Assembly: GCA_963706595.1 (NCBI GenBank)
Contig: OY970166.1
Coordinates: 512,001 to 576,000, forward strand
Source of the DNA: an uncultured cyanobacterium
GTDB lineage: Bacteria; Cyanobacteriota; Cyanobacteriia; Cyanobacteriales; Nostocaceae
Reading direction: 5' to 3'
Length of the DNA: 64,000 bases
Shown piece after piece: positions 1-64,000 of the stretch; position 1 is the first letter of the stretch; each line of letters begins with the position of its first letter. A model generated the notes under the pieces. That model did no database searches and had not been told where the DNA came from. It was given only the letters and a program-made list of their open reading frames with translations. Position numbers and translations under genes: made by a program.

Positions 1-1
1 T

Positions 2-916
2 GGCTATCGTTTATCGCTGGATAAACAAGCTGAATTTGCGGCGGAATTATTGCAAACATTGGGGAGTAGGGAGTGGGGAGTAGGGAGTGGGGATATTTCC
101 AATGATTTAGTCCAATCTATCCTGACTGCTGAACAAAAATCTGAAGCCGACATCTGGGAACAACGGGAAAGGGTAAAATTACTTAAACAACAGTTAGATG
201 AAATACTCACTTCTGAACCCAATCTAAAATCCCAAATTCAAAACCTCAAATCCTTGGCTGATTATTTAGTGAGAAAAAGCGTCTGGATTGTCGGTGGTGA
301 CGGCTGGGCGTATGATATTGACTTTCATGGTATTGACCATTTGTTAGCCAGTGGGCGCAACGTGAATATCTTAGTCATGGATACAGAAGTATATTCTAAT
401 ACAGGCGGTCAATCATCCAAAGCCACACCAAAAGCCGCAGTAGCAAAATTCGCCGCCAGTGGTAAACCAGCACCCAAGAAAGATTTAGGTTTAATGGCTA
501 TGACCTACGGAAATGTTTACGTAGCCAGTGTAGCTTTAGGTGCAAAAGATGAACATACCCTGAAGGCATTTTTGGAAGCAGAGGCGTTTGATGGACCTTC
601 ATTGATTATTGCTTATAGCCATTGCATCGCCCACGGCATTAACATGACTACAGGGATGAAACATCAACAATCTCTGGTAGAATCAGGACGTTGGTTGTTG
701 TATCGCCACAATCCAGAGTTGCAAAATCAAGGTAAAAATCCTTTGCAATTAGATATGCGATCGCCTACTCAATCAGTAGAACAATCAATGTATCAAGAAA
801 ATCGCTTTAAGATGTTGACTAAGAGTAAGCCCGAAGTTGCTAAACATCTGTTAGCACAAGCCCAAGCCGAAGTTAACGCACGTTGGCAGATGTATCAATA
901 TTTGGCACAAAAGTAA
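2..916 (+). CDS. nifJ: Pyruvate:ferredoxin/flavodoxin oxidoreductase, C-terminal part (5' end outside window)
   Basis: Frame is open from position 2 (GYRLSLDKQAEFAAELL...). TPP-binding motif GGDGWAYDI...MDTEVYSNTGGQSSK and YSHCIAHGI are present. Confidence 0.93.
   Translation, partial: GYRLSLDKQAEFAAELLQTLGSREWGVGSGDISNDLVQSILTAEQKSEADIWEQRERVKLLKQQLDEILTSEPNLKSQIQNLKSLADYLVRKSVWIVGGDGWAYDIDFHGIDHLLASGRNVNILVMDTEVYSNTGGQSSKATPKAAVAKFAASGKPAPKKDLGLMAMTYGNVYVASVALGAKDEHTLKAFLEAEAFDGPSLIIAYSHCIAHGINMTTGMKHQQSLVESGRWLLYRHNPELQNQGKNPLQLDMRSPTQSVEQSMYQENRFKMLTKSKPEVAKHLLAQAQAEVNARWQMYQYLAQK
61..93 (+). repeat. STRR-type heptamer repeat (GGGGAGT/AGGGAGT) inserted in frame in nifJ
   Basis: GGGGAGTAGGGAGTGGGGAGTAGGGAGTGGGGA, read as GSREWGVGSG. 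Confidence 0.8.
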
Positions 917-1110
917 TATTTAATGGGTGATGAGTTCTGATTTATTACCCAACAATTGATACCCTAACCCGCAAGCGGAGAGGAGAGTTTTTCTATCATC
1001 TCTCAAACTCTTATAACTCCGTGTCCTCTGTGCCTCTGTGGTATGCCTCCGGCACGCTCCGCGAACGTTTTTCCTTATTTATCCCCACAGGTCAGCGTGA
1101 TAAATTCGAG

Positions 1111-1338
1111 TCATGAGAAAACCTCAAAAAGATAACGGGGCAATCCTGATTGGCGAATAATAGATTGCAATGTTCCAATTTTTAGTTCTGCATAATTAGG
1201 CACAGGAACGGTAACGGTTGTTTCTTCCGTTTTAAGTTGCATGATAATATGGCTACCACGTTGCCGCACTTCTAAAAAGTTATGTGCTGCTAGAATTTGG
1301 CAGACTTCTCTACCTGATAAAACTCGCAGCTTACCCAA
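1111..1338 (-). CDS. hicA: Type II TA HicA-family mRNA interferase toxin
   Basis: 75 aa with RQRGSHIIM and GTLQSIIRQSGL motifs; overlaps the end of the upstream HicB-like gene. Confidence 0.88.
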   Translation of the reverse strand: MGKLRVLSGREVCQILAAHNFLEVRQRGSHIIMQLKTEETTVTVPVPNYAELKIGTLQSIIRQSGLPRYLFEVFS

Positions 1339-1558
1339 TTGCTACCTCCAATCGGGTTACAAAAACTTCTGTATGTAAGCGATTTTCTATTTCTGAGGGA
1401 TCTGCCACTTCAAAAAATAGTTGCAACGCTTCCAGCAAATTATTTTTTGCTTCCTCTACCGAATCTCCTTGACTGGCAATGTCTAATTCTGGACACAACG
1501 ATACATAACCATCGCCTTCACGCTCAATAATTGCAGTAAATTGCTGAACCCGTGTCAT
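1331..1558 (-). CDS. hicB: Type II TA HicB-family antitoxin (short form)
   Basis: FTAIIEREGDGYVSLCPELDIASQGDSVEEAKNNLLEAL. Start taken at MTRVQQ (1558); ORF track extends to 1597. Confidence 0.85.
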   Translation of the reverse strand: MTRVQQFTAIIEREGDGYVSLCPELDIASQGDSVEEAKNNLLEALQLFFEVADPSEIENRLHTEVFVTRLEVAIG

Positions 1559-1715
1559 GCTGCTTTCTCCTTGGGATATTTCACCATAATAGTTCATCTG
1601 ACGGATATAATGGTTTCTATAAAAACTGGTTAATTTTGGTCTACAGATTATAAATTGTGAGGAAGTTATTTACCTAAATTTCCAACTTTTTCTCTCTATC
1701 AGAAACATCTATCTA

Positions 1716-2735
1716 CTAATTAAACAAACTTCTTTCAATTGGAACTCCTAATTTTTCAGATAGGTCTAATACATTATTGCTAAAGTCAGCCGCTCCAGCA
1801 ACAACATTAAAAAGCATACCACCTATGGTTAATAAACTCATTATTCTGGCCTTAATTCTTTGGGGTTTTAGCCTCTCTGGTTTTGTAATGTCTTCCTCTA
1901 AGTCTTCTAAATGTACCATAATCTCTTCGCGCTTGTCTTCTGGAAACTCTTGAGCCATTTCGCGCAAAGAAGTTATTATCCTAATAATTTCATCACTGTT
2001 TTGACCAATATTTTGTGAAAAATTAGAAGATACTTGGCGTGCATTATCTTTAACTTGATTCGCAAAGTTTGCTATGCTTGATCCACGCAGATCGTTATTA
2101 AAAGTGTCAGAATTGGATTTACTTTCTGATGATGAATTTTGCATCTGTGACTGAACTAAGTTAATTTGAATCAAACTACTATAATCATGTCTACCAGCAA
2201 TCTGCTTTTCTTGCTGTGTAAAATTGATTCCTTCACCAATAATACCATCTTCTTCTAGTTTCAATGACCAGCGAAGGATTACATCTCTAACAGATTCCAA
2301 AATTCTTTTTATACTTGCACTACTTATGATAATTTTAATTCGTGCATCCACAGTTGCAATTAATATTGATTCTACTTCAGATGACAGTTGTAAGTGCAGC
2401 ACATTTTCTCCACTATCAATTAAAGCAACTAACTCACTAATAGCTTGACGAATTGAACGACTGCAAGCTGTTTTATAAAGTTCGAGAGTGTATTCGTCAT
2501 GTACCACTATTGGCTGCCATCCATGATATGGATTCCACGCCCTTATTGTTCCTTCAACTTTTCGGTAATCAGGTATTAGCTGATCTTGATAACCTTTAAG
2601 TTCCCATTCAATCCATTCCTGAAACTCTGTAATATTCAATTTTGTCGCAACAATTAAGGCTTTGCGAAGTAAATCCAGAACAGATACACAAGGATTATAA
2701 GCTTCCTGCTGTAACTCTTGAATTAGTGAACTCAT
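1716..2735 (-). CDS. AbiTii-like N-terminal domain protein with a cyanobacterial helical C-terminal module
   Basis: N-terminal LLRKALIVATKL..FQEWIEWELKGY..IPDYRKV pattern resembles AbiTii. The C-terminus resembles tails of cyanobacterial pentapeptide-repeat proteins (recall). Confidence 0.65.
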   Translation of the reverse strand: MSSLIQELQQEAYNPCVSVLDLLRKALIVATKLNITEFQEWIEWELKGYQDQLIPDYRKVEGTIRAWNPYHGWQPIVVHDEYTLELYKTACSRSIRQAISELVALIDSGENVLHLQLSSEVESILIATVDARIKIIISSASIKRILESVRDVILRWSLKLEEDGIIGEGINFTQQEKQIAGRHDYSSLIQINLVQSQMQNSSSESKSNSDTFNNDLRGSSIANFANQVKDNARQVSSNFSQNIGQNSDEIIRIITSLREMAQEFPEDKREEIMVHLEDLEEDITKPERLKPQRIKARIMSLLTIGGMLFNVVAGAADFSNNVLDLSEKLGVPIERSLFN

Positions 2736-2827
2736 AAATATTTAAGTGTCTTATTAAATTTTGACATAATCATAATATAATGGAATTTACTTAGAATGTA
2801 TAAAAGCTCAACCCTCACTGTTTAATC

Positions 2828-3055
2828 ATGAGTCTCCATCCCCTCTTAAAGTTTGACATATCTGAACTTAGCATTGCAGAGCGTATCCAACTGCCTGAAG
2901 ATTTATGGGATAGCATTGTGCAACAGCAAGAGAAAATACCCTTGAGTCAAGCACAACAGCAAGAGCTAGATAGACGGTTAGAAAATTACAAACAAAACCC
3001 TACAAATGGTTCTAGTTGGGAAGATGTTAAAAAACGGTTAAAATTTTCCCAATGA
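2828..3055 (+). CDS. Addiction-module antitoxin component (TIGR02574-like)
   Basis: LSIAERIQL.EDLWDSI...ELDRRLE..K.NP..GSSWEDVK. Confidence 0.85.
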   Translation: MSLHPLLKFDISELSIAERIQLPEDLWDSIVQQQEKIPLSQAQQQELDRRLENYKQNPTNGSSWEDVKKRLKFSQ

Positions 3056-3099
3056 ACTATAACCTAATTATTAAGCCAGAAGCATTTTACTTTGATTAA
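3052..3099 (+). pseudogene. Truncated RelE/ParE-type toxin stub (MNYNLIIKPEAFYFD*)
   Basis: ATGA overlap with the antitoxin stop and a RelE/ParE-like N-terminus. It stops after 15 codons, directly abutting the glpK stop. Confidence 0.7.
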
Positions 3100-4581
3100 T
3101 TACACCCAATCAAAAGTTTTAGTAACCGCCTTCTTCCAAAGCCGATAACAACCTTCCCTCTGTACAGCATCCATCTTCGGCTTCCAAGTCTGATCTAAAA
3201 GCCAATTATCAGATAATTCCTCCAGACTACTCCAAAAACCAGTCGCCAACCCAGCAGCATAAGCCGCCCCTAAAGCAGTAGTTTCTGCTACTTGGGGACG
3301 AATCACTGGTACACCTAAGACATCACTTTGAAATTGCATCAGCAGGTTGTTATAAACCATACCGCCATCTACTTTCAAAGCCGTTAAATTTACCTGCGCG
3401 TCTTCTCGCATCGCATCTAAAACTTCACGAGTCTGCCATGCTGTTGCTTCTAACACAGCCCGCGCAATATGACCTTTGTTTGTGTAACGAGTCATCCCCA
3501 CAATTGCACCTCTAGCATCATTACGCCAATAGGGAGCAAATAACCCAGAAAACGCAGGGACAAAATAAATACCACCGTTATCTGTAACTGTACTGGCTAA
3601 GGCTTCTACCTCTGCACTGGTTTGAATTAATCCCAAATTGTCACGCAACCATTGCACTAAAGCCCCAGCGATCGCAATACTACCCTCCAAAGCATAAACT
3701 GTAGGAGCATCCCCCAACTTGTAAGCTACCGTCGTCAATAAACCATGTTGGGAAATCACCTTTTGCTGTCCTGTATTCAGCAGCATAAAGCAACCTGTAC
3801 CATAAGTATTTTTCGCTTCACCTACCTGAAAACAGGTTTGTCCAATTAATGCAGCTTGTTGATCACCTAAGTCAGCAGCAATGGGAACTCCTGCTAAAAT
3901 ACCTGTAGCCTGTCCATAAATAGCTGATGAAGGACGAATTTCTGGCAGCATTTGCCTGGGAATACCCATAATCTGCAAAATTTCCGGTTCCCAGTCCAGA
4001 GAGTCCAAATTCATCAGTAAGGTACGACTAGCATTAGTCACATCGGTGATATGCAAACCACCTGTTAAATGCCAAATTAAAAAAGTGTCAATTGTGCCAA
4101 AAAGAGCCTGACCATTTTCTGCTGCGGCTTTTAATCCGGGGATGTTTTCCAGCAACCATTTAATTCTCGGTGCGCTGAAGTAAGTAGCGATTGGTAAACC
4201 TGTTGTGGCGCGAAAACGGTCTATCCCACCATCTTCTGCGAGTTGATTACAGATATAATCAGTTCTGGTATCTTGCCAAACAATAGCGTTGTAATAAGGT
4301 TCGCCTGTTTTCTGATCCCAAACTACAATTGTTTCACGCTGATTAGTAATGCCAACAGATGTAATCTCAGCAACACTAATATTGCTCTGCTCTAAAGCAT
4401 CTTTAATGACAGTTTGAGTACATGACCAAATTTCCTTGGGGTCGTGTTCTACCCAACCTGGCTGAGGATAAATCTGTTGATGTTCCTTTTGTGCATAGCC
4501 AACAACCTTACCCTGCTTGTTAAAGATCATGAAGCGGGTGCTAGTTGTTCCTTGGTCGATGGCAGCTACGTATTTAGTCAT
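3100..4581 (-). CDS. glpK: Glycerol kinase
   Basis: [47 protein letters not shown]. Confidence 0.96.
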
Positions 4582-4842
4582 GATTCAAATGAGGCTCACG
4601 CATCAGCGAAGCAAAGTATGTTAGGCGCAAAGAGTAACGTAACTAAAATAACACTCTGCGTAACTCTGCGTTACCTTAGCGCCCCTCTGCGTTGAAAAAT
4701 CTACCCCACCCCAGGTAGAGTATAGGTTATACCTTATGGATTGTGAATTACTAATAATCAATACTTATATTTAGGTGATTAGGCGATCGCGCAAGCGCTG
4801 CTGCAAGCAGATCGCCTAATGTTGTAAGTGAGGTAAAAAACT

Positions 4843-5028
4843 ATGTCAGCACAAGCAATCCAACCTGAGTTGCTCGTCGAATTATCTACAGAAGAACAAC
4901 AACTTCTCTCCGGGGGACGACGGGGAGGAAGAAGGCGTTGTCCTCGGCGTATCTTCGTCCCCCGTTGTGGTCCCTACTTCCGTGGCCGCAGAGGAGGTGG
5001 ATTTGATGATTTTGACGATGATTTTTAA
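4843..5028 (+). CDS. Small peptide with double-glycine-type leader (bacteriocin/RiPP precursor-like)
   Basis: Leader ...ELSTEEQQLLSGG, Arg/Gly-rich core with 2 Cys, acidic tail; GAGG RBS; paralog at 16694. Confidence 0.7.
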   Translation: MSAQAIQPELLVELSTEEQQLLSGGRRGGRRRCPRRIFVPRCGPYFRGRRGGGFDDFDDDF

Positions 5029-5310
5029 TTTTGATCGGGGTTAATTTGAAGTTAGCCAATGGGAAGGGATATCCCTAATGGTGAAAATATAATCAGGTGT
5101 AGAGATGTAGCATTTCTACGTCTCTACAATTTAATCCAAATATTTCACCGTTTTTGCCTTAATCCGTCCAGCCAGACCTTGTTTGGGTGGTTCCGCGAAT
5201 TCCATTCGCCAGGACTTCTATATTAATATGCGATCGCATCTTCCTAACAGCAGATGGATTCACATCATAGAGTTAGACAGTATTAGAGTTACATCCACGC
5301 TGTCAGCACT

Positions 5311-6648
5311 ATGACATTAGAGACTCAGATTCCCCAGCCAGAAACGATGCACGAGGCGGAAGAGGAATTTAATTGGCGAGAATGCTGGTATCCTGTCTGC
5401 TTTCTGCAAGACATACCACAAAATCGCCCTTATAGTTTTTCTCTGTATGACGAACCTTTTGTGTTATTCAGGAATCAAAATGGCATACTTGTTTGTTTAA
5501 CAGACCGTTGTCCCCATCGCGCGGCTAGACTCTCTGATGGACAGATTATTGATGGTAAAATTGAATGTTCATATCATGGTTGGCAGTTTGGTATTCATGG
5601 TGAATGTTTACACATTCCTCAGCTACCAGATGATACTAAAATTCCTTTAAATGCTTGTGTAAAAGCGTTTACAGTTGTAGAACGTCAAGGATTAATCTGG
5701 GTTTGGGCAGGAAAAACTGCAACTGCAATTGACCAACTTATCCCCACTATAGCGGATTTGGAAAAACCCGAATTTGTCCACACAGATTATATGAGAGATT
5801 TGCCTTATGACCAAAGCTATTTAATAGAAAACTTTGTTGATCCGGCTCATGTTTATATCAGCCATGATGGTACTGAAGGCAATCGAGCCAGCGCCCAACC
5901 ATTAGAAATGGAAGTCAGCGATTTTTCTGTGAAAGGATTTTTTGGAAAAATCCGCCAAAGCCGAAATATTGATGCACCTTGGCAAAATTTAGATTTTATT
6001 GCGCCCAATTTAGTACATTACAAATTAAACGTCATTAAACCTGGCTGGTATGCTGGCATTGCTTTATATTCCATACCTATTGGTAAGGGTAAATGCCGTC
6101 TTTTACTCCGCAGATATCGCAATTTTATGACTGAAAAATTGCAGTCTAAACCTCGTTGGTTGGAACACTGGCGGCAAAATAAAGTTTTAGAACAGGATTT
6201 GCCTCAAATTTTAGGACAACAAGCAGAAATAGCGAGGTTAGGAGAACACTTAAATAAAATTTATTTGCCACTAAAAACATCAGATTTATTGGTGATTAAT
6301 TACCGCAAATGGTTAGATGAATTTGGGTCGTCTTTACCATATTATCAAGGCTATTCTACTGCTAAAAATTTCGGCAGCCATGATTGCTCTCCAACTTCAA
6401 CTGATGCAGACAGATTTTTACACCATACACTAATTTGTAGTTCATGTAATCAGGCATATCGGGTCACAAATCAATTAAAACAAGCCTTTATTGGTGCTGG
6501 TATTGCTCTGGCAGCTTTGGCAATTATCACGGATGGGTTGAGTAGTTCTATCCTCGTTTTTGCGGCTCTGCTATCGGTGGCGCTGGCAGTTGTGACCGAA
6601 AAGTTAAAAACTCACTTTCAATACTCTTATACTCACTTTGAGCAGTGA
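5311..6648 (+). CDS. Rieske non-heme iron oxygenase, pheophorbide a oxygenase/TIC55-like
   Basis: CPHRAARLSDG..CSYHGW Rieske motif, ENFVDPAHVYISH iron site, C-terminal HTLICSSC and two hydrophobic helices. Confidence 0.9.
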   Translation: MTLETQIPQPETMHEAEEEFNWRECWYPVCFLQDIPQNRPYSFSLYDEPFVLFRNQNGILVCLTDRCPHRAARLSDGQIIDGKIECSYHGWQFGIHGECLHIPQLPDDTKIPLNACVKAFTVVERQGLIWVWAGKTATAIDQLIPTIADLEKPEFVHTDYMRDLPYDQSYLIENFVDPAHVYISHDGTEGNRASAQPLEMEVSDFSVKGFFGKIRQSRNIDAPWQNLDFIAPNLVHYKLNVIKPGWYAGIALYSIPIGKGKCRLLLRRYRNFMTEKLQSKPRWLEHWRQNKVLEQDLPQILGQQAEIARLGEHLNKIYLPLKTSDLLVINYRKWLDEFGSSLPYYQGYSTAKNFGSHDCSPTSTDADRFLHHTLICSSCNQAYRVTNQLKQAFIGAGIALAALAIITDGLSSSILVFAALLSVALAVVTEKLKTHFQYSYTHFEQ

Positions 6649-6725
6649 ATAGTGATGGATTTTGGGCTGTATCTCACGCAGAGGCGCAGAGAATAAGCAG
6701 GAGTAATATTAAGAGGGGTTAGAAA

Positions 6726-7586
6726 ATGCAATTTAAAATGGTGCAGGAACATTCTCGACTTGGCACAGAATTATTACAAGAATGCCAGCTTACAGAAGTT
6801 ACAAACCAACAGATAACTAAATTTAAACAAGCTCTTTGGGAGCATGGAGTGGTGGTTGTAAAAAATCAACATTTAACGGCTTCACAATTAAAGGAATTTG
6901 CCTACAAAACTTTTGGTGAGTCTAATATTAATTATCCACCTAAAACCCTTGATCCAAATATTGATCCAGATTTACAAAGTATTGGCGTATCTATTTTAGG
7001 CAATCCTCAATCGCATACCCAGGAAATTGTCGGGAAGTTTGCTTGGCAATGGCATCATGACAAAGATTTCCTGCCCAAAACAGTAGGTCTGGATATGAAT
7101 GCTCTCTATGTAGTGATGCTTTATGGAGTAGAAATACCGCCAGAGGGAATCGATGGTCAGCCCCACACAACGGCTTTTCTCGACATGATAGAAGCTTACA
7201 ACAATCTCGATCCTGAGCATCAGCAGCAATTAGAGCAAATGTCTCTGTATCATCTGCCACCAAGAAACCATCAGCCAGGACATGATGTGCCAATGAAAAG
7301 ACATCCCATTGTTTCCATACATCAGGTAACTGGGAAGAAAGGATTATATCTCGGTTCAGACACATCAATTCCTGTAGGTATGGAGGATCAATTAGATTTG
7401 GCAAAACAGTTTTGGCAGGAATTGTTTCAAACTGTTCTGGAGCGCACACCAGTTTATACTCATGTTTGGCAACCAGGTGATCTTGTTGTTTGGGACAATT
7501 CGCAAGTGATGCACGCTGGTATTCCTTACGATGCTAGCAAGTACAAGCGTGTTGCTTTACGTGTGGGATTGGTGGACAACAGATAA
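6726..7586 (+). CDS. TauD/TfdA-family Fe(II)/2-oxoglutarate dioxygenase
   Basis: WHHD facial-triad start and HVWQPGDLVVWDNSQVMHAG...R. Confidence 0.88.
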   Translation: MQFKMVQEHSRLGTELLQECQLTEVTNQQITKFKQALWEHGVVVVKNQHLTASQLKEFAYKTFGESNINYPPKTLDPNIDPDLQSIGVSILGNPQSHTQEIVGKFAWQWHHDKDFLPKTVGLDMNALYVVMLYGVEIPPEGIDGQPHTTAFLDMIEAYNNLDPEHQQQLEQMSLYHLPPRNHQPGHDVPMKRHPIVSIHQVTGKKGLYLGSDTSIPVGMEDQLDLAKQFWQELFQTVLERTPVYTHVWQPGDLVVWDNSQVMHAGIPYDASKYKRVALRVGLVDNR

Positions 7587-7695
7587 TATATTCCATTCTT
7601 TGGCAGCAGCATCAAAAATATTAATAGTGTTTTGTCCGGAGTAACCAAGAAACCAATGAATAATAATTCATATCAAATCTCCCCGCCTAAAACTT

Positions 7696-8019
7696 ATGGA
7701 CATGCCCCAGCGCGTATCAATTCGCTACAAAGACACGTCCTACAACACTAATGAGATCCGCTTAAAAACCTTCAGACTGGGTTTTCAAATATGGGACGAA
7801 CAAACCAAAGCAAGAAAGACTGAACTTTATGATTTTATCTTCTCTGGCTTAAAACAAGTTGACCGCCAAGACCGTTATATGTTTTCACTGCTGTTTATAG
7901 AGTTAGCAGAACTAATCCGTAACTCTCGGCTGGAAAGAAGTATGAAAGAGGTTTTAATTAAAACAGCCTTTAGTGAGTTTGGTTATGCACTAGCAGACCT
8001 TGAAGACGCTACCAAATAG
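7696..8019 (+). CDS. Hypothetical protein (107 aa)
   Basis: Stand-alone ORF with protein-like composition and no recognised motif. Confidence 0.55.
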   Translation: MDMPQRVSIRYKDTSYNTNEIRLKTFRLGFQIWDEQTKARKTELYDFIFSGLKQVDRQDRYMFSLLFIELAELIRNSRLERSMKEVLIKTAFSEFGYALADLEDATK

Positions 8020-8115
8020 AAATCACAAACTCTGATGTTTTATCATACCAATTTAATATGAAGCTGCATAGAAAGAACCTCAACCCCTGCGGCTCCTCTC
8101 CTTCTCACTACAGCC

Positions 8116-8290
8116 CTATCGTGTACACACAAGTCTTATCAAGTTGCCTCATCACGTTTTGATCCCCCCTAGCCTGCCTTGAGAAGGGGGGAAATTTTCT
8201 TAAAGTCCCCCTTTTTCTACGCCGAAGGCGCATCCCCGAAGGGGTTTAGGGGGATTTAGGGGAATCAGATCACTTGTGTGTACACCGTAG
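8116..8290. mobile_element. MITE-like repeat with 19-bp terminal inverted repeats
   Basis: CTATCGTGTACACACAAGT ... ACTTGTGTGTACACCGTAG. Single copies of the same TIR occur at 11827 and 42553. Confidence 0.7.
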
Positions 8291-8562
8291 CTTTGGGAGA
8301 AGAGGGAGAGGCTACGCGGGTTTCGCCTGGATGGTTCCGTGACTTCCAATCGCTTGGTGCAAGATCAGAGTATTGGCATTGGCAATCGATGACTACAGCA
8401 GGGAAAATTTTGAAGAATAGGCGCAGCACCGTCAGGAATTGAGATGTGCATAGAGCTTATAATACAGATGCTGAAAGGGTTTTAAGCATTACGCTAAACT
8501 AGTCTAATTTTTACTCTTGTTAAATAGTTGCCAAGTATGTCATCTTAGACTAGGAGAATTAA

Positions 8563-8632
8563 TTCGGTGAGCGTCTTTGTTTTTAGTATTGACAGGCTTT
8601 TTCCTTTTGGTATTTACAGACTTTTCTCCGAA
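8563..8632 (+). promoter_or_regulatory. Complementary 5'-UTR boxes upstream of the rbp gene
   Basis: TTCGGTGA (8563-8570) can pair with TCTCCGAA (8625-8632). Similar boxes are described for cold-inducible Anabaena rbp genes (recall). Confidence 0.55.
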
Positions 8633-8671
8633 ATTTAAATCTCTACACAGTGATAAATTAGGAGATAATCC

Positions 8672-8980
8672 ATGTCAATTTATGTAGGCAATCTTTCTTA
8701 CGAAGTTACCCAAGATACCTTGAGTGCTGTTTTCGCAGAATACGGCACTGTAAGGCGCGTTCAACTACCAACTGACCGCGAAACCGGACAACTAAGGGGT
8801 TTCGGATTTGTGGAAATGGGAACTGAAGCTGAAGAAGCGGCTGCAATAGAAGCCCTTGATGGTGCTGAATGGATGGGTCGTGACCTCAAAGTTAACAAAG
8901 CCAAGCCCAGGGAAGACAGAGGTTCCTCTGGTGGTAACCGGGGAGGATACGGTGGCGGCGGCTCTCGTAACCGTTACTAA
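8672..8980 (+). CDS. rbpA: RRM RNA-binding protein with Gly-rich tail (RbpA family)
   Basis: IYVGNLSY (RNP2) and RGFGFVEM (RNP1); lies directly upstream of rpsU. Confidence 0.9.
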   Translation: MSIYVGNLSYEVTQDTLSAVFAEYGTVRRVQLPTDRETGQLRGFGFVEMGTEAEEAAAIEALDGAEWMGRDLKVNKAKPREDRGSSGGNRGGYGGGGSRNRY

Positions 8981-9074
8981 GCTTTAAAACCTGAAATTTT
9001 ACCAGCGAATTTTCAGTCAAAAGAGCAGCTTACCATTATGAGCTATTAAGTAAGTCAAATTAGCAGGAGAGATA

Positions 9075-9263
9075 ATGACGCAAATAATAGTGGGTGACAA
9101 TGAACACATTGAGTCAGCCTTACGCCGATTTAAGCGCGAAGTTTCCAAGGCAGGGATTTTCCCAGATATGAGGAAGCATCGTCACTTTGAAACGCCTATT
9201 GAAAAACGCAAGCGTAAAGAAGTTGCCAAGCATAGGCAAGGTAAAAGACGTTTCCGCACTTGA
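9075..9263 (+). CDS. rpsU: 30S ribosomal protein S21
   Basis: [28 protein letters not shown]. Confidence 0.95.
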
Positions 9264-9470
9264 TCAGATAGTTATGAATGAATGCCCTCAGATATTTAAT
9301 GAGGGCTTTCTTATGACCACTCTCCCGCTACACCGCAAGCTGTTAGTGGGAGTATCTCAAATTTACAGGCTGACGAATGTCTAAGCCTCCACAGCCAGGA
9401 ATCGGTAGTCTAACCGACCCAAGTTTGAAAATAGGAAAGGGAACAGGTTTCTTTGAGCATAAATAAATTT

Positions 9471-9581
9471 GGCGTTGCTGATTTGAAGTATGAACACGAT
9501 TTGTGATGATATCAAAACCCCTGTAGAGACGTGACATGGAACGTCTCTACATTTAAATTCATACTTGGTTTCAACAACGCC
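9471..9581. mobile_element. 111-bp MITE with 8-bp target-site duplication
   Basis: TIRs GGCGTTGCTGA..AAGTATGAA / TTCATACTT..TCAACAACGCC. ATAAATTT flanks both sides (9463-9470, 9582-9589). Internal GTAGAGACG..CGTCTCTAC hairpin. Confidence 0.8.
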
Positions 9582-9660
9582 ATAAATTTAATTGCTCAGA
9601 ACCCCTTTGGCAGGGAAGAAGAGGAAAGGTTGTTAAGCAGTCGGGAGTGTCAAGTAATCA

Positions 9661-9731
9661 ACTCCCCCTACTCCCTGCACCCCTGCCTCTTAACTCCCCC
9701 CTGCTCCCTGCTCCCTGCACCCCTGCTCCCT
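9661..9731. repeat. STRR-type tandem repeats (CCCTGCT/CCCCTGCA)
   Basis: Imperfect 7-8-mer tandem tract just downstream of ftsH. Confidence 0.75.
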
Positions 9732-9738
9732 TCTGAGG

Positions 9739-11610
9739 TCAATGAGATACAGCTAGTGTTTCATCAGTAACCTGGGTATATTGTGTGACGATTTCGCGGA
9801 ATCGTTCACCCTCAATTGTTTCTTGGTCTGCTAACAAATCGACTAAATACTCCAAGGCGGCGCGGTTGTTTTGTAATAGTTCTTTTGCTTCTAGGTAGCA
9901 ATTGTTGATAATTTCCCGGACTTGGGAATCAATTTTGGCGGCAATTTTTTCAGAATAGTCTGATTTATTCATCCAGTCGCGTCCCAAAAATACTTCGCTA
10001 CTTTGATTTTCTAGGGACAATAGACCTAACTCAGACATCCCGAATCGTGTAACCATTTGCCGTGCCATGCTCGTAACCTGTTGCAAATCGTTACTAGCAC
10101 CTGTTGTGACTTCCGGCTTACCGAAAACGATTTCCTCGGCGGCGCGACCACCCAAAGTTGAAGTAATTTTGGCTCTGATTTGAGAACGAGAGATTAAGCC
10201 CTGTTCTTCGTTGGGTGTAAACCAAGTTAATCCTAGTGCTTGACCCCGTGGAATGAGTGTAACTTTCTGCACTGGGTCATGGCCTTTGAGTAATGTGCCG
10301 ACTAAGGCGTGTCCGACTTCATGGTAGGCAATTAAGCGCTTGTTCTTGCTATCTACTAAGGCTGTGCCTTCCATACCCGCTACGACTCGATCTATGGCAT
10401 GATCTATTTCCAGGATGGTGATTGCTTCTTTGCGTCTTCTGGCTGTGAGAATTGCCGCTTCGTTGAGTAAGTTGGCTAAATCTGCACCAGTAAAACCAGG
10501 AGTTCGACGGGCGATCGCCTCTAAAGATATACTAGAGTCAATTTTCTTATTGCGTGCGTGAACTGACAGAATTTCGGCTCGTCCTTTGAGGTCTGGAGCA
10601 TCGACCATCACTTGTCTGTCAAAGCGTCCTGGTCTGAGCAATGCCGAATCTAACACATCTGGGCGGTTAGTAGCAGCAATAATAATAATCCCTGTATTAC
10701 CTTCAAAACCATCCATTTCGGTGAGTAATTGGTTGAGAGTTTGTTCTCTCTCATCATTACCGCCACCGATACCAGTCCCACGTTGTCGTCCCACTGCATC
10801 GATTTCATCGATAAATATTAAGCATGGCGCACTGTCTTTGGCTTTTTTAAACAAATCGCGCACACGGGATGCACCCACACCCACAAACATTTCCACAAAT
10901 TCCGAGCCGGAAATGCTAAAGAAAGGTACACCGGCTTCCCCTGCGATCGCTTTTGCCAGTAAAGTTTTACCAGTCCCAGGCGGTCCAATTAACAAAACAC
11001 CTTTGGGAATGCGTGCGCCCACAGCCGTGAATCTTTCAGGCTGCTTCAGGAAAGTAACGACTTCTCCTAATTCCTCCTTTGCTTCTTCCACCCCAGCTAC
11101 ATCGTCAAACTTCACACCAGTTTTCGCCTCCATTTGAAAACGAGCGCGAGACTTACCAAAATTCATCGCTTGGTTAGAAGCATTGGTAGAGCGTCGGAGG
11201 AACAATAACATTAAAGCTACCAGTGGTAAAATCCATAACAGGTTAATCAACAGCCCCACAGCCACTGTACTGTTAGCAGAGGAAACCCGACCAAAATCCA
11301 CCTTTTGGTCTTTGAGTATGTTAATTAACTCAGTGTTTTGTGCCAAAAGCCTGACTTCTATTGGTGGTGCATCTGGGTCTTGTCCCTTGAGATAAACCTT
11401 GGCTATCTGTTGAGTCTCATCCAGCTCTACTTTTTCTACTTGTCCTGCCTTCGATTTATTGAGTAACTGACCATAAGTAAGGGAGTCGTCGCGCTCTGCT
11501 TTTTGCGCCAAAGCAGGACTACCAATGAAAATACCCGGCAATATGAGTAGACTTGCGGCTAAGGCGGCTGTACGCTGTTTGATCAATGCTTTTTTCCCAA
11601 AATTTTGCAT
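9739..11610 (-). CDS. ftsH: ATP-dependent zinc metalloprotease FtsH
   Basis: [46 protein letters not shown] zinc motif. Confidence 0.96.
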
Positions 11611-11889
11611 AATAATTACCTTTTGTCTAGTGGCATTAGCTGAGGGCTAGTTTTATGCCTATTCTTCTAGCAAAAATTACTCTAACTGGAAATCACTATT
11701 TTCTCATCTAGTCTAACTTCTAGACAAAGCTATTCTCCAGTTTCTCTCCTTTGCTATTCAATATTTCCCTAATTATTACTCTACCAACCAGGGAAAAATG
11801 AGAAAAAGTTAGCTCATTGCCAAGAGCTACCGTGTACACACAAGTGATTGAATCACCCCAAATCCTTTAAAAGTAGTGGCGTGACAAGC

Positions 11890-12546
11890 TTAAAATGTTG
11901 CATTAGAATCAACGATTTTGTGAGTTTCAAACACTGGGTAAAGATGTTTAAGTTTGATACGAGCATCATCAGTAGTAAAACGCCAAATAACTTTACCTGC
12001 GGTGCGGTTACGTTCGTTTTGCCAAGCGGTCAATTCTCTAGATAGTTGACAAATACTAGGAATTCGTCGGTCTAGGCACTGTTGGCTTAAAACGCTTAAT
12101 TCAATTTCGGCAACGTTGAGCCAGCTTCCATTGCGAGGAGTGTAATAAATCTCCAGTCTCCTAGCCAAGCGGTGAGCTTCTGGTGCGGGAAAAGCTTCGT
12201 AAAGTGATGTAATGCTATGAGTGTTGAGGTTGTCACATAGCAATTTGACCTTGGTGGCTTGGGGATAGTCTTCATCTAATAGTTGACGGACTTCTTCGGC
12301 CCAATCAACACGAGTCCGATGAGCGCGATTGCTGACACGTCGCCAACCTCTGATCGGGTCAAAAAACATGAACAAAGCTTGGACTCCTTCGCGAGTATAG
12401 TGATAATCTTCTTTTGCATCTTCACCCGGTTCCATTGGTTTTGGCTCATAAAGATGCCCTGTTAATTGTCTAGAAGCTTCATCCATACAGATTAAAGGTT
12501 CCAAATCACTATGTTCTTGGCTGTAGAGGTCTAAAACTACTTCCAT
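11890..12546 (-). CDS. IS630 transposase, catalytic DDE part
   Basis: MDEAS, LCDNLNTH, SWLNVAEIE; joined to the upstream ORF by a -1 frameshift. Confidence 0.9.
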   Translation of the reverse strand: MEVVLDLYSQEHSDLEPLICMDEASRQLTGHLYEPKPMEPGEDAKEDYHYTREGVQALFMFFDPIRGWRRVSNRAHRTRVDWAEEVRQLLDEDYPQATKVKLLCDNLNTHSITSLYEAFPAPEAHRLARRLEIYYTPRNGSWLNVAEIELSVLSQQCLDRRIPSICQLSRELTAWQNERNRTAGKVIWRFTTDDARIKLKHLYPVFETHKIVDSNATF

Positions 12547-12563
12547 TTGAGAGACAAAACGTG

Positions 12564-13070
12564 CTATATCCCGTTCGGGAATACAAAATCTTTCTGTTTT
12601 CCAGGGGCGTAATTTGTTTTTTTTAATGTCTTTCTAATCGTCTCCCTAGAAATTTCTATGATAATTTTTCGGTTTTGAATTTCTTGCGTCAGTAATCTGA
12701 GACTCCAGTGTGCTTGCCCCGTGGGAGGTTCAGAACAACATAATGCAATGATTTGGGCTTCAGTCTGACCATCTATCTTGCTGACATTTGGTGGTTTTAA
12801 CCTCTGATGACGATTTAAGGCAGGTTCTTCTCCCTGTTCGAGGAACCTCTTCCTGATTCTTGCCACCGTATTGCGATGAACCCTTAACCCTATACTTATT
12901 TCTTCATCTGTCCATTTTTTCCTTGCACCCTCTCCCTCATCGCACATTAACAACACCTGTGCGTGCAATATTTTTTTGGCTGGGGCCTGTCCGTTGCGAG
13001 CGATCGCTTCTAATCTTTTTCTTTTCTCTGTATCTAATATGACTTTATCTCTACGACCTCTCCCCATCAA
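12564..13070 (-). CDS. IS630 transposase, N-terminal HTH part
   Basis: HTH region VHRNTVARIRKRF, PPTGQAHWSLRLL; A8 slippery run at 12617-12624 on the minus strand. Confidence 0.9.
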   Translation of the reverse strand: MMGRGRRDKVILDTEKRKRLEAIARNGQAPAKKILHAQVLLMCDEGEGARKKWTDEEISIGLRVHRNTVARIRKRFLEQGEEPALNRHQRLKPPNVSKIDGQTEAQIIALCCSEPPTGQAHWSLRLLTQEIQNRKIIIEISRETIRKTLKKTNYAPGKQKDFVFPNGI

Positions 13071-13124
13071 TTTCTCCTTTTTTTTCCTCCATTCTAATGC
13101 ACTATTTTAAGCTTGCCATGCCAG

Positions 13125-13234
13125 TAGTAGCGTGGCAAGCTTAAAATAGTGCATTAGGTAAAAAGCAGAAAACATTGATTTATCTCGATTTTCTCAAAAA
13201 TCTATTGCAACATTTTAGCCTTGTCACGCCAGTA
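13125..13234. mobile_element. MITE 1 derived from the IS630 ends
   Basis: TAGTAGCGTGGCAAGCTTAAAATAGTGCATTAG ... TTGCAACATTTTAGCCTTGTCACGCCAGTA. Confidence 0.88.
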
Positions 13235-13341
13235 GTGGCGTGGCAAGCTTAAAATAGTGCATTAGGAAAAAGCCGAAAACATTGATTTATCTCAATTTTC
13301 TCAAAAATCTATTGCAACATTTTAGCCTTGCCACGCCAGTA
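13233..13341. mobile_element. MITE 2, near-identical tandem copy of MITE 1
   Basis: TAGTGGCGTGGCAAGCTTAAAATAGTGCATTAG ... TTGCAACATTTTAGCCTTGCCACGCCAGTA. Confidence 0.88.
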
Positions 13342-13419
13342 GGGTGTGTTATGCCGAAGGCTAACGCGCCATCCCAGATTTTCGGTGATTAAATTATTTC
13401 TACTTGTCAGTTGTGTTGA

Positions 13420-14229
13420 TTAACACCGGATTCGACTAATGGGGATACACATTGGTGTCCCAGCAACGGGGTCTGTAACAATTTGGGAATCTAGCCCAAA
13501 GACTTCTTGCACAGTAGTTTTATTCATCACTTCTTCTGGCGTACCATAACTATGAACCCTACCCTGTTTTACCGCCACTAAATAATCTGCATAACGACAA
13601 GCTTGGTTTAAATCATGTAATACCATTACTAAAGTTCTGCCATGATTTTGGTTTAATTCCCATAGCAAATCTAAAACTTCAATTTGATGTGCTAAATCTA
13701 AAAAAGTTGTGGGTTCATCTAATAGTAATATATCCGTATTCTGCGCCAATGCCATCGCAATCCAAGCCCGTTGTCGCTGTCCACCAGAAAGAGTATCTAA
13801 CTCCCGTTCAGCTAGTTCTTTCATTCTAGTGGTTTCTAAGGCTATCTCTACAAACCTTTCATCTTCTTTAGTCCACTGCTGCATCCAATTTTGATAAGGA
13901 AATCGCCCACAAGCCACTAAGTCACGTACTGTTAAACCTTCTGGTGCAACTGGACCTTGAGCCAAAATGCCTAATTTTCTAGCGACATCTTTTGTGGATA
14001 ACTTAAATAAATCTGCCGCATCTAAATAAACTGTGCCTCCATGCGGTTTTAATAACCTAGCTAACCCTCGTAGAAGTGTAGATTTACCGCAACCATTAGC
14101 ACCAACTAAGGCAGTAATTTTTCCTTGGGAGATAGTCAAATCTAAATTTTTGACTATGGTTATGCCATCATAACCTAGAGTTAAGTTGTTGGCTGATAGT
14201 TGATGAGAAAGCTGAGTATCTAATTTCAT
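13420..14229 (-). CDS. Fe3+-siderophore ABC transporter ATP-binding protein (FecE/FhuC-like)
   Basis: [25 protein letters not shown]. Start taken at MKLDTQ, which overlaps the permease stop. Confidence 0.92.
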
Positions 14230-15272
14230 TTTTTCCGGGTTTTTACTAATAGATATATAAAGTAAGGAGCGCCAATTACCGCAGTCACAATTCCACAAGG
14301 AAGTTCCACGGGAGCGAAAACAATTCTGCCCAACAAATCAGCAATAACTACAAGCATTGCTCCCCATATTGCTGATACAGGAATTAACCCTTGATGATTA
14401 CCACCAACTAACTGACGGGCAATGTGAGGCGCAATTAATCCGACAAAACCAATGGTTCCAGCCGTGGCGACTGCTGCACCAGAAAGTGCGGCACTAATTA
14501 ATATTAAAAAACTGCGTTGCCACTCTACCCGACTCCCTAAACCTTTTGCTAATTCATCGCCTAAAGCTAAAGCGTTTAATTGTGGGGCGCTAACTAAAGC
14601 TAAGGGGATAAATACTATCAACCAAGGTAATAAAGCTACTAGCTGTTCCCAACTACGTCCATAAACACTACCAGCTAGCCAAACTAAGGCTTGACTAACA
14701 TTGTTAATCTCGCCAAATGTCACCAATAGGCTAGTAAAAGCACCAGTGACAGCAGAAATTCCGACACCAATTAAAATTAGGCGAATGGGATGAGTCCCAC
14801 TATCCCAAGCTAGTAGGTAAATGATTATAGAAGCAGCTAAAGCACCAGCAAAGGCGGCCAGAGGCAAACTTCCCGCCGGTAAGCTGGGAAACAGCACAAT
14901 TAAAGCTACCGCAGCTAAACCAGCACCTGCATTAATGCCAATAATACCTGGATCTGCTAAAGGATTTCTGGTGATACCTTGCATAATTGTGCCGGAAATT
15001 GCTAAGGCCATGCCCACAAGTCCGGCTGTTAAAGTTCGCGGTAATCTCAGGGTTTTGATGACAAAAGCATATTCTGGATTTCCTGTATCTATGCCTAAAA
15101 CTGTTTGAATTACGGCGAGGGGTGGTGTGGGATATTCGCCGATGGAAGTGCTAATTACCATTGTTACCAAAGTAATGATGACTAAAAGTAGTAAAACAAT
15201 GGGAACACGTTTTTGGAGGCGGAAAGAAATCGGAAATGTTTTAGACCGGAAAATTAAGCTGTTATTCCTCAT
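14226..15272 (-). CDS. FecCD-family iron ABC permease (FecD-like)
   Basis: [32 protein letters not shown]. Confidence 0.92.
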
Positions 15273-16300
15273 TTTTTGATTTTATTTTTGGCTAAATAAA
15301 TGAAGAATGGCGCACCGACTAAGGCTGTCATAATCCCTACGGGGATTTCTTGGGGTCGAATTACCAATCTGGCAATGATATCTGAACTTAGGAGGAGAAT
15401 TGAGCCAAAAAGGGCGCTATAAGGTAGAATCCATCGGTAATCTACTCCAACGAAGAAGCGAACTATATGGGGAACCACTAAACCAATAAATCCAATCCCA
15501 CCAGCAACTGCGACTGCACTACCTTGCAGTAGAAAAACACTAATGGCGGCGGCGATTTTTATCCATAGGGTTTGTTGACCTAATCCTTGGGCAATATCTT
15601 CTCCCAGACTGAGAATGGTGATTTGTCTTCCCAGGAGGAATGCCAAGATTAAGCCAATACAAATGTAAGGCAATACTTGACTAATGAGATTCGCATCAGC
15701 ACCGGCTAAGGAACCTGCTAGCCAAAAGCGAATTTCTTCTAATGTGCGTTGACTGACAATTAAAATGGTAGTAATTAGTGATGCAAGTAAGGCGCTAATA
15801 GCTGCACCAGCAATAGTCAGATTGAGAGGTGTGATGCCACTGCGACCCAAGGAAGCTAAAAAATAAACACTTATAGCTGTAATTCCAGCACCTGTGAAGG
15901 CATACCAAATATAAACACTGGGTGCAGATGTGCCAAAGATAAAAATAGCGATGACAACGGCGAAGGATGCACCGGCGTTAATTCCTAAAATGCCTGGGTC
16001 GGCTAAGGGGTTGCGGGTTATACCTTGCATGAGTGCGCCTGATACGGAAATTGCTGCACCTACCATGACAGCGAGGAGCGATCGCGGTAGTCTGACTGTA
16101 CGAATAATTAAATGGTCTTTTGAGCCATCAAAGTCAGTCAAAGCTGTATAAACTGTATGCCAGGATATATCTGCTGCGCCGAGAGTAACGCTAAAAATTA
16201 GGCAGATTACGAGAATTAGCAATCCTAAAACTAAACCCGCAACGGGTTTAGTTAGGGACTGTACAAATCCTCTATTTAAGGAGGAAGTTGATTTACTCAT
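15269..16300 (-). CDS. FecCD-family iron ABC permease (FecC-like)
   Basis: [32 protein letters not shown]. Confidence 0.92.
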   Translation of the reverse strand: MSKSTSSLNRGFVQSLTKPVAGLVLGLLILVICLIFSVTLGAADISWHTVYTALTDFDGSKDHLIIRTVRLPRSLLAVMVGAAISVSGALMQGITRNPLADPGILGINAGASFAVVIAIFIFGTSAPSVYIWYAFTGAGITAISVYFLASLGRSGITPLNLTIAGAAISALLASLITTILIVSQRTLEEIRFWLAGSLAGADANLISQVLPYICIGLILAFLLGRQITILSLGEDIAQGLGQQTLWIKIAAAISVFLLQGSAVAVAGGIGFIGLVVPHIVRFFVGVDYRWILPYSALFGSILLLSSDIIARLVIRPQEIPVGIMTALVGAPFFIYLAKNKIKK

Positions 16301-16305
16301 CCATC

Positions 16306-16324
16306 TGATATTATTCTCAATAAA
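16306..16324 (-). promoter_or_regulatory. Candidate Fur box upstream of the fecCDE-like operon
   Basis: Minus strand reads TTTATTGAGAATAATATCA, a Fur-like sequence immediately upstream of an iron-uptake operon. Confidence 0.45.
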
Positions 16325-16693
16325 TTTGAAAATGATTGATAATTTATATCAAGTACATATAAAACTAAATAGCATAAATTCTTATTTATTTAAATAGTTT
16401 CATCGAATTAATCCGCTAAAAGCAGACATCTCATCACAATTTTTTATTTGCCGTGAGATAGAATTTACCCCTACCTGATATTTAGAAACTGAGAATAAAG
16501 CCTAATAATGCCTGAAAATTAGCAATTTACAGCTATTTTGCTGAGTTCAAGCCCAGATTAGGAGCAGATTTCACCAGACCTGCTTTTAGACAGAGATAGG
16601 TTTATGTCTGGAGAATTATGAATAATGCCTAGATGCTGCTTATAGTTCAACTTAAGTAGGTAACTACTTAATACGTAAGTGAGGTAAAGAATT

Positions 16694-16933
16694 ATGTCAA
16701 TACAAACCATCAAAACTGATCTGATTGATTTATCGCTAGAAGAGCAGGAACTTTTATCTGGAGGACGAAAACAAGACAAAGGTGAAAACGGAGGCGGCAC
16801 AATCCGAGTTGATGATGCCGTATTTAAATATGGGGGCGAAGAATACCCTGCACAGATTTTTGTTCGTGTTCAAGATTTGCCCACTCCCGATAGCTCTTCA
16901 GAAGAAGAAGAGGAAGAAGAAAGTGGCGACTAA
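16694..16933 (+). CDS. Small protein with double-glycine-type leader, paralog of 4843-5028
   Basis: DLSLEEQELLSGG leader, poly-Glu tail, and the same upstream GTAAGTGAGGTAAA. Confidence 0.7.
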   Translation: MSIQTIKTDLIDLSLEEQELLSGGRKQDKGENGGGTIRVDDAVFKYGGEEYPAQIFVRVQDLPTPDSSSEEEEEEESGD

Positions 16934-17184
16934 TGCAAGGGTTTTGTCTAGCTATTTTCTGTAAAATATAGCACCTCATTCTCACTCCTCTCCTGACCGA
17001 AAAAATGGTAGGTTGGGTAGAACGAAGTGAAACCCAACATTTGTGAGACTTTGTTGGGTTTCATCATATCTTGCGCCAGGGGATATTTTTTGTATTTGCG
17101 CGATGCTTTATTTCTGACCAATACTTCCTTGCTGGTAAAACCTCCCAGATTTATCTGTGGAATCAAAATAAACAGGAGATTTGA

Positions 17185-17808
17185 TTAATAAAGCTGCTCT
17201 AATTTCTCGAAGTCTTGCTGCACTTCTATGGCCAGAGCTTTATTCTGAGGATTTGTCTTGAGGGCTTTTTTGAGATAAATTCTGGCTTTTAAGAGTTGAT
17301 TATCTGAAATTAACGCCCGTCCCCAGATTTGATAGGCAACGGCCTGCCATTGGCTAACTTCTGTATCTGTGGGTAAACGTGCGGCTAAAGCTTCCACCAG
17401 AGCGATCGCTTGGGGAAATTTCCTTTCTTTTAAAAATCGTTGCAGTTGTTCATAAGTCTTCCACTTCAGCCGATGTTCTATTTCCGCCAGATGAGGCGGC
17501 TTTGGTATCGGCGGTTTTTCCACTGTGACTGTGGTTGTTGGTGCTTTTTCTGAGCGTGTGGACTGGCTAGCATTACGCCTAAACGTAGAGGAATGACTCG
17601 ACGGTTGGGCGATCTCCTCGGCAGGTACTACCGTTAAAAGGAGTTTGTAAGCCTCTGTCAAAGCAATAAATTTATCTTTAGCCTTGATGTCATTTGGGTT
17701 AATATCCGGATGATATTGCTGCGCCAATCGTCTGTAAGACGCTTTGATGTCAGCAAAGGAGGCTCCTGACCTTAAACCCAACAAACGGTAGCAATCTCCA
17801 AGATCCAT
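17185..17808 (-). CDS. J-domain (DnaJ-type) protein with C-terminal TPR-like helices
   Basis: YRRLAQQYHPD (HPD motif); KARIYLKKALKTNPQN. Confidence 0.88.
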   Translation of the reverse strand: MDLGDCYRLLGLRSGASFADIKASYRRLAQQYHPDINPNDIKAKDKFIALTEAYKLLLTVVPAEEIAQPSSHSSTFRRNASQSTRSEKAPTTTVTVEKPPIPKPPHLAEIEHRLKWKTYEQLQRFLKERKFPQAIALVEALAARLPTDTEVSQWQAVAYQIWGRALISDNQLLKARIYLKKALKTNPQNKALAIEVQQDFEKLEQLY

Positions 17809-18181
17809 CTTGATCTATCAGCTATTAGCTTCCAGCTTTAAATTACTAATTATAAAGAATAATCATCTTATTTATAGTTCACATTTAAATGTTTTTGGGG
17901 AATTTTACCTGGGGCTATTAGTTTCCGATCAACAAGCCTGAGCTAATGCGGATGAGTATCTACTCAATTAAGCAGACAATTTGGCTGAAATACCCCAGAT
18001 TTCCCCAGGGTATGGGATCAGGGTAAAGCTAGGGTAATTCCTGAGTTTTGAGCATAAATTTGTGGGGATTTAACCATTTTCTGATCTGGTGAGTTATGCG
18101 AAGCGACCCGGTTGATGGGACAATGAAAACGAGAAATCACCCTTGTCTGATTTTGTTTCCAGCCCAAAGGAACCTTGAGAA

Positions 18182-18727
18182 ATGTGTAAAAAAATTGTAT
18201 TTATTTTGTTATTGGTGTTTAGCCTCAGTATAAGTAATCCTGGTGTAGCTGCTGCGGCTGGATTCAACAGCTTTGTAGACTCTTATGATGGCTATGAGTT
18301 TTTATACCCTAACGGCTGGGTACAAGTTAAAGTTGCCGATGGACCTGATGTAGTCTTTCACGATTTGATTGAAATATCGGAAAATGTCTCTGTGGTCATT
18401 AGCCCAGTTCCTGATGACAAAAGCTTGACGGAACTGGGAACACCCACAGAAGTAGGCTATAAGCTAGGAAAGGCGGCTCTGGCTCCTCCTGATTCTGGTC
18501 GTTCGGCGGAATTGATCAATGCTTTTGAGAGAGAATCAAAGGGGAAAACATACTATATCTTAGAGTATGAGGTGAAATTGCCTAATCGGGAAGACAGACA
18601 TAATGTGACTAGTGTTGCTGTCAGCCGTGGTAAGTTATATACTTTCAATGCTTCAATTCCCGAAAGACGTTGGTCGAGAGTTCAAAGCTTGATGGACAAT
18701 GTTGTAAGTTCTTTCTCGGTGTATTAA
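18182..18727 (+). CDS. psbP: Photosystem II PsbP-family protein
   Basis: Signal peptide, DGYEFLYPNGW, ENVSVVIS, LGTPTEVG, GKLYTF...SFSVY. Confidence 0.85.
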   Translation: MCKKIVFILLLVFSLSISNPGVAAAAGFNSFVDSYDGYEFLYPNGWVQVKVADGPDVVFHDLIEISENVSVVISPVPDDKSLTELGTPTEVGYKLGKAALAPPDSGRSAELINAFERESKGKTYYILEYEVKLPNREDRHNVTSVAVSRGKLYTFNASIPERRWSRVQSLMDNVVSSFSVY

Positions 18728-18796
18728 TAAGAAACGGGGGAATCAAGGGAAATTTCTAGATTCTTCCCTAATGCCTAATTGAAAATTGCCATTTTT

Positions 18797-19390
18797 ATGA
18801 AAACACCTCAATTTGTACTTGCTTCAGCTTCGCCGGCGCGCCACCGCTTGCTACAAACTGTTGGGATTACACCGATAGTTAAGCCTAGTGATTTTGATGA
18901 GTCGCAAATTCAACTGAATGAACCTGCACAGTTAGTACAAATTCTGGCACAACGCAAGGCAGAAACTGTAGTTCCCCAGTTTGAATCAGCTTTGATTATG
19001 GGTTGTGATTCGGTTTTGGCTGTGAATGGTGAGATTTATGGTAAGCCAGCCGATGCTACGGAAGCGATCGCACGTTGGCATTTAATGCAAGGTAAGTTTG
19101 GTGAGTTGTATACTGGTCATGTGTTGATTGACCTTTGCCAAAACCGCACTTTAGTTAGGTGTCAGGTAACAAGAGTATACTTTGCCAAAATGAGCGATCG
19201 CACTATTCAAGCCTACGTTGCTACAGGCGAACCCCTCAAGTGTGCTGGTGCTTTCGCCCTTGAGGGTTTTGGTAGTTTATTTGTGGAAAAAATCGAAGGT
19301 TGTCACAGCAATGTCATTGGATTGAGTTTACCCCTGCTGCGACAGATGTTAGAAGATTTGGAATATGATGTGACTGATTTCTGGCAATAG
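18797..19390 (+). CDS. maf: Maf-family nucleoside triphosphate pyrophosphatase
   Basis: [33 protein letters not shown]. Confidence 0.92.
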
Positions 19391-19650
19391 TTAATTTTGC
19401 GTCAGCCAGTAGGTGTTTAAAAAGCAATTTGGATTTTAACGTCGCAAATGCTTACGCTGTATGGTTTTGAACCCTCTAAATCTGATATTGAGGTTGACGC
19501 AAAGGCACGAAACTATTGCTGTAGTTGCTTTTGAGGATATTTGTTCAAGTGTTAGTCTTGACACCTTTGTGCCTGAAACGTTATTGTTGTTTTAGATTGA
19601 CGCAACTGTACCTTGAAAACTACATATTTAAAGGCTTTCAGCCCTGTGCT
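19391..19650 (+). promoter_or_regulatory. CRISPR leader
   Basis: Non-coding region before the first repeat. Contains the inverted pair TTTGCGTCAGCC (19396-19407) / GGTTGACGCAAA (19492-19503) and CCTTGAAAAC near the array. Confidence 0.7.
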
Positions 19651-20778
19651 GTTAAAATCACCCATAATCCCTATCAGGGATTGAAACGAATCTTTTTATA
19701 TTAATGGTTCTGAGAATCAATAGTTAAAATCACCCATAATCCCTATCAGGGATTGAAACTGAGAAAATCCCCACCAAGGATTAGATTGCAATTGTTAAAA
19801 TCACCCATAATCCCTATCAGGGATTGAAACCGATAATTCTGATATAATTGTTTAGGAGGTTTTTAGTTAAAATCACCCATAATCCCTATCAGGGATTGAA
19901 ACCCATCTGATTGGACTTGGGGGTACAGGCAAGGGGTTAAAATCACCCATAATCCCTATCAGGGATTGAAACATACAAGGTCACTAGGTTGCGGAAGTAT
20001 TGCTATATATGTTAAAATCACCCATAATCCCTATCAGGGATTGAAACTGGTTTTAAATGAAAATATTATCTGATATTTTTAAGTTAAAATCACCCATAAT
20101 CCCTATCAGGGATTGAAACCTTGACACCCTTAGATAAAATAGGATAGCGGGGAGTTAAAATCACCCATAATCCCTATCAGGGATTGAAACATACTTGAAT
20201 TTAAAAGCCGTTTTATTTTTCTCCTCAGGTTAAAATCACCCATAATCCCTATCAGGGATTGAAACCATCAACGTGCTTTTGACTTGGCTATGAGCAAGAG
20301 CGTTAAAATCACCCATAATCCCTATCAGGGATTGAAACTACTGCTCATTTTCAGATTAATATTATCGGAGCTAAGTTAAAATCACCCATAATACCTATCA
20401 GGGATTGAAACAGTCAACCCCAAGTTTTAACTGCTGTACCGTAGTGTTAAAATCACCCATAATCCCTATCAGGGATTGAAACGTTAAATTTTAATTGGTG
20501 TATTATGGTAGCTATAAGTTAAAATCACCCATAATCCCTATCAGGGATTGAAACCCCAAAAGCGCATAAATTTTGTGATTGGGAATGTTAAAATCACCCA
20601 TAATCCCTATCAGGGATTGAAACTGAATCCAATTAGTTTTAAGTGGGCAGATTTGATGTTGTTAAAATCACCCATAATCCCTATCAGGGATTGAAACGTT
20701 CACAGATCAATTCTTCTAGTAGGGAATACTCACCCGAAAGAGTTAAAATCACCCATAATCCCTATTAGGGATTGAAAC
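19651..20778 (+). CRISPR. CRISPR array: 16 repeats, 15 spacers; repeat GTTAAAATCACCCATAATCCCTATCAGGGATTGAAAC (37 bp, type I-D-like)
   Basis: Repeats start at 19651, 19723, 19794, 19866, 19936, 20011, 20083, 20154, 20229, 20302, 20375 (1 variant base), 20446, 20518, 20587, 20661 and 20742 (1 variant base). Spacers are unique, 32-44 bp. Confidence 0.98.
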
Positions 20779-20900
20779 TAATATAGATATAATGTGAAGT
20801 TAAGGAAATAAGCAATCGCCAAAGAAGTATGCCAGCTAAAACTATTACAGGTATAGCTTGGGGTTCAACTTTGAATTTTGACTTATCAGAGGTACTCAAA

Positions 20901-21146
20901 ATGAGCGATAACAAATTGCTACAAAGGATTAAGTTTGACAAAAATATTTTGGCTGGTAAACCAATTATTCGGGGATTAAGAATACCAGTAGCAATGATTT
21001 TAGAATTACTAGCTAAAGGTGCTAGTAATCAAGAAATTATGGAAGATTACCCGGAATTAGAACTAGAAGATATCCAAGCAGCGTTATTTTACGCTTATTA
21101 TCTGGTTTCTCAAGAAGAGGTTGTAGACAGGGCAACTGCATCCTAA
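20901..21146 (+). CDS. DUF433-domain protein (antitoxin-like)
   Basis: GKPIIRGLRIPV..ILELLA.G....EIMEDYPELELEDIQAAL.YA. Start taken at MSDNK after GAGG. Confidence 0.9.
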   Translation: MSDNKLLQRIKFDKNILAGKPIIRGLRIPVAMILELLAKGASNQEIMEDYPELELEDIQAALFYAYYLVSQEEVVDRATAS

Positions 21147-21153
21147 ACCATAT

Positions 21154-21510
21154 ACGAAATTTTTAATAGATGTCAATGCTAGTCGCACTTTGGGTAATTG
21201 GTTGCAACAATTAGGTCATGATGTAGTTTTTGTAAGTGACACCAACCCCGAAATGATAGACGAGCATATTTTAGAATGGGCAGTTGCGGAAAAAAGAGTT
21301 ATTGTCACTACAGATAATGATTTTGAACAGATGATTTGGCAGCAACGAAAGCGTCATTGTGGAGTTTTACGTTTAGAAAATTTACCTCGTGAAGCTAGGA
21401 ATGAGTTATTAATAGATACTTTAAACTTATATAGTGAAGATTTGCTTAATGGCAGAATTGTGATTGCTATGAAAAATAAGTTTCGGATTCGTCAGGCTAA
21501 TTTTGAATAG
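21154..21510 (+). CDS. DUF5615-type PIN-like toxin; no canonical start codon ahead of the N-terminal motif
   Basis: In-frame (T)KFLIDVNASRTLGNWLQQLGHDV...DEHILEWAVAEKRVIVTTDNDF. The frame is closed upstream by TAG at 21124. Confidence 0.75.
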   Translation, partial: TKFLIDVNASRTLGNWLQQLGHDVVFVSDTNPEMIDEHILEWAVAEKRVIVTTDNDFEQMIWQQRKRHCGVLRLENLPREARNELLIDTLNLYSEDLLNGRIVIAMKNKFRIRQANFE

Positions 21511-21829
21511 GTTGATTTGAGATTATGTCAAGTTTATTTACCCAAAAGTTGGAGAGACGCGATAAATCGCCGTCTCTACAGAAAATATATCCGTCAATTA
21601 TTTTTTGACAAAATACTACCCACCACTGACCTCTTGCGGTCTTCTTTGCGCCTTTGCGCCTAACGCACTCCGTGCTAGAGCTTACAGCACGCTACGCGAA
21701 CGCTAGAGCCTCCGGCACGCTGCGCGAACGCTGGTGCGCGAGAAAAAAATATTTTCTTATATTACCGCCAAAACAGAAGTGACACAGTAGCAGGTAGACT
21801 GACAACTAGATAGAATCTGCAAGAAAAAG

Positions 21830-22567
21830 ATGTCAAACACTCCTAAAACCTCGCTGCGAGAACAACAACATCCCTTAATTCATCAACTAGCTGATACCAT
21901 TGAAGCAGTTTGGCATGAACACTTAGAACTATCCCCTTACCATTTACCGGCTGAACTGGGGTATGTAGAAGGAAGACTAGAAGGCGAAAAACTGGTTATC
22001 GAAAATCGCTGCTATCAAACACCCCAATTTCGCAAAATGCACTTAGAACTGGCAAAAGTGGGGAATATGTTGGATATTTTGCATTGTGTGATGTTTCCTC
22101 ACCCAGAATATGACTTACCCATGTTTGGTTGTGACTTAGTGGGAGGTAGAGGTCAAATTAGTGCAGCGATCGCAGACCTATCTCCTGTAGACTTAAATCG
22201 CACCTTACCAGAATTATATAACACCGAACTCACCGCCCTTAAAGAGATGGAATTTTCCCAACCCCGTGATTTACCGGAATGGGGTCATATATTCTCAGAA
22301 TTTTGCCTGTTTGTGCGTCCTGGTTCCCCAGAAGAAGAGACAATGTTTCTGTCTCGCGTCAAAGAAATGTTAGACATTCATTGTACTCAAGCGATCGCCT
22401 CCAGTCCAGTTTCCCCAGAAAAATCGCTGCAAATTATAGCTGGACAACGCAACTACTGTACCAAACAGCAACAAAACGACAAAACCCGCCGAGTATTAGA
22501 AAAAGCCTTTGGTCAAGACTGGGCAGAAAATTACATGACCACAGTATTATTTGATCTCCCAGACTAA
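21830..22567 (+). CDS. pcyA: Phycocyanobilin:ferredoxin oxidoreductase
   Basis: [43 protein letters not shown]. Confidence 0.95.
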
Positions 22568-22632
22568 AAAGTGCTTTCTTCTTGAGTCAAAACTAATTAA
22601 CTCTCCCCCTATTCCCCTCATCTATCCCATCT

Positions 22633-22674
22633 GTAGGTTCTGTTACGTTTTCCTGTAACTGATGAATGTAGAAT
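22633..22674 (+). promoter_or_regulatory. Canonical NtcA-activated promoter of devBCA
   Basis: GTAggttctgtTAC (22633-22646), exactly 22 nt, then TAGAAT (22669-22674). Confidence 0.85.
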
Positions 22675-23413
22675 TTATTTATTCAATGAGAGTTTAATGG
22701 AGTTAGACAACAGTAGAAAGGTCTGAGAGTAAATATTCTCAATATAAAGGACTACAAACAGACTGACTAATTGGTTCACCAAAAAGTTAAGGAAACTGTA
22801 ATGTTAGGAATCCTCTCTTTGACATATATTTGTAGTAGGTCGTTGACTAATACCATTTCTAAATTATAGCTTGTGTGGTATAGCCATAAATGTGCCTAAT
22901 TAGCCTGTGCAGGCTTTATTTGCGAGTCTGTGGCATTGGTTATGATAGGCAATAAAGCGCATCTATCGGCATTCTACTGAGCGCAAACACCCAATTGGTA
23001 TGACTAAATACCCAATTTTGTAGCAGAAAATTTTTTATTGAAGCTGTTGGTATAGCTTCTAAAAAATTAGCAGAATTGGTCTAAGTTTGAAAAAACACTT
23101 GTGAGATTTTTCTCGCAAATAACGGTTAGCGTGATTATATTTACTAAATTTATACCAGGTTGCCATCAGAAAACCACTGTTGTTTGTTTTTGTTGTTATC
23201 AGCGTGCGAGTTACTAAAAATTGTTTGAATCAATCTAACACCAATTAAAAAAAAGAGTGCAATGGATACAAACCGAGAAAACCAGATAAAATCTAACGCC
23301 TCTTAATTACGAATTACGAATTACGAATTACGTTAGCGTAGCTCCTCTGAAAGAGGCATTACGAATTCACCTTTTTACTTCCATAAGCAAAATTCAACAA
23401 ACGGGCAACAACC

Positions 23414-24853
23414 ATGTCAAGGGTGACTGAGAAACCAAGCTCAAAAGAGCTGGTACTTAATCCGGAACAACCTAAGATTTGGTGGGGTATCGCTGTAGCC
23501 CTACCAATTGTCATTGCTGCTGGACTTTTAACTACGGCTAAAGTCGAGCAACTGAAAAAAATAGGCTTGTCTGTACCTGTAAAACCACTTGCCAATAGCA
23601 TTAGTTCCGTGGGGCGTTTGGAACCAAAAGGGGAAGTGTTGAGACTTTCGGCTCCCGCAGCTGGATTGCAATCTTCGTCACGACTTCAGCAACTTTTCGT
23701 GCGTGAAGGTGAGCGAGTCAGAAAAGGTCAAGTGGTGGCGATTTTAGACAACCATGATACCCAACTAGCAGCCCTAGAAGAAGCAAAAGCCAGACTGCAA
23801 GAAGCACGGGCAAATTTAGCTCAAGTCAGAGTCGCCTCACCTAGAGATATTGAAGCACAAACCGCAGTCATTGCTCGCTTACAAGCCCAGTTAAACGGAG
23901 AAAGGGATGCTCAACAAGCGGCAATTGCGCGGATAGCTGCCCAGTTAAGTGGAGAAAAAGTTGCTCAACAAGCAGGTGTTGAACGTTTAGAGGCTGAACT
24001 CAGAGGACAACAAGAAAACTTAAGAGCAACTGTGGCTCGCATCCAAGCCGAACAGCGTGATGCTCAAGTTGATGCTGGACGGTATGATTTTTTATACGGT
24101 GAGGGTGCGATTTCCCAGCAAGAACGGGATACCAGAAGACTCAGAGCGCAAACTGCTAATCAGCAAGTTCGAGAAACTCAAGCTAGCCTGCGAAAGGCGC
24201 AGGAGACTATACGACAACAACTAGCCGAGGCTAGAGCTACTCAGGTACAAACTATTGCCACTTTGCAACAACAGCTAGTTGAAGCTAGAGTGACTCGTGA
24301 TCAAACTATCAGGACTTTGCAAAGTCAAATTAACGAAGAACAAGCTAGATTGAGCCGAATTCAAGACTTTCGTCCGACTGATATTCAGAGGGGACAAGCT
24401 CAAGTTAGTAATGCGATCGCTAATGTGAAAAGAGCCGAAGCCGAACTAAAATTAAGCTACGTTCAAGCGCCAATTGCTGGAGAAATTCTGGCAGTTCACA
24501 CCAAATCAGGAGAATCTATCAGTGCAAGTGGCATTGCTGAGATTGGCGAAACCAATCAAATGACCGTTGTCGCTGAAGTCCCCGAAGATACTATTTCTCA
24601 AGTCCGTATAGGTCAAACTGCGACTGTCACCAGTGAAAATGGCGCATTTACCGGGGAATTAACCGGAACTGTCACTGAAATTGGCAGAAAAATTGGCAAA
24701 AAAGATGTCTTGAGTACAGATCCTGTAGCAGATGTAGACGCTAGAGTTGTGGAAGTCAAAATTACCTTAACTCCAGAAGATAGTCAGAAAGTTTCTGGTT
24801 TTACTAATGCTAAGGTACTGGCTCAAATTAATAAAGGATCAAATTCTGATTGA
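23414..24853 (+). CDS. devB: Heterocyst glycolipid exporter membrane-fusion protein DevB
   Basis: VGRLEPKGEV, long coiled coil, VQAPIAGEIL, DVDARVVEVKI; devB-devC-devA order next to pcyA. Confidence 0.88.
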   Translation: MSRVTEKPSSKELVLNPEQPKIWWGIAVALPIVIAAGLLTTAKVEQLKKIGLSVPVKPLANSISSVGRLEPKGEVLRLSAPAAGLQSSSRLQQLFVREGERVRKGQVVAILDNHDTQLAALEEAKARLQEARANLAQVRVASPRDIEAQTAVIARLQAQLNGERDAQQAAIARIAAQLSGEKVAQQAGVERLEAELRGQQENLRATVARIQAEQRDAQVDAGRYDFLYGEGAISQQERDTRRLRAQTANQQVRETQASLRKAQETIRQQLAEARATQVQTIATLQQQLVEARVTRDQTIRTLQSQINEEQARLSRIQDFRPTDIQRGQAQVSNAIANVKRAEAELKLSYVQAPIAGEILAVHTKSGESISASGIAEIGETNQMTVVAEVPEDTISQVRIGQTATVTSENGAFTGELTGTVTEIGRKIGKKDVLSTDPVADVDARVVEVKITLTPEDSQKVSGFTNAKVLAQINKGSNSD

Positions 24854-24973
24854 GCATCAATACCAATCGGAAAAAAGAATTTGACTAAAACCAAATTTTA
24901 GATTTTGGATGAAATATTCCCATCCAAAATTTAAACTTGAATTGCTTTCTTAATTACGAATTACGCCTAAATA

Positions 24974-26127
24974 ATGACTCGTAAAATACCCTTATCTTGG
25001 CTACAACTGACCAGGGACAAAAGTCGCCTAGCCGTGGCGCTGGCAGGAATTGCCTTTGCCGATATTCTGATGTTTATGCAAATTGGTTTTCGGGATGCAC
25101 TCTATTATAGTAACGTGCGGTTACATGGTAGCTTAAAAGGTGACATCGTTTTAATTAATCAGCAATCTAATGCGTTGCTAGCAATGCAAACCTTTTCTCA
25201 AAGAAGGTTGTATAAAGCTTTAGAATTAGAAGCAATAGAATCGGTACATCCAATATATTTAGATTATACAACGTGGAGAAATCCGGTAACAGGTCGTCCT
25301 CGGAGTATTCTGATATTTGGCATGAATCCAGAAACTAATTTATTTGATTTGCCGGGTATGGAGGAGAACTTAGATAAGTTAAGACTACCTGATGTGGTTT
25401 TATTTGATAGTTCTTCTAGAGAAGAATATGGACCAATTGCTTCTGAGGTAGGGAAAGGAAATACTTTAACAGCAGAGGTACAAAGAAGACGAGTTAAAAT
25501 AGATGGCCTCTTTACTTTAGGTGCATCTTTTGGCGCTGATGGTAACTTAATTACCAGTGATGTTAATTTTTTGAGGATATTCGCCAACCGTCAGCGAGGT
25601 TTAATTGATATTGGTTTAATTCGATTAAAACCCGGACAAAATGCTGAGATTGTTGCCCAACAATTGCGGGAATATTTACCTCAAGATATCAATGTTTTAA
25701 CCAAACAAGAGTTTATTGATTTTGAGCGCAATTACTGGGCAAGTAGTACAGCGATTGGATTTATCTTCACTTTAGGCACAATCATGGGTTTTATTGTGGG
25801 GACTGTGATTGTTTATCAAATCCTTTATACAGAAGTTTCTGATCACTTATCAGAGTATGCTACTTTGAAGGCAATAGGTTACACACAAAACTACTTATTG
25901 ACTGTTATACTCCAAGAAGCATTGCTATTAGCTTGCTTAGGATATATTCCAGGATGGATTGTGGCGATGTTTATGTACTCCAGTGCTAGAGATGCTACAC
26001 TACTACCAATCTTCATGAGCTATGAACGGGCAATCACTGTGTTAATTTTAACTATAATTATGTGTTTTGTTTCGGCGCGATCGCAGTACGTAAATTACGT
26101 TCCGCCGATCCAGCAGATATCTTCTAA
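24974..26127 (+). CDS. devC: ABC exporter permease DevC, with an apparent 1-bp deletion near the 3' end
   Basis: IPLSWLQL, GIAFADILMFMQ.GF, GTVIVYQILY. The family C-terminus GAIAVRKLRSADPADIF* is in another frame (26074-26127); as written the ORF runs to 26161. Confidence 0.88.
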
Positions 26128-26347
26128 CAGTCAACAATTACAAATTAAATCGGAATTTTAAATGTTGATCGAGAAGTTGGATTTACAATTTATGAATGAT
26201 ATATATTTATGATTTACAGGCACTGCTACAGCATGGCGTAGAGGATACTATTTGCCAAAATTCAAAATTGCCAAATCCAAGATTTTTGATTTTTGATTTG
26301 GGACAAACGCCTAGCGGTACTACTAACACCTAATTACCCACTTGAAT

Positions 26348-27061
26348 ATGAAACAAGAACCTGTAATTGCCATAAAACATCTTAACCACTACTATGGCAA
26401 AGGCGCACTCAAGAAACAGATATTATTTGACATTAATCTAGAAGTTTATCCTGGAGAAATTGTCATTATGACTGGTCCATCAGGTTCAGGTAAAACAACA
26501 TTACTCAGCTTGATTGGTGGGTTGCGGTCTGTACAAGAGGGCAGTCTCAAGTTTTTAGGTGTAGAAATGTTTGGTGCTAGTCAGAATAGACTAGTGCAAA
26601 TTCGGCGGAATATTGGTTATATTTTTCAAGCTCACAATTTGTTGGGTTTCTTAAGTGCCACCCAAAATGTGCAGATGGCGGTGGAATTAAATAACAACAT
26701 GACGGCAAATGAAGCCATTGCTAAGTCACAAGCCATGCTGGGGGCGGTTGGTTTACAGGACAAAGTGACTTACTACCCAGAAAGCCTTTCTGGCGGACAA
26801 AAACAAAGAATTGCGATCGCCCGCGCCCTAGTAAATAGTCCCCCACTGGTACTAGCTGATGAACCAACAGCAGCTTTAGACAAACAATCAGGACGCGATG
26901 TTGTGGAAATCATGCAGGGACTTGCTAAAGAACAAGGAACTTCTATCTTGCTAGTGACTCACGATAACCGCATCTTGGACATAGCTGATCGCATCGTTGA
27001 AATGGAAGATGGTCTGTTAACCCGTGATTCCCAAAGTGCAGCCATCGGCGAAAAACCATAA
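26348..27061 (+). CDS. devA: ABC exporter ATP-binding protein DevA
   Basis: GPSGSGKTT, IGYIFQAHNL, LSGGQKQR, LADEPTAALD. Confidence 0.9.
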   Translation: MKQEPVIAIKHLNHYYGKGALKKQILFDINLEVYPGEIVIMTGPSGSGKTTLLSLIGGLRSVQEGSLKFLGVEMFGASQNRLVQIRRNIGYIFQAHNLLGFLSATQNVQMAVELNNNMTANEAIAKSQAMLGAVGLQDKVTYYPESLSGGQKQRIAIARALVNSPPLVLADEPTAALDKQSGRDVVEIMQGLAKEQGTSILLVTHDNRILDIADRIVEMEDGLLTRDSQSAAIGEKP

Positions 27062-27105
27062 TTCGTCACTCATAACCATATTGCAGCTGCCTGAACTTAA
27101 AACTA

Positions 27106-27924
27106 CTATCTAGCAGAACCGGATCTTTTCACATCAGAAGGCTTCGGTGGTACAGCTATATTTGGTTGGCGATTTGTGCGAAAAGTTACATTCACGCCTT
27201 CATTCGATTGTTCTAGCACTAATAGAGGCGTAGGTTTAGCCTTTTGATCCCAATGCATCGAGGCAATCCGTCCTTGAATTGTCGGTTGCCAACTATCCTC
27301 ACCTTCTACGGGGCTAAGATAAGTTTCAATACAGTCAATAATTTGGCTAATAGTGGCAGAAGTCGCTTGTGTTGGTAACTTGACTAACCGGATTTGAATC
27401 CGAAACAGCACTCGTTTCGCTATCTTTGCACCAACACCAGCCTCATATTCCACATCAAAAATTTCATCTATTTGCCGTCCAGTGGTACTAGCAATACCGA
27501 CAATTCCTTGGTGGGCTTGATTTGGACGTAGTGCTTGAGATATTTTATCCTTGACCTGGATTTTAATTTGATTCAAAATCGCAAAGTGAAACACCTCTTC
27601 TGACATCCGCATTCGCAGATAATCTAAGTTAAAATCCCGTGAATTCACTAAGTCGGGATTAGTTTCCATTTTGCGAATAGTTTCCAGCGCTAGTTTAAAC
27701 TTTTTTTCTAATTCTTGCGCCCGGAATTTCTCAAATTTGACTCTTTTCTCTAACTTATCTACCTGAAGTTTGCCATAAACGCTCAAAGCAACCACCGCTA
27801 AAGCCAGTCCAGTAGAGGTGATCACTGAAAATGGTGGTGCTTGGATTTGACTTGTTACTATTTCTTGGGAAACGTTAGTGGTGTTTGTTACAGAAGATTG
27901 GGCAATCAACGTTGAAGTTAGCAT
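27106..27924 (-). CDS. Hypothetical protein with one TM helix followed by a coiled coil
   Basis: 272-aa ORF with a hydrophobic segment near residues 33-50. Confidence 0.7.
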   Translation of the reverse strand: MLTSTLIAQSSVTNTTNVSQEIVTSQIQAPPFSVITSTGLALAVVALSVYGKLQVDKLEKRVKFEKFRAQELEKKFKLALETIRKMETNPDLVNSRDFNLDYLRMRMSEEVFHFAILNQIKIQVKDKISQALRPNQAHQGIVGIASTTGRQIDEIFDVEYEAGVGAKIAKRVLFRIQIRLVKLPTQATSATISQIIDCIETYLSPVEGEDSWQPTIQGRIASMHWDQKAKPTPLLVLEQSNEGVNVTFRTNRQPNIAVPPKPSDVKRSGSAR

Positions 27925-28031
27925 GATGGGGAATTATAAACAAAGAACTACTTGACTGATTATTTTTAGGATGCCCAAATCCTGAATCCTATTTAGCTGT
28001 ATGATTACTATTTTTTACAGCTGACCTAAAA

Positions 28032-28856
28032 TTGTATATGTACAGTCATCCAAACTTCCCTGTTGGACATCCACTCAGTCTAAAACAACTTTCTGAGGCT
28101 TCATTCCGGAATATTCGCCTAATTGCCACAGATATGGATGGTACGCTGACTAAAAGCGGCAAATTTTCAGCTACATTGCTGCAAGCTTTAGAAGATTTAG
28201 CAACTGCTGGGATAAAAGTATTAATTGTTACTGGACGTTCGGCTGGGTGGATGAGTGGATTGAGTAACTTGATGCCTGTGGTTGGGGCGATCGCTGAAAA
28301 CGGTGGTCTGTTCTATCCATCAGGGTATGATCAACCAATCACTTTAACACCCATACCTGACCTAGAAGCCCATCGCCAGAGTTTAGGTGTGGCTTTTGAA
28401 GAATTAAAAACCAAATTTCCTCAAATCCAGGAATCAGCCGACAATCGTTTTCGTGTCACCGATTGGACATTTGATGTCGCGGCTTTGAATCCCAAGGAAT
28501 TACAAATACTGAGTCATCTTTGTGAAGAAATGGGTTGGGGATTTACTTACAGTAATGTGCAGTGTCACATTAAACCCCAAGGGCAAGATAAGGCTGTAGG
28601 GTTATTACAAGTGTTGCGAGAATACTTCCCTGAATTTTCACCAGCACAAGTCCTGACGGTGGGTGATAGTCCCAATGATGAAAGTTTATTTAATCAAGAT
28701 CATTTTTCGCTCTCTGTAGGTGTAGCGAATGTCTTGAAATATGCCAATCAGTTGCAACATCAACCCACTTATCTGACTACGGCGGCTGAAGGAGAAGGAT
28801 TTTGTGAGTTATGCAATTATATTTTGCAAGGAGAGAAAATACAGCAAAAAATTTAA
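28032..28856 (+). CDS. HAD-superfamily (subfamily IIB) hydrolase
   Basis: ATDMDGTLT, VTGRS, DKA, GDSPNDESLF. Confidence 0.9.
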   Translation: MYMYSHPNFPVGHPLSLKQLSEASFRNIRLIATDMDGTLTKSGKFSATLLQALEDLATAGIKVLIVTGRSAGWMSGLSNLMPVVGAIAENGGLFYPSGYDQPITLTPIPDLEAHRQSLGVAFEELKTKFPQIQESADNRFRVTDWTFDVAALNPKELQILSHLCEEMGWGFTYSNVQCHIKPQGQDKAVGLLQVLREYFPEFSPAQVLTVGDSPNDESLFNQDHFSLSVGVANVLKYANQLQHQPTYLTTAAEGEGFCELCNYILQGEKIQQKI

Positions 28857-29520
28857 TCTGTCGCGCAAGTCCCCACTTTCAATGTACTTATTCGGTGTAA
28901 GCATCCATTTCTACCCTTTCCTTACACCTTAGTTTTCGGAATTTATGATCTTTTTTACTTAAATTTGCTGGAGTTTGAAGAATTTTTTGACATTTAATTA
29001 AGTTTATAATAGTTAACAACAGTCTTAAGAAAGATGTAACTCATAAATAGTTGCCAGCGAGGACGCATTGGGGGTAGGTTAGTAAAAGTGTTAGATTAGC
29101 CCGATTTTGGGGAACTATATATCGAAGAGTATCATCACTCAAGTAGGTAACATCATATTTTGTACCTAATGATTAAAATTATGGTTACCCGAACAACACC
29201 TGCCCACCCAGGGTACGAAATCCTTGATTTCTGGTAGTCCGTACCTGTTGACTTTGTTTATTTAACCAAACTTGTGCAATGAGTGAGTCCAGTCTTTTGC
29301 CCAGGGGAGAGCCTAGCGCCAAGGAAATTTCTTCCACCAGGAGTAACTTCCGGCATCTGTAATTACTACTTGAATGGTGAAGGGGATTTCCCCTGTAAGC
29401 TGAATCAATACGACTTCCAGTCATTTGAGCTTAGTGCCATAGTTGAGTAATGCCTGAATAGTTAGGCAATATCTGTAATGTTGATTATTCCTAAAATCTA
29501 ATCTAGATTAAAAGTTATTT

Positions 29521-32106
29521 ATGTCAGTCCATGAAAGTAGTTTTGGGGAGAACGCAGATTTAATTATTGGTATTAGTAACCAAGACAATTACTATTTGCC
29601 ACCAAATTCTACTCCTGTAGGTAATTTGGTGAGAAAAAAAGGAACCATTTCGAGATTTCTCGCTCCCTTGACTCAGGACACCTTTAAACAAGTTGTTACC
29701 GAAGTCGAGCAAAAATTGCAGATTGTGCATCAAACCCTATCAATGCTAGATTCTCAAGGGTTTGAAACAATTCTCCAAGAAATGTTGCATTCGATTACCT
29801 TCAAAACAGGAGAGTTACTAGGAGCAGACCGGACAACGATATTCCTATTAGATGAAGATAAACAAGAACTTTGGTCAACTTTAGCTGAGGGAGAAGGAGA
29901 AGCATCTCTAGAAATTCGGATTCCAGCCGATAAAGGTATTGCAGGCGAAGTCGCTACGTTCAAAAAAGTCATAAATATTCCGTTTGATTTTTATCAAGAT
30001 CCGCGTTCGGTATTTGCTCAAGAACAAGAAAAAAAAACCGGCTATCGTACTTACACAATGCTGGCGTTGCCACTCTTGAATGAAGACGGAAAATTAGTGG
30101 CCGTAGTACAATTACTGAATAAATTAAAATCGTCAAATAATGCCAATGATCCGCTTGGTGAACGTGTTGATACTGAAGGTTTTAGCAAGGCTGACGAACA
30201 ATTATTTCAAGAATTTGCGCCTTCAATTCGATTAATTTTAGAGTCGTCGCGTTCGTTTTATATGGCGACTCAAAAACAGAGAGCCTTAGCGGCGTTGATG
30301 AAAGCGATCAAGTCTCTGAGTCAAAGCAGTCTGGACTTAGAAGATACCCTGAAGCGGGTGATGGCAGAAGCGAAGGAACTGATGAATGCTGATCGCAGTA
30401 CCCTATGGCTGATAGATCGCGATCGCCATGAATTATGGACTAAGATTACCCAGGATGATGGTTCGATCAGGGAGTTGCGAGTCCCCATAGGTAAAGGTTT
30501 TGCGGGGATGGTAGCTGCATCTGGGCAAAAACTAAATATTCCCTTTGACTTATATAACCATGCTGACTCAGATACAGCCAAACAAATGGATCAGCAAAAT
30601 GGCTATCGGACTTGCAGTTTACTCTGTATGCCAGTATTTAATGCTGATCAGGAATTGATTGGGGTGACTCAATTAGTCAATAAAAAGAAATCAGGGGATT
30701 TTCCGCCATACAATCCGGCTATTTGGCCCAAAGCGCCTGAATGCTTCCAAGCTAGTTTTGACCGCAACGATGAAGAGTTTATGGAAGCTTTTAATATTCA
30801 AGCCGGTGTGGCGCTGCAAAATGCTCAGTTGTTTGCCACAGTCAAGCAACAAGAACAAATGCAACGGGATATTTTGCGTAGTCTTTCTAATGGTGTAATT
30901 TCTACAGATAAAGCTGGGTTAATTATTACTGCCAATGAAAGTGCCAAACACTTGTTAGGCTTAGAACCCGATGACCGTTTAGAAGGTCAATTAATTACTG
31001 AAGCGATCGCCATTAAAGAAGGTGATTTTAGCAAATGGTATCAAGACGCTTTAGAAGCCAATGATGTCAAGATTACTCAGCAATATTACCCTGATCGGAC
31101 ACTGGTGAGTGATGGCGTAGAACTACACAGTATTAATTTGTCCATCAACACCATTGCTGATGTTAGCGACCCACAGCAAGTCCGGGGGGCGCTGGTGGTC
31201 ATGGAAGATATCAGCGATGAAAAGCGCCTCAAGAGTACGATGTACCGCTACATGACTCAGGAATTAGCCGAAGAATTACTGAAACTGGATGATGCTAAAC
31301 TAGGAGGCGATCGCAAAGAAGTTTCCATTTTATTTTCCGATATTCGCGGTTACACCACTTTGACAGAAAATTTGGAAGCAGAAGAAGTGGTGAATATGCT
31401 CAACGACTATTTTGAATCAATGGTAGAAGCGGTGTTTAAGCATAAAGGCACTCTCGATAAATATATCGGGGATGCGATTATGGCTGTCTTTGGTTCCCCT
31501 CTACCTTTGGAAAACCACGCTTGGATGGCTGTGCAAACAGCAGTAGAAATGCGTCATCGCTTACTGGAATTTAATCAACGTCGCCACGCTGCTGGTCAGC
31601 CCAGAATTAAGATCGGCATTGGGGTCAATTCTGATACTGTGATCAGTGGCAATATCGGTTCCAGTAAGCGAATGGAATTTACAGCCATTGGTGATGGCGT
31701 TAACCTTGGTTCCCGATTAGAAAGCATTAGTAAACAGTACGGTTGTGACATTATTCTCAGTGATAATACCTTTCAACCTTGTCGAGACCAAATTTGGGCT
31801 AGAGAATTAGACTACATTCGCGTCAAAGGCAGAAATGAGCCAGTAGCTATTTACGAATTAGTAGGTTTGCGTTCTGATCCCGTTAATAGCGAAAAATTAC
31901 AAGTAATTGAGTATTATCACAAAGGACGCGAGTATTACCTCAATCGCCAGTTTTCCTATGCTAGAGCGGAGTTTGCCAAAGTTTTGGGAGTTGACAACCA
32001 AGATAAAGCTGCGATGTTGCATCTCCTCCGTTGTCAGCACTGGTTACAATCACCACCAACAGATTTTGAATGGGATCAAGGAGTTTGGACTTTTCAAGAA
32101 AAATAA
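29521..32106 (+). CDS. cyaB2: Class III adenylate cyclase, GAF-GAF-PAS-cyclase
   Basis: Tandem GAF domains with NK..F...DE motifs, FSDIRGYT, DKYIGDAIMA, TAIGDGVNLGSRLE. N-terminus matches my recollection of Anabaena CyaB2. Confidence 0.88.
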   Translation: MSVHESSFGENADLIIGISNQDNYYLPPNSTPVGNLVRKKGTISRFLAPLTQDTFKQVVTEVEQKLQIVHQTLSMLDSQGFETILQEMLHSITFKTGELLGADRTTIFLLDEDKQELWSTLAEGEGEASLEIRIPADKGIAGEVATFKKVINIPFDFYQDPRSVFAQEQEKKTGYRTYTMLALPLLNEDGKLVAVVQLLNKLKSSNNANDPLGERVDTEGFSKADEQLFQEFAPSIRLILESSRSFYMATQKQRALAALMKAIKSLSQSSLDLEDTLKRVMAEAKELMNADRSTLWLIDRDRHELWTKITQDDGSIRELRVPIGKGFAGMVAASGQKLNIPFDLYNHADSDTAKQMDQQNGYRTCSLLCMPVFNADQELIGVTQLVNKKKSGDFPPYNPAIWPKAPECFQASFDRNDEEFMEAFNIQAGVALQNAQLFATVKQQEQMQRDILRSLSNGVISTDKAGLIITANESAKHLLGLEPDDRLEGQLITEAIAIKEGDFSKWYQDALEANDVKITQQYYPDRTLVSDGVELHSINLSINTIADVSDPQQVRGALVVMEDISDEKRLKSTMYRYMTQELAEELLKLDDAKLGGDRKEVSILFSDIRGYTTLTENLEAEEVVNMLNDYFESMVEAVFKHKGTLDKYIGDAIMAVFGSPLPLENHAWMAVQTAVEMRHRLLEFNQRRHAAGQPRIKIGIGVNSDTVISGNIGSSKRMEFTAIGDGVNLGSRLESISKQYGCDIILSDNTFQPCRDQIWARELDYIRVKGRNEPVAIYELVGLRSDPVNSEKLQVIEYYHKGREYYLNRQFSYARAEFAKVLGVDNQDKAAMLHLLRCQHWLQSPPTDFEWDQGVWTFQEK

Positions 32107-32316
32107 AAAATGCATCTGTACAATTTTGGATGTGATATTTTGGTAAAGCAGCGCGGTCTATGGGGTTTCCCCAATCAGCGATTGCTGTAGACGTGCTTTG
32201 CACTATTTCTCGTAGAGTACTACTCTTTAGCGCCGCCATGCCCCTTGGCCTATACACACCCTACTTGCCTGTAAGCACAAAGCGCAGGCTACGCCAACAA
32301 AAATCAAATAGTAGTC

Positions 32317-32463
32317 TTAGGGATTTCCAGAAAATAAATTGCCCCATTTCATCAGACCATATTTGTTCTTTATCCCCCCTGCTCCCGTTCGGCTACGCTC
32401 ACGGCAAGCCTGCTCCCCTGCCTACCTCAGCAATGGAATATTTTTTTAATTGGAAGTCTCTTA
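32317..32463. repeat. MITE-like element with imperfect TIRs in a repeat-rich intergenic region
   Basis: TTAGGGATTTCCAGAAAATAAATT ... ATATTTTTTTAATTGGAAGTCTCTTA. Confidence 0.5.
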
Positions 32464-32656
32464 TAGATGGGGACTTCCGCGAGGCGTTAAATATTCTCAA
32501 ATAATCTTAATATTACTTATAAAAAAATCATAAATATAACTATCATGTCTGGTTTTTTGAAGTTATAAATCAATTTGTAAAAGATAATTGATATGTGTTG
32601 TGAAAACTATTCTTTCAGTTAGACTCTAAAAATACAACACAAGCAATTATTTTTTT

Positions 32657-33148
32657 ATGAATGCAATTTCTACAGTTGAATTCAAGAGACCAAATTGGCA
32701 AACAGCCATCATGTTCGCCTTGGGCTTTTGGTTGAGTGCTAGCCTAGTTTTAGACTGGGTAATTATGCCTAGCCTTTACCTTTCTGGCATGATGAGTCAA
32801 GCAGATTTTACGACAGCAGGCTATGTGATTTTTTGGAATTTTAATCGCATGGAATTGTTATCTGCGGCTGTAGTTTTGACTGGCGTACTGGCTTTGAGTA
32901 AAACAAAAGCTAGCTGGAATCCTCAAGTTATTATGGTTTCAATCATACTGCTGGCGATTACTTTGCTCGATACCTTTTTTCTGACTCCGCAAATGTGCGC
33001 TGTCGGCACTCATCTGAACTTATTTACCACAGCATCTGACATTCCCACGCAGATGAATTTACTACACAGTGGTTATTTTGTACTAGAAGCAGTGAAACTA
33101 TTGTCAGGCGGAACACTTTTAAGCTGGTGCTGGCGAGAACAAGTTTAG
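32657..33148 (+). CDS. Four-TM membrane protein (DUF4149-like)
   Basis: GFWLSASLVLDWVIMPSLY, FNRMEL, MNLLHSGY..LEAVKL. Confidence 0.75.
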   Translation: MNAISTVEFKRPNWQTAIMFALGFWLSASLVLDWVIMPSLYLSGMMSQADFTTAGYVIFWNFNRMELLSAAVVLTGVLALSKTKASWNPQVIMVSIILLAITLLDTFFLTPQMCAVGTHLNLFTTASDIPTQMNLLHSGYFVLEAVKLLSGGTLLSWCWREQV

Positions 33149-33179
33149 CTAAAATATGTCTAATCTTCAATTGCATCCA

Positions 33180-33224
33180 AAAACACAAACAGGCTAAGTA
33201 TATTTGAGCTTTTTTGTGTTTTTT
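33180..33224. terminator. Probable bidirectional terminator between convergent genes
   Basis: AAAACACAAACAGGCT ... AGCTTTTTTGTGTTTTTT inverted repeat. Confidence 0.55.
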
Positions 33225-33227
33225 CAA

Positions 33228-33521
33228 TTATTCCGCATCGGGTGAGGCTTCATTGTTAAAAAATAGCAAACGTGCAGCCAGGATAGCAAACCCGACAGCC
33301 GCGATCGCCTTTAATAAACGCGTCGGTAATAATTCCGCCACAGCACCCCCAGCTAATGATCCCAAAAGACTAGTTAGCAATAATGCGCCAGCCGTACCGA
33401 AGAATACTGCTTTCCGAGATTGAGAACGTCCCGAAAGTGCGATCGCAGCTAATTGGCTTTTGTCGCCTAATTCTGAGAGAAAAACTGTAACAAAGCTGAG
33501 TCCTAAAAGATGCCAGTCCAT
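33228..33521 (-). CDS. TMEM165/GDT1 (UPF0016) half-transporter
   Basis: FLSELGDKSQLAAI motif and 3 TM segments. Confidence 0.9.
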   Translation of the reverse strand: MDWHLLGLSFVTVFLSELGDKSQLAAIALSGRSQSRKAVFFGTAGALLLTSLLGSLAGGAVAELLPTRLLKAIAAVGFAILAARLLFFNNEASPDAE

Positions 33522-33532
33522 ATTTTTGGGTT

Positions 33533-33643
33533 AGTGGGGAGTGGGGAGTGGGGAGTGGGGAATGGGTAGTTTATTAATTACGAATTACGAATTATGAATT
33601 ACGAATTATGAATTACGAATTACGAATTACGAATTACGAATTA
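33533..33643. repeat. Two STRR tracts: (GGGGAGT)n and (TTACGAA)n
   Basis: Visible heptamer arrays; the second supplies the stop codon of the upstream gene. Confidence 0.85.
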
Positions 33644-34058
33644 CATCCCAAAACAACATCAGGGAAATGAACAGTAACATTATTCCTGCTGATTTTTCTA
33701 AAGTTTTGGGACTGAGGCGATTAGCCATCCAACCACCTAGAAGCACGCCTAACAAGCTGGTGGTAATTAGCGCTGCACCAGATCCGATAAACACTACCCA
33801 CGGTGCATGAGATTCTGCACTCATTAATAAAGTGGATAGCTGAGTTTTATCGCCAATTTCTGCAAGAAATATTGTAATGAAAGTGGTAGCGAAAATTGCT
33901 AATACTGATTCCTGCTTTTTTTGACTATCAGTAACTACAGGCTTAACTGGTTCAATGATTGCAGTCGTTAAGTTCGATTCGTTACAGTCTTTGATTTCTG
34001 GTTGGTTTTCCGTCTCAGATGTGACAGAAAAAGTTACAGGTACAGAGTCAAGTTTCAC
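33627..34058 (-). CDS. TMEM165/GDT1 (UPF0016) half-transporter
   Basis: FLAEIGDKTQLSTL motif and 3 TM segments. Confidence 0.9.
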   Translation of the reverse strand: MKLDSVPVTFSVTSETENQPEIKDCNESNLTTAIIEPVKPVVTDSQKKQESVLAIFATTFITIFLAEIGDKTQLSTLLMSAESHAPWVVFIGSGAALITTSLLGVLLGGWMANRLSPKTLEKSAGIMLLFISLMLFWDVIRNS

Positions 34059-34177
34059 AGGCAGTAGTTCTAGTTGCTAAATGGCTTTCATATTGTTCTC
34101 ATTTTCTCAGATGGTGGCTATAAATTGCAACCCCATTGCCCAAAATGCCATAGGTAAGGACTTGTAACTGATAACTG

Positions 34178-36166
34178 TTAACTGTGTGATGGTTTGGAGA
34201 TGAGAAGCCAAAGAAAATAAGGTGTCCCGATGAGGGCTGTAACTAAGCCAGAAGGAATTTCTTGAGGAGCTAGGACAACACGACCCACGATATCAGCTAA
34301 AGTTACTAAAATTGCGCCTAAAATCGCCGCTATTGGTAATAATTGGCGGTGGCGATCGCCTATTAATATTCTGGCAGTATGGGGAGCAATTAACCCCACA
34401 AAGCTGATAGTTCCCACTGTCGATACTGCCGCAGCTGCCAAAGCAACAGCGATCGCTAATATTACACCACGAGATGCCTGTAAACGCATCCCTAAAATTC
34501 GGGGTAAGTCTTCCCCTAACGCCATTAAATCGAGTTTGCGGGCAAATAACCACCCCAAAGGCAGTAAAATCACCGGAAAAGCCAACAATTGCCACACCTC
34601 ATCCCACTGACGAGCGTAGGTGCTACCAGCTAGCCACACTAAAGCCTGGGCTACCTGCAATTTTGACTTCACCACTAATAGGTTAATTCCAGCCGCACAA
34701 AAGGCAGACACCGCAATTCCGACTAATGCTAGCCTCGCTGGTGCGACACCGTTTTGCCAAGCTGCTACATAAACTACCCCAAAGGCAACAACTGCACCGA
34801 TAAAAGCCCCCATTGGGATAAATGTCACAGGCGTATTAGGTATCATTACTATTACCAGCAAAGCACCAAATCCTGCTCCCGAAGTAATACCCATAATTTC
34901 CGGGCCAGCTAGGGGATTTCTCACTACTCCCTGCAACAATAAGCCACTGATAGCTAAAGCTGCCCCTGCTAATAATGCTACTAGTAGGCGGGGTAGGCGT
35001 AAGTACAAGACAATTCTTTCTGTGAGAGCGTCACTGTCACCAGCAATGACTTGAATGAGTTGATTAATATTTAAATTAATATTGCCGAGGGATACTCCCA
35101 AAACCAGCACAAATAATAGGCAAAATAACCCAGCTAAAACTAAAACAGGATACGGAAAACGGGGTTTTAGAGGTATTTTTAAACCATGATTTCCCCCAGA
35201 TTTACTCAATAAACGAGGCGATGAACGCACTAGCCAGACTAAAAACGGTGCGCCCAGTAAAGCTGTGATTCCACCCGCAGGTAATTCACTAGATATCTGT
35301 TGTGCAACTGTATCAGCAGCTAGTAAAACCACTGCTCCCCAAATTGCGGCAGATGGTAATAAAATCAGGTGTCGCCGACATCCCATTAATTTGACTATAT
35401 GGGGTGCAACTAAACCGACAAAGCCAATTGTCCCGACCACACTCACGGCTACAGAGGCTAAAAATACAGCTAGGAGGATACTGCATAAGCGTGTCCACTG
35501 CACTTTTGAACCCAAGGAACGAGCTAAATCTTCGCCTAGCAGTAGGACATCTAAGGGTTTGGCAATTGTGAAAACTGCGATCGCTCCTAATAATACTCTA
35601 GGTGCAGCATAAATACTTCCCTCCCAATTGGTTTGCACAAGGGAACCCGCACCCCAAAAAAATAAATCACTGGTTTCGTTTTCGTACAACAATTGTAAAG
35701 CGGAAGTGAACGCCGCTAAAGCCAAGGAAACCGCCATTCCTGAGAGGGTGAGCCTGATGGGGGTGATGTCTTTACCGACAGCAGCTATGGTGTATACAAG
35801 TAACGCCGCTAATAAACCACCCATAAATGCGATTAACAAAGGCGACCAAGCAAATATTTCTGGTGCAAATATGGTGGTGGCGGTGACGGCTAAATAAGCG
35901 CCAGCATTTACTCCTAATGTTGCGGGTGAGGCTAGGGGGTTACGGGTGACTGTCTGGAATAATGCGCCGGCTATTCCCAAGGCTGCACCTGCTAATATGC
36001 CAATTACGGTGCGGGGTAGTTTGATGTAACGCACGATGTTATGTAAGGCGCTATCATCTGGGGTGAATATGGCTGTGATAACGGTGGTGGGATGTTGGTT
36101 GATGTGGAGGAAGAGGAGGGTTAGTAGTATTAGGGTTCCTGTGATTAGGGGGCGAGTTTTGAGCAT
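34178..36166 (-). CDS. fhuB: Fe3+-hydroxamate ABC permease with two fused FecCD domains
   Basis: 662 aa; two RNPLA.P motifs and two FVGL..PH motifs. Confidence 0.9.
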   Translation of the reverse strand: MLKTRPLITGTLILLTLLFLHINQHPTTVITAIFTPDDSALHNIVRYIKLPRTVIGILAGAALGIAGALFQTVTRNPLASPATLGVNAGAYLAVTATTIFAPEIFAWSPLLIAFMGGLLAALLVYTIAAVGKDITPIRLTLSGMAVSLALAAFTSALQLLYENETSDLFFWGAGSLVQTNWEGSIYAAPRVLLGAIAVFTIAKPLDVLLLGEDLARSLGSKVQWTRLCSILLAVFLASVAVSVVGTIGFVGLVAPHIVKLMGCRRHLILLPSAAIWGAVVLLAADTVAQQISSELPAGGITALLGAPFLVWLVRSSPRLLSKSGGNHGLKIPLKPRFPYPVLVLAGLFCLLFVLVLGVSLGNINLNINQLIQVIAGDSDALTERIVLYLRLPRLLVALLAGAALAISGLLLQGVVRNPLAGPEIMGITSGAGFGALLVIVMIPNTPVTFIPMGAFIGAVVAFGVVYVAAWQNGVAPARLALVGIAVSAFCAAGINLLVVKSKLQVAQALVWLAGSTYARQWDEVWQLLAFPVILLPLGWLFARKLDLMALGEDLPRILGMRLQASRGVILAIAVALAAAAVSTVGTISFVGLIAPHTARILIGDRHRQLLPIAAILGAILVTLADIVGRVVLAPQEIPSGLVTALIGTPYFLWLLISKPSHS

Positions 36167-36226
36167 GGATTTATATCACGCAGAGGCGCAGAGACGCAGA
36201 GAATGAGAGTTTGAGAGTTTTATATT

Positions 36227-37132
36227 CTATTTGGTTAGGGATTTGATGACTTTTTCTATTAATATTTGGGCTGATAGGTGTCCGCCAAATAGCCAGGTGT
36301 CTGGTGCGATCGCATATAATCTTTTTTGTTGGACAAATTCTAGTCCTTTCCATACGGGGTTGTTTTGTAGTTGTTTTTGGTAGGTACTGTTGGGTGCTGG
36401 TATGTAGATGAAGTTGGCGTTTTCTACTTTTGGTAGTGCTTCTACCCAAACTGTATTGAAGCCAAAACGGTCAAAGTCTCCTTTCCAGGTGTTGTTTAAG
36501 CCGATGGCGGTTAGTATTTGTGCAGCCATTGAGTTATCTGTAAACAGGCGCATTTGAGGGGTGTTTTCACTGAATTGTGCTAGGATAAAATCAAGTTTTT
36601 CAGTATTTTTGATGGCAGTGGCTGCTTTTTGGATGGTGGTTTGTGTTTGTTGTATTACTGTCTCAGCTACATCTTGACGGTTGACACGTTCAGCAATTTG
36701 TCGGAATGTTTGCTGCATTTCATCTAGTTGACTCAATTCTCCCGCCGATGGATAGGGGTTAAAGAGTAGAGTGGGTGCGATCGCTGATAGGGTATCGTAG
36801 ATGGTTTGATGTCTTAACTCTACACCTAGTATTAAATCAGGTTTTAATTGCGCGATCGCTTCTAAACTCGGTTCTTGGCGTGTCCCTACATCAACTACAC
36901 TTTCAGCTAGGGATGGTTGTACGTTCACATATTTTTGATAGCCCCGGATATCTGCAACTCCTACAGGCTGGATTCCCAAGGCTAGGAGGTTTTCTGCATA
37001 CACCCATTCGAGAGCAACTACTTTAGTGGCAATTTTGCTAAAATTTTGGGGACGGGGAGAACGATTACAAGCTACTGTTAAGGCGGAAGCTGTCGCCGCA
37101 GTTAAAAAGTCACGTCTGGTAAATTTGCTCAT
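36227..37132 (-). CDS. fhuD: Fe3+-siderophore periplasmic binding lipoprotein
   Basis: Tat-like TRRDFL, lipobox TVAC, VVALEW, DVGTRQEPSLEAIAQLKPDLIL. Confidence 0.88.
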   Translation of the reverse strand: MSKFTRRDFLTAATASALTVACNRSPRPQNFSKIATKVVALEWVYAENLLALGIQPVGVADIRGYQKYVNVQPSLAESVVDVGTRQEPSLEAIAQLKPDLILGVELRHQTIYDTLSAIAPTLLFNPYPSAGELSQLDEMQQTFRQIAERVNRQDVAETVIQQTQTTIQKAATAIKNTEKLDFILAQFSENTPQMRLFTDNSMAAQILTAIGLNNTWKGDFDRFGFNTVWVEALPKVENANFIYIPAPNSTYQKQLQNNPVWKGLEFVQQKRLYAIAPDTWLFGGHLSAQILIEKVIKSLTK

Positions 37133-37241
37133 TTTGCTATAGCTATCCTATTTGAATTTATCGAACCGCCAAGTCGCCAAGGTCGCCAAGTGAAGAAGTA
37201 AAGATGCTATAAATTAATTTGTAATTCGTAATTCGTAATCC

Positions 37242-38057
37242 CTAATACCCAATCCCCATTTGAGAAGGTAAACAGGTAGGATAGCCATTGATTGGATGAG
37301 GAATCACTGTCATTTCTACATCGAATACTTGCTGAATTGTACTGGCTGTGATCACTTCTTTTGGTGTGCCAACGGCTACTACTTTTCCTTGCTTGAGCAT
37401 GATTAGGCGATCGCTATAAGCTGCGGCTTGATTTAAATCATGTAACACCCAACCAACGGTTATTCCATGTTCTTGGTTGAGTCGTCGCACTAAGCCTAAG
37501 ACTTCTATTTGATGGCGAATATCTAAAAATGTTGTGGGTTCATCCAGTAATAATACTTGGGTTTGCTGTGCTAAAGCCATCGCTATCCAAGCCCTTTGAC
37601 GTTCACCACCAGAAAGGCTATCTACTATTCTGTCTGCTAGGGGTTCTAGTCCGGTTACAGCTAACGCCCATTCCATCGCTGCAATATCTTTTGGAGAAAA
37701 ACCACCTAATAGATTCTGATGGGGATAGCGACCATAACCGATTAATTCCCACACAGTCACACTGGGCGGTGCTTCTGAGGATTGGGGTAATATTGTCAGT
37801 TTGCGTGCTAACTCTTTTGTGGGTATCTGGGTAATATTGCGACCGTTCAAATAAATAGCACCCTTATTTGCGGGAATAAGTCTTGCTAGGGTGCGTAACA
37901 CAGTACTTTTCCCAGAACCATTCGGCCCCAGTAATGCAGTGATTTCTCCCAGCAGAAACGTTACTGAGAGGTCAGCAACGATGATTTTGCCATCATAAGC
38001 AATTTGCAGATTTTGAGATGCGATCGCCGCAGGCGGGGCGTAGTCCATCGCCGACAA
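37242..38057 (-). CDS. fhuC: Fe3+-hydroxamate ABC ATP-binding protein
   Basis: [25 protein letters not shown]. Confidence 0.9.
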   Translation of the reverse strand: MSAMDYAPPAAIASQNLQIAYDGKIIVADLSVTFLLGEITALLGPNGSGKSTVLRTLARLIPANKGAIYLNGRNITQIPTKELARKLTILPQSSEAPPSVTVWELIGYGRYPHQNLLGGFSPKDIAAMEWALAVTGLEPLADRIVDSLSGGERQRAWIAMALAQQTQVLLLDEPTTFLDIRHQIEVLGLVRRLNQEHGITVGWVLHDLNQAAAYSDRLIMLKQGKVVAVGTPKEVITASTIQQVFDVEMTVIPHPINGYPTCLPSQMGIGY

Positions 38058-38479
38058 TTCCTGACCTCCTGATATTTAACAGCTTTTGACACCAAGCGCC
38101 TAGAAGTCGCAGCTACACAGATACAATTCTCTGTATTTTTACTCCTAACTCAGCACTGTTTGTTGAAAGCCATAACAACTATATAGCTAATCTAATTGTG
38201 AATATCTTTGTCAAGTATTTGCTTTCATCTTGATAATATTTACCAGTTTTATAGCATTATCTACTGTATACAATAATTTGCTCCTGTTTTTGCTCAACAG
38301 GCGATTGCCCTTATTTAGCCTATCAGAAAGGGGGAGCTAAAAAATTTTCCATAAATACTTGTGTAAATTCTGGAATAGAGATATTTTGATAAAGCCAGCA
38401 GCTACTGCCAATACAAATCAATAACTATCTGCGATAGATTATCACTAAGCATAATCCAGTTGCAAATTTCAGGTGTGAA

Positions 38480-40576
38480 GTGAACATGAAACCCGCAAAA
38501 ATCCTTTTTATTCTCTTATTTACAGGCTCTGTTTGGTCATTAATCAACCATCCTGGTAAAAGTCAGGAAGCAGAGAAAATCAAAACCTCATCCCTTGACA
38601 CCCATTTACTGACACAATCACCTAACCCTCAGAAATTGATTCAAGTGACTGGCGTGAGGGTTGTGCCTACAGATCAAGGTGTAGAGGTAATATTAGAAAC
38701 TAACGCCGCCGAAGAATTACAGGTATCAACGGAAAATCAAGGTAATAGTTTAATTGCTGATATCACTAACGCTCAATTGAATCTGTCTTCAGGAAATACA
38801 TTCAGCCAGGAAAATCCAGCCACAGGTGTCACTGCTGTAACCGTTGTTAATCAAGATGACAATACTATCCGGGTGACGGTGACTGGTGAGCAAACCATTC
38901 CCAAGGTTGTATTATTTGATAGTGATACAGGTTTAATTTTAGCCTTCACACCTACAGAAGTAGTCGCCGCCCCAACACCGCCAGAAACACCACCAGAAAC
39001 GCTACCAGAACCTCAAACCCAATCAGAAGCGGATCAACCGATTGAATTAGTAGTAACAGCAACGCGTACAGCAGCACCGATCCAAAATGTACCGCGTTCA
39101 ATCACGGTAATTAACCGCGAACAAATTGAGGAACAAACCAGCCTTTCCCGCAACTTAATCGAAACTTTGGGTAAAACGGTTCCTGGTTTAGCACCTCCAG
39201 CACAAGGCGCGAGTAATTTTGGATTGACTTTACGGGGAAGAAATCCCCAAGTTTTGATTGATGGTGTTCCCCAATCGACTACTCGAAATGCGGCGCGTGA
39301 TTTGAGAACCATTGACTCTGCGGCGATTGAACGAATTGAAGTAGTGCGTGGTCCTAGTGCAATTTATGGCGATGGTGCGACAGGGGGTGTGATTAACATC
39401 ATCACACGACGACCAACTACAGAAAGTTTGATTTCGCGGACAGAATTAGGTGTGAGTGCAGCTTTAGGTAATCTGGAAGAGGAAAGTTTTAGCACCAATT
39501 TACAGCATTTTCTCTCGGTGAGACAGGATAATCTCGATTTTACCTTTAACTTTGGACTGGCGAAAACCGGCGGATTTTTTGATGCTGAAGGCGATCGCAT
39601 TCCTTCTGATCCTAATGGTCAAGGTGGCTTTTCGGATGCTTCGAGTTTTAACTTATTTGGAAAGTTCGGTATTGATTTAGATGCGAATCAACGTGTACAA
39701 CTAACTTTTAATCACTTCGACGAAAAGCAAGATACAAATATTGCTAGTGACCCCAGTGTTAATACTACCCCTGGAAGACAAAAGGCGCGTGCTTTGACAG
39801 GGTTGAGTTTGGATGAAAAACCAGGACACGAAAACACTTTGTTCAACTTGCATTACAGTCATGAGGACTTATTTAATAGTAAGTTGCAAGCACAGTTATA
39901 TTACCGGGATTACCTGACACGCTTCTATCCCTTTGATGCTCGTAATTTTGCCAGTTTAGGTAACGAAATCTTTCAATCACGGGTAGAGTCAGAAAAGTAT
40001 GGCGGACGCTTGCAGATTGAAACGCCTCTATTTGACCAGGGTGCAGCTAAAATACTTTGGGGTGTGGATTACTCCAAAGAAAATACATCCCAACCTGTAT
40101 CTGTATTTGATCAAGCTGCGTTTGTGTCCAGTGGGGGGTTAGCATTTCGTAAAACAGGCGATCGCTCTTGGACTCCGCCTTTAGAATTAAGAAGCCTGGG
40201 ATTGTTTGCTCAGTTGAATTGGGAGCTAGGCGATCGCATAGTATTAAATGGTGGTGTCCGCTACGAAAATGCTGATGTGAGTGTGGATGATTTCAGCACC
40301 TTAGCCAATCCCAACTCAACTATTCCCGGTGGTGATTTAAATTTTGATGCGACTTTGTTCAATATCGGTGCAGTGTACGCCCTTAACCCAGAACTAAGCA
40401 TCTTTGCTAACTATGCTCAAGGTTTCTCATTATCAGATATTGGTTTAGTCCTCCGCAATGCCCAACCAGGATTTTCTGTAGAATCTCTGAATCCAGAACC
40501 ACAAAAAGTAGATAACTATGAAATTGGGATTCGGGGACAATGGGATTCTGTCCAAGCATCTCTGGCGGCATTTTAT
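38480..40576 (+). pseudogene. TonB-dependent siderophore receptor (IutA/SchT-like), 5' part, interrupted by an IS
   Basis: AMIN-like N-terminus, TonB box ELVVTATR, plug IERIEVVRGPSAIYG. Receptor sequence stops at ...LAAFY. Confidence 0.9.
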
Positions 40577-41990
40577 CAAATAATTGGGTTAAAAACCCCG
40601 TGCTTGCAGCACGGCTTTAATTTACTAGACAAAATAGTGTTAGTAAATATCTTGTAGAATAGTCAAATGCTAACCATGAATTACCGCTATCGAATCTACC
40701 CGACTATCACCCAAGAACAAACACTTCTTGAGTGGATGGATATTTGTCGCGTTGCCTACAACTATGGGTTGCGAGAAATTAAGGACTGGTGCAATAGTCG
40801 TAAGTGCATGGTTGACAGATGTTCGATTAGTCATGAATATATCATAGCTGCGGACGCTCCTTTCCCTGGTGAAGTGCGCCAACTTAATGCTTTGCCAAAA
40901 GCTAAAAAAGTATTTCCCCGATTAAGCGAAGTACCAAGTCAGGTTTTGCAGCAAGCACTCAAACAATTACACCGAGCATGGGAGGGATTTCAGAAAATTG
41001 GGCATGGGTTTCCCAGATTTAAAAAGTTTGGGCAGTTCAAGTCTTTGCTGTTCCCTCAGTTTAAACAGAACCCAGTGCAAGGAATACATATTGCGCTGCC
41101 TAAACTGGGATTGATTCAGATTAACTGGCATCGCCCAATTCCAAATGGATTTGTGGTTAAGCAAGTTCGGATAATTAACAAAGCCAATGTTTGGTACGCT
41201 TCTATCAACATTCAATGTGATGTTAATGTTCCTAGTCCCATGCCGCATGGTCATCCCATTGGGGTAGATGTAGGACTGGAAAAGTTTTTAGCAACCAGTG
41301 ATGGTGTTCTCGTCAAATCGCCCAAATTCCTGAAAGTGATGCAAAGCCAGCTGAAATTGCTGCAACGCAGGCTGTCTCGGAAAAAGAAGCGTTCTAAAAA
41401 TTACGAGAAACAACGCATCAAGGTTGCTAGACTTCACCACAGGATTGATAACACCCGCAAAGATTACCATTTCAAACAAGCTCATGCTCTTTGTGATGCT
41501 GGTGATATGGTCTTCATGGAAGACTTGGATTACCGGACTTTAGCAAAAGGAATGCTTGGGTTACAGATGCTTGATGCTGGGTTTGGACAATTCCGAACCA
41601 TCACCAAGTACGTGTGTTGGAAACGTGGTAAATTCTTTGCTGAAGTTAGCGCTAGGGGAACTTCTCAAGAGTGTCCCGAATGTGGTGCAGAAGTTAGAAA
41701 AGACTTGAGCGTTAGAGTGCATCATTGCCCTAGTTGTAATTACACGACTGATAGAGATGTTGCTAGTGGTCAAGTAATTAGAAACAGAGGAATTCAATTA
41801 ATTAGTACCGATGGGCAGTCGGGAATCCAAAACGCCTATGCAGACGGTTTTCCGGGGATTGAAGAAATTCAGTCTAGGTCAAAGTCGAAAACCCGTAAGA
41901 CTCGCTTTGAGCGCAGTCCCAAGGAAGCAACTAGGAAAACTAAGAAGTGATTCTTAGAAGCTCCGTACCTTTAGGTCGGAGTCATGTCAC
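40577..41990 (+). mobile_element. IS200/IS605-family element carrying tnpB only (IS1341-like), 1414 bp
   Basis: Inserted 3' of TTTAT with no target duplication. Subterminal hairpins CCGTGCT-TGC-AGCACGG and CTCCG.ACCT-TT-AGGT-CGGAG; ends in TCAC. Removing it restores the receptor frame. Confidence 0.93.
40667..41950 (+). CDS. tnpB: RNA-guided endonuclease TnpB
   Basis: YRYRIYPT, RuvC motifs GVDVGL / FMEDL / DRDVAS, zinc ribbon CPECG..HCPSC. Confidence 0.94.
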   Translation: MLTMNYRYRIYPTITQEQTLLEWMDICRVAYNYGLREIKDWCNSRKCMVDRCSISHEYIIAADAPFPGEVRQLNALPKAKKVFPRLSEVPSQVLQQALKQLHRAWEGFQKIGHGFPRFKKFGQFKSLLFPQFKQNPVQGIHIALPKLGLIQINWHRPIPNGFVVKQVRIINKANVWYASINIQCDVNVPSPMPHGHPIGVDVGLEKFLATSDGVLVKSPKFLKVMQSQLKLLQRRLSRKKKRSKNYEKQRIKVARLHHRIDNTRKDYHFKQAHALCDAGDMVFMEDLDYRTLAKGMLGLQMLDAGFGQFRTITKYVCWKRGKFFAEVSARGTSQECPECGAEVRKDLSVRVHHCPSCNYTTDRDVASGQVIRNRGIQLISTDGQSGIQNAYADGFPGIEEIQSRSKSKTRKTRFERSPKEATRKTKK

Positions 41991-42506
41991 AACGAGTCGG
42001 ACTTAGGTACAACCTTCACCGCACCGGGGACTATAATTCGCGCCCCAGAAAGAATCTATGGTTTAGAAGCCGCAATTGACGCACAAGCTAGCCCTACATG
42101 GCAATTTGGCGGGACATTCACCCTAATTGGCGGGGAAATTGACAGGAATAATAATGGCGATTACGAATCTTTAGATGGGTTTAGAATTCCCCCCTTAAAA
42201 CTGACTGCGTATGTAGAAAATGAGACTTTACCTGGTTGGCGAAATCGTCTACAAGCTTTGTTCTCTGGTGATCGAGAAGTGTTTGCTAATAACAATACCG
42301 CCTTTGGTAGAAGACCTGTAGAAAGTTACTTGACAGTGGACTATATTAGCAGCGTGAAACTTGGCACAGGGACATTACAAATAGGGTTAGAAAACCTATT
42401 TAATAGTCAATATTTTCCTGTAGTTTCACAACTGCAACCCAATGATAGTGCCTACGCTGCGGCTAGGGGTAGAACTGTGAGTATTAAATATTCTGTTGAT
42501 TGGTAA
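41991..42506 (+). pseudogene. TonB-dependent receptor, 3' part
   Basis: Open frame NESDLGTTFTAPGTIIRAPERIYGLE...GLENLFNSQY...RGRTVSIKYSVDW*, ending in a beta-barrel aromatic residue. Confidence 0.9.
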
Positions 42507-42725
42507 AGTTGCATCATGAGGACAAGCAAGATGTGCATCCCACAAGAAATTACTACCATGTACACACAAATCGGGAAATTCTGTGCTGTGTCATAAGACC
42601 CCACCCCTAACCCCTCCCCGCAAGCGAGGAGGGGAACTGGATTTCCGGTTAAATTCTGTTTTTAGGACTGACAAATCAAAAAACATTCCAAATTTTCTTG
42701 TGGGATGGGTGTCCCCACCCGTCCC

Positions 42726-43076
42726 CTAAAAACCAACGGCTTTATCAAAGCGGAGAATTTCCAAACTGCGATCGCCATAAACGCCCTCTATTTGCTGACG
42801 ACAGCAGTCAATGGCAAAATCGTCAAGTTCTTCTGGCTCAATTTCGTACATATCCTGAAATATTTCTGGTTCAACACGGCAGAACCGGGGGCGATTTGCA
42901 TAGATACTGCATTCTCGGTTGGTATGGTCGAAATTAACGCACCATCCGCCTTCGCCCACCATACTCAGGTATAGTTCCAATTCGGCTGGTGAGAGATATT
43001 CTTCTAAGTCTGGACGTTCTGCGGGGTCAAGATTACAACAAGCCCCACATTGTTTAACACATTGCCAGTTTGCCAT
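42726..43076 (-). CDS. YkgJ-family cysteine-cluster protein
   Basis: CVKQCGACC...WCVNFD...CSIYANRPRFCR. Confidence 0.88.
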   Translation of the reverse strand: MANWQCVKQCGACCNLDPAERPDLEEYLSPAELELYLSMVGEGGWCVNFDHTNRECSIYANRPRFCRVEPEIFQDMYEIEPEELDDFAIDCCRQQIEGVYGDRSLEILRFDKAVGF

Positions 43077-43200
43077 TTTATTTATTTTCCTATAATTTTG
43101 TTAAGTAAATTAAATCTAACAGCCCACGGCCAGATATGATTAATGGCGAGTTTTACAACTGTGTTACTGTATTTTGAAAAATTAAGAGGACAAGGGAAAA

Positions 43201-43323
43201 ATGTTTGATACTTTAAGCAATCTCAATTGGGAAGTCATCTTCCAGCTAGTTTCCGTGGGACTAATCCTCATTTCTGGTCCAGTAGTCATATTTGTACTGG
43301 CGTTTCGCAACGGCAATATGTAG
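43201..43323 (+). CDS. psb30: Photosystem II reaction-centre protein Psb30/Ycf12 (not in ORF track)
   Basis: MFDTLSNLNWEVIFQLVSVGLILISGPVVIFVLAFRNGNM*. Confidence 0.93.
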   Translation: MFDTLSNLNWEVIFQLVSVGLILISGPVVIFVLAFRNGNM

Positions 43324-43359
43324 GAGTGCTGAGTGCTGAGTGTTGAGTACATGAAAAAC

Positions 43360-45549
43360 TCATAACTCAGGACTCAGCGGACACTGAGCGTAGTCGAAGT
43401 GTGCTGATAATGCCTGAAGGGCAGCTTGGATAATGTTGTCATACTGTGGTTGAGATATATCAATCTCTTTGGAGTCTTGACGATTTTTGCCTATTAGACC
43501 AATTGTATGTCCTGGTTGCATGACTAAAACTTTGCCTTCAGGATTTTTAATTCTTAATTCTCCTAAAGTATCGTTTTTATATATACCACAAGTATAATTT
43601 CGCTGTTTGTACTGAAAGTTAGCTTTTAATGGACTAGCAGACGACTGATTAAATAGATGAGATAGCGTTAGCTGTTGGGAATTAATGGCTTGATCGCTAA
43701 AATGCTCATTTGCGAGTCTGACACCGAGTAATTCTAACTCAATGGTAGTATTACCATTAAAGTGATTCTCTCGCAGCTTGTAAGCGATATCGACTCGCGG
43801 GGGTAAGGGAAAATAGTCTTGCCAACGCCAGGCGATCGCTTTAATTTTATACTGTTGATCATGAATAGTTTGGCTCAGTGTCAATTTAATGTGACCTTTA
43901 CCTACGATTTTTTGCTCAATCACTTGCACCCCAGATGTCCAGAATAAGGGATCGGGGTTCTCCATACCGCAGGGATGCAGAGCATTAATTTGTTGGTATA
44001 GCTGCTGATTGAGTTGATTTAAATCAGCTTCAGCATCAATTCTGAGTAGTGGTTTCAGATGTTGTAGTTCTAGACACTGATTCGCAAATTCAGATAAACG
44101 CGATCGCAATATCTCCAAATTCTCGGCTGGGAAAGAAAAACCGCCGGCGGCTTTGTGTCCACCAAATTTACCTAATAAATTGTGACAATATTGTAACGCT
44201 TCAAATACATTAAACTCAGGAATTCCACGGGCAGAACCGCGAATGTGTCCTTCATCCTCATAAGTGCCAATAAACACAGGTACACCGTAGCGCTCCACTA
44301 AGCGAGAGGCGACAATCCCAATTACACCATGATGCCAATCAGGTTGGATAACTACTAATACGCGGTCTTTTGGCAGATTAGATGCAAACTCGGCTTCTAC
44401 ATAGGCGATCGCCTCCTGTTCAATTTCCTCGCACATTTGCTGACGGCTGATGTTCGTTAACTCACATTGTGTCGCCAGTTCGAGTGCGATCGCCATATCA
44501 TCAGTAGTTAATAATTCAATCACTGTCTGAGGATCACCAATGCGACCAATAGCATTAATCCGTGGTCCCAAACGAAAACCAATATCTTCAGGCTTTAAAG
44601 ACTTAGCAGACGAGACTGAGGGACTCTTTCCCCCTGCTCCCTGCTCCCTGCTCCCCTGCATCTTTTCCCCTTGTCCCTCTTCCCTCGCTTGTAACCCAGC
44701 TACTTGAATTAACGCCTTAATTCCTGGTAAATCAGATTTAGGTAAATGCTTTAAACCACGTTTTACCCAGCGACGGTTTACACCTGTTAAAGGAGCTAAG
44801 TCTGCAATGGTTCCCAGTGTAAATAAAGCTAACATTGGCTGAACTAAGCCTTTAATCTCTCCTAACTGTTGCGCTAGACATACCGCTAAAATGTAAGCTA
44901 CACCCACACCCGCAACACTCCGATAAGGTGACGATTCAGCGATTAGTTTGGGGTTGAGAATGGCGTTAGCTGGGGGAAGTTTTGGGGGGATGTCGTGGTG
45001 GTCTGTGACAATCACATTTAGACCAAGTTCTCTGGCTCTAGCAATGGGTTCATAAGCCGAAATCCCATTATCTACAGTCAGAATCAGTTCTACACCTTCA
45101 CTGTGAAATTCTTCCACAATGCGCTTGTTAATTCCATAACCATCGTGCATTCGGCTGGGGATAGCGTAATCCACTTGAGCGCCTAAACTGCGAAGACTAC
45201 GCAACAATAAAGCCGTGCTAGTCATACCATCAGCATCATAATCACCACAGATCGCAATTTTAGCTTTCGTTGCGATCGCCTGTTGCAATAACTCTACACT
45301 CGCCGCTAAATCGGGAAATTCTTCTAAGGGTGAAGGTAAGACTAAAGACTCTGGATTTAAAAAGCCTTGTGCTGCTTCTGCTGTTGTAATACCACGATTA
45401 ATCAATAACTGACCAATAATAGGAGAAACATTGGTCATCATCGCCAAATTTTGGGCAAATTCTGGTTGCTGGGGATAAATTTCCCAGCGCTGATTAGGTA
45501 AATGCTTATCAGGTGTGATCGGTTTTGGGAAAGCTTGATCTAACATCAA
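43360..45549 (-). CDS. recJ: Single-stranded-DNA exonuclease RecJ
   Basis: GDYDADGM, TVDNG, TDHH, GPRINAIGRI, RGSARG, GGHKAAGG. Confidence 0.95.
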   Translation of the reverse strand: MMLDQAFPKPITPDKHLPNQRWEIYPQQPEFAQNLAMMTNVSPIIGQLLINRGITTAEAAQGFLNPESLVLPSPLEEFPDLAASVELLQQAIATKAKIAICGDYDADGMTSTALLLRSLRSLGAQVDYAIPSRMHDGYGINKRIVEEFHSEGVELILTVDNGISAYEPIARARELGLNVIVTDHHDIPPKLPPANAILNPKLIAESSPYRSVAGVGVAYILAVCLAQQLGEIKGLVQPMLALFTLGTIADLAPLTGVNRRWVKRGLKHLPKSDLPGIKALIQVAGLQAREEGQGEKMQGSREQGAGGKSPSVSSAKSLKPEDIGFRLGPRINAIGRIGDPQTVIELLTTDDMAIALELATQCELTNISRQQMCEEIEQEAIAYVEAEFASNLPKDRVLVVIQPDWHHGVIGIVASRLVERYGVPVFIGTYEDEGHIRGSARGIPEFNVFEALQYCHNLLGKFGGHKAAGGFSFPAENLEILRSRLSEFANQCLELQHLKPLLRIDAEADLNQLNQQLYQQINALHPCGMENPDPLFWTSGVQVIEQKIVGKGHIKLTLSQTIHDQQYKIKAIAWRWQDYFPLPPRVDIAYKLRENHFNGNTTIELELLGVRLANEHFSDQAINSQQLTLSHLFNQSSASPLKANFQYKQRNYTCGIYKNDTLGELRIKNPEGKVLVMQPGHTIGLIGKNRQDSKEIDISQPQYDNIIQAALQALSAHFDYAQCPLSPEL

Positions 45550-45654
45550 TTATCAGTTGTGAGCAAGTCTAGGTAGGCGCGGGTTTAGCAATATCCCCGT
45601 TAATCATCAAGGATATCTGTGAACCCGCCCCTACTCATAACATTTTTTGCTCAC

Positions 45655-46080
45655 TTAAAATACATCTACCCGACCATCATTCAGGATATACACAGAGCGA
45701 TCGCCTGGGAAACTCTCATTAGGACGTAATTCTACCTGCAATGTGCCAAAGTTAGGTTTCGAGACATTCGCCTTTATCGATAACCCCGTATCATCCCAGA
45801 AAACCAGAGAAATATTTGGTGTTGTCCCGTGTCCATGCTCCAATATTAATTCCTCTCCTGATTGTAGGGAAATAGTATCAGTGGTGGCAGGTTTTTGTAA
45901 CTTCAGCAAGCGGGGAGTACGATTTACCACTTGAATGCGGATACGTTGACCAGGCGTAAACTGCATGGGACGCGCGCCACAATTAGAAGCACAAGTTCCA
46001 GCTAGGGTAACTTGCGAAGCATTTGTTGATGTCAATAAAAAAGCTGTAGCGATTAAAGTTGCTGCTATTAACTTAACCAT
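45655..46080 (-). CDS. Hypothetical exported protein
   Basis: Signal peptide followed by CASNC and a beta-rich domain. Confidence 0.7.
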   Translation of the reverse strand: MVKLIAATLIATAFLLTSTNASQVTLAGTCASNCGARPMQFTPGQRIRIQVVNRTPRLLKLQKPATTDTISLQSGEELILEHGHGTTPNISLVFWDDTGLSIKANVSKPNFGTLQVELRPNESFPGDRSVYILNDGRVDVF

Positions 46081-46113
46081 ATATAGGACTCCTATCTGAT
46101 TTTTGTTAGCTTA

Positions 46114-46240
46114 CCCTACTCCCTACTCCCTACTCCCTACTCCCATTTCCCCATTTCCCCATTCCCCACTCCCTACTCCCTACTCCCCATTCCCCATTCC
46201 CCACTCCCCACTCCCCACTCCCTACTCCCCACTCCCTATT
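46114..46240. repeat. Long STRR tract (CCCTACT/CCCCACT/CCCCATT)
   Basis: Roughly 18 heptamer units. Confidence 0.9.
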
Positions 46241-47675
46241 TCCAAGAAAAAATTTCCAAATGAACAGATGCTTCATTCCCCAACACTTTTTTCCCTCGTT
46301 CAGGTAAGACGATATCAGCTATAAAACCATCTGCATTAGGATTAGGATTGATGGGAATGTGCGGCTCTTCATTTTCATAATTCCAGGCGTACTTAGCCGT
46401 GTAGAAACCATCTAGGACTGTGACATCGACGATCAGATAGTCAGACCAAAGGGGTAATTGATCAATATGGCTACCAAACAACCAGTCTCGCTCTTTTTTG
46501 ACAAAAGAATGCAACGCTAATCTAATGGCATATCTACAGGTAGAATCACCACTAGCTGAGTAGCTGGGAACCATGAAAGCTGTAAATAGTGGTATGGGTA
46601 TTCCCCTAGTTAATTCCAGTGTGATGGGACAATAATGAGCGATACTTTGTTCATGTATAGCCACAGGAAGACCACGCAGGGCAGATCGGACTTCCATCTG
46701 ATAAAAAGTATCGTTGCGATCGCCTAATTCAACATGATTAAGGGATAGTTTCACCTTAATATCACCAAATAAAAAGCGTTGCAGATTTTGATAAGCTTCT
46801 TCCGAGTTGACCATTCCATAACGCCCACCATGAGTCCGATAAATATAGGCGCGATGCGATCCTCTGACATAGGCTTTCTCAGTCTGAACTAGACCATCAC
46901 TTTGAAGACCTACCATCTTCTGTGCAGCACCAAAAGCTACATCGTAATCACGGGCATTTGTACCAATAATACAAAAAACTCGGTCTGTTGGAAAAGCGTC
47001 ATCAAGGCTTTGAGCATCAAAATCGTCAGGTAATAAATCTTTTTGCTGTGTTTGAGGTGTTAAATATTCATACATCCTCTGGGGTCCAAAATCATCACTA
47101 TTATTTAATTTGAGTGAATCTCTAATTTTTTCAATTACGCCATTGCCAATTTCAAAATGAATGCCACCATGAGGTGTACCATAAGTAAATAACTTATCAA
47201 TATGATCAATAGCTTGCTCGTTCTGCTCTGGATAAATCTTCTGTATGAGACTGCGACAAACAAGACCTCCCATAGAGTGGGCAATTAAGTAAACTTGATT
47301 TGCACCTGTGTGAGATTTAACAGTATTAATCAAGTCTCTCAAACGCGCTGCTACTTGCTCTATTGTCAGTCTGATAGCTGTCTGGGAACCCCAACTTTGG
47401 GTGGTTTCATCATAAAATCGGTAAATCCAAATAGATTTCGGGTTTTTGCTCAACTGTTGATCGTGCTGATGGTCAAAAACAGGTCGATAACCGTGATCAG
47501 TTATGAGTCGCAGCAGTGGACTCTCGAAAAAAAACTGCTCCGGGTTTCCTTGCACACCCACCCGAATATGTGCCGAGCCATGATTAAATCCATAAAATGG
47601 ATCTTCCACCGTTTGCTCAACGTCTTTATCTGAGCCGGCATATCCACGGACATAGATGATGGGTAAATATTTCAT
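46236..47675 (-). CDS. Alpha/beta hydrolase (lipase/PGAP1-like) with a C-terminal beta-rich domain
   Basis: IIYVRGY, nucleophile elbow AHSMGG, YGTPHGG, SDGLV. Confidence 0.82.
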   Translation of the reverse strand: MKYLPIIYVRGYAGSDKDVEQTVEDPFYGFNHGSAHIRVGVQGNPEQFFFESPLLRLITDHGYRPVFDHQHDQQLSKNPKSIWIYRFYDETTQSWGSQTAIRLTIEQVAARLRDLINTVKSHTGANQVYLIAHSMGGLVCRSLIQKIYPEQNEQAIDHIDKLFTYGTPHGGIHFEIGNGVIEKIRDSLKLNNSDDFGPQRMYEYLTPQTQQKDLLPDDFDAQSLDDAFPTDRVFCIIGTNARDYDVAFGAAQKMVGLQSDGLVQTEKAYVRGSHRAYIYRTHGGRYGMVNSEEAYQNLQRFLFGDIKVKLSLNHVELGDRNDTFYQMEVRSALRGLPVAIHEQSIAHYCPITLELTRGIPIPLFTAFMVPSYSASGDSTCRYAIRLALHSFVKKERDWLFGSHIDQLPLWSDYLIVDVTVLDGFYTAKYAWNYENEEPHIPINPNPNADGFIADIVLPERGKKVLGNEASVHLEIFSWK

Positions 47676-47833
47676 TATTTATTGTTTTAAAGTTAAATTT
47701 AGCTTTTAGCCGCAGTTGCAATTAAAAGCTACCAGAAGATATATTTTTTGAGATGAATTTGTAAGAATTTGTATTATTTGGACTAAAGTTAGCGAATTTA
47801 GCATTTGTGTCCATCACCCAAATTTTTCACATC

Positions 47834-49087
47834 CTAATCAACCGTTGCTCCTTCCAACCAAATCTCTGCATCATCTGCGAGTAACTTTTCTGCTGCTTCC
47901 AACATAGATGCGGCGATATCTTTTAAATCTTCACGATTATTCAAGTAAGTTTTGAGCGCTGACCTGGGGTCAATACTGCTACTGGCGGTCAATTCCGGGA
48001 TTCTGGGGCGAGCCAATTGGCTGACTAATTCGGCTTGAATCGTATAGTTGTGAGCCGGAGTTAAGGCTGTATGGATGGAAGCGCCATCAATTATATCCAT
48101 CTGTTCCGAACGGAGTTTATAAATTAACCGCACGACAGCATCTTCAATATTATGTTTAGCGATCGCCTTCATTAAAGCAGCTTGTGGATCATCCGCTTTA
48201 GATATATCCACCTCTATAGTGCGGAAAGTCCGAACAGGTAAAGGACAAAATTCCCAATGAGCGCTTCCTCGCTCCAGTTCAATCATCACATAGCCTTTAT
48301 CTTCTTTTTCTTCGCTAAAATCAACCCGTTCAATACTTCCTGGATAAATCACCGGCGGGTTATTAGATTTATTCAAATTCTGGTGACGGTGGACGTGTCC
48401 TAATGCCACATAATCAAAACAAGGTCGCGTCAGCAAAGATAGCGGTAAAGTAAAACCCTTACCCACAGCTAAAAAACGCTCGGCTCCTAAAGTCGCATTG
48501 TCAGCCATTAAGTGAGCCAACAGCACAGTGGGAACTTCAGGGTCAAGACGGCGAATCTCTCCTTCTAAAACCACTTTTAAACGTTCTGTTAACAGTTCAT
48601 TCACCTCAGCCAAAGAAGACTTTTCCGTTTCTTGACGAGTCATCAAAGTTGAACGGGTGAGCCAAGGTAAGGTAATTACTTGGACTTTGCCATGACGAGT
48701 TTGAATACTGTGAGTGGTGACAGTATCACCCACAACAAAACCCCTCACTCCCAAAGTGCGGTAAATATTTAAACTCGCTCCTCCTACTCCTTGGGAATGT
48801 TGGTCATGGTTCCCGACTAACAACACCGTGGGAATATCTGCATCCACAAGCCGGCGAAACTGATTAGCAAAAGCTTCTTGCACATAAGGCGCTGGTGTAG
48901 CATCTGGGAAGGCATCACCGCCAAATATCACCAAATCCACCGTATCTTCTAGCGCTCGGTCAATACATCGAGATAATGTCTTGACAAAATCCTCTAATCG
49001 TGTATTTAGTCCTGTGGCGGGATTCATGCGTCCGTGGGAGAAACCGCTTCCTATATGGATGTCGGAAAGATGCAGGATCTTAATCAT
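47834..49087 (-). CDS. sbcD: Exonuclease SbcCD subunit D
   Basis: HLSDIHIG, GGDAF, VGNHD, YVALGHVH, YPGSIERVDFSE. Confidence 0.93.
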   Translation of the reverse strand: MIKILHLSDIHIGSGFSHGRMNPATGLNTRLEDFVKTLSRCIDRALEDTVDLVIFGGDAFPDATPAPYVQEAFANQFRRLVDADIPTVLLVGNHDQHSQGVGGASLNIYRTLGVRGFVVGDTVTTHSIQTRHGKVQVITLPWLTRSTLMTRQETEKSSLAEVNELLTERLKVVLEGEIRRLDPEVPTVLLAHLMADNATLGAERFLAVGKGFTLPLSLLTRPCFDYVALGHVHRHQNLNKSNNPPVIYPGSIERVDFSEEKEDKGYVMIELERGSAHWEFCPLPVRTFRTIEVDISKADDPQAALMKAIAKHNIEDAVVRLIYKLRSEQMDIIDGASIHTALTPAHNYTIQAELVSQLARPRIPELTASSSIDPRSALKTYLNNREDLKDIAASMLEAAEKLLADDAEIWLEGATVD

Positions 49088-49313
49088 ATTTCTCAGGTGT
49101 TAGTTGACTTTTGTCTAACATATTAATGACTATTTAACTGGAAATTACTTACCTAGACTCGCCAGCATCCGGCGTTTTTATCTTCTTTGCAACATTGATT
49201 TTTGCAGTAATTTATATGATTTATACAAAATTTTGCCGTAAACAAGAAATTTCACTTAAAATATATAGTATAAAAAAACCCTATTTTGATTAACTGCTAG
49301 AAATCGGAAACCA

Positions 49314-52300
49314 ATGAGTAACAGCATGAATCTGGCAATTCAGGAGAAGATCAAGGTTTGGAAGGATAAACTTGCAGATTTCAGTAGCAGTAACCCTCTG
49401 CTTAATTTTAGTGAAAAGAGCAAAAAACCAAGGGTTAATATTTCTACACCACCTCTAATCCTATTTCAAAAATTTGTAGAAAGCGACTCTGGCGAATTTC
49501 CTGTCAAAGATTTGGAAACTGAACAAACAGATAGTGACCGCATCAAGCTTCTTGATAAACTGCGTAGTGAAGCAAAGAAAACATTAGAGGAAAAGGGTTT
49601 TGTTAGTTTATTCTTAGTCCTTGGTACTTTAAATTGGTTTGATACGGCAAATCATCAGGACAGGAAGGAAAAGCTAGTCTCCCCTCTGTTGCTGATTCCA
49701 TTAGAACTACACAAAAAAGGGAAAAAACCACCAGAATATAAACTTTATCTTGCTGATCAGGAAATTTCTGTTAACTTTATTTTAGCAAATAAGTTACAAG
49801 ATGAATTTAATATCAAATTACCTGAGTCTGAAACAATTCAAGAATTGGGATACGAAGGATTTATGAATACGGTACGTGATGCTATAGCTGAAAAACAGAA
49901 TTGGAACCTAGAAGAAATTGCTTATATTACCTCGTTTGAGTCCTTCAAAACAGCGATGATAAAGGACTTAGAACAACATCAAGAACTAATTGCTACTCAT
50001 CCGATTCTGCAAGGAATTGCTCTGAAAGAACAACTAGAGAATCAGGTTGGTAGTTTCAAGACCATCATAGACAAGGAACTGGATACAATTAATCCTAAAT
50101 TAGTATATCAAATATGTGATGCTGATTTTAGCCAGCAAGTAGTAATAGAAGCTGCCAAAGCAGGATTTAGTTTTGTAGTACAAGGACCGCCAGGAACAGG
50201 TAAAAGTCAAACTATTGCTAACATCGTTGCTGAATTAATTGGAAAAGATAAAAAAATTTTATTAGTTGCTGAAAAGCAAACTGCTCTTGATGCTGTATAT
50301 AAAAAATTACTGGAATCTCAGCCTTCTCTTAAAGAGGTATGTTTAAATTTGCATCATAGAGGTACAAACAAGATACAGAATTTGCTAGAAGAATTATATA
50401 AAACTAAAAGTCTGCTATTGCAAAGAAATGAATCAAAATCACAAGAGTCTAAATGGGACATCTTTTTTCAAGAATTGCAAGACTGCCGAGCAACTATAAA
50501 TAAACACAACGAAATGTTACATAAAACATATCAGCCGATTAATAAATCTGCTTTTGAGATATATGGGAAAATTCTTAAGCTAGAAAATGAAAAAGTTCCA
50601 ACATTAGATTTTAATATTTATAACTTAAAAGATTGGTCAGAAGATGTTTTACTGAAAGCAAGTCAATTAGTTGAAGAGCTTCAAAAATTTGAGGCTATTT
50701 TTATGGGAACACAAAACACTATCTGGTCAAATAGTCCTGTAAAAGTGTGGGATGCCTATAACAACAGTAACTTACGTCAAAATATTAATGATTTGCGTGA
50801 GGGAATTGAACTTGCCATAAACACAATAAATCGTTTAGGCGAATTATTAGCAATAGAACCTAATCATAAATTAGTAATTTTAAATTTACTAAGTTTAGAT
50901 ATGCTTTATTCAGCAGTAGGATATCTTGTTGCAGTGCCTCCCAAGTTTCCGCTAGTCTGGCTACAACACACAAATTTAAGTAGTTTGCAAAAGTATTTTT
51001 CTGAGCTTAAAAATGATATTTCTTATATTGAATGTGTAAATAGCGATTTCCAGAAAAATTATATTAACGATTTTTTAAGTTTAAATTTATCTGAATTACG
51101 AAAATTTCAGCAAAAACTAGAGACTCATAGAAGTATTTGGCGTTATTTTCAATGTAGTTATTGGCGCAGCCGCAAGAAAATAATAAAATTTCTAAAACTA
51201 AAAAAAGGGGTTACAAACAAACAAATAATTGGTGATATTAATAAAGCAATAAAACGTCAAGAATTTTTGTACAAGTTGAAAAATTTAAATCATGAATATA
51301 ATCAAGAATTTCGGGCGTATTTTGACGAAAAACTCCCAGAAAAAATTCCAGATTCAAATGCTATTGAACAACATTTAAATTGGTTGAAATTACTACAAAA
51401 GTATGAGTTACCTTCTCAGGGAGTAGCAGCAGCTATTTCTTCATCAGAAAATTTACAAGAACTGAGCAGTTTACTAAAGGATTTAGAAAATTCTCAAAAC
51501 TTAATCAAAGAAGGTTTCAAATTCATCAGGAAACACTTTCCACAGCATCCAATGACGAAAGTGGGCGAATTGGAAGAAAAACTTTTGCCAGAAGTAGAAG
51601 ATTTTATTAATAAATCCGAAAGTGAACTAAGTAGTTTTCAACAATATTTAGATTGTCAGCAAATAATAGAAAAACTTGAGTATTTTGGAGCTAAAGATTT
51701 TTTATCAAAACTGAAAAATACTAGCATAGCACCAGATTTTTGGGTTTCAATATTACGGAAAGGTGTTTATCATAACTGGCGACAATACATATATGATAGT
51801 TGTGAACTGCGAAACTTTAATCCAAAAATGTATGAAGAGAAAATACAAAAATTTTGCAAACTTGATGTTCAACAATACCAAGTAGCAATAGAGCGATTAC
51901 AACAACTCCATGCTAAACGTTGGCAGGAATGGTCTACGCAGCCAGAGGCGAAGAAACAGATTCAATTGCTTGAAAGCCAACGTAAATTAAAAACAGGTCA
52001 TCAAAAAATTCGTCAATTCATCAAAAATGCCCCTCAACTTGTTACTACCCTCAAGCCTTTTTGGCTAATGAGTCCACTAGCAGTTAGCCAGTATATAGAC
52101 CCAGATGCGGTAAAGTTTGATGTTGTAATCTTTGATGAAGCTTCCCAGATATGTACTGAAGATGCTGTAACCGCAATTATGCGAGCAAAGCAGGTAATTG
52201 TGGTTGGTGATGATAAACAACTACCACCAACATTTAATCCTGGTAACGCTTCTGGTAAGTCAGATGACGAACAAGAAGTATATGAAAGTTTGCTCAATGA

Positions 52301-53330
52301 ATCTTCAATTGTTCTAGAAAAATTTACTTTAAAGTGGCATTATCGTAGCAGACATGAAAGTTTAATTGCTTTTTCAAACCAAAAATTTTATGATTCAGAG
52401 CTTTTAACTTTCCCAAACCCGCTCAAAGATTCTAATCTTGGTGTTCATTTCCATTATGTTGAAGATGGTATATATACACCTGGTGATAATGGGCAAAATA
52501 ATATCCGTGAAGCTCAAACTGTAGCCGAAATTGCACTAAAGCATTTGCACGAAAATAAACAAAACCCCAATTTTTCTCTAGGAATTGTTACTTTAAATGA
52601 GCTACAGGCAGAAACTATACAGGACAAATTAAAGGAACTTATTTTAAGACATCCAGAAATTGAAGAAGAATCTGATAAATATTTTATTAAACCACTGGAA
52701 CGGGTTCAAGGTGATGAACAAGAAGTAATTCTTTTCAGCTTCGGATATGGATTTAATGCTGAAAAGAAGTTAAGTTTCAATTTTGGTCCTTTAACTAGAG
52801 CAGGAGGGAGGCGGCGCTTAAATGTAGCAATAACTCGCGCTCGAACTAAGTTTGTGTTAGTAGCTTCCTTACAAGCAGCCGATTTGCAACCGACAAAAGA
52901 AAACGCAGAAATAACACTGGTGAAAGAGTATTTTGAATACGCTTATAGTGGGGGTAAAAAATTAGACAATCAGGATCATTTTTATTTTTCAGAGTCTGAT
53001 TTTCTTTTTGAAGAATATATATATCAAGCTTTAACTAAACAAGGATACAAAGTAAAAAAACGGGTAGGTCGTTCAGCCTTTCCTATTGATTTAGCAGTGA
53101 TAGATCCCCGAAATACAGAGACAGAAGAATTTATTTTGGGTATTGTCTGTGATGGGAAAATTTACCATAAATATTCTACAGCAAGAGATCGAGATCGCCT
53201 ACGTATTAAAATTCTCAAAGATTTGAAATGGAATATTTACAGAGTCTGGTCTAGTGAATGGTTTCGTGACCGAAATGGTCAAATAGAAAAGCTTGTGGAA
53301 CATATAGAAAATCTATTGAATCCGAAATAG
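49314..53330 (+). CDS. DUF4011 + SF1 (UPF1/DNA2-like) helicase + C-terminal Vsr/REase-like domain (Hhe-like defence protein)
   Basis: WKDKLADFSSSNPLLNF, QGPPGTGKSQTI, VIFDEASQ, VGDDKQLPP, WHYRSRHESLIAFSN, RRLNVAITRAR, IDLAV...CDG..YH...ARDRDRLR...W..YRVWS. Confidence 0.88.
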   Translation: MSNSMNLAIQEKIKVWKDKLADFSSSNPLLNFSEKSKKPRVNISTPPLILFQKFVESDSGEFPVKDLETEQTDSDRIKLLDKLRSEAKKTLEEKGFVSLFLVLGTLNWFDTANHQDRKEKLVSPLLLIPLELHKKGKKPPEYKLYLADQEISVNFILANKLQDEFNIKLPESETIQELGYEGFMNTVRDAIAEKQNWNLEEIAYITSFESFKTAMIKDLEQHQELIATHPILQGIALKEQLENQVGSFKTIIDKELDTINPKLVYQICDADFSQQVVIEAAKAGFSFVVQGPPGTGKSQTIANIVAELIGKDKKILLVAEKQTALDAVYKKLLESQPSLKEVCLNLHHRGTNKIQNLLEELYKTKSLLLQRNESKSQESKWDIFFQELQDCRATINKHNEMLHKTYQPINKSAFEIYGKILKLENEKVPTLDFNIYNLKDWSEDVLLKASQLVEELQKFEAIFMGTQNTIWSNSPVKVWDAYNNSNLRQNINDLREGIELAINTINRLGELLAIEPNHKLVILNLLSLDMLYSAVGYLVAVPPKFPLVWLQHTNLSSLQKYFSELKNDISYIECVNSDFQKNYINDFLSLNLSELRKFQQKLETHRSIWRYFQCSYWRSRKKIIKFLKLKKGVTNKQIIGDINKAIKRQEFLYKLKNLNHEYNQEFRAYFDEKLPEKIPDSNAIEQHLNWLKLLQKYELPSQGVAAAISSSENLQELSSLLKDLENSQNLIKEGFKFIRKHFPQHPMTKVGELEEKLLPEVEDFINKSESELSSFQQYLDCQQIIEKLEYFGAKDFLSKLKNTSIAPDFWVSILRKGVYHNWRQYIYDSCELRNFNPKMYEEKIQKFCKLDVQQYQVAIERLQQLHAKRWQEWSTQPEAKKQIQLLESQRKLKTGHQKIRQFIKNAPQLVTTLKPFWLMSPLAVSQYIDPDAVKFDVVIFDEASQICTEDAVTAIMRAKQVIVVGDDKQLPPTFNPGNASGKSDDEQEVYESLLNESSIVLEKFTLKWHYRSRHESLIAFSNQKFYDSELLTFPNPLKDSNLGVHFHYVEDGIYTPGDNGQNNIREAQTVAEIALKHLHENKQNPNFSLGIVTLNELQAETIQDKLKELILRHPEIEEESDKYFIKPLERVQGDEQEVILFSFGYGFNAEKKLSFNFGPLTRAGGRRRLNVAITRARTKFVLVASLQAADLQPTKENAEITLVKEYFEYAYSGGKKLDNQDHFYFSESDFLFEEYIYQALTKQGYKVKKRVGRSAFPIDLAVIDPRNTETEEFILGIVCDGKIYHKYSTARDRDRLRIKILKDLKWNIYRVWSSEWFRDRNGQIEKLVEHIENLLNPK

Positions 53331-53385
53331 CTACAGATGTTAGTCTAATCCTTAAATACAAAGTTGCCAGGATACAATTTTTGAA

Positions 53386-55269
53386 ATGGAATCTACAGAA
53401 TTAGAAGAATTTTTAATAACTATACAAAAACTCCAATCGATAATGATTGGAGTTGCTACTAATCAACAGGAATATCGGATTCAAGATTATGAAGAGGAAT
53501 ACAAAGAACTTTATAGAGAAATAGTATCGCAAATAGAAGACTTTCAATCTGAGGGACTATCTATCGAAAATCCTAACAATTTTCAGTCACTCTGGGATTG
53601 GTATAAACATTGGAAAGCTAATTTAAGCACATTAGCTTGGCGAGGAGCGTATATTCACAACCTTTATCAAAATATTTATCATCAAATCAACATTATTATA
53701 TGCAAAAACTATATCAAACGAACTTCGCTAGAAATGTTAGATCATGAAATAGAACCTTCACAAATAGAAGAACTAAAAGTCCAAATAAAGACTATACAAT
53801 CTATGATGATAGAGGTTGCTAGCGAAGGAAATGCTATTTCTTTAATTCAGGATCATGAAGAAAACTATAATCAAATATATAGAGCAATTTATTTTAAGAT
53901 AGAAATTCTTAAAGCAAAAGGAATATCAGTTTGTAATCCCAATCAATTTTGGTCACTTTGGCAATGGTACAGTTTTTATTCAGAACAGTTAGAGAATGTA
54001 ATATCTGTCCGCCAAGAATACATAGATAACCTTTATGCAAATGTTCTCAAACCGATAGAGAGAGCATTAAAACAACACCGGAAAAAAACAACTTCTATTC
54101 AAGAATTTACTCAAGATTTACAGCGTCGATTTAACCAACTAAATGCTAGTCAACTTAACGATTTCACAGAAATAAGTACAAATTCTAGCAAAATTGTAGA
54201 AACATTTAGCCAGAGCATCGATACTTGCTTGCAGGAAGAAGGTTCAAAACAGATTCTCAATACATTCTCTGTTGCACCTACTCAATCTGTAGAAAATGTG
54301 TTACTTCAAACCGTAAATTATACTTCAGCTTGGACAGATAAAAATATTATGAATCCAGAAATATTTTTAGATCAAAAAGATATTAAACCATTAATTACGG
54401 CACTAAATTATTTTGCTCTTAAAGTGAATGTAGGCAGTGACCGCCAAAATATTTTAAAAAATTCTGATCTTGATACTGCGTTTTTAAGTAATTTAAGATA
54501 TGATACTGAACCTAGTATATTTTCTCAAGCATTAGTATCAGGATTCAAAACTTATCAAATCTCTTATAATCAGTTTAATTATCATCCATTAGTAAATTTA
54601 CTTAAATACCTAAGTGATGTCGCAGATATTTATGGATTCTCAGACCAAGCGGTAGAATTATTTATGAGATTAGTCGAAAAAGGTCAGGAAAACTTAAAAG
54701 CCTTGGCTGCTCGAAATACAGTTGCTAGAATCGAATCCCCTATAGGAAATGCGATAGGGACAGGCGTATTAATTACAAATAATTTCTTATTAAGTTGTAA
54801 TCATATTTTCACCAAGAACCAAGTAACAAAAGCATGGGTACGTCTTGGCTACCAAGCTAGTAATTACGAATCAGAAAAAGATGTATTAGAATTAGAAATT
54901 ATGAGGAGAAATTCTCGTCCTGATTATGCTTTACTCAAAATCAACACTCCAACACAACATAAAGCTATTTCTATTAATGAAACTTCGATATTAGATAGCG
55001 GACAAGAAATTCGTATTATTCATCATCCGCAGGGAAATCCTGTAGTAATTTCGGACTTGGGACAGATTATGCAAGTAGGAGATGATTACATTGACCATAA
55101 TCTGAAAACAGATCACGGCTCCTCTGGCGCACCAATTTTGAATCGCCAATGGGAACTGATTGCAATTCATCAAGGAAATCCGGGTATAGGACGTGCCGTG
55201 ACTCCAGGTTCAACAGGAGGTATTCCCATTCGTGCTATTTGGAATGAAATTTCAACGTATTTAGGTTAA
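53386..55269 (+). CDS. Multidomain trypsin-like serine protease (tandem N-terminal repeat, EAD-like helical domain, protease)
   Basis: Triad motifs LSCNHIF, PDYALL, TDHGSSGAP. Two copies of an approximately 100-aa unit containing NPN.F.SLW.WY. Confidence 0.85.
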   Translation: MESTELEEFLITIQKLQSIMIGVATNQQEYRIQDYEEEYKELYREIVSQIEDFQSEGLSIENPNNFQSLWDWYKHWKANLSTLAWRGAYIHNLYQNIYHQINIIICKNYIKRTSLEMLDHEIEPSQIEELKVQIKTIQSMMIEVASEGNAISLIQDHEENYNQIYRAIYFKIEILKAKGISVCNPNQFWSLWQWYSFYSEQLENVISVRQEYIDNLYANVLKPIERALKQHRKKTTSIQEFTQDLQRRFNQLNASQLNDFTEISTNSSKIVETFSQSIDTCLQEEGSKQILNTFSVAPTQSVENVLLQTVNYTSAWTDKNIMNPEIFLDQKDIKPLITALNYFALKVNVGSDRQNILKNSDLDTAFLSNLRYDTEPSIFSQALVSGFKTYQISYNQFNYHPLVNLLKYLSDVADIYGFSDQAVELFMRLVEKGQENLKALAARNTVARIESPIGNAIGTGVLITNNFLLSCNHIFTKNQVTKAWVRLGYQASNYESEKDVLELEIMRRNSRPDYALLKINTPTQHKAISINETSILDSGQEIRIIHHPQGNPVVISDLGQIMQVGDDYIDHNLKTDHGSSGAPILNRQWELIAIHQGNPGIGRAVTPGSTGGIPIRAIWNEISTYLG

Positions 55270-55289
55270 TTGAACAGAGAAATAAATTT

Positions 55290-56378
55290 ATGAATTTTTA
55301 CCAGAGTTTATTTGACACTTTCAGCCGTGAGGCTCCAAAATATAAAACCCTTTTCCTGCCAAAATATCGAGTTGATGTGGATTATGATGACAACCCCATC
55401 GTTGCAGGTGAAGCCTATTGTCGGATTTTGCTAGTGGAGATGCGCTTGGCGAAAGATATGGAATGGCTCAAGCAACGGTATCCCCTTGTTCATGTGGCTG
55501 TTCGATTCAATCATGCTGGTGAATGCGTAACAATTCCTTACCTAGCTGCACCTGGGCAATTGGAAAAATCAATAAAAGATAATTTGGATAGAGTCATTCA
55601 GTGCAACTATCCTGTGACATCCTTATTTCCTTTCAATAGTGGCTTAGTCGAGTTACAGGCAGGCTTATTTAGTGTAGCTAGTGATGACTCCATCGGAAAA
55701 TTTATTAAGGCGATGGGGAGATTTTCTGAATTGCTACCTGTGCCAGAACTTTCAAACGTTATCAAGCTAGCAGAACCAGTATATAGAGGTATTGAGGATT
55801 TACTCAATATCGGTGAGCGTCGCCTAGAACTAGGCTATCAACAAACTTTTTCTGAAGCTAATGGAGGTGGTAGCAATTCCCTGAAAGCAGGTTATTTTGC
55901 AGCAATTTTAGCACAGGAACACAAAATTAATAATGATAATCTTTGTATTGTCAATGATAGCCTTTGTCTTGGTTCACCTGGCACTACAAAAACTTTTTTA
56001 CGTGACGGCAAACCCCTAGAAGGTTACAGCTATATGTTATTTCGTATAGAAAAGCGCAAACACCAAGATTGGAACTTATTAAACAGTATAAAAGAGCTAG
56101 TAATTAAAGCTCAAAATGCTATTTGTTCAGGAGAATATGAGAAAGTAAATAAATTTATTTTACCGGCTATTAAAATAAGTGTTCTCCAAAGTCCTGATGT
56201 AACCAAAGCAGACCGACGCAATATGATACTAAAAATTGAAGAAGAATTGAAAGAACTTGGTTTGCAGTCTACAACAGTCCAAAAGCGATCGCTTTATTCA
56301 ATTATGCAGCGACCCTTGCCAGAAATTGATCCAGCAACAGAAGCCGAATTAGCTTCCTTAGAGCAGCTTTTTAAGTAA
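55290..56378 (+). CDS. Uncharacterised 362-aa protein, third gene of the operon
   Basis: Starts 20 bp after the protease stop; no recognised catalytic motif. Confidence 0.8.
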   Translation: MNFYQSLFDTFSREAPKYKTLFLPKYRVDVDYDDNPIVAGEAYCRILLVEMRLAKDMEWLKQRYPLVHVAVRFNHAGECVTIPYLAAPGQLEKSIKDNLDRVIQCNYPVTSLFPFNSGLVELQAGLFSVASDDSIGKFIKAMGRFSELLPVPELSNVIKLAEPVYRGIEDLLNIGERRLELGYQQTFSEANGGGSNSLKAGYFAAILAQEHKINNDNLCIVNDSLCLGSPGTTKTFLRDGKPLEGYSYMLFRIEKRKHQDWNLLNSIKELVIKAQNAICSGEYEKVNKFILPAIKISVLQSPDVTKADRRNMILKIEEELKELGLQSTTVQKRSLYSIMQRPLPEIDPATEAELASLEQLFK

Positions 56379-56575
56379 AAGTGGATGATACTTGTCCACC
56401 GTAATTAGACAAAGGCTATAGTCGGCTTTTCCCACTCAGGCAGATTTTCTAGCCAATACTATGAGAGTTTGTTAAGCAACTTTACAATATTTTAATTTTT
56501 ATAGTGCTTTTATATATATTTATGCGGTTACTGATAAATTAAGAGAATCATAAAAAATAACTGATTTTACAAAAA

Positions 56576-56680
56576 ATGAATAATTCAAATCTGCCTAATC
56601 AATTGGGTCAATCTATGATTATGGGTGCTTTCATCATCTTGACTAGCGTTGCGGTCATCGCCATCATGAATGTTTTTTAA
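56576..56680 (+). CDS. Putative 34-aa single-TM small protein (not in ORF track)
   Basis: MNNSNLPNQLGQSMIMGAFIILTSVAVIAIMNVF*, followed by a terminator-like hairpin. Confidence 0.55.
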   Translation: MNNSNLPNQLGQSMIMGAFIILTSVAVIAIMNVF

Positions 56681-56718
56681 GCATAAATAACGATAAATCC
56701 TAGCAAACAACATTTATT

Positions 56719-56747
56719 AAGCCCCTCTCAATACTGAGTGGGGTTTT
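56719..56747 (+). terminator. Rho-independent terminator-like hairpin
   Basis: AAGCCCCTCTCA-ATAC-TGAGTGGGGTTTT. Confidence 0.6.
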
Positions 56748-56817
56748 ACATTTCTTCACAAAAAGACTTTACAAAAGAATATCATGAGGCGATCGCTAAT
56801 TGAATTCATCCTAGCTT

Positions 56818-57027
56818 TTAATCGTCTAGTAAACTCATCAACGAGTGAATTTCTGGGTCATTTGACTCTGATAATTGATGCTGTAATTCTAATAGTTGGT
56901 TTTTCAACACTTCCGAGGTGTAAACCATATTAGATGTTTGGGCTAGTTTTAATTGACTTTCTTTTATTCTAATCTTTCTTAATAGTTCATCTACCGCATC
57001 AATTGAGTCGTAATCTTGAGAAAACAT
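56818..57027 (-). CDS. Hypothetical small coiled-coil protein
   Basis: MFSQDYDSIDAVDELLRKIRIKE..., preceded by a GGAGG RBS. Confidence 0.7.
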   Translation of the reverse strand: MFSQDYDSIDAVDELLRKIRIKESQLKLAQTSNMVYTSEVLKNQLLELQHQLSESNDPEIHSLMSLLDD

Positions 57028-57404
57028 CAGAACCTCCGCACCGAAGAAACTCCTGGATTTAGACATGAGTTAAGGCGTAGTGTTTCTAACAGCCTCACAC
57101 CCATTCAGATATAAAAATGAACTTGCGAAATTCCACATATCATATATATGATCTCGCCTAGTTTAAATTCTAAAATAAACTATACACTTTATTGAATCGA
57201 ATTTGATAAAAATTATCCTCCAACTATGCGTTGGCGCTACACCTCCAATTGTAAAATCTCAAGTTTTGCTACTATCGCGTAAATGAGGCAAAATCAAGGT
57301 TGGGCTTGGCAAATTTTGGTGATTTTCAGCACTTATCTGCCATTAATAAAAGTTCGGAATCGGTTAAAATAAGCAATAACTCTCAACTTGCTCGTCCTGT
57401 AAGT

Positions 57405-59327
57405 ATGACCATGCACAATTCCGTTGAATTTCAAGACGCTTTTGATGTCATTGTCGTCGGTGCAGGTCACTCCGGTTGCGAAGCAGCCCTTGCTGCTGCC
57501 CGCCTCGGCTGTCGGACTTTGCTACTGACGCTCAACTTAGATAAAATCGCTTGGCAACCCTGTAACCCCGCAGTGGGCGGCCCGGCTAAATCACAGTTAA
57601 CTCATGAGGTGGATGCACTCGGAGGAGAAATTGGCAAGGTTGCAGACCGGACTTACCTGCAAAAGCGCATCCTCAACTCTTCACGAGGTCCGGCGGTGTG
57701 GGCATTACGCGCTCAAAGTGATAAGCGCGAATATGCGGCTGTGATGAAAACCATTGTGGAAAACCAAGAAAATCTGAGCATTCGTGAAGCAATGGCTACA
57801 GACTTGGTGCTGGGTGCTAATGATGACGTAATTGGTGTTGAGACTTATTTTGGTGTGGCTTTTGGCTGCAAAGCATTAATTTTGACCACCGGCACATTTT
57901 TGGGTGGTAAAATTTGGGTGGGTAACAAATCTATGCCAGCCGGACGGGCTGGGGAATTTGCGGCTGAGGGTTTGACACAAACTTTAAACCGCTTGGGCTT
58001 TGAAACCGGAAGGTTAAAAACTGGTACGCCCGCACGGGTAGATAAGCGGTCAGTTGACTACAGCAAAATGACTATCCAGCCAGGGGATGAAGAAGTACGC
58101 TGGTTTAGTTTTGACCCGGATGTGTGGATAGAAAAAGAACAAATTCCTTGCTACATTACCCGCACGACGGCGGAAACTCATCGGCTAATTCGGGAGAATT
58201 TACATTTATCACCGGTTTATGGTGGTTGGGTGGAAGCTAAAGGACCTCGCTATTGTCCCAGCATTGAAGATAAAATTGTGCGCTTTGCTGATAAAGAAAG
58301 TCACCAAATATTTATTGAACCGGAAGGAAGAGATATTCCGGAATTATATATCCAAGGTTTTTCGACAGGGTTGCCGGAAACTTTGCAATTGCAAATGTTA
58401 CGCAGTCTCCCCGGTTTAGAAAATTGTACGATGCTGCGTCCAGCTTATGCTGTGGAATATGACTATTTACCAGCAACTCAGTGTTATCCCACACTGATGA
58501 CTAAGAAAATTGCTGGTTTATTCTGTGCTGGACAGATTAACGGGACAACAGGCTATGAAGAAGCCGCAGCTCAAGGAATTGTGGCGGGAATTAATGCGGC
58601 GCGGTTGGTTCGTGGTGAAGAAATGATTGTTTTTCCCCGTGAACACAGTTATCTTGGCACGCTGGTTGATGATTTGTGTACTAAAGATTTACGGGAACCT
58701 TACCGAATGCTGACTAGCCGTTCGGAATATCGGTTACTGCTGCGTTCTGATAATGCTGACCAACGGCTGACTCCTCTGGGACGAGAAATCGGCTTAATTG
58801 ATGACCGCCGATGGAATTTGTATACTGCTAAACAAGCAGAGATTACCACAGAAAAAGCCCGACTATATGCTACCAGAATTAAAGAACATGATGAAATTGG
58901 TCAGGCGATCGCATCTATATCCCAACAAACAATTAAAGGTTCAATTACTCTAGCTGAATTATTGCGCCGTCCAGGATTTCATTACGTTGACCTCGATAGC
59001 TACGGACTGGGAAATCCCAACCTCAAGCAAGCAGAAAAAGAAGGCGCAGAAATTGACATCAAGTATTCTGGCTATCTCGCTAGACAACAAAATCAAATAG
59101 AACAAATTGCCCGTCAAGCACACCGCCAGCTACCTGCGGACTTGGATTACAACACAATTGATACCCTTTCTAAAGAAGCACGGGAAAAACTCACGAAGGT
59201 CAAACCCCTGACTCTCGGTCAAGCAGCACGCACTGGTGGAGTGAATCCGGCAGATATTAACGCTTTGTTAATCTATTTAGAATTGCGTAAAACCAAGAGC
59301 CAATCAGAGTTTCCGGCATTAGCGTAA
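57405..59327 (+). CDS. mnmG: tRNA uridine-5-carboxymethylaminomethyl(34) synthesis enzyme MnmG/GidA
   Basis: [58 protein letters not shown]. Confidence 0.97.
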
Positions 59328-59559
59328 TTTAAAGTTGATCAAGGTTGGGTATAGTAAAGGTGAAGGAAGTAGTATGATAGATGACATGAATTAAGTAATG
59401 CCATCATCAGCAGTTTCCTGATTTAAATTGAATTTAATACTACCAAGCCATCAAGTCGTCTAATTTTGACGAGGGCTTGGAGGCTTAATGCAAAAATCTT
59501 GATTTCCAGGCATAGGGGCGGCTCTGCCCCGTCCTGGCAGCCACAACCCAAAATGCCTT

Positions 59560-60858
59560 ATGTTACAAGCATCCAGAACCCATCTGATTATTCCAGAACC
59601 ATCAGAAGACTTGATTACCAACGAGCCGTGGTCGATAGATTTCTATGCTGATGGTTTGATGGATGAACTCTTTGCCGATATTGACGAAATTTTGGATGTG
59701 AGTGGGAATTTGCCTGACCATACTTTAAGGCATGGCAGTCATACACCACGTTCCATAAAACAAACTTCTTCCAGCGACGACTTGGAAAATTTGGGTGAGT
59801 CTGCCACACCAGTGGCTTCAGAATATGAACATCTGCAAACAATTAATGTGCCGCAGATTGTTTCATCAAACTCCCTCACCCGCACCAGAAAAACAGTTTC
59901 GCAAGGGAAGAAGGAGCCAGTTGGTAAAGTTGTAGTTAATCCTCCAGGGGCAATTACTCAGCACCAGAAAACGAGGCTAAATCTGGGACAGCTGCTAATT
60001 GCCGGCGTGGCGATCGCAGGTACAATATATATTGTGCAGTCTGGATTGCTGACTCTTCTGACTGCCAAATTGTCTCAACCAGATGTCTATCAACCACAGA
60101 CGCAGTTATCTCCCAAAGTAGATGTTCAAGCAGAATTGGTTGACTATATGCTGGGAGCGCTGGCAATTATAGACAAGCAAGGAGCAAGCAATAATAATCG
60201 CACGTCTGTTTATCCTAAAATAGGCAATCGGGGAGTTTCTAACTTTTCATCTGTAGCTGGTAATTTAGCACCACCTCTAGCTGCTAACAACACACCACCT
60301 GTTCCTAATCGTTCGACAAATGTTGTCGAACGCATTTATATTCCTGTTTATCAAGCGCCGTCACCAATGCGCTATGCGCCACCACCTACTCCCGGCGCTA
60401 CCGCAGGTCAAGCACAGGTAGCAAATAATTTGAAACCCCCTTTCAACGCGGTGCAACCACCAGCCAAGCCGGGGAATGCCAATATAGTAGCTGCTGTGCG
60501 CCCAGAACTTAAACCAGTACCTACGCAAAAAGCACCAATTACCGTGCGACAGCCATCTGTACCTCTGCCGGGATTACCTGTTGCACCAGTCCGAACAACA
60601 TCAGCGCCCACAAATGCCCAACAACCAGCATATTTAGAAACCTCATCTGCAACAATAGCTGCTCATACCTTAGCGGGATTACTAGAATTAGGTGAAAAAT
60701 CTGCGGCTTTATTTGAATTTGAAGGCGTAACCCGCCGCATTAATATGGGAGAAAGCATTGGAGCTAGTGGTTGGACTTTAGTCGGTGTTGCCAACGGCGA
60801 AGCTATCGTTCGTCGCAATGGCGAAGTGCGGTCAATTTTTGCAGGACAGAAGTTGTAA
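59560..60858 (+). CDS. Hypothetical membrane protein with a Pro-rich linker and small C-terminal beta domain
   Basis: One TM segment, VERIYIPVYQ, C-terminal GLLELGEKSAALFEFEGVTRRI..GESIGASGWTL. Confidence 0.75.
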   Translation: MLQASRTHLIIPEPSEDLITNEPWSIDFYADGLMDELFADIDEILDVSGNLPDHTLRHGSHTPRSIKQTSSSDDLENLGESATPVASEYEHLQTINVPQIVSSNSLTRTRKTVSQGKKEPVGKVVVNPPGAITQHQKTRLNLGQLLIAGVAIAGTIYIVQSGLLTLLTAKLSQPDVYQPQTQLSPKVDVQAELVDYMLGALAIIDKQGASNNNRTSVYPKIGNRGVSNFSSVAGNLAPPLAANNTPPVPNRSTNVVERIYIPVYQAPSPMRYAPPPTPGATAGQAQVANNLKPPFNAVQPPAKPGNANIVAAVRPELKPVPTQKAPITVRQPSVPLPGLPVAPVRTTSAPTNAQQPAYLETSSATIAAHTLAGLLELGEKSAALFEFEGVTRRINMGESIGASGWTLVGVANGEAIVRRNGEVRSIFAGQKL

Positions 60859-60928
60859 AACTGGTCATGCTTTTGTGCTATCTCAATTTATAGCTAAGTG
60901 GCGATTTTAAAACCAATACAAATTTACG

Positions 60929-60959
60929 ATTAACCTGCTTAAGCGGGTTAATTATTTTT
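60929..60959 (+). terminator. Terminator-like hairpin
   Basis: ATTAACCTGC-TTAA-GCGGGTTAAT followed by a T-rich run. Confidence 0.55.
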
Positions 60960-61092
60960 ATTCCTACAATATTTAATACTGTAGCATGAATTTTGGTTAT
61001 TTAGTCAAATTTACATAAACTAAAAAAAAATATTCGTAGATTGGGTAGAACAAAGTGAAACCAGTCCTTACACGGTTGAGTTTTTCGGTTTT

Positions 61093-61965
61093 CTAGAAAC
61101 AGGTGCGGATCAGAGTTGCTTTTCTGAAATCTGTACTTTTAAGTGTGGCTGCTGTGAAATTAGCATCAGTTAAATCAGCACCACGAAAGCTTGTACCACG
61201 AAAAGCAGCAAACGCAACAGCACTTTTTTGAATCAAAGAGTACTTTTCATCGCCTTTCATAGCTCGCCAAGCAATGTAAGCACTAAATAAAGTTCCGGCA
61301 AAGGCGATGGCTGCCGTGATGGGAAAGGCTCCCGTGATGGCAATGGCTCCCTCGAAGGCGAAGGCGAAGGCGAAGGCGATCGCTCCCATGATGGCAAATA
61401 CAAAGGCTCCCACAAAGGCGATGTCTCCCACGATGGCGATGGCTAAGGCGATGGCAAAGCCGATGGCAAAGCCGATGGCTAAGGCGATGGCAAAGCCGAT
61501 GGCAAAAGCGATGGCTAAGGCGATGGCAAAGCCGATGGCGATATATAGGGTTCCGGCGATGCTAAAAGCAATGGCGATGGCTCCCGCGATGGCGATGGCT
61601 AAGGCGATCGCGGAGTTTAATCTTTGCACAACCATAACGATGAAAACCATAATGACTACTATTAAGGCAGTCCAACCTGTAACCTGACTTTCTATGGTTG
61701 AACTGTCAAATATCAAAGAGATTAAGTATCCAGTGAAGGCGGAGAAAAATCCGGAAATTGCAGAGAATAACCACGAAACACTGACTAGAAAAATCGCCCA
61801 ACGTTTTTGTAGTCCGCATTGAGCATGGCTAAAGTTGGCATTCTGAAGATTAGCCCCAGTAAAGTTTGCTCCTCTGATATCTGCATAGCTAAAGTTTGCA
61901 CCCTCAAGGTTTTGACCTTTAAAGGAACGTCCACGGAGATTTTGACTGGAGAAATCCTGGTACAT
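61093..61965 (-). pseudogene. Pentapeptide-repeat membrane protein, apparently truncated
   Basis: A(D/N)(F/L)xx repeats flank an Ala/Ile/Phe-rich TM tract. TAG falls mid-repeat and the frame continues KTEKLNRVRTG before running into a REP-like repeat. Confidence 0.7.
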
Positions 61966-62181
61966 AGATTAATAATTAATAATTTGTAATTCGTATTTGA
62001 AGGAGCGCCCACGGAGATTTTACAGGTGAATTTTTGATACATTCTGATAATCATTTTTAGTATGTATTTCGTTTCGGTCTTTTAGGGCAATATTTTGTTT
62101 TTTATTTGTTGTTTGTGTGCTTAAAACCAGAAATATCAGGATGATGCCATAATTCAGCAATACGGAGATCAAAAAGTTTCT

Positions 62182-63681
62182 ATGCTGGATACACTGGATT
62201 TAACACTTTCCTTAGATAAAGCTACCTATAAATCAGAAATTGACAGGCTGATGCATCAACTGCGAGAACTGCAAAATGCCTGTTGGGAGAAAAAATTACC
62301 TGTAATTGTGGTCTTGGAAGGATGGGCTGCTTCTGGTAAAGGCGCACTGGTGAAGCAAATGGTTTCCTACATGGACCCGCGCGGCTTTAAAGTTCATCCT
62401 ATCTGGCCACCGAGCGAAGAAGAACGCAAATATCCCTTCCTCTGGCGATTCTGGGAAAAAATCCCCGCCCAAGGTAACATTAGCTTTTTCTATCACAGTT
62501 GGTATACTCATGTTTTAGAAGAACGCTTATTTGAGCGAGTTGGAACCGACCAAGTTCCCACTGTGATGAAATTAATGGGGCAAATTAATTCCTTTGAGCG
62601 CCAAATGGTGGATGATGGAGTCGCGATCGCTAAATTCTGGTTACATCTAAGTCGTAAAGAATTAAAAAATCGCCTCAAAGACTACGCCAAAGATGAATTA
62701 ACCGCTTGGCGGGTGAGAAAAGCAGACTGGAAACAAGCCAAACACTATGACCGCTACGCCACCTTTGCGGAAGAAATGCTCGTACAAACTAGTACCGGCT
62801 TTGCTCCTTGGACTTTAGTCGAGGCTGACTCGGAACGGTGGGCGCAGGTGAAGGTTCTCACCCACCTTCGTACTACCTTAACTGCTGCTTTAGATAGACT
62901 GAAAATTCAGCTTCCGGCTCCCGCTTTACCTCCACAGACGGAATTAGAAACCACCGAGTCAGACTTACTGGCGCAAACTGATTTGAGCTTGAGTCTTTCG
63001 GAAAACGACTATGAAGAGCAATTAGCCAACGCACAGTTAAAACTACGCAAATTGCAATTAAGCATCCACAAGCATCAAATTCCTGTCCTGGTGATGTTTG
63101 AGGGTTGGGATGCAGCAGGTAAAGGCGGGGCGATTAAGCGGCTAACGGATATTCTTGATCCTCGCAGTTACTTTGTTCATCCCTTTGCAGCGCCCACAGA
63201 TGAAGAAAAAGTTCATCATTACCTCTGGCGATTTTGGCGAAGATTACCCACGGCTGGGATAATTGGGATTTTTGACCGTTCCTGGTATGGACGGGTGTTA
63301 GTGGAGCGTGTGGAAGGCTTTGCTTCGGAAATCGAGTGGCGTAGAGCCTACCGAGAAATTAATGAATTTGAGGCTCAGTTAACCAGTGCAGGCTATGTTG
63401 TAGTCAAGTTTTGGCTCCACATTAGCCCAGAGGAACAACTTCAGCGTTTTACAGACCGTCAAAATGACCCCTTTAAGCAGTACAAGCTGACGGATGAAGA
63501 CTGGCGTAATCGGGAAAAGTGGAATCATTACGATGTCGCCGTCAATCAAGCAATTCAGCGCACCACTACCCCCACGGCTCCTTGGACAATTGTGGCTGCT
63601 AATGACAAATACTATGCCAGAGTCAAGGTAATTGAAACGGTTGTGGAAGCTATTGAAGCGGAATTAAAACGCCGTGATTAA
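62182..63681 (+). CDS. pap: Polyphosphate:AMP phosphotransferase (two-domain PPK2)
   Basis: Two PPK2 domains: LEGWAASGKG..YHSWY and FEGWDAAGKGGAIKR..FDRSWYGRVLVERVEG. Confidence 0.9.
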   Translation: MLDTLDLTLSLDKATYKSEIDRLMHQLRELQNACWEKKLPVIVVLEGWAASGKGALVKQMVSYMDPRGFKVHPIWPPSEEERKYPFLWRFWEKIPAQGNISFFYHSWYTHVLEERLFERVGTDQVPTVMKLMGQINSFERQMVDDGVAIAKFWLHLSRKELKNRLKDYAKDELTAWRVRKADWKQAKHYDRYATFAEEMLVQTSTGFAPWTLVEADSERWAQVKVLTHLRTTLTAALDRLKIQLPAPALPPQTELETTESDLLAQTDLSLSLSENDYEEQLANAQLKLRKLQLSIHKHQIPVLVMFEGWDAAGKGGAIKRLTDILDPRSYFVHPFAAPTDEEKVHHYLWRFWRRLPTAGIIGIFDRSWYGRVLVERVEGFASEIEWRRAYREINEFEAQLTSAGYVVVKFWLHISPEEQLQRFTDRQNDPFKQYKLTDEDWRNREKWNHYDVAVNQAIQRTTTPTAPWTIVAANDKYYARVKVIETVVEAIEAELKRRD

Positions 63682-63697
63682 TATCTTTTAATAGAGA

Positions 63698-63847
63698 TAG
63701 GACTCATATAGTAATCCGGTTTGATTTCTGTTCGCGTAGGTAGGGAGTGGGGAGTGGGGAGTGGGGAGTAGGGAAAAAGAAATAATGTGTACGGAGTTTT
63801 ATTCAAAAATCAAATCGGAGTCCTATATTTGATTGTTGAAACACACG
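63698..63847. mobile_element. Nested MITE-like elements with an internal STRR tract
   Basis: Inner element 63707-63827 has TIRs TATAGTAATCCGGTTTGATTT / AAATCAAATCGGAGTCCTATA and splits an outer TAGGACTCATA|TTTGATT end. Confidence 0.6.
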
Positions 63848-64000
63848 TAGTGGCGTGACAAGCTTAAAATTTTGCAAAAAATTGTAGCGTTGGGTTGCGC
63901 TGCGCTTGACAATCAAGACAGTCGCTACGTCTACGTCCCGAAGACGGTGTGAGTGACGCAGATATTTAGGCAAAGCCGTGAATTTTCCCAGCTATTTATC
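63848..64000. mobile_element. End of another IS630-family element or MITE (runs off the window)
   Basis: TAGTGGCGTGACAAGCTTAAAAT is identical to the IS end at 11874. Confidence 0.75.

Follow-up and report, generated by a model that had tools for sequence, protein, structure and literature searches.

A candidate three-gene cassette of helicase, protease and putative latent effector in a Nostocaceae cyanobacterium

Described systems and the trio

Cell-death effectors gated by proteases are central to bacterial immunity, and gasdermin is activated by cutting off its C-terminal tail. Activation by C-terminal tail removal has also been demonstrated for Pepco, and the known list of such effectors is short, with ten families in a 2025 survey (PMC12642450). 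Proteases also act together with helicases: the accessible part of the report on trypsin-MBL Hachiman (HamMAB) states that helicase, trypsin-like protease and pro-nuclease activities are all needed (PMC12799240). Prometheus, which has been described as related to R-loop-acting enzymes, is presented in the accessible part of its report as a single-protein system with four essential domains (PMC13700489). The source data of Kaur et al. 2021 contain the arrangement "EAD8+Trypsin_2->?->EAD8+iSTAND2->MoxR->vWA," in which the "?" gene is neither named nor analysed in the accessible part of that work.

Here we describe a locus in a 64,000-nucleotide stretch of DNA (the window) from an uncultured member of the Nostocaceae. 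Three open reading frames on the + strand, separated by 55 nt (genes 1 and 2) and 20 nt (genes 2 and 3), carry the following features:

49314..53330, + strand: gene 1, DUF4011-SF1 (DNA2/NAM7-type) helicase-REase_MTES_1575, 1338 aa, proposed sensor (Pfam, PADLOC and NCBIfam profiles)
53145..53147, + strand: Val1278 of gene 1, where the nuclease motif G-I-E-C-D-G has Glu (alignment of trio helicases)
53386..55269, + strand: gene 2, two P2N repeats, linker, EAD8 and V8-like trypsin protease, 627 aa
53392..54081, + strand: P2N tandem, an unnamed four-helix domain of ~107 aa (aa 3-109 and 124-232), proposed helicase-coupling adaptor
54373..54714, + strand: EAD8, aa 330-443 (Pfam match)
54715..55266, + strand: trypsin-fold protease, H473, D513 and S580, with S1 pocket T575 and H595 (alignment with V8 glutamyl endopeptidase)
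55290..56378, + strand: gene 3 (ORF3), 362 aa, proposed latent effector
55686..55811, + strand: amphipathic helical hairpin of ORF3, aa 133-174, candidate membrane-engaging element (DSSP helices 133-146 and 154-174)
56259..56270, + strand: G324-L325-Q326-S327 of ORF3, predicted protease site; a cut after Q326 would release a 36-aa, ~4.1-kDa tail (alignment A1)

The trio resembles HamMAB, as far as the accessible description goes, in combining a helicase, a trypsin-like protease and a separate substrate gene, but its helicase is of another family, its protease is fused to P2N and EAD8 instead of HamA, and its proposed substrate is no MBL nuclease. We postulate that the trio very probably has a conflict or defence role, judging from its sequence, and that it may be a three-gene abortive-infection system in which a helicase sensor activates a protease that releases a membrane effector, a proposal we consider evenly poised between right and wrong.

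Composition, distribution and linkage

A first-pass annotation had described three closely spaced, co-oriented, AT-rich genes, and the coordinates and composition agree with it. GC content averages 41.3% over the genome (sd 2.2% in 7-kb windows) but falls to 33.9% in the segment 49314-56378, and only 0.13% of the genome's 7-kb windows reach so low a value. The octamer GCGATCGC, which we take to be HIP1, occurs at 0.78 copies per kb genome-wide; we found a single copy in the trio (at 56285) and five in recJ, much as had been noted. The stretch free of it runs from 48159 to 56285 (~8.1 kb), and just 23 of 4323 such gaps in the genome measure at least 8 kb.

These features had been read as a horizontally acquired unit between sbcD and mnmG. 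As a one-off insertion this is at odds with the comparative data: 19 of 60 ORF3 loci, drawn from several families of cyanobacteria, adjoin sbcD, and low GC is common to 17 of the 18 trio loci examined. The trio is patchy, present in 24 of 201 genomes of the family and in none of seven from the same genus, and broken gene copies occur among ORF3 loci, as is usual for defence genes. This spread fits an old cassette that is frequently lost or exchanged. We found no convincing terminal repeats at the locus and therefore claim no mobile-element ends. Promoter and terminator scans gave 33 and 3 matches, versus 32.8 and 4.8 by chance. An alpha/beta-hydrolase gene (46236-47675) was considered as a further member and rejected; it lies on the opposite strand beyond sbcD, has normal GC, and has a homologue in none of the 60 ORF3 loci.

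Of the 60 ORF3 loci, 48 have the protease gene directly upstream of ORF3, 4 have it near a broken ORF3, 1 has it at a distance and 7 lack it. Thirty of the 60 have a helicase upstream of ORF3, so the co-occurrence on which the first-pass proposal depended is present; most trio loci come from related Nostocales, and these counts are thus not independent. By clustering, 10 of the 60 loci have the EAD8-trypsin and ORF3 pair ahead of EAD8-(i)STAND, MoxR and vWA genes, as do L055 and L119, and the pair is found with NACHT systems as well. The Nostoc sphaeroides row in the accessible source data of Kaur et al. 2021 matches the L119 layout, including the 223-aa iSTAND2, and the iSTAND2 MoxR-vWA ternary systems and EAD principle of Kaur et al. 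2020 and 2021 involve this same pair. The window trio has a helicase and P2N instead of MoxR, vWA and a second EAD8; MoxR, vWA and third-component genes are absent from positions 44000-62000 of the window.

The trio is thus a conserved unit of two modules, helicase-P2N and protease-ORF3, each of them separable. Treating the genes as a single unit was right in that they are conserved together, but each module is also found with other partners. Neither the trio nor the ORF3 family was found in the literature searched (subscription journals lay outside its coverage), which agrees with the earlier view of an unrecognised combination, although the EAD8-trypsin and ORF3 pair is already in the Kaur et al. 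2021 source data.

An alternative hypothesis is that two independent modules share a hotspot at sbcD, with a self-sufficient Prometheus-like helicase beside a protease-ORF3 pair that is triggered by an EAD8 protein elsewhere. Order-wide, the helicase occurs in 12 of 301 genomes and ORF3 in 7 of 301, stand-alone helicases being commoner; the two are adjacent in the window genome and in G101 and present as adjacent fragments in G287, and they lie about 80 kb apart in G230. The unequal counts and the distant pair favor independence, as does the position upstream of sbcD, which varies between genomes (lipoxygenase, kinase-GUN4 or Cas10). We nevertheless regard this hypothesis as highly unlikely: gene order and the ~55-nt spacing are preserved from Microcoleus to Nostoc, P2N among ORF3 loci is limited to those with a helicase, and the nuclease motif is altered in linked helicases only. 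In addition, the EAD8 profile finds gene 2 only in the window genome (94% complete), the next match having an E value of 0.074, although this profile scores partner-type EAD8 weakly (E 6e-8 to 6e-3) and a diverged copy could be missed.

The helicase and the P2N protease

Gene 1 has Pfam matches to DUF4011, AAA_11, AAA_12 and REase_MTES_1575, and its helicase motifs are intact (Walker A GPPGTGKS at 291-298, DEASQ at 941, and others). It shares with the single-gene systems Prometheus and Hhe and with the PADLOC candidate system PDC-S37 a DUF4011 domain, a DNA2/NAM7 SF1 helicase with a long insertion, and an MTES_1575 nuclease domain. The first-pass label of Hhe-like gives way to a closer match: the top PADLOC model is PDC-S37 (1161 bits, residues 64-1334 against profile positions 90-1341 of 1550), followed by 955 bits for NCBIfam ProA/Prometheus (NF058533, cut-off 1500), while Hhe reaches 405 bits in PADLOC and 633 bits in NCBIfam (NF042953, cut-off 2000). 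By these profile scores gene 1 is Prometheus/PDC-S37-like rather than Hhe, even though its 1338-aa product falls below both NCBIfam cut-offs. PDC-S37 itself was not found in our literature search. Unlike these relatives, gene 1 has no DUF3320 match at E<=0.1 (only 7 residues follow the REase match), the nuclease Glu is replaced, and a P2N-effector gene follows.

We take that Glu to be catalytic. Among the 29 trio helicases whose motif can be read, 27, the window copy included, have V, I or M instead, and those of loci L022 and L024 retain it. It is present in all 10 stand-alone helicases and is kept in helicases partnered with PNP, SEFIR or caspase. Val1278 is predicted to cost the domain its nuclease activity. 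In a phylogenetic tree, a branch with 100/99 support separates 19 helicases followed by P2N from the 10 stand-alone ones. Judged by sequence, the three genes are inherited together, with the motor intact and the nuclease motif altered.

Gene 2 begins with two P2N copies that are 37% identical to each other. The P2N model is all-helical and confident (pLDDT 94.5) and matches only generic four-helix bundles (best Z 9.4); an Atlas search gave no usable match. P2N is present in 28 of 30 helicase-bearing ORF3 loci, the protease gene being lost from the remaining two, and absent from all 22 helicase-free ORF3 loci with at least 4.5 kb of upstream sequence. A helicase with tandem P2N also occurs with other effectors, namely, PNP (L148), SEFIR (L150) and caspase (L151), and as a truncated copy (L126), and additional tandem-P2N proteins bear PNP or TIR. 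Every tandem-P2N gene with readable upstream DNA follows a helicase (the 28 trio loci, L126, L148, L150 and L151). We find it fairly probable from this linkage that the helicase is the upstream trigger. Homotypic pairing through a P2N copy in the helicase was considered and rejected, as the P2N profile is unmatched in the helicase ORFs and elsewhere in the genome.

P2N may itself be a sensor, as suggested by single P2N copies fused to HEPN-type domains with no helicase (L149, L152 and L153; no helicase is seen in L127 or L129 either, L127 being only a 1-kb contig). It would then recognise a phage component or a helicase by-product, and the helicase would be an accessory or a parallel arm without direct contact. 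In the accessible part of their description, AbiJ-NTD1-5 are likewise ~100-aa helical domains that precede HEPN, TIR and other effectors, and they were proposed to bind viral components (PMC3710099). P2N departs from them in that AbiJ-NTD Pfam models match neither gene 2 nor six other P2N proteins, and in forming a tandem pair behind a helicase. Given also that the helicases preceding tandem P2N form one clade, we consider a sensor role for P2N rather improbable and prefer the reading of P2N as a coupling adaptor.

The C-terminal part of gene 2 matches Pfam Trypsin_2 (aa 458-594). Its triad is conserved across aligned rows (H 39/40, D 40/40, S 40/40), as are the S1 pocket His (40/40) and Thr (34/40), and the best match among solved structures, V8 glutamyl endopeptidase (E 1.2e-14), aligns at both the Thr and the His. 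With a complete triad and the Thr575/His595 pocket, the protease is, by alignment, of the V8/glutamyl endopeptidase type.

ORF3 and the proposed cascade

ORF3 has no Pfam, PADLOC or NCBIfam match at E<=0.1, nothing better than E 0.054 among PDB sequences, and only unnamed clusters in the Atlas. Its predicted model comprises an N-terminal amphipathic helix, a C2-like beta-sandwich (40-258) with a helical hairpin insert, a three-helix bundle (259-325) and a C-terminal tail. Residues 324-327 read [G/S]-L-[Q/E]-[A/S/G] in 103 of 103 sequences (alignment A1), with L in all 103, Q in 75 or E in 28, and then A, S or G in all 103, and model pLDDT drops to 74 at 321-330 between blocks above 90. The [Q/E] motif, in a linker before the tail, offers a candidate cut site matching the V8-like pocket. 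We consider it likely that gene 2 cuts ORF3 at Q326, and the cascade of sensor, protease and substrate suggested by the first-pass annotation gains from this predicted site and from the helicase-tied P2N adaptor. The residue after His595 does not co-vary with the P1 residue (Arg with Q 12 times and with E 3 times). In the distant ORF3 family the [Q/E] motif is not kept and the linker is variable; a common G-[LFMI] cut motif was rejected there, being absent from the linker in 69 of 128 sequences.

Fold searches matched C2 domains over 40-258 at Z 6.0-6.5, the cPLA2 C2 domain among them at Z 6.5 (rmsd 3.4, 118 aligned residues), with PI3K matches at E 1.5e-4. These C2 matches are weak (Z below 8, 8-10% identity), many C2 rows (Z 5.6-6.3) tie with helical-bundle rows, and the matches may reflect only a common arrangement. 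The two hairpin helices have mean hydrophobic moments of 0.60 and 0.51 (103 sequences). A classical transmembrane segment is absent, the top 19-residue Kyte-Doolittle mean being 1.1 (1.4-1.7 in five distant relatives), and the fold matches listed include neither a gasdermin nor a beta-barrel; Pfam and PADLOC likewise gave no gasdermin match. On this model, whether ORF3 would act on membranes is an even call.

Distant relatives of ORF3 comprise 1,315 representatives at 50% identity, and ORF3 is rare in the further genomes searched (Chloroflexota 1/220, Pseudomonadota 0/220, Acidobacteriota 3/300). Among the best 150 of the 1,315, all 11 relatives longer than 700 aa are fused to protease domains (CHAT 6; C25 3, two of them slightly under the Pfam cut-off; caspase 1; subtilase 1), and none of nine representatives of 420-700 aa has one. 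Pfam confirmed an adjoining protease in 6 of 10 distant loci: caspase (L120, L124), papain (L123), and caspase with EAD1-trypsin (L134-L136). It is unconfirmed in the other four (L058, L125, L154 and L156) and in L047; candidate neighbours in L154 and L156 were checked and not confirmed. ORF3 resembles gasdermin, Pepco (Trypco1/2) and EACC1 in not looking like an enzyme, in adjoining or being fused to STAND sensors and several classes of protease, and in its predicted activation by C-terminal tail cleavage. It differs in its 362-aa size, its C2-like sandwich with helical hairpin, and its lack of a Pfam match; it is unmatched at E<=0.1 by the Trypco and EACC1 models, which we take to be included in the Pfam copy scanned. 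ORF3 is not named among the ten surveyed families, from which it is set apart by Pfam and PADLOC scans and by size, not by direct alignment.

The cascade could be real with ORF3 not the killer but a protease-bound inhibitor, anchor or scaffold, whose cleavage frees or positions the protease against host or phage proteins. C2 domains generally serve to bring other domains to a membrane, and ORF3 is N-terminal in the CHAT, caspase, C25 and S8 fusions, the position of a pro-domain or anchor; the missing strongly hydrophobic segment and the other effectors downstream in MoxR-vWA loci point the same way. Protease inhibitors, however, are usually class-specific. Association with five or six mutually unrelated classes of protease is what is seen for substrates such as gasdermin and MBL (PMC12642450), the amphipathic pattern of the hairpin is conserved at 25% mean identity, and, with the nuclease Glu lost, the window offers no effector other than the protease itself. 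We consider such a role unlikely, though it merits serious weight. We give very little credence to the idea that ORF3 is a zymogen, for example a lipid-acting enzyme, that is switched on when its tail is removed, as MBL and alpha/beta-hydrolase effectors are. No enzyme fold came up in the searches, and Y43 and P114 are the sole residues conserved in all of 126 sequences, although some polar residues are conserved in the distant alignment (Y43 100%, R45 89%, E50 71%, H68 71%, N106 79%, E254 83%, D260 87%).

In the cascade that we favor, with ORF3 as effector, the helicase would recognise aberrant nucleic acid during infection, as suggested by the R-loop relationship described for Prometheus, and would change shape or oligomerise. 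Tandem P2N would transmit this change to the protease joined to it, in place of the EAD8-EAD8 recruitment employed with MoxR-vWA or NACHT sensors, and the protease would cut ORF3 after Gln326, removing the 36-residue inhibitory tail. The freed ORF3 would dock on the membrane via its C2-like sandwich and insert the amphipathic hairpin and N-terminal helix, so that the infected cell is killed or arrested and the filament spared.

More tentatively, and with doubt outweighing confidence, we speculate that ORF3 is a new class of protease-gated death effector, a C2-fold protein whose hairpin opens membranes once the tail is cut, and that helicase-P2N is an undescribed plug-in sensor platform. If so, one effector class would be common to trypsin, caspase, CHAT, C25, papain and subtilase pathways in many phyla, and a Prometheus-type helicase would have handed killing to swappable effectors (trypsin-ORF3, caspase, SEFIR, TIR and PNP). 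ORF3 is a candidate addition to the known families, its predicted C2-like fold being unusual and its putative cut site readable from the subfamily alignment, and it would fill the "?" gene of the published MoxR-vWA neighbourhoods. Helicase-P2N would show a single-gene Prometheus-like protein turned into a sensor for interchangeable effectors and would offer a way to learn what such helicases detect. The trio is also relevant to the sacrifice of infected cells by filamentous cyanobacteria.

Gene organization and the helicase

As the first-pass annotation had it, the window sequence contains three co-oriented open reading frames of the lengths described, separated by gaps of 55 and 20 nt:

49314-53330 (+), gene 1, helicase with DUF4011 (aa 19-161), AAA_11 and AAA_12, and REase_MTES_1575 (aa 1232-1331), all by Pfam
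53386-55269 (+), gene 2, protease with two N-terminal copies of P2N, an unnamed four-helix domain of about 107 aa, followed by EAD8 and then a trypsin domain, both by Pfam
55290-56378 (+), gene 3 (ORF3)

Each gene is present in a single copy in the genome. The block is AT-rich, as had been remarked (GC content of 33.9% versus 41.3% for the genome, within the lowest 0.13% of 7-kb windows), and does contain only one HIP1 octamer, compared with 0.78 per kb genome-wide. The nearest named trio, which is 83 to 92% identical, is from Anabaena sp. CCY 9613, from which we infer that the host is a heterocyst-type cyanobacterium. The gene labels sbcD, recJ, mnmG, and cysH are putative, in part carried over from the earlier annotation.

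Other genes observed in the window were as follows:

46236-47675 (-), 479-aa alpha/beta-hydrolase, PGAP1/lipase-like with a weak DUF7379 match, downstream of sbcD
56818-57066 (-), helical ORF of 82 aa, located between the trio and mnmG, kept (79 to 85%) in trio-free relatives
61093-61965 (-), presumably a pentapeptide-repeat protein, containing a long hydrophobic insert of low complexity (Ala/Ile/Phe)

The 82-aa ORF is outside the trio unit. Alpha/beta-hydrolases are caspase-activated effectors elsewhere; a homologue of this one is absent from all 60 ORF3 loci that we collected by scanning GTDB genomes, and the gene also occurs in the closest relative without the trio.

The description of gene 1 as Hhe-like did not hold up. 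Hhe models scored only 405 bits (PADLOC) and 633 bits (NCBIfam; cutoff, 2000), below the top defense models, PADLOC PDC-S37 (1161 bits) and NCBIfam ProA (955 bits; cutoff, 1500). Prometheus, as described in PMC13700489, is one protein with four essential domains, including DUF3320, which gene 1 lacks. As these systems are delimited, the trio falls outside Prometheus, Hhe, and the MoxR-vWA ternary (iSTAND2) systems. Every helicase motif in gene 1 is intact, and in the nuclease motif G-I-E-C-D-G the Glu, which we take to be catalytic as in PD-(D/E)xK/Vsr-like nucleases, is replaced by Val1278. Of the 29 trio helicases with a readable motif, the window helicase included, 27 have V, I, or M at this position; the other two (L022 and L024) retain the Glu, as do 10 of 10 stand-alone helicases taken from the order scan.

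The protease and its predicted target

The P2N copies of gene 2 (aa 3-109 and 124-232) are 37% identical to each other, and their predicted structures are helical bundles (pLDDT 94.5) with generic fold matches only. In an alignment of 40 of the 50 protease domains found, the triad is conserved (H in 39, the other being truncated; D and S in 40), and the S1 pocket has His595 in all 40 and Thr575 in 34, with Ala in 6. The best solved relative is the V8 glutamyl endopeptidase, with which the Thr and His align; this pair makes V8 and 3C-like proteases specific for Glu/Gln. EAD8 alleles, either 36 to 40% or 62 to 73% identical to that of the window, assort independently of the P2N and helicase alleles, a sign of recombination inside gene 2.

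ORF3 matched no Pfam, PADLOC, or NCBIfam model and no effector model in the libraries scanned. It has 130 close relatives and, at 50% identity, 1,315 representatives with E ≤ 0.001, or 269 with E ≤ 1e-30. Its predicted structure (pLDDT 84, built from 103 sequences) runs from an N-terminal helix through a beta-sandwich (residues 40 to 258) and a three-helix bundle to a two-helix tail. In the model, two inserted helices (133 to 146 and 154 to 174) break the sandwich, which gave weak but repeated matches to C2 domains (cPLA2 C2: Z 6.5, rmsd 3.4, 118 aligned); Foldseek returned PI3K (E 1.5e-4). The inserted helices are amphipathic, with moments of 0.60 and 0.51 in the close alignment and 0.48 and 0.38 in the distant one, and no ORF3 segment reaches transmembrane-level hydrophobicity. 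Across 126 diverse sequences, Y43 and P114 are the sole invariant residues, which argues against ORF3 being an enzyme; that it is an enzyme held as a zymogen seems to us very improbable.

A BFVD search with the ORF3 model placed an uncharacterized 323-aa Hokovirus HKV1 protein (A0A1V0SF49; E 1.2e-6, TM 0.42) far above the other viral rows, making it a possible giant-virus relative.

The strongest single clue is a linker motif. We aligned the query with 102 of the 119 other listed proteins, omitting fragments and some near-copies. Positions 324 to 327 are G (98) or S (5), L (103), Q (75) or E (28), and A (40), S (32), or G (31); beyond them, the sequence varies up to a conserved S-L-x-x-I-M tail. 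In 96 of the 103 proteins, the pattern is found a single time. Because this L-[Q/E]-small motif is fixed, lies in a low-confidence linker, and is encoded next to a V8-type protease, we predict cleavage after Q326, removing 36 residues. In the L055 ORF3 homologue and in P0124, His replaces the predicted P1 Gln/Glu (L-H-G, L-H-S), possibly reflecting a specificity switch of the partner protease. ORF3 might instead be an inhibitor or an anchor, a reading that we consider unlikely.

Linkage across genomes

Related Nostocales make up most of the counts given here. At the 60 ORF3 loci, the protease is directly upstream of ORF3 (48), near a broken ORF3 (4), distant (1), or absent (7). The helicase was found at 30 loci, 28 of which have P2N, the exceptions (L056 and L057) being loci where the protease gene is deleted; P2N occurs at none of the 22 helicase-free loci for which 4.5 kb or more of upstream sequence is available. 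Eight loci, three of them carrying P2N, were too short for this scoring. Given how closely P2N follows the helicase, we think it quite improbable that the helicase and the protease-ORF3 pair are unlinked neighbors. Decay of the trio is seen at L007 (7072-7980), which has no EAD8 but retains a truncated protease domain along with some of P2N, at L056 and L057, where gene 2 and part of ORF3 are deleted, and at L009, L017, and L051, where gene 2 is split.

At helicase-free loci, the pair either precedes an EAD8-bearing (i)STAND with MoxR and vWA (an arrangement assigned to 10 loci by clustering and also seen at L055 and L119) or has NACHT/NB-ARC/WD40 proteins nearby, some of which carry EAD8. Systems of iSTAND2 with MoxR-vWA were described by Kaur et al. 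2021 (PMC8195603), and their source file, among the first 30 of 105 trypsin places, has for Microcystis and Nostoc sphaeroides the layout "EAD8+Trypsin_2->?->EAD8+iSTAND2->MoxR". Since the N. sphaeroides layout matches L119, the "?" gene is very probably ORF3. Helicase-linked ORF3s do not form one clade (AU test on a quick tree with groups named beforehand, p 7e-6); 16 from Nostocales form a 98% branch, and those of L022 and L024 join ternary- or NACHT-linked copies. Because of this split, it is probable that the helicase-P2N platform acquired the pair on two occasions or that the pair was exchanged later.

The P2N profile matched 67 longer proteins, mostly EAD8-trypsin but including four PNP fusions and one TIR fusion, and P2N occurs in 7 of 401 cyanobacterial genomes, the window's included. 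In three genomes, tandem P2N directly follows the same helicase and is fused to PNP (L148), SEFIR (L150), or caspase (L151); these pairs are candidate two-gene defense systems in their own right. Metagenome locus L126 reads sbcD-helicase-P2N before the contig end interrupts it. In a tree of 29 C-terminal helicase cores, including 15 trio helicases picked for diversity, 19 P2N-linked helicases fall on one side of a 100/99 branch and 10 stand-alone ones on the other. In three further genomes, a single P2N without the helicase is fused to a HEPN-type domain, which in L149 is Ymh, as judged from identity to L127, and in L152 and L153 has no Pfam match and reads as AbiJ-like in sequence. Such proteins are candidate stand-alone abortive-infection systems with an unnamed N-terminal domain:

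L149:6534-7343
L152:6225-7193
L153:6304-7278
L127
L129

These fusions would suit P2N as the true sensor, which, given the distinct P2N-linked helicase branch, we regard as unlikely; we prefer P2N as an adaptor coupled to the helicase.

Among the best 150 of the 1,315 ORF3 representatives, all 11 longer than 700 aa contain a protease domain (CHAT in 6, C25 in 3 with two slightly under the cutoff, caspase in 1, subtilase in 1), as do 0 of 9 of 420 to 700 aa. A Pfam-confirmed protease adjoins ORF3 at 6 of 10 distant loci, among them caspase at L120 and, within a MoxR-vWA operon, at L124, and papain at L123; L058 and L154 have STAND-type neighbors and no confirmed protease, and at L125 and L156 neither was confirmed. 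The other three of these six are Acidobacteriota operons, which encode a protein of about 1,800 to 2,500 aa that matches nothing in Pfam, then an ORF3 homologue, a caspase, and an EAD1-trypsin, apparently an undescribed sensor with a two-protease cascade:

L134:8414-14857
L135:1849-7398
L136:2-7372

The three trypsin-linked Acidobacteriota ORF3 copies have G-L-G-L-[E/G] linkers at the end, which are not general in the distant family.

Site history and proposed mechanism

The upstream neighbor is sbcD at 19 of 60 ORF3 loci and likewise at L126 and L155. Trio GC is below that of the flanks at 17 of 18 loci, and in that comparison HIP1 density is 0.39 versus 0.75 per kb. The trio adjoins sbcD in 0 of 10 same-genus genomes, in the closest of which a lipoxygenase sits between sbcD and mnmG. 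Of 201 family genomes, 24 have an ORF3 match, in several cases a remnant, and of 7 same-genus genomes none has one; the order scan found the helicase in 12 and ORF3 in 7 of 301 genomes. The same-genus slot upstream of sbcD, a candidate accessory-gene hotspot, holds varied cargo (lipoxygenase, kinase-GUN4 in two genomes, and a Cas10 gene):

L098:2741-4873
L100:2378-4825
L104:10975-12342
L108:8354-10678

We postulate, as the likeliest reading, that the helicase would sense invader nucleic acid and signal through P2N to the protease, which would cut ORF3 at Q326, and that cleaved ORF3 would then damage the membrane; we give this whole chain about an even chance of being correct. We propose that the trio works like HamMAB, which joins a helicase, a trypsin, and a latent effector (PMC12799240), and like the Pepco, EACC1, and gasdermin modules (PMC12642450). 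The literature covered yielded no account of the trio, of P2N, or of the ORF3 family; subscription journals, bioRxiv supplements, and the supplements of PMC12642450 lie outside that scope and could list them. The trio is a real and apparently undescribed operon with a probable defense role and two uncharacterized parts. Its patchy occurrence, remnants, variable sbcD slot, and low GC fit an old accessory cassette that occupies a variable slot and has been repeatedly lost or exchanged.
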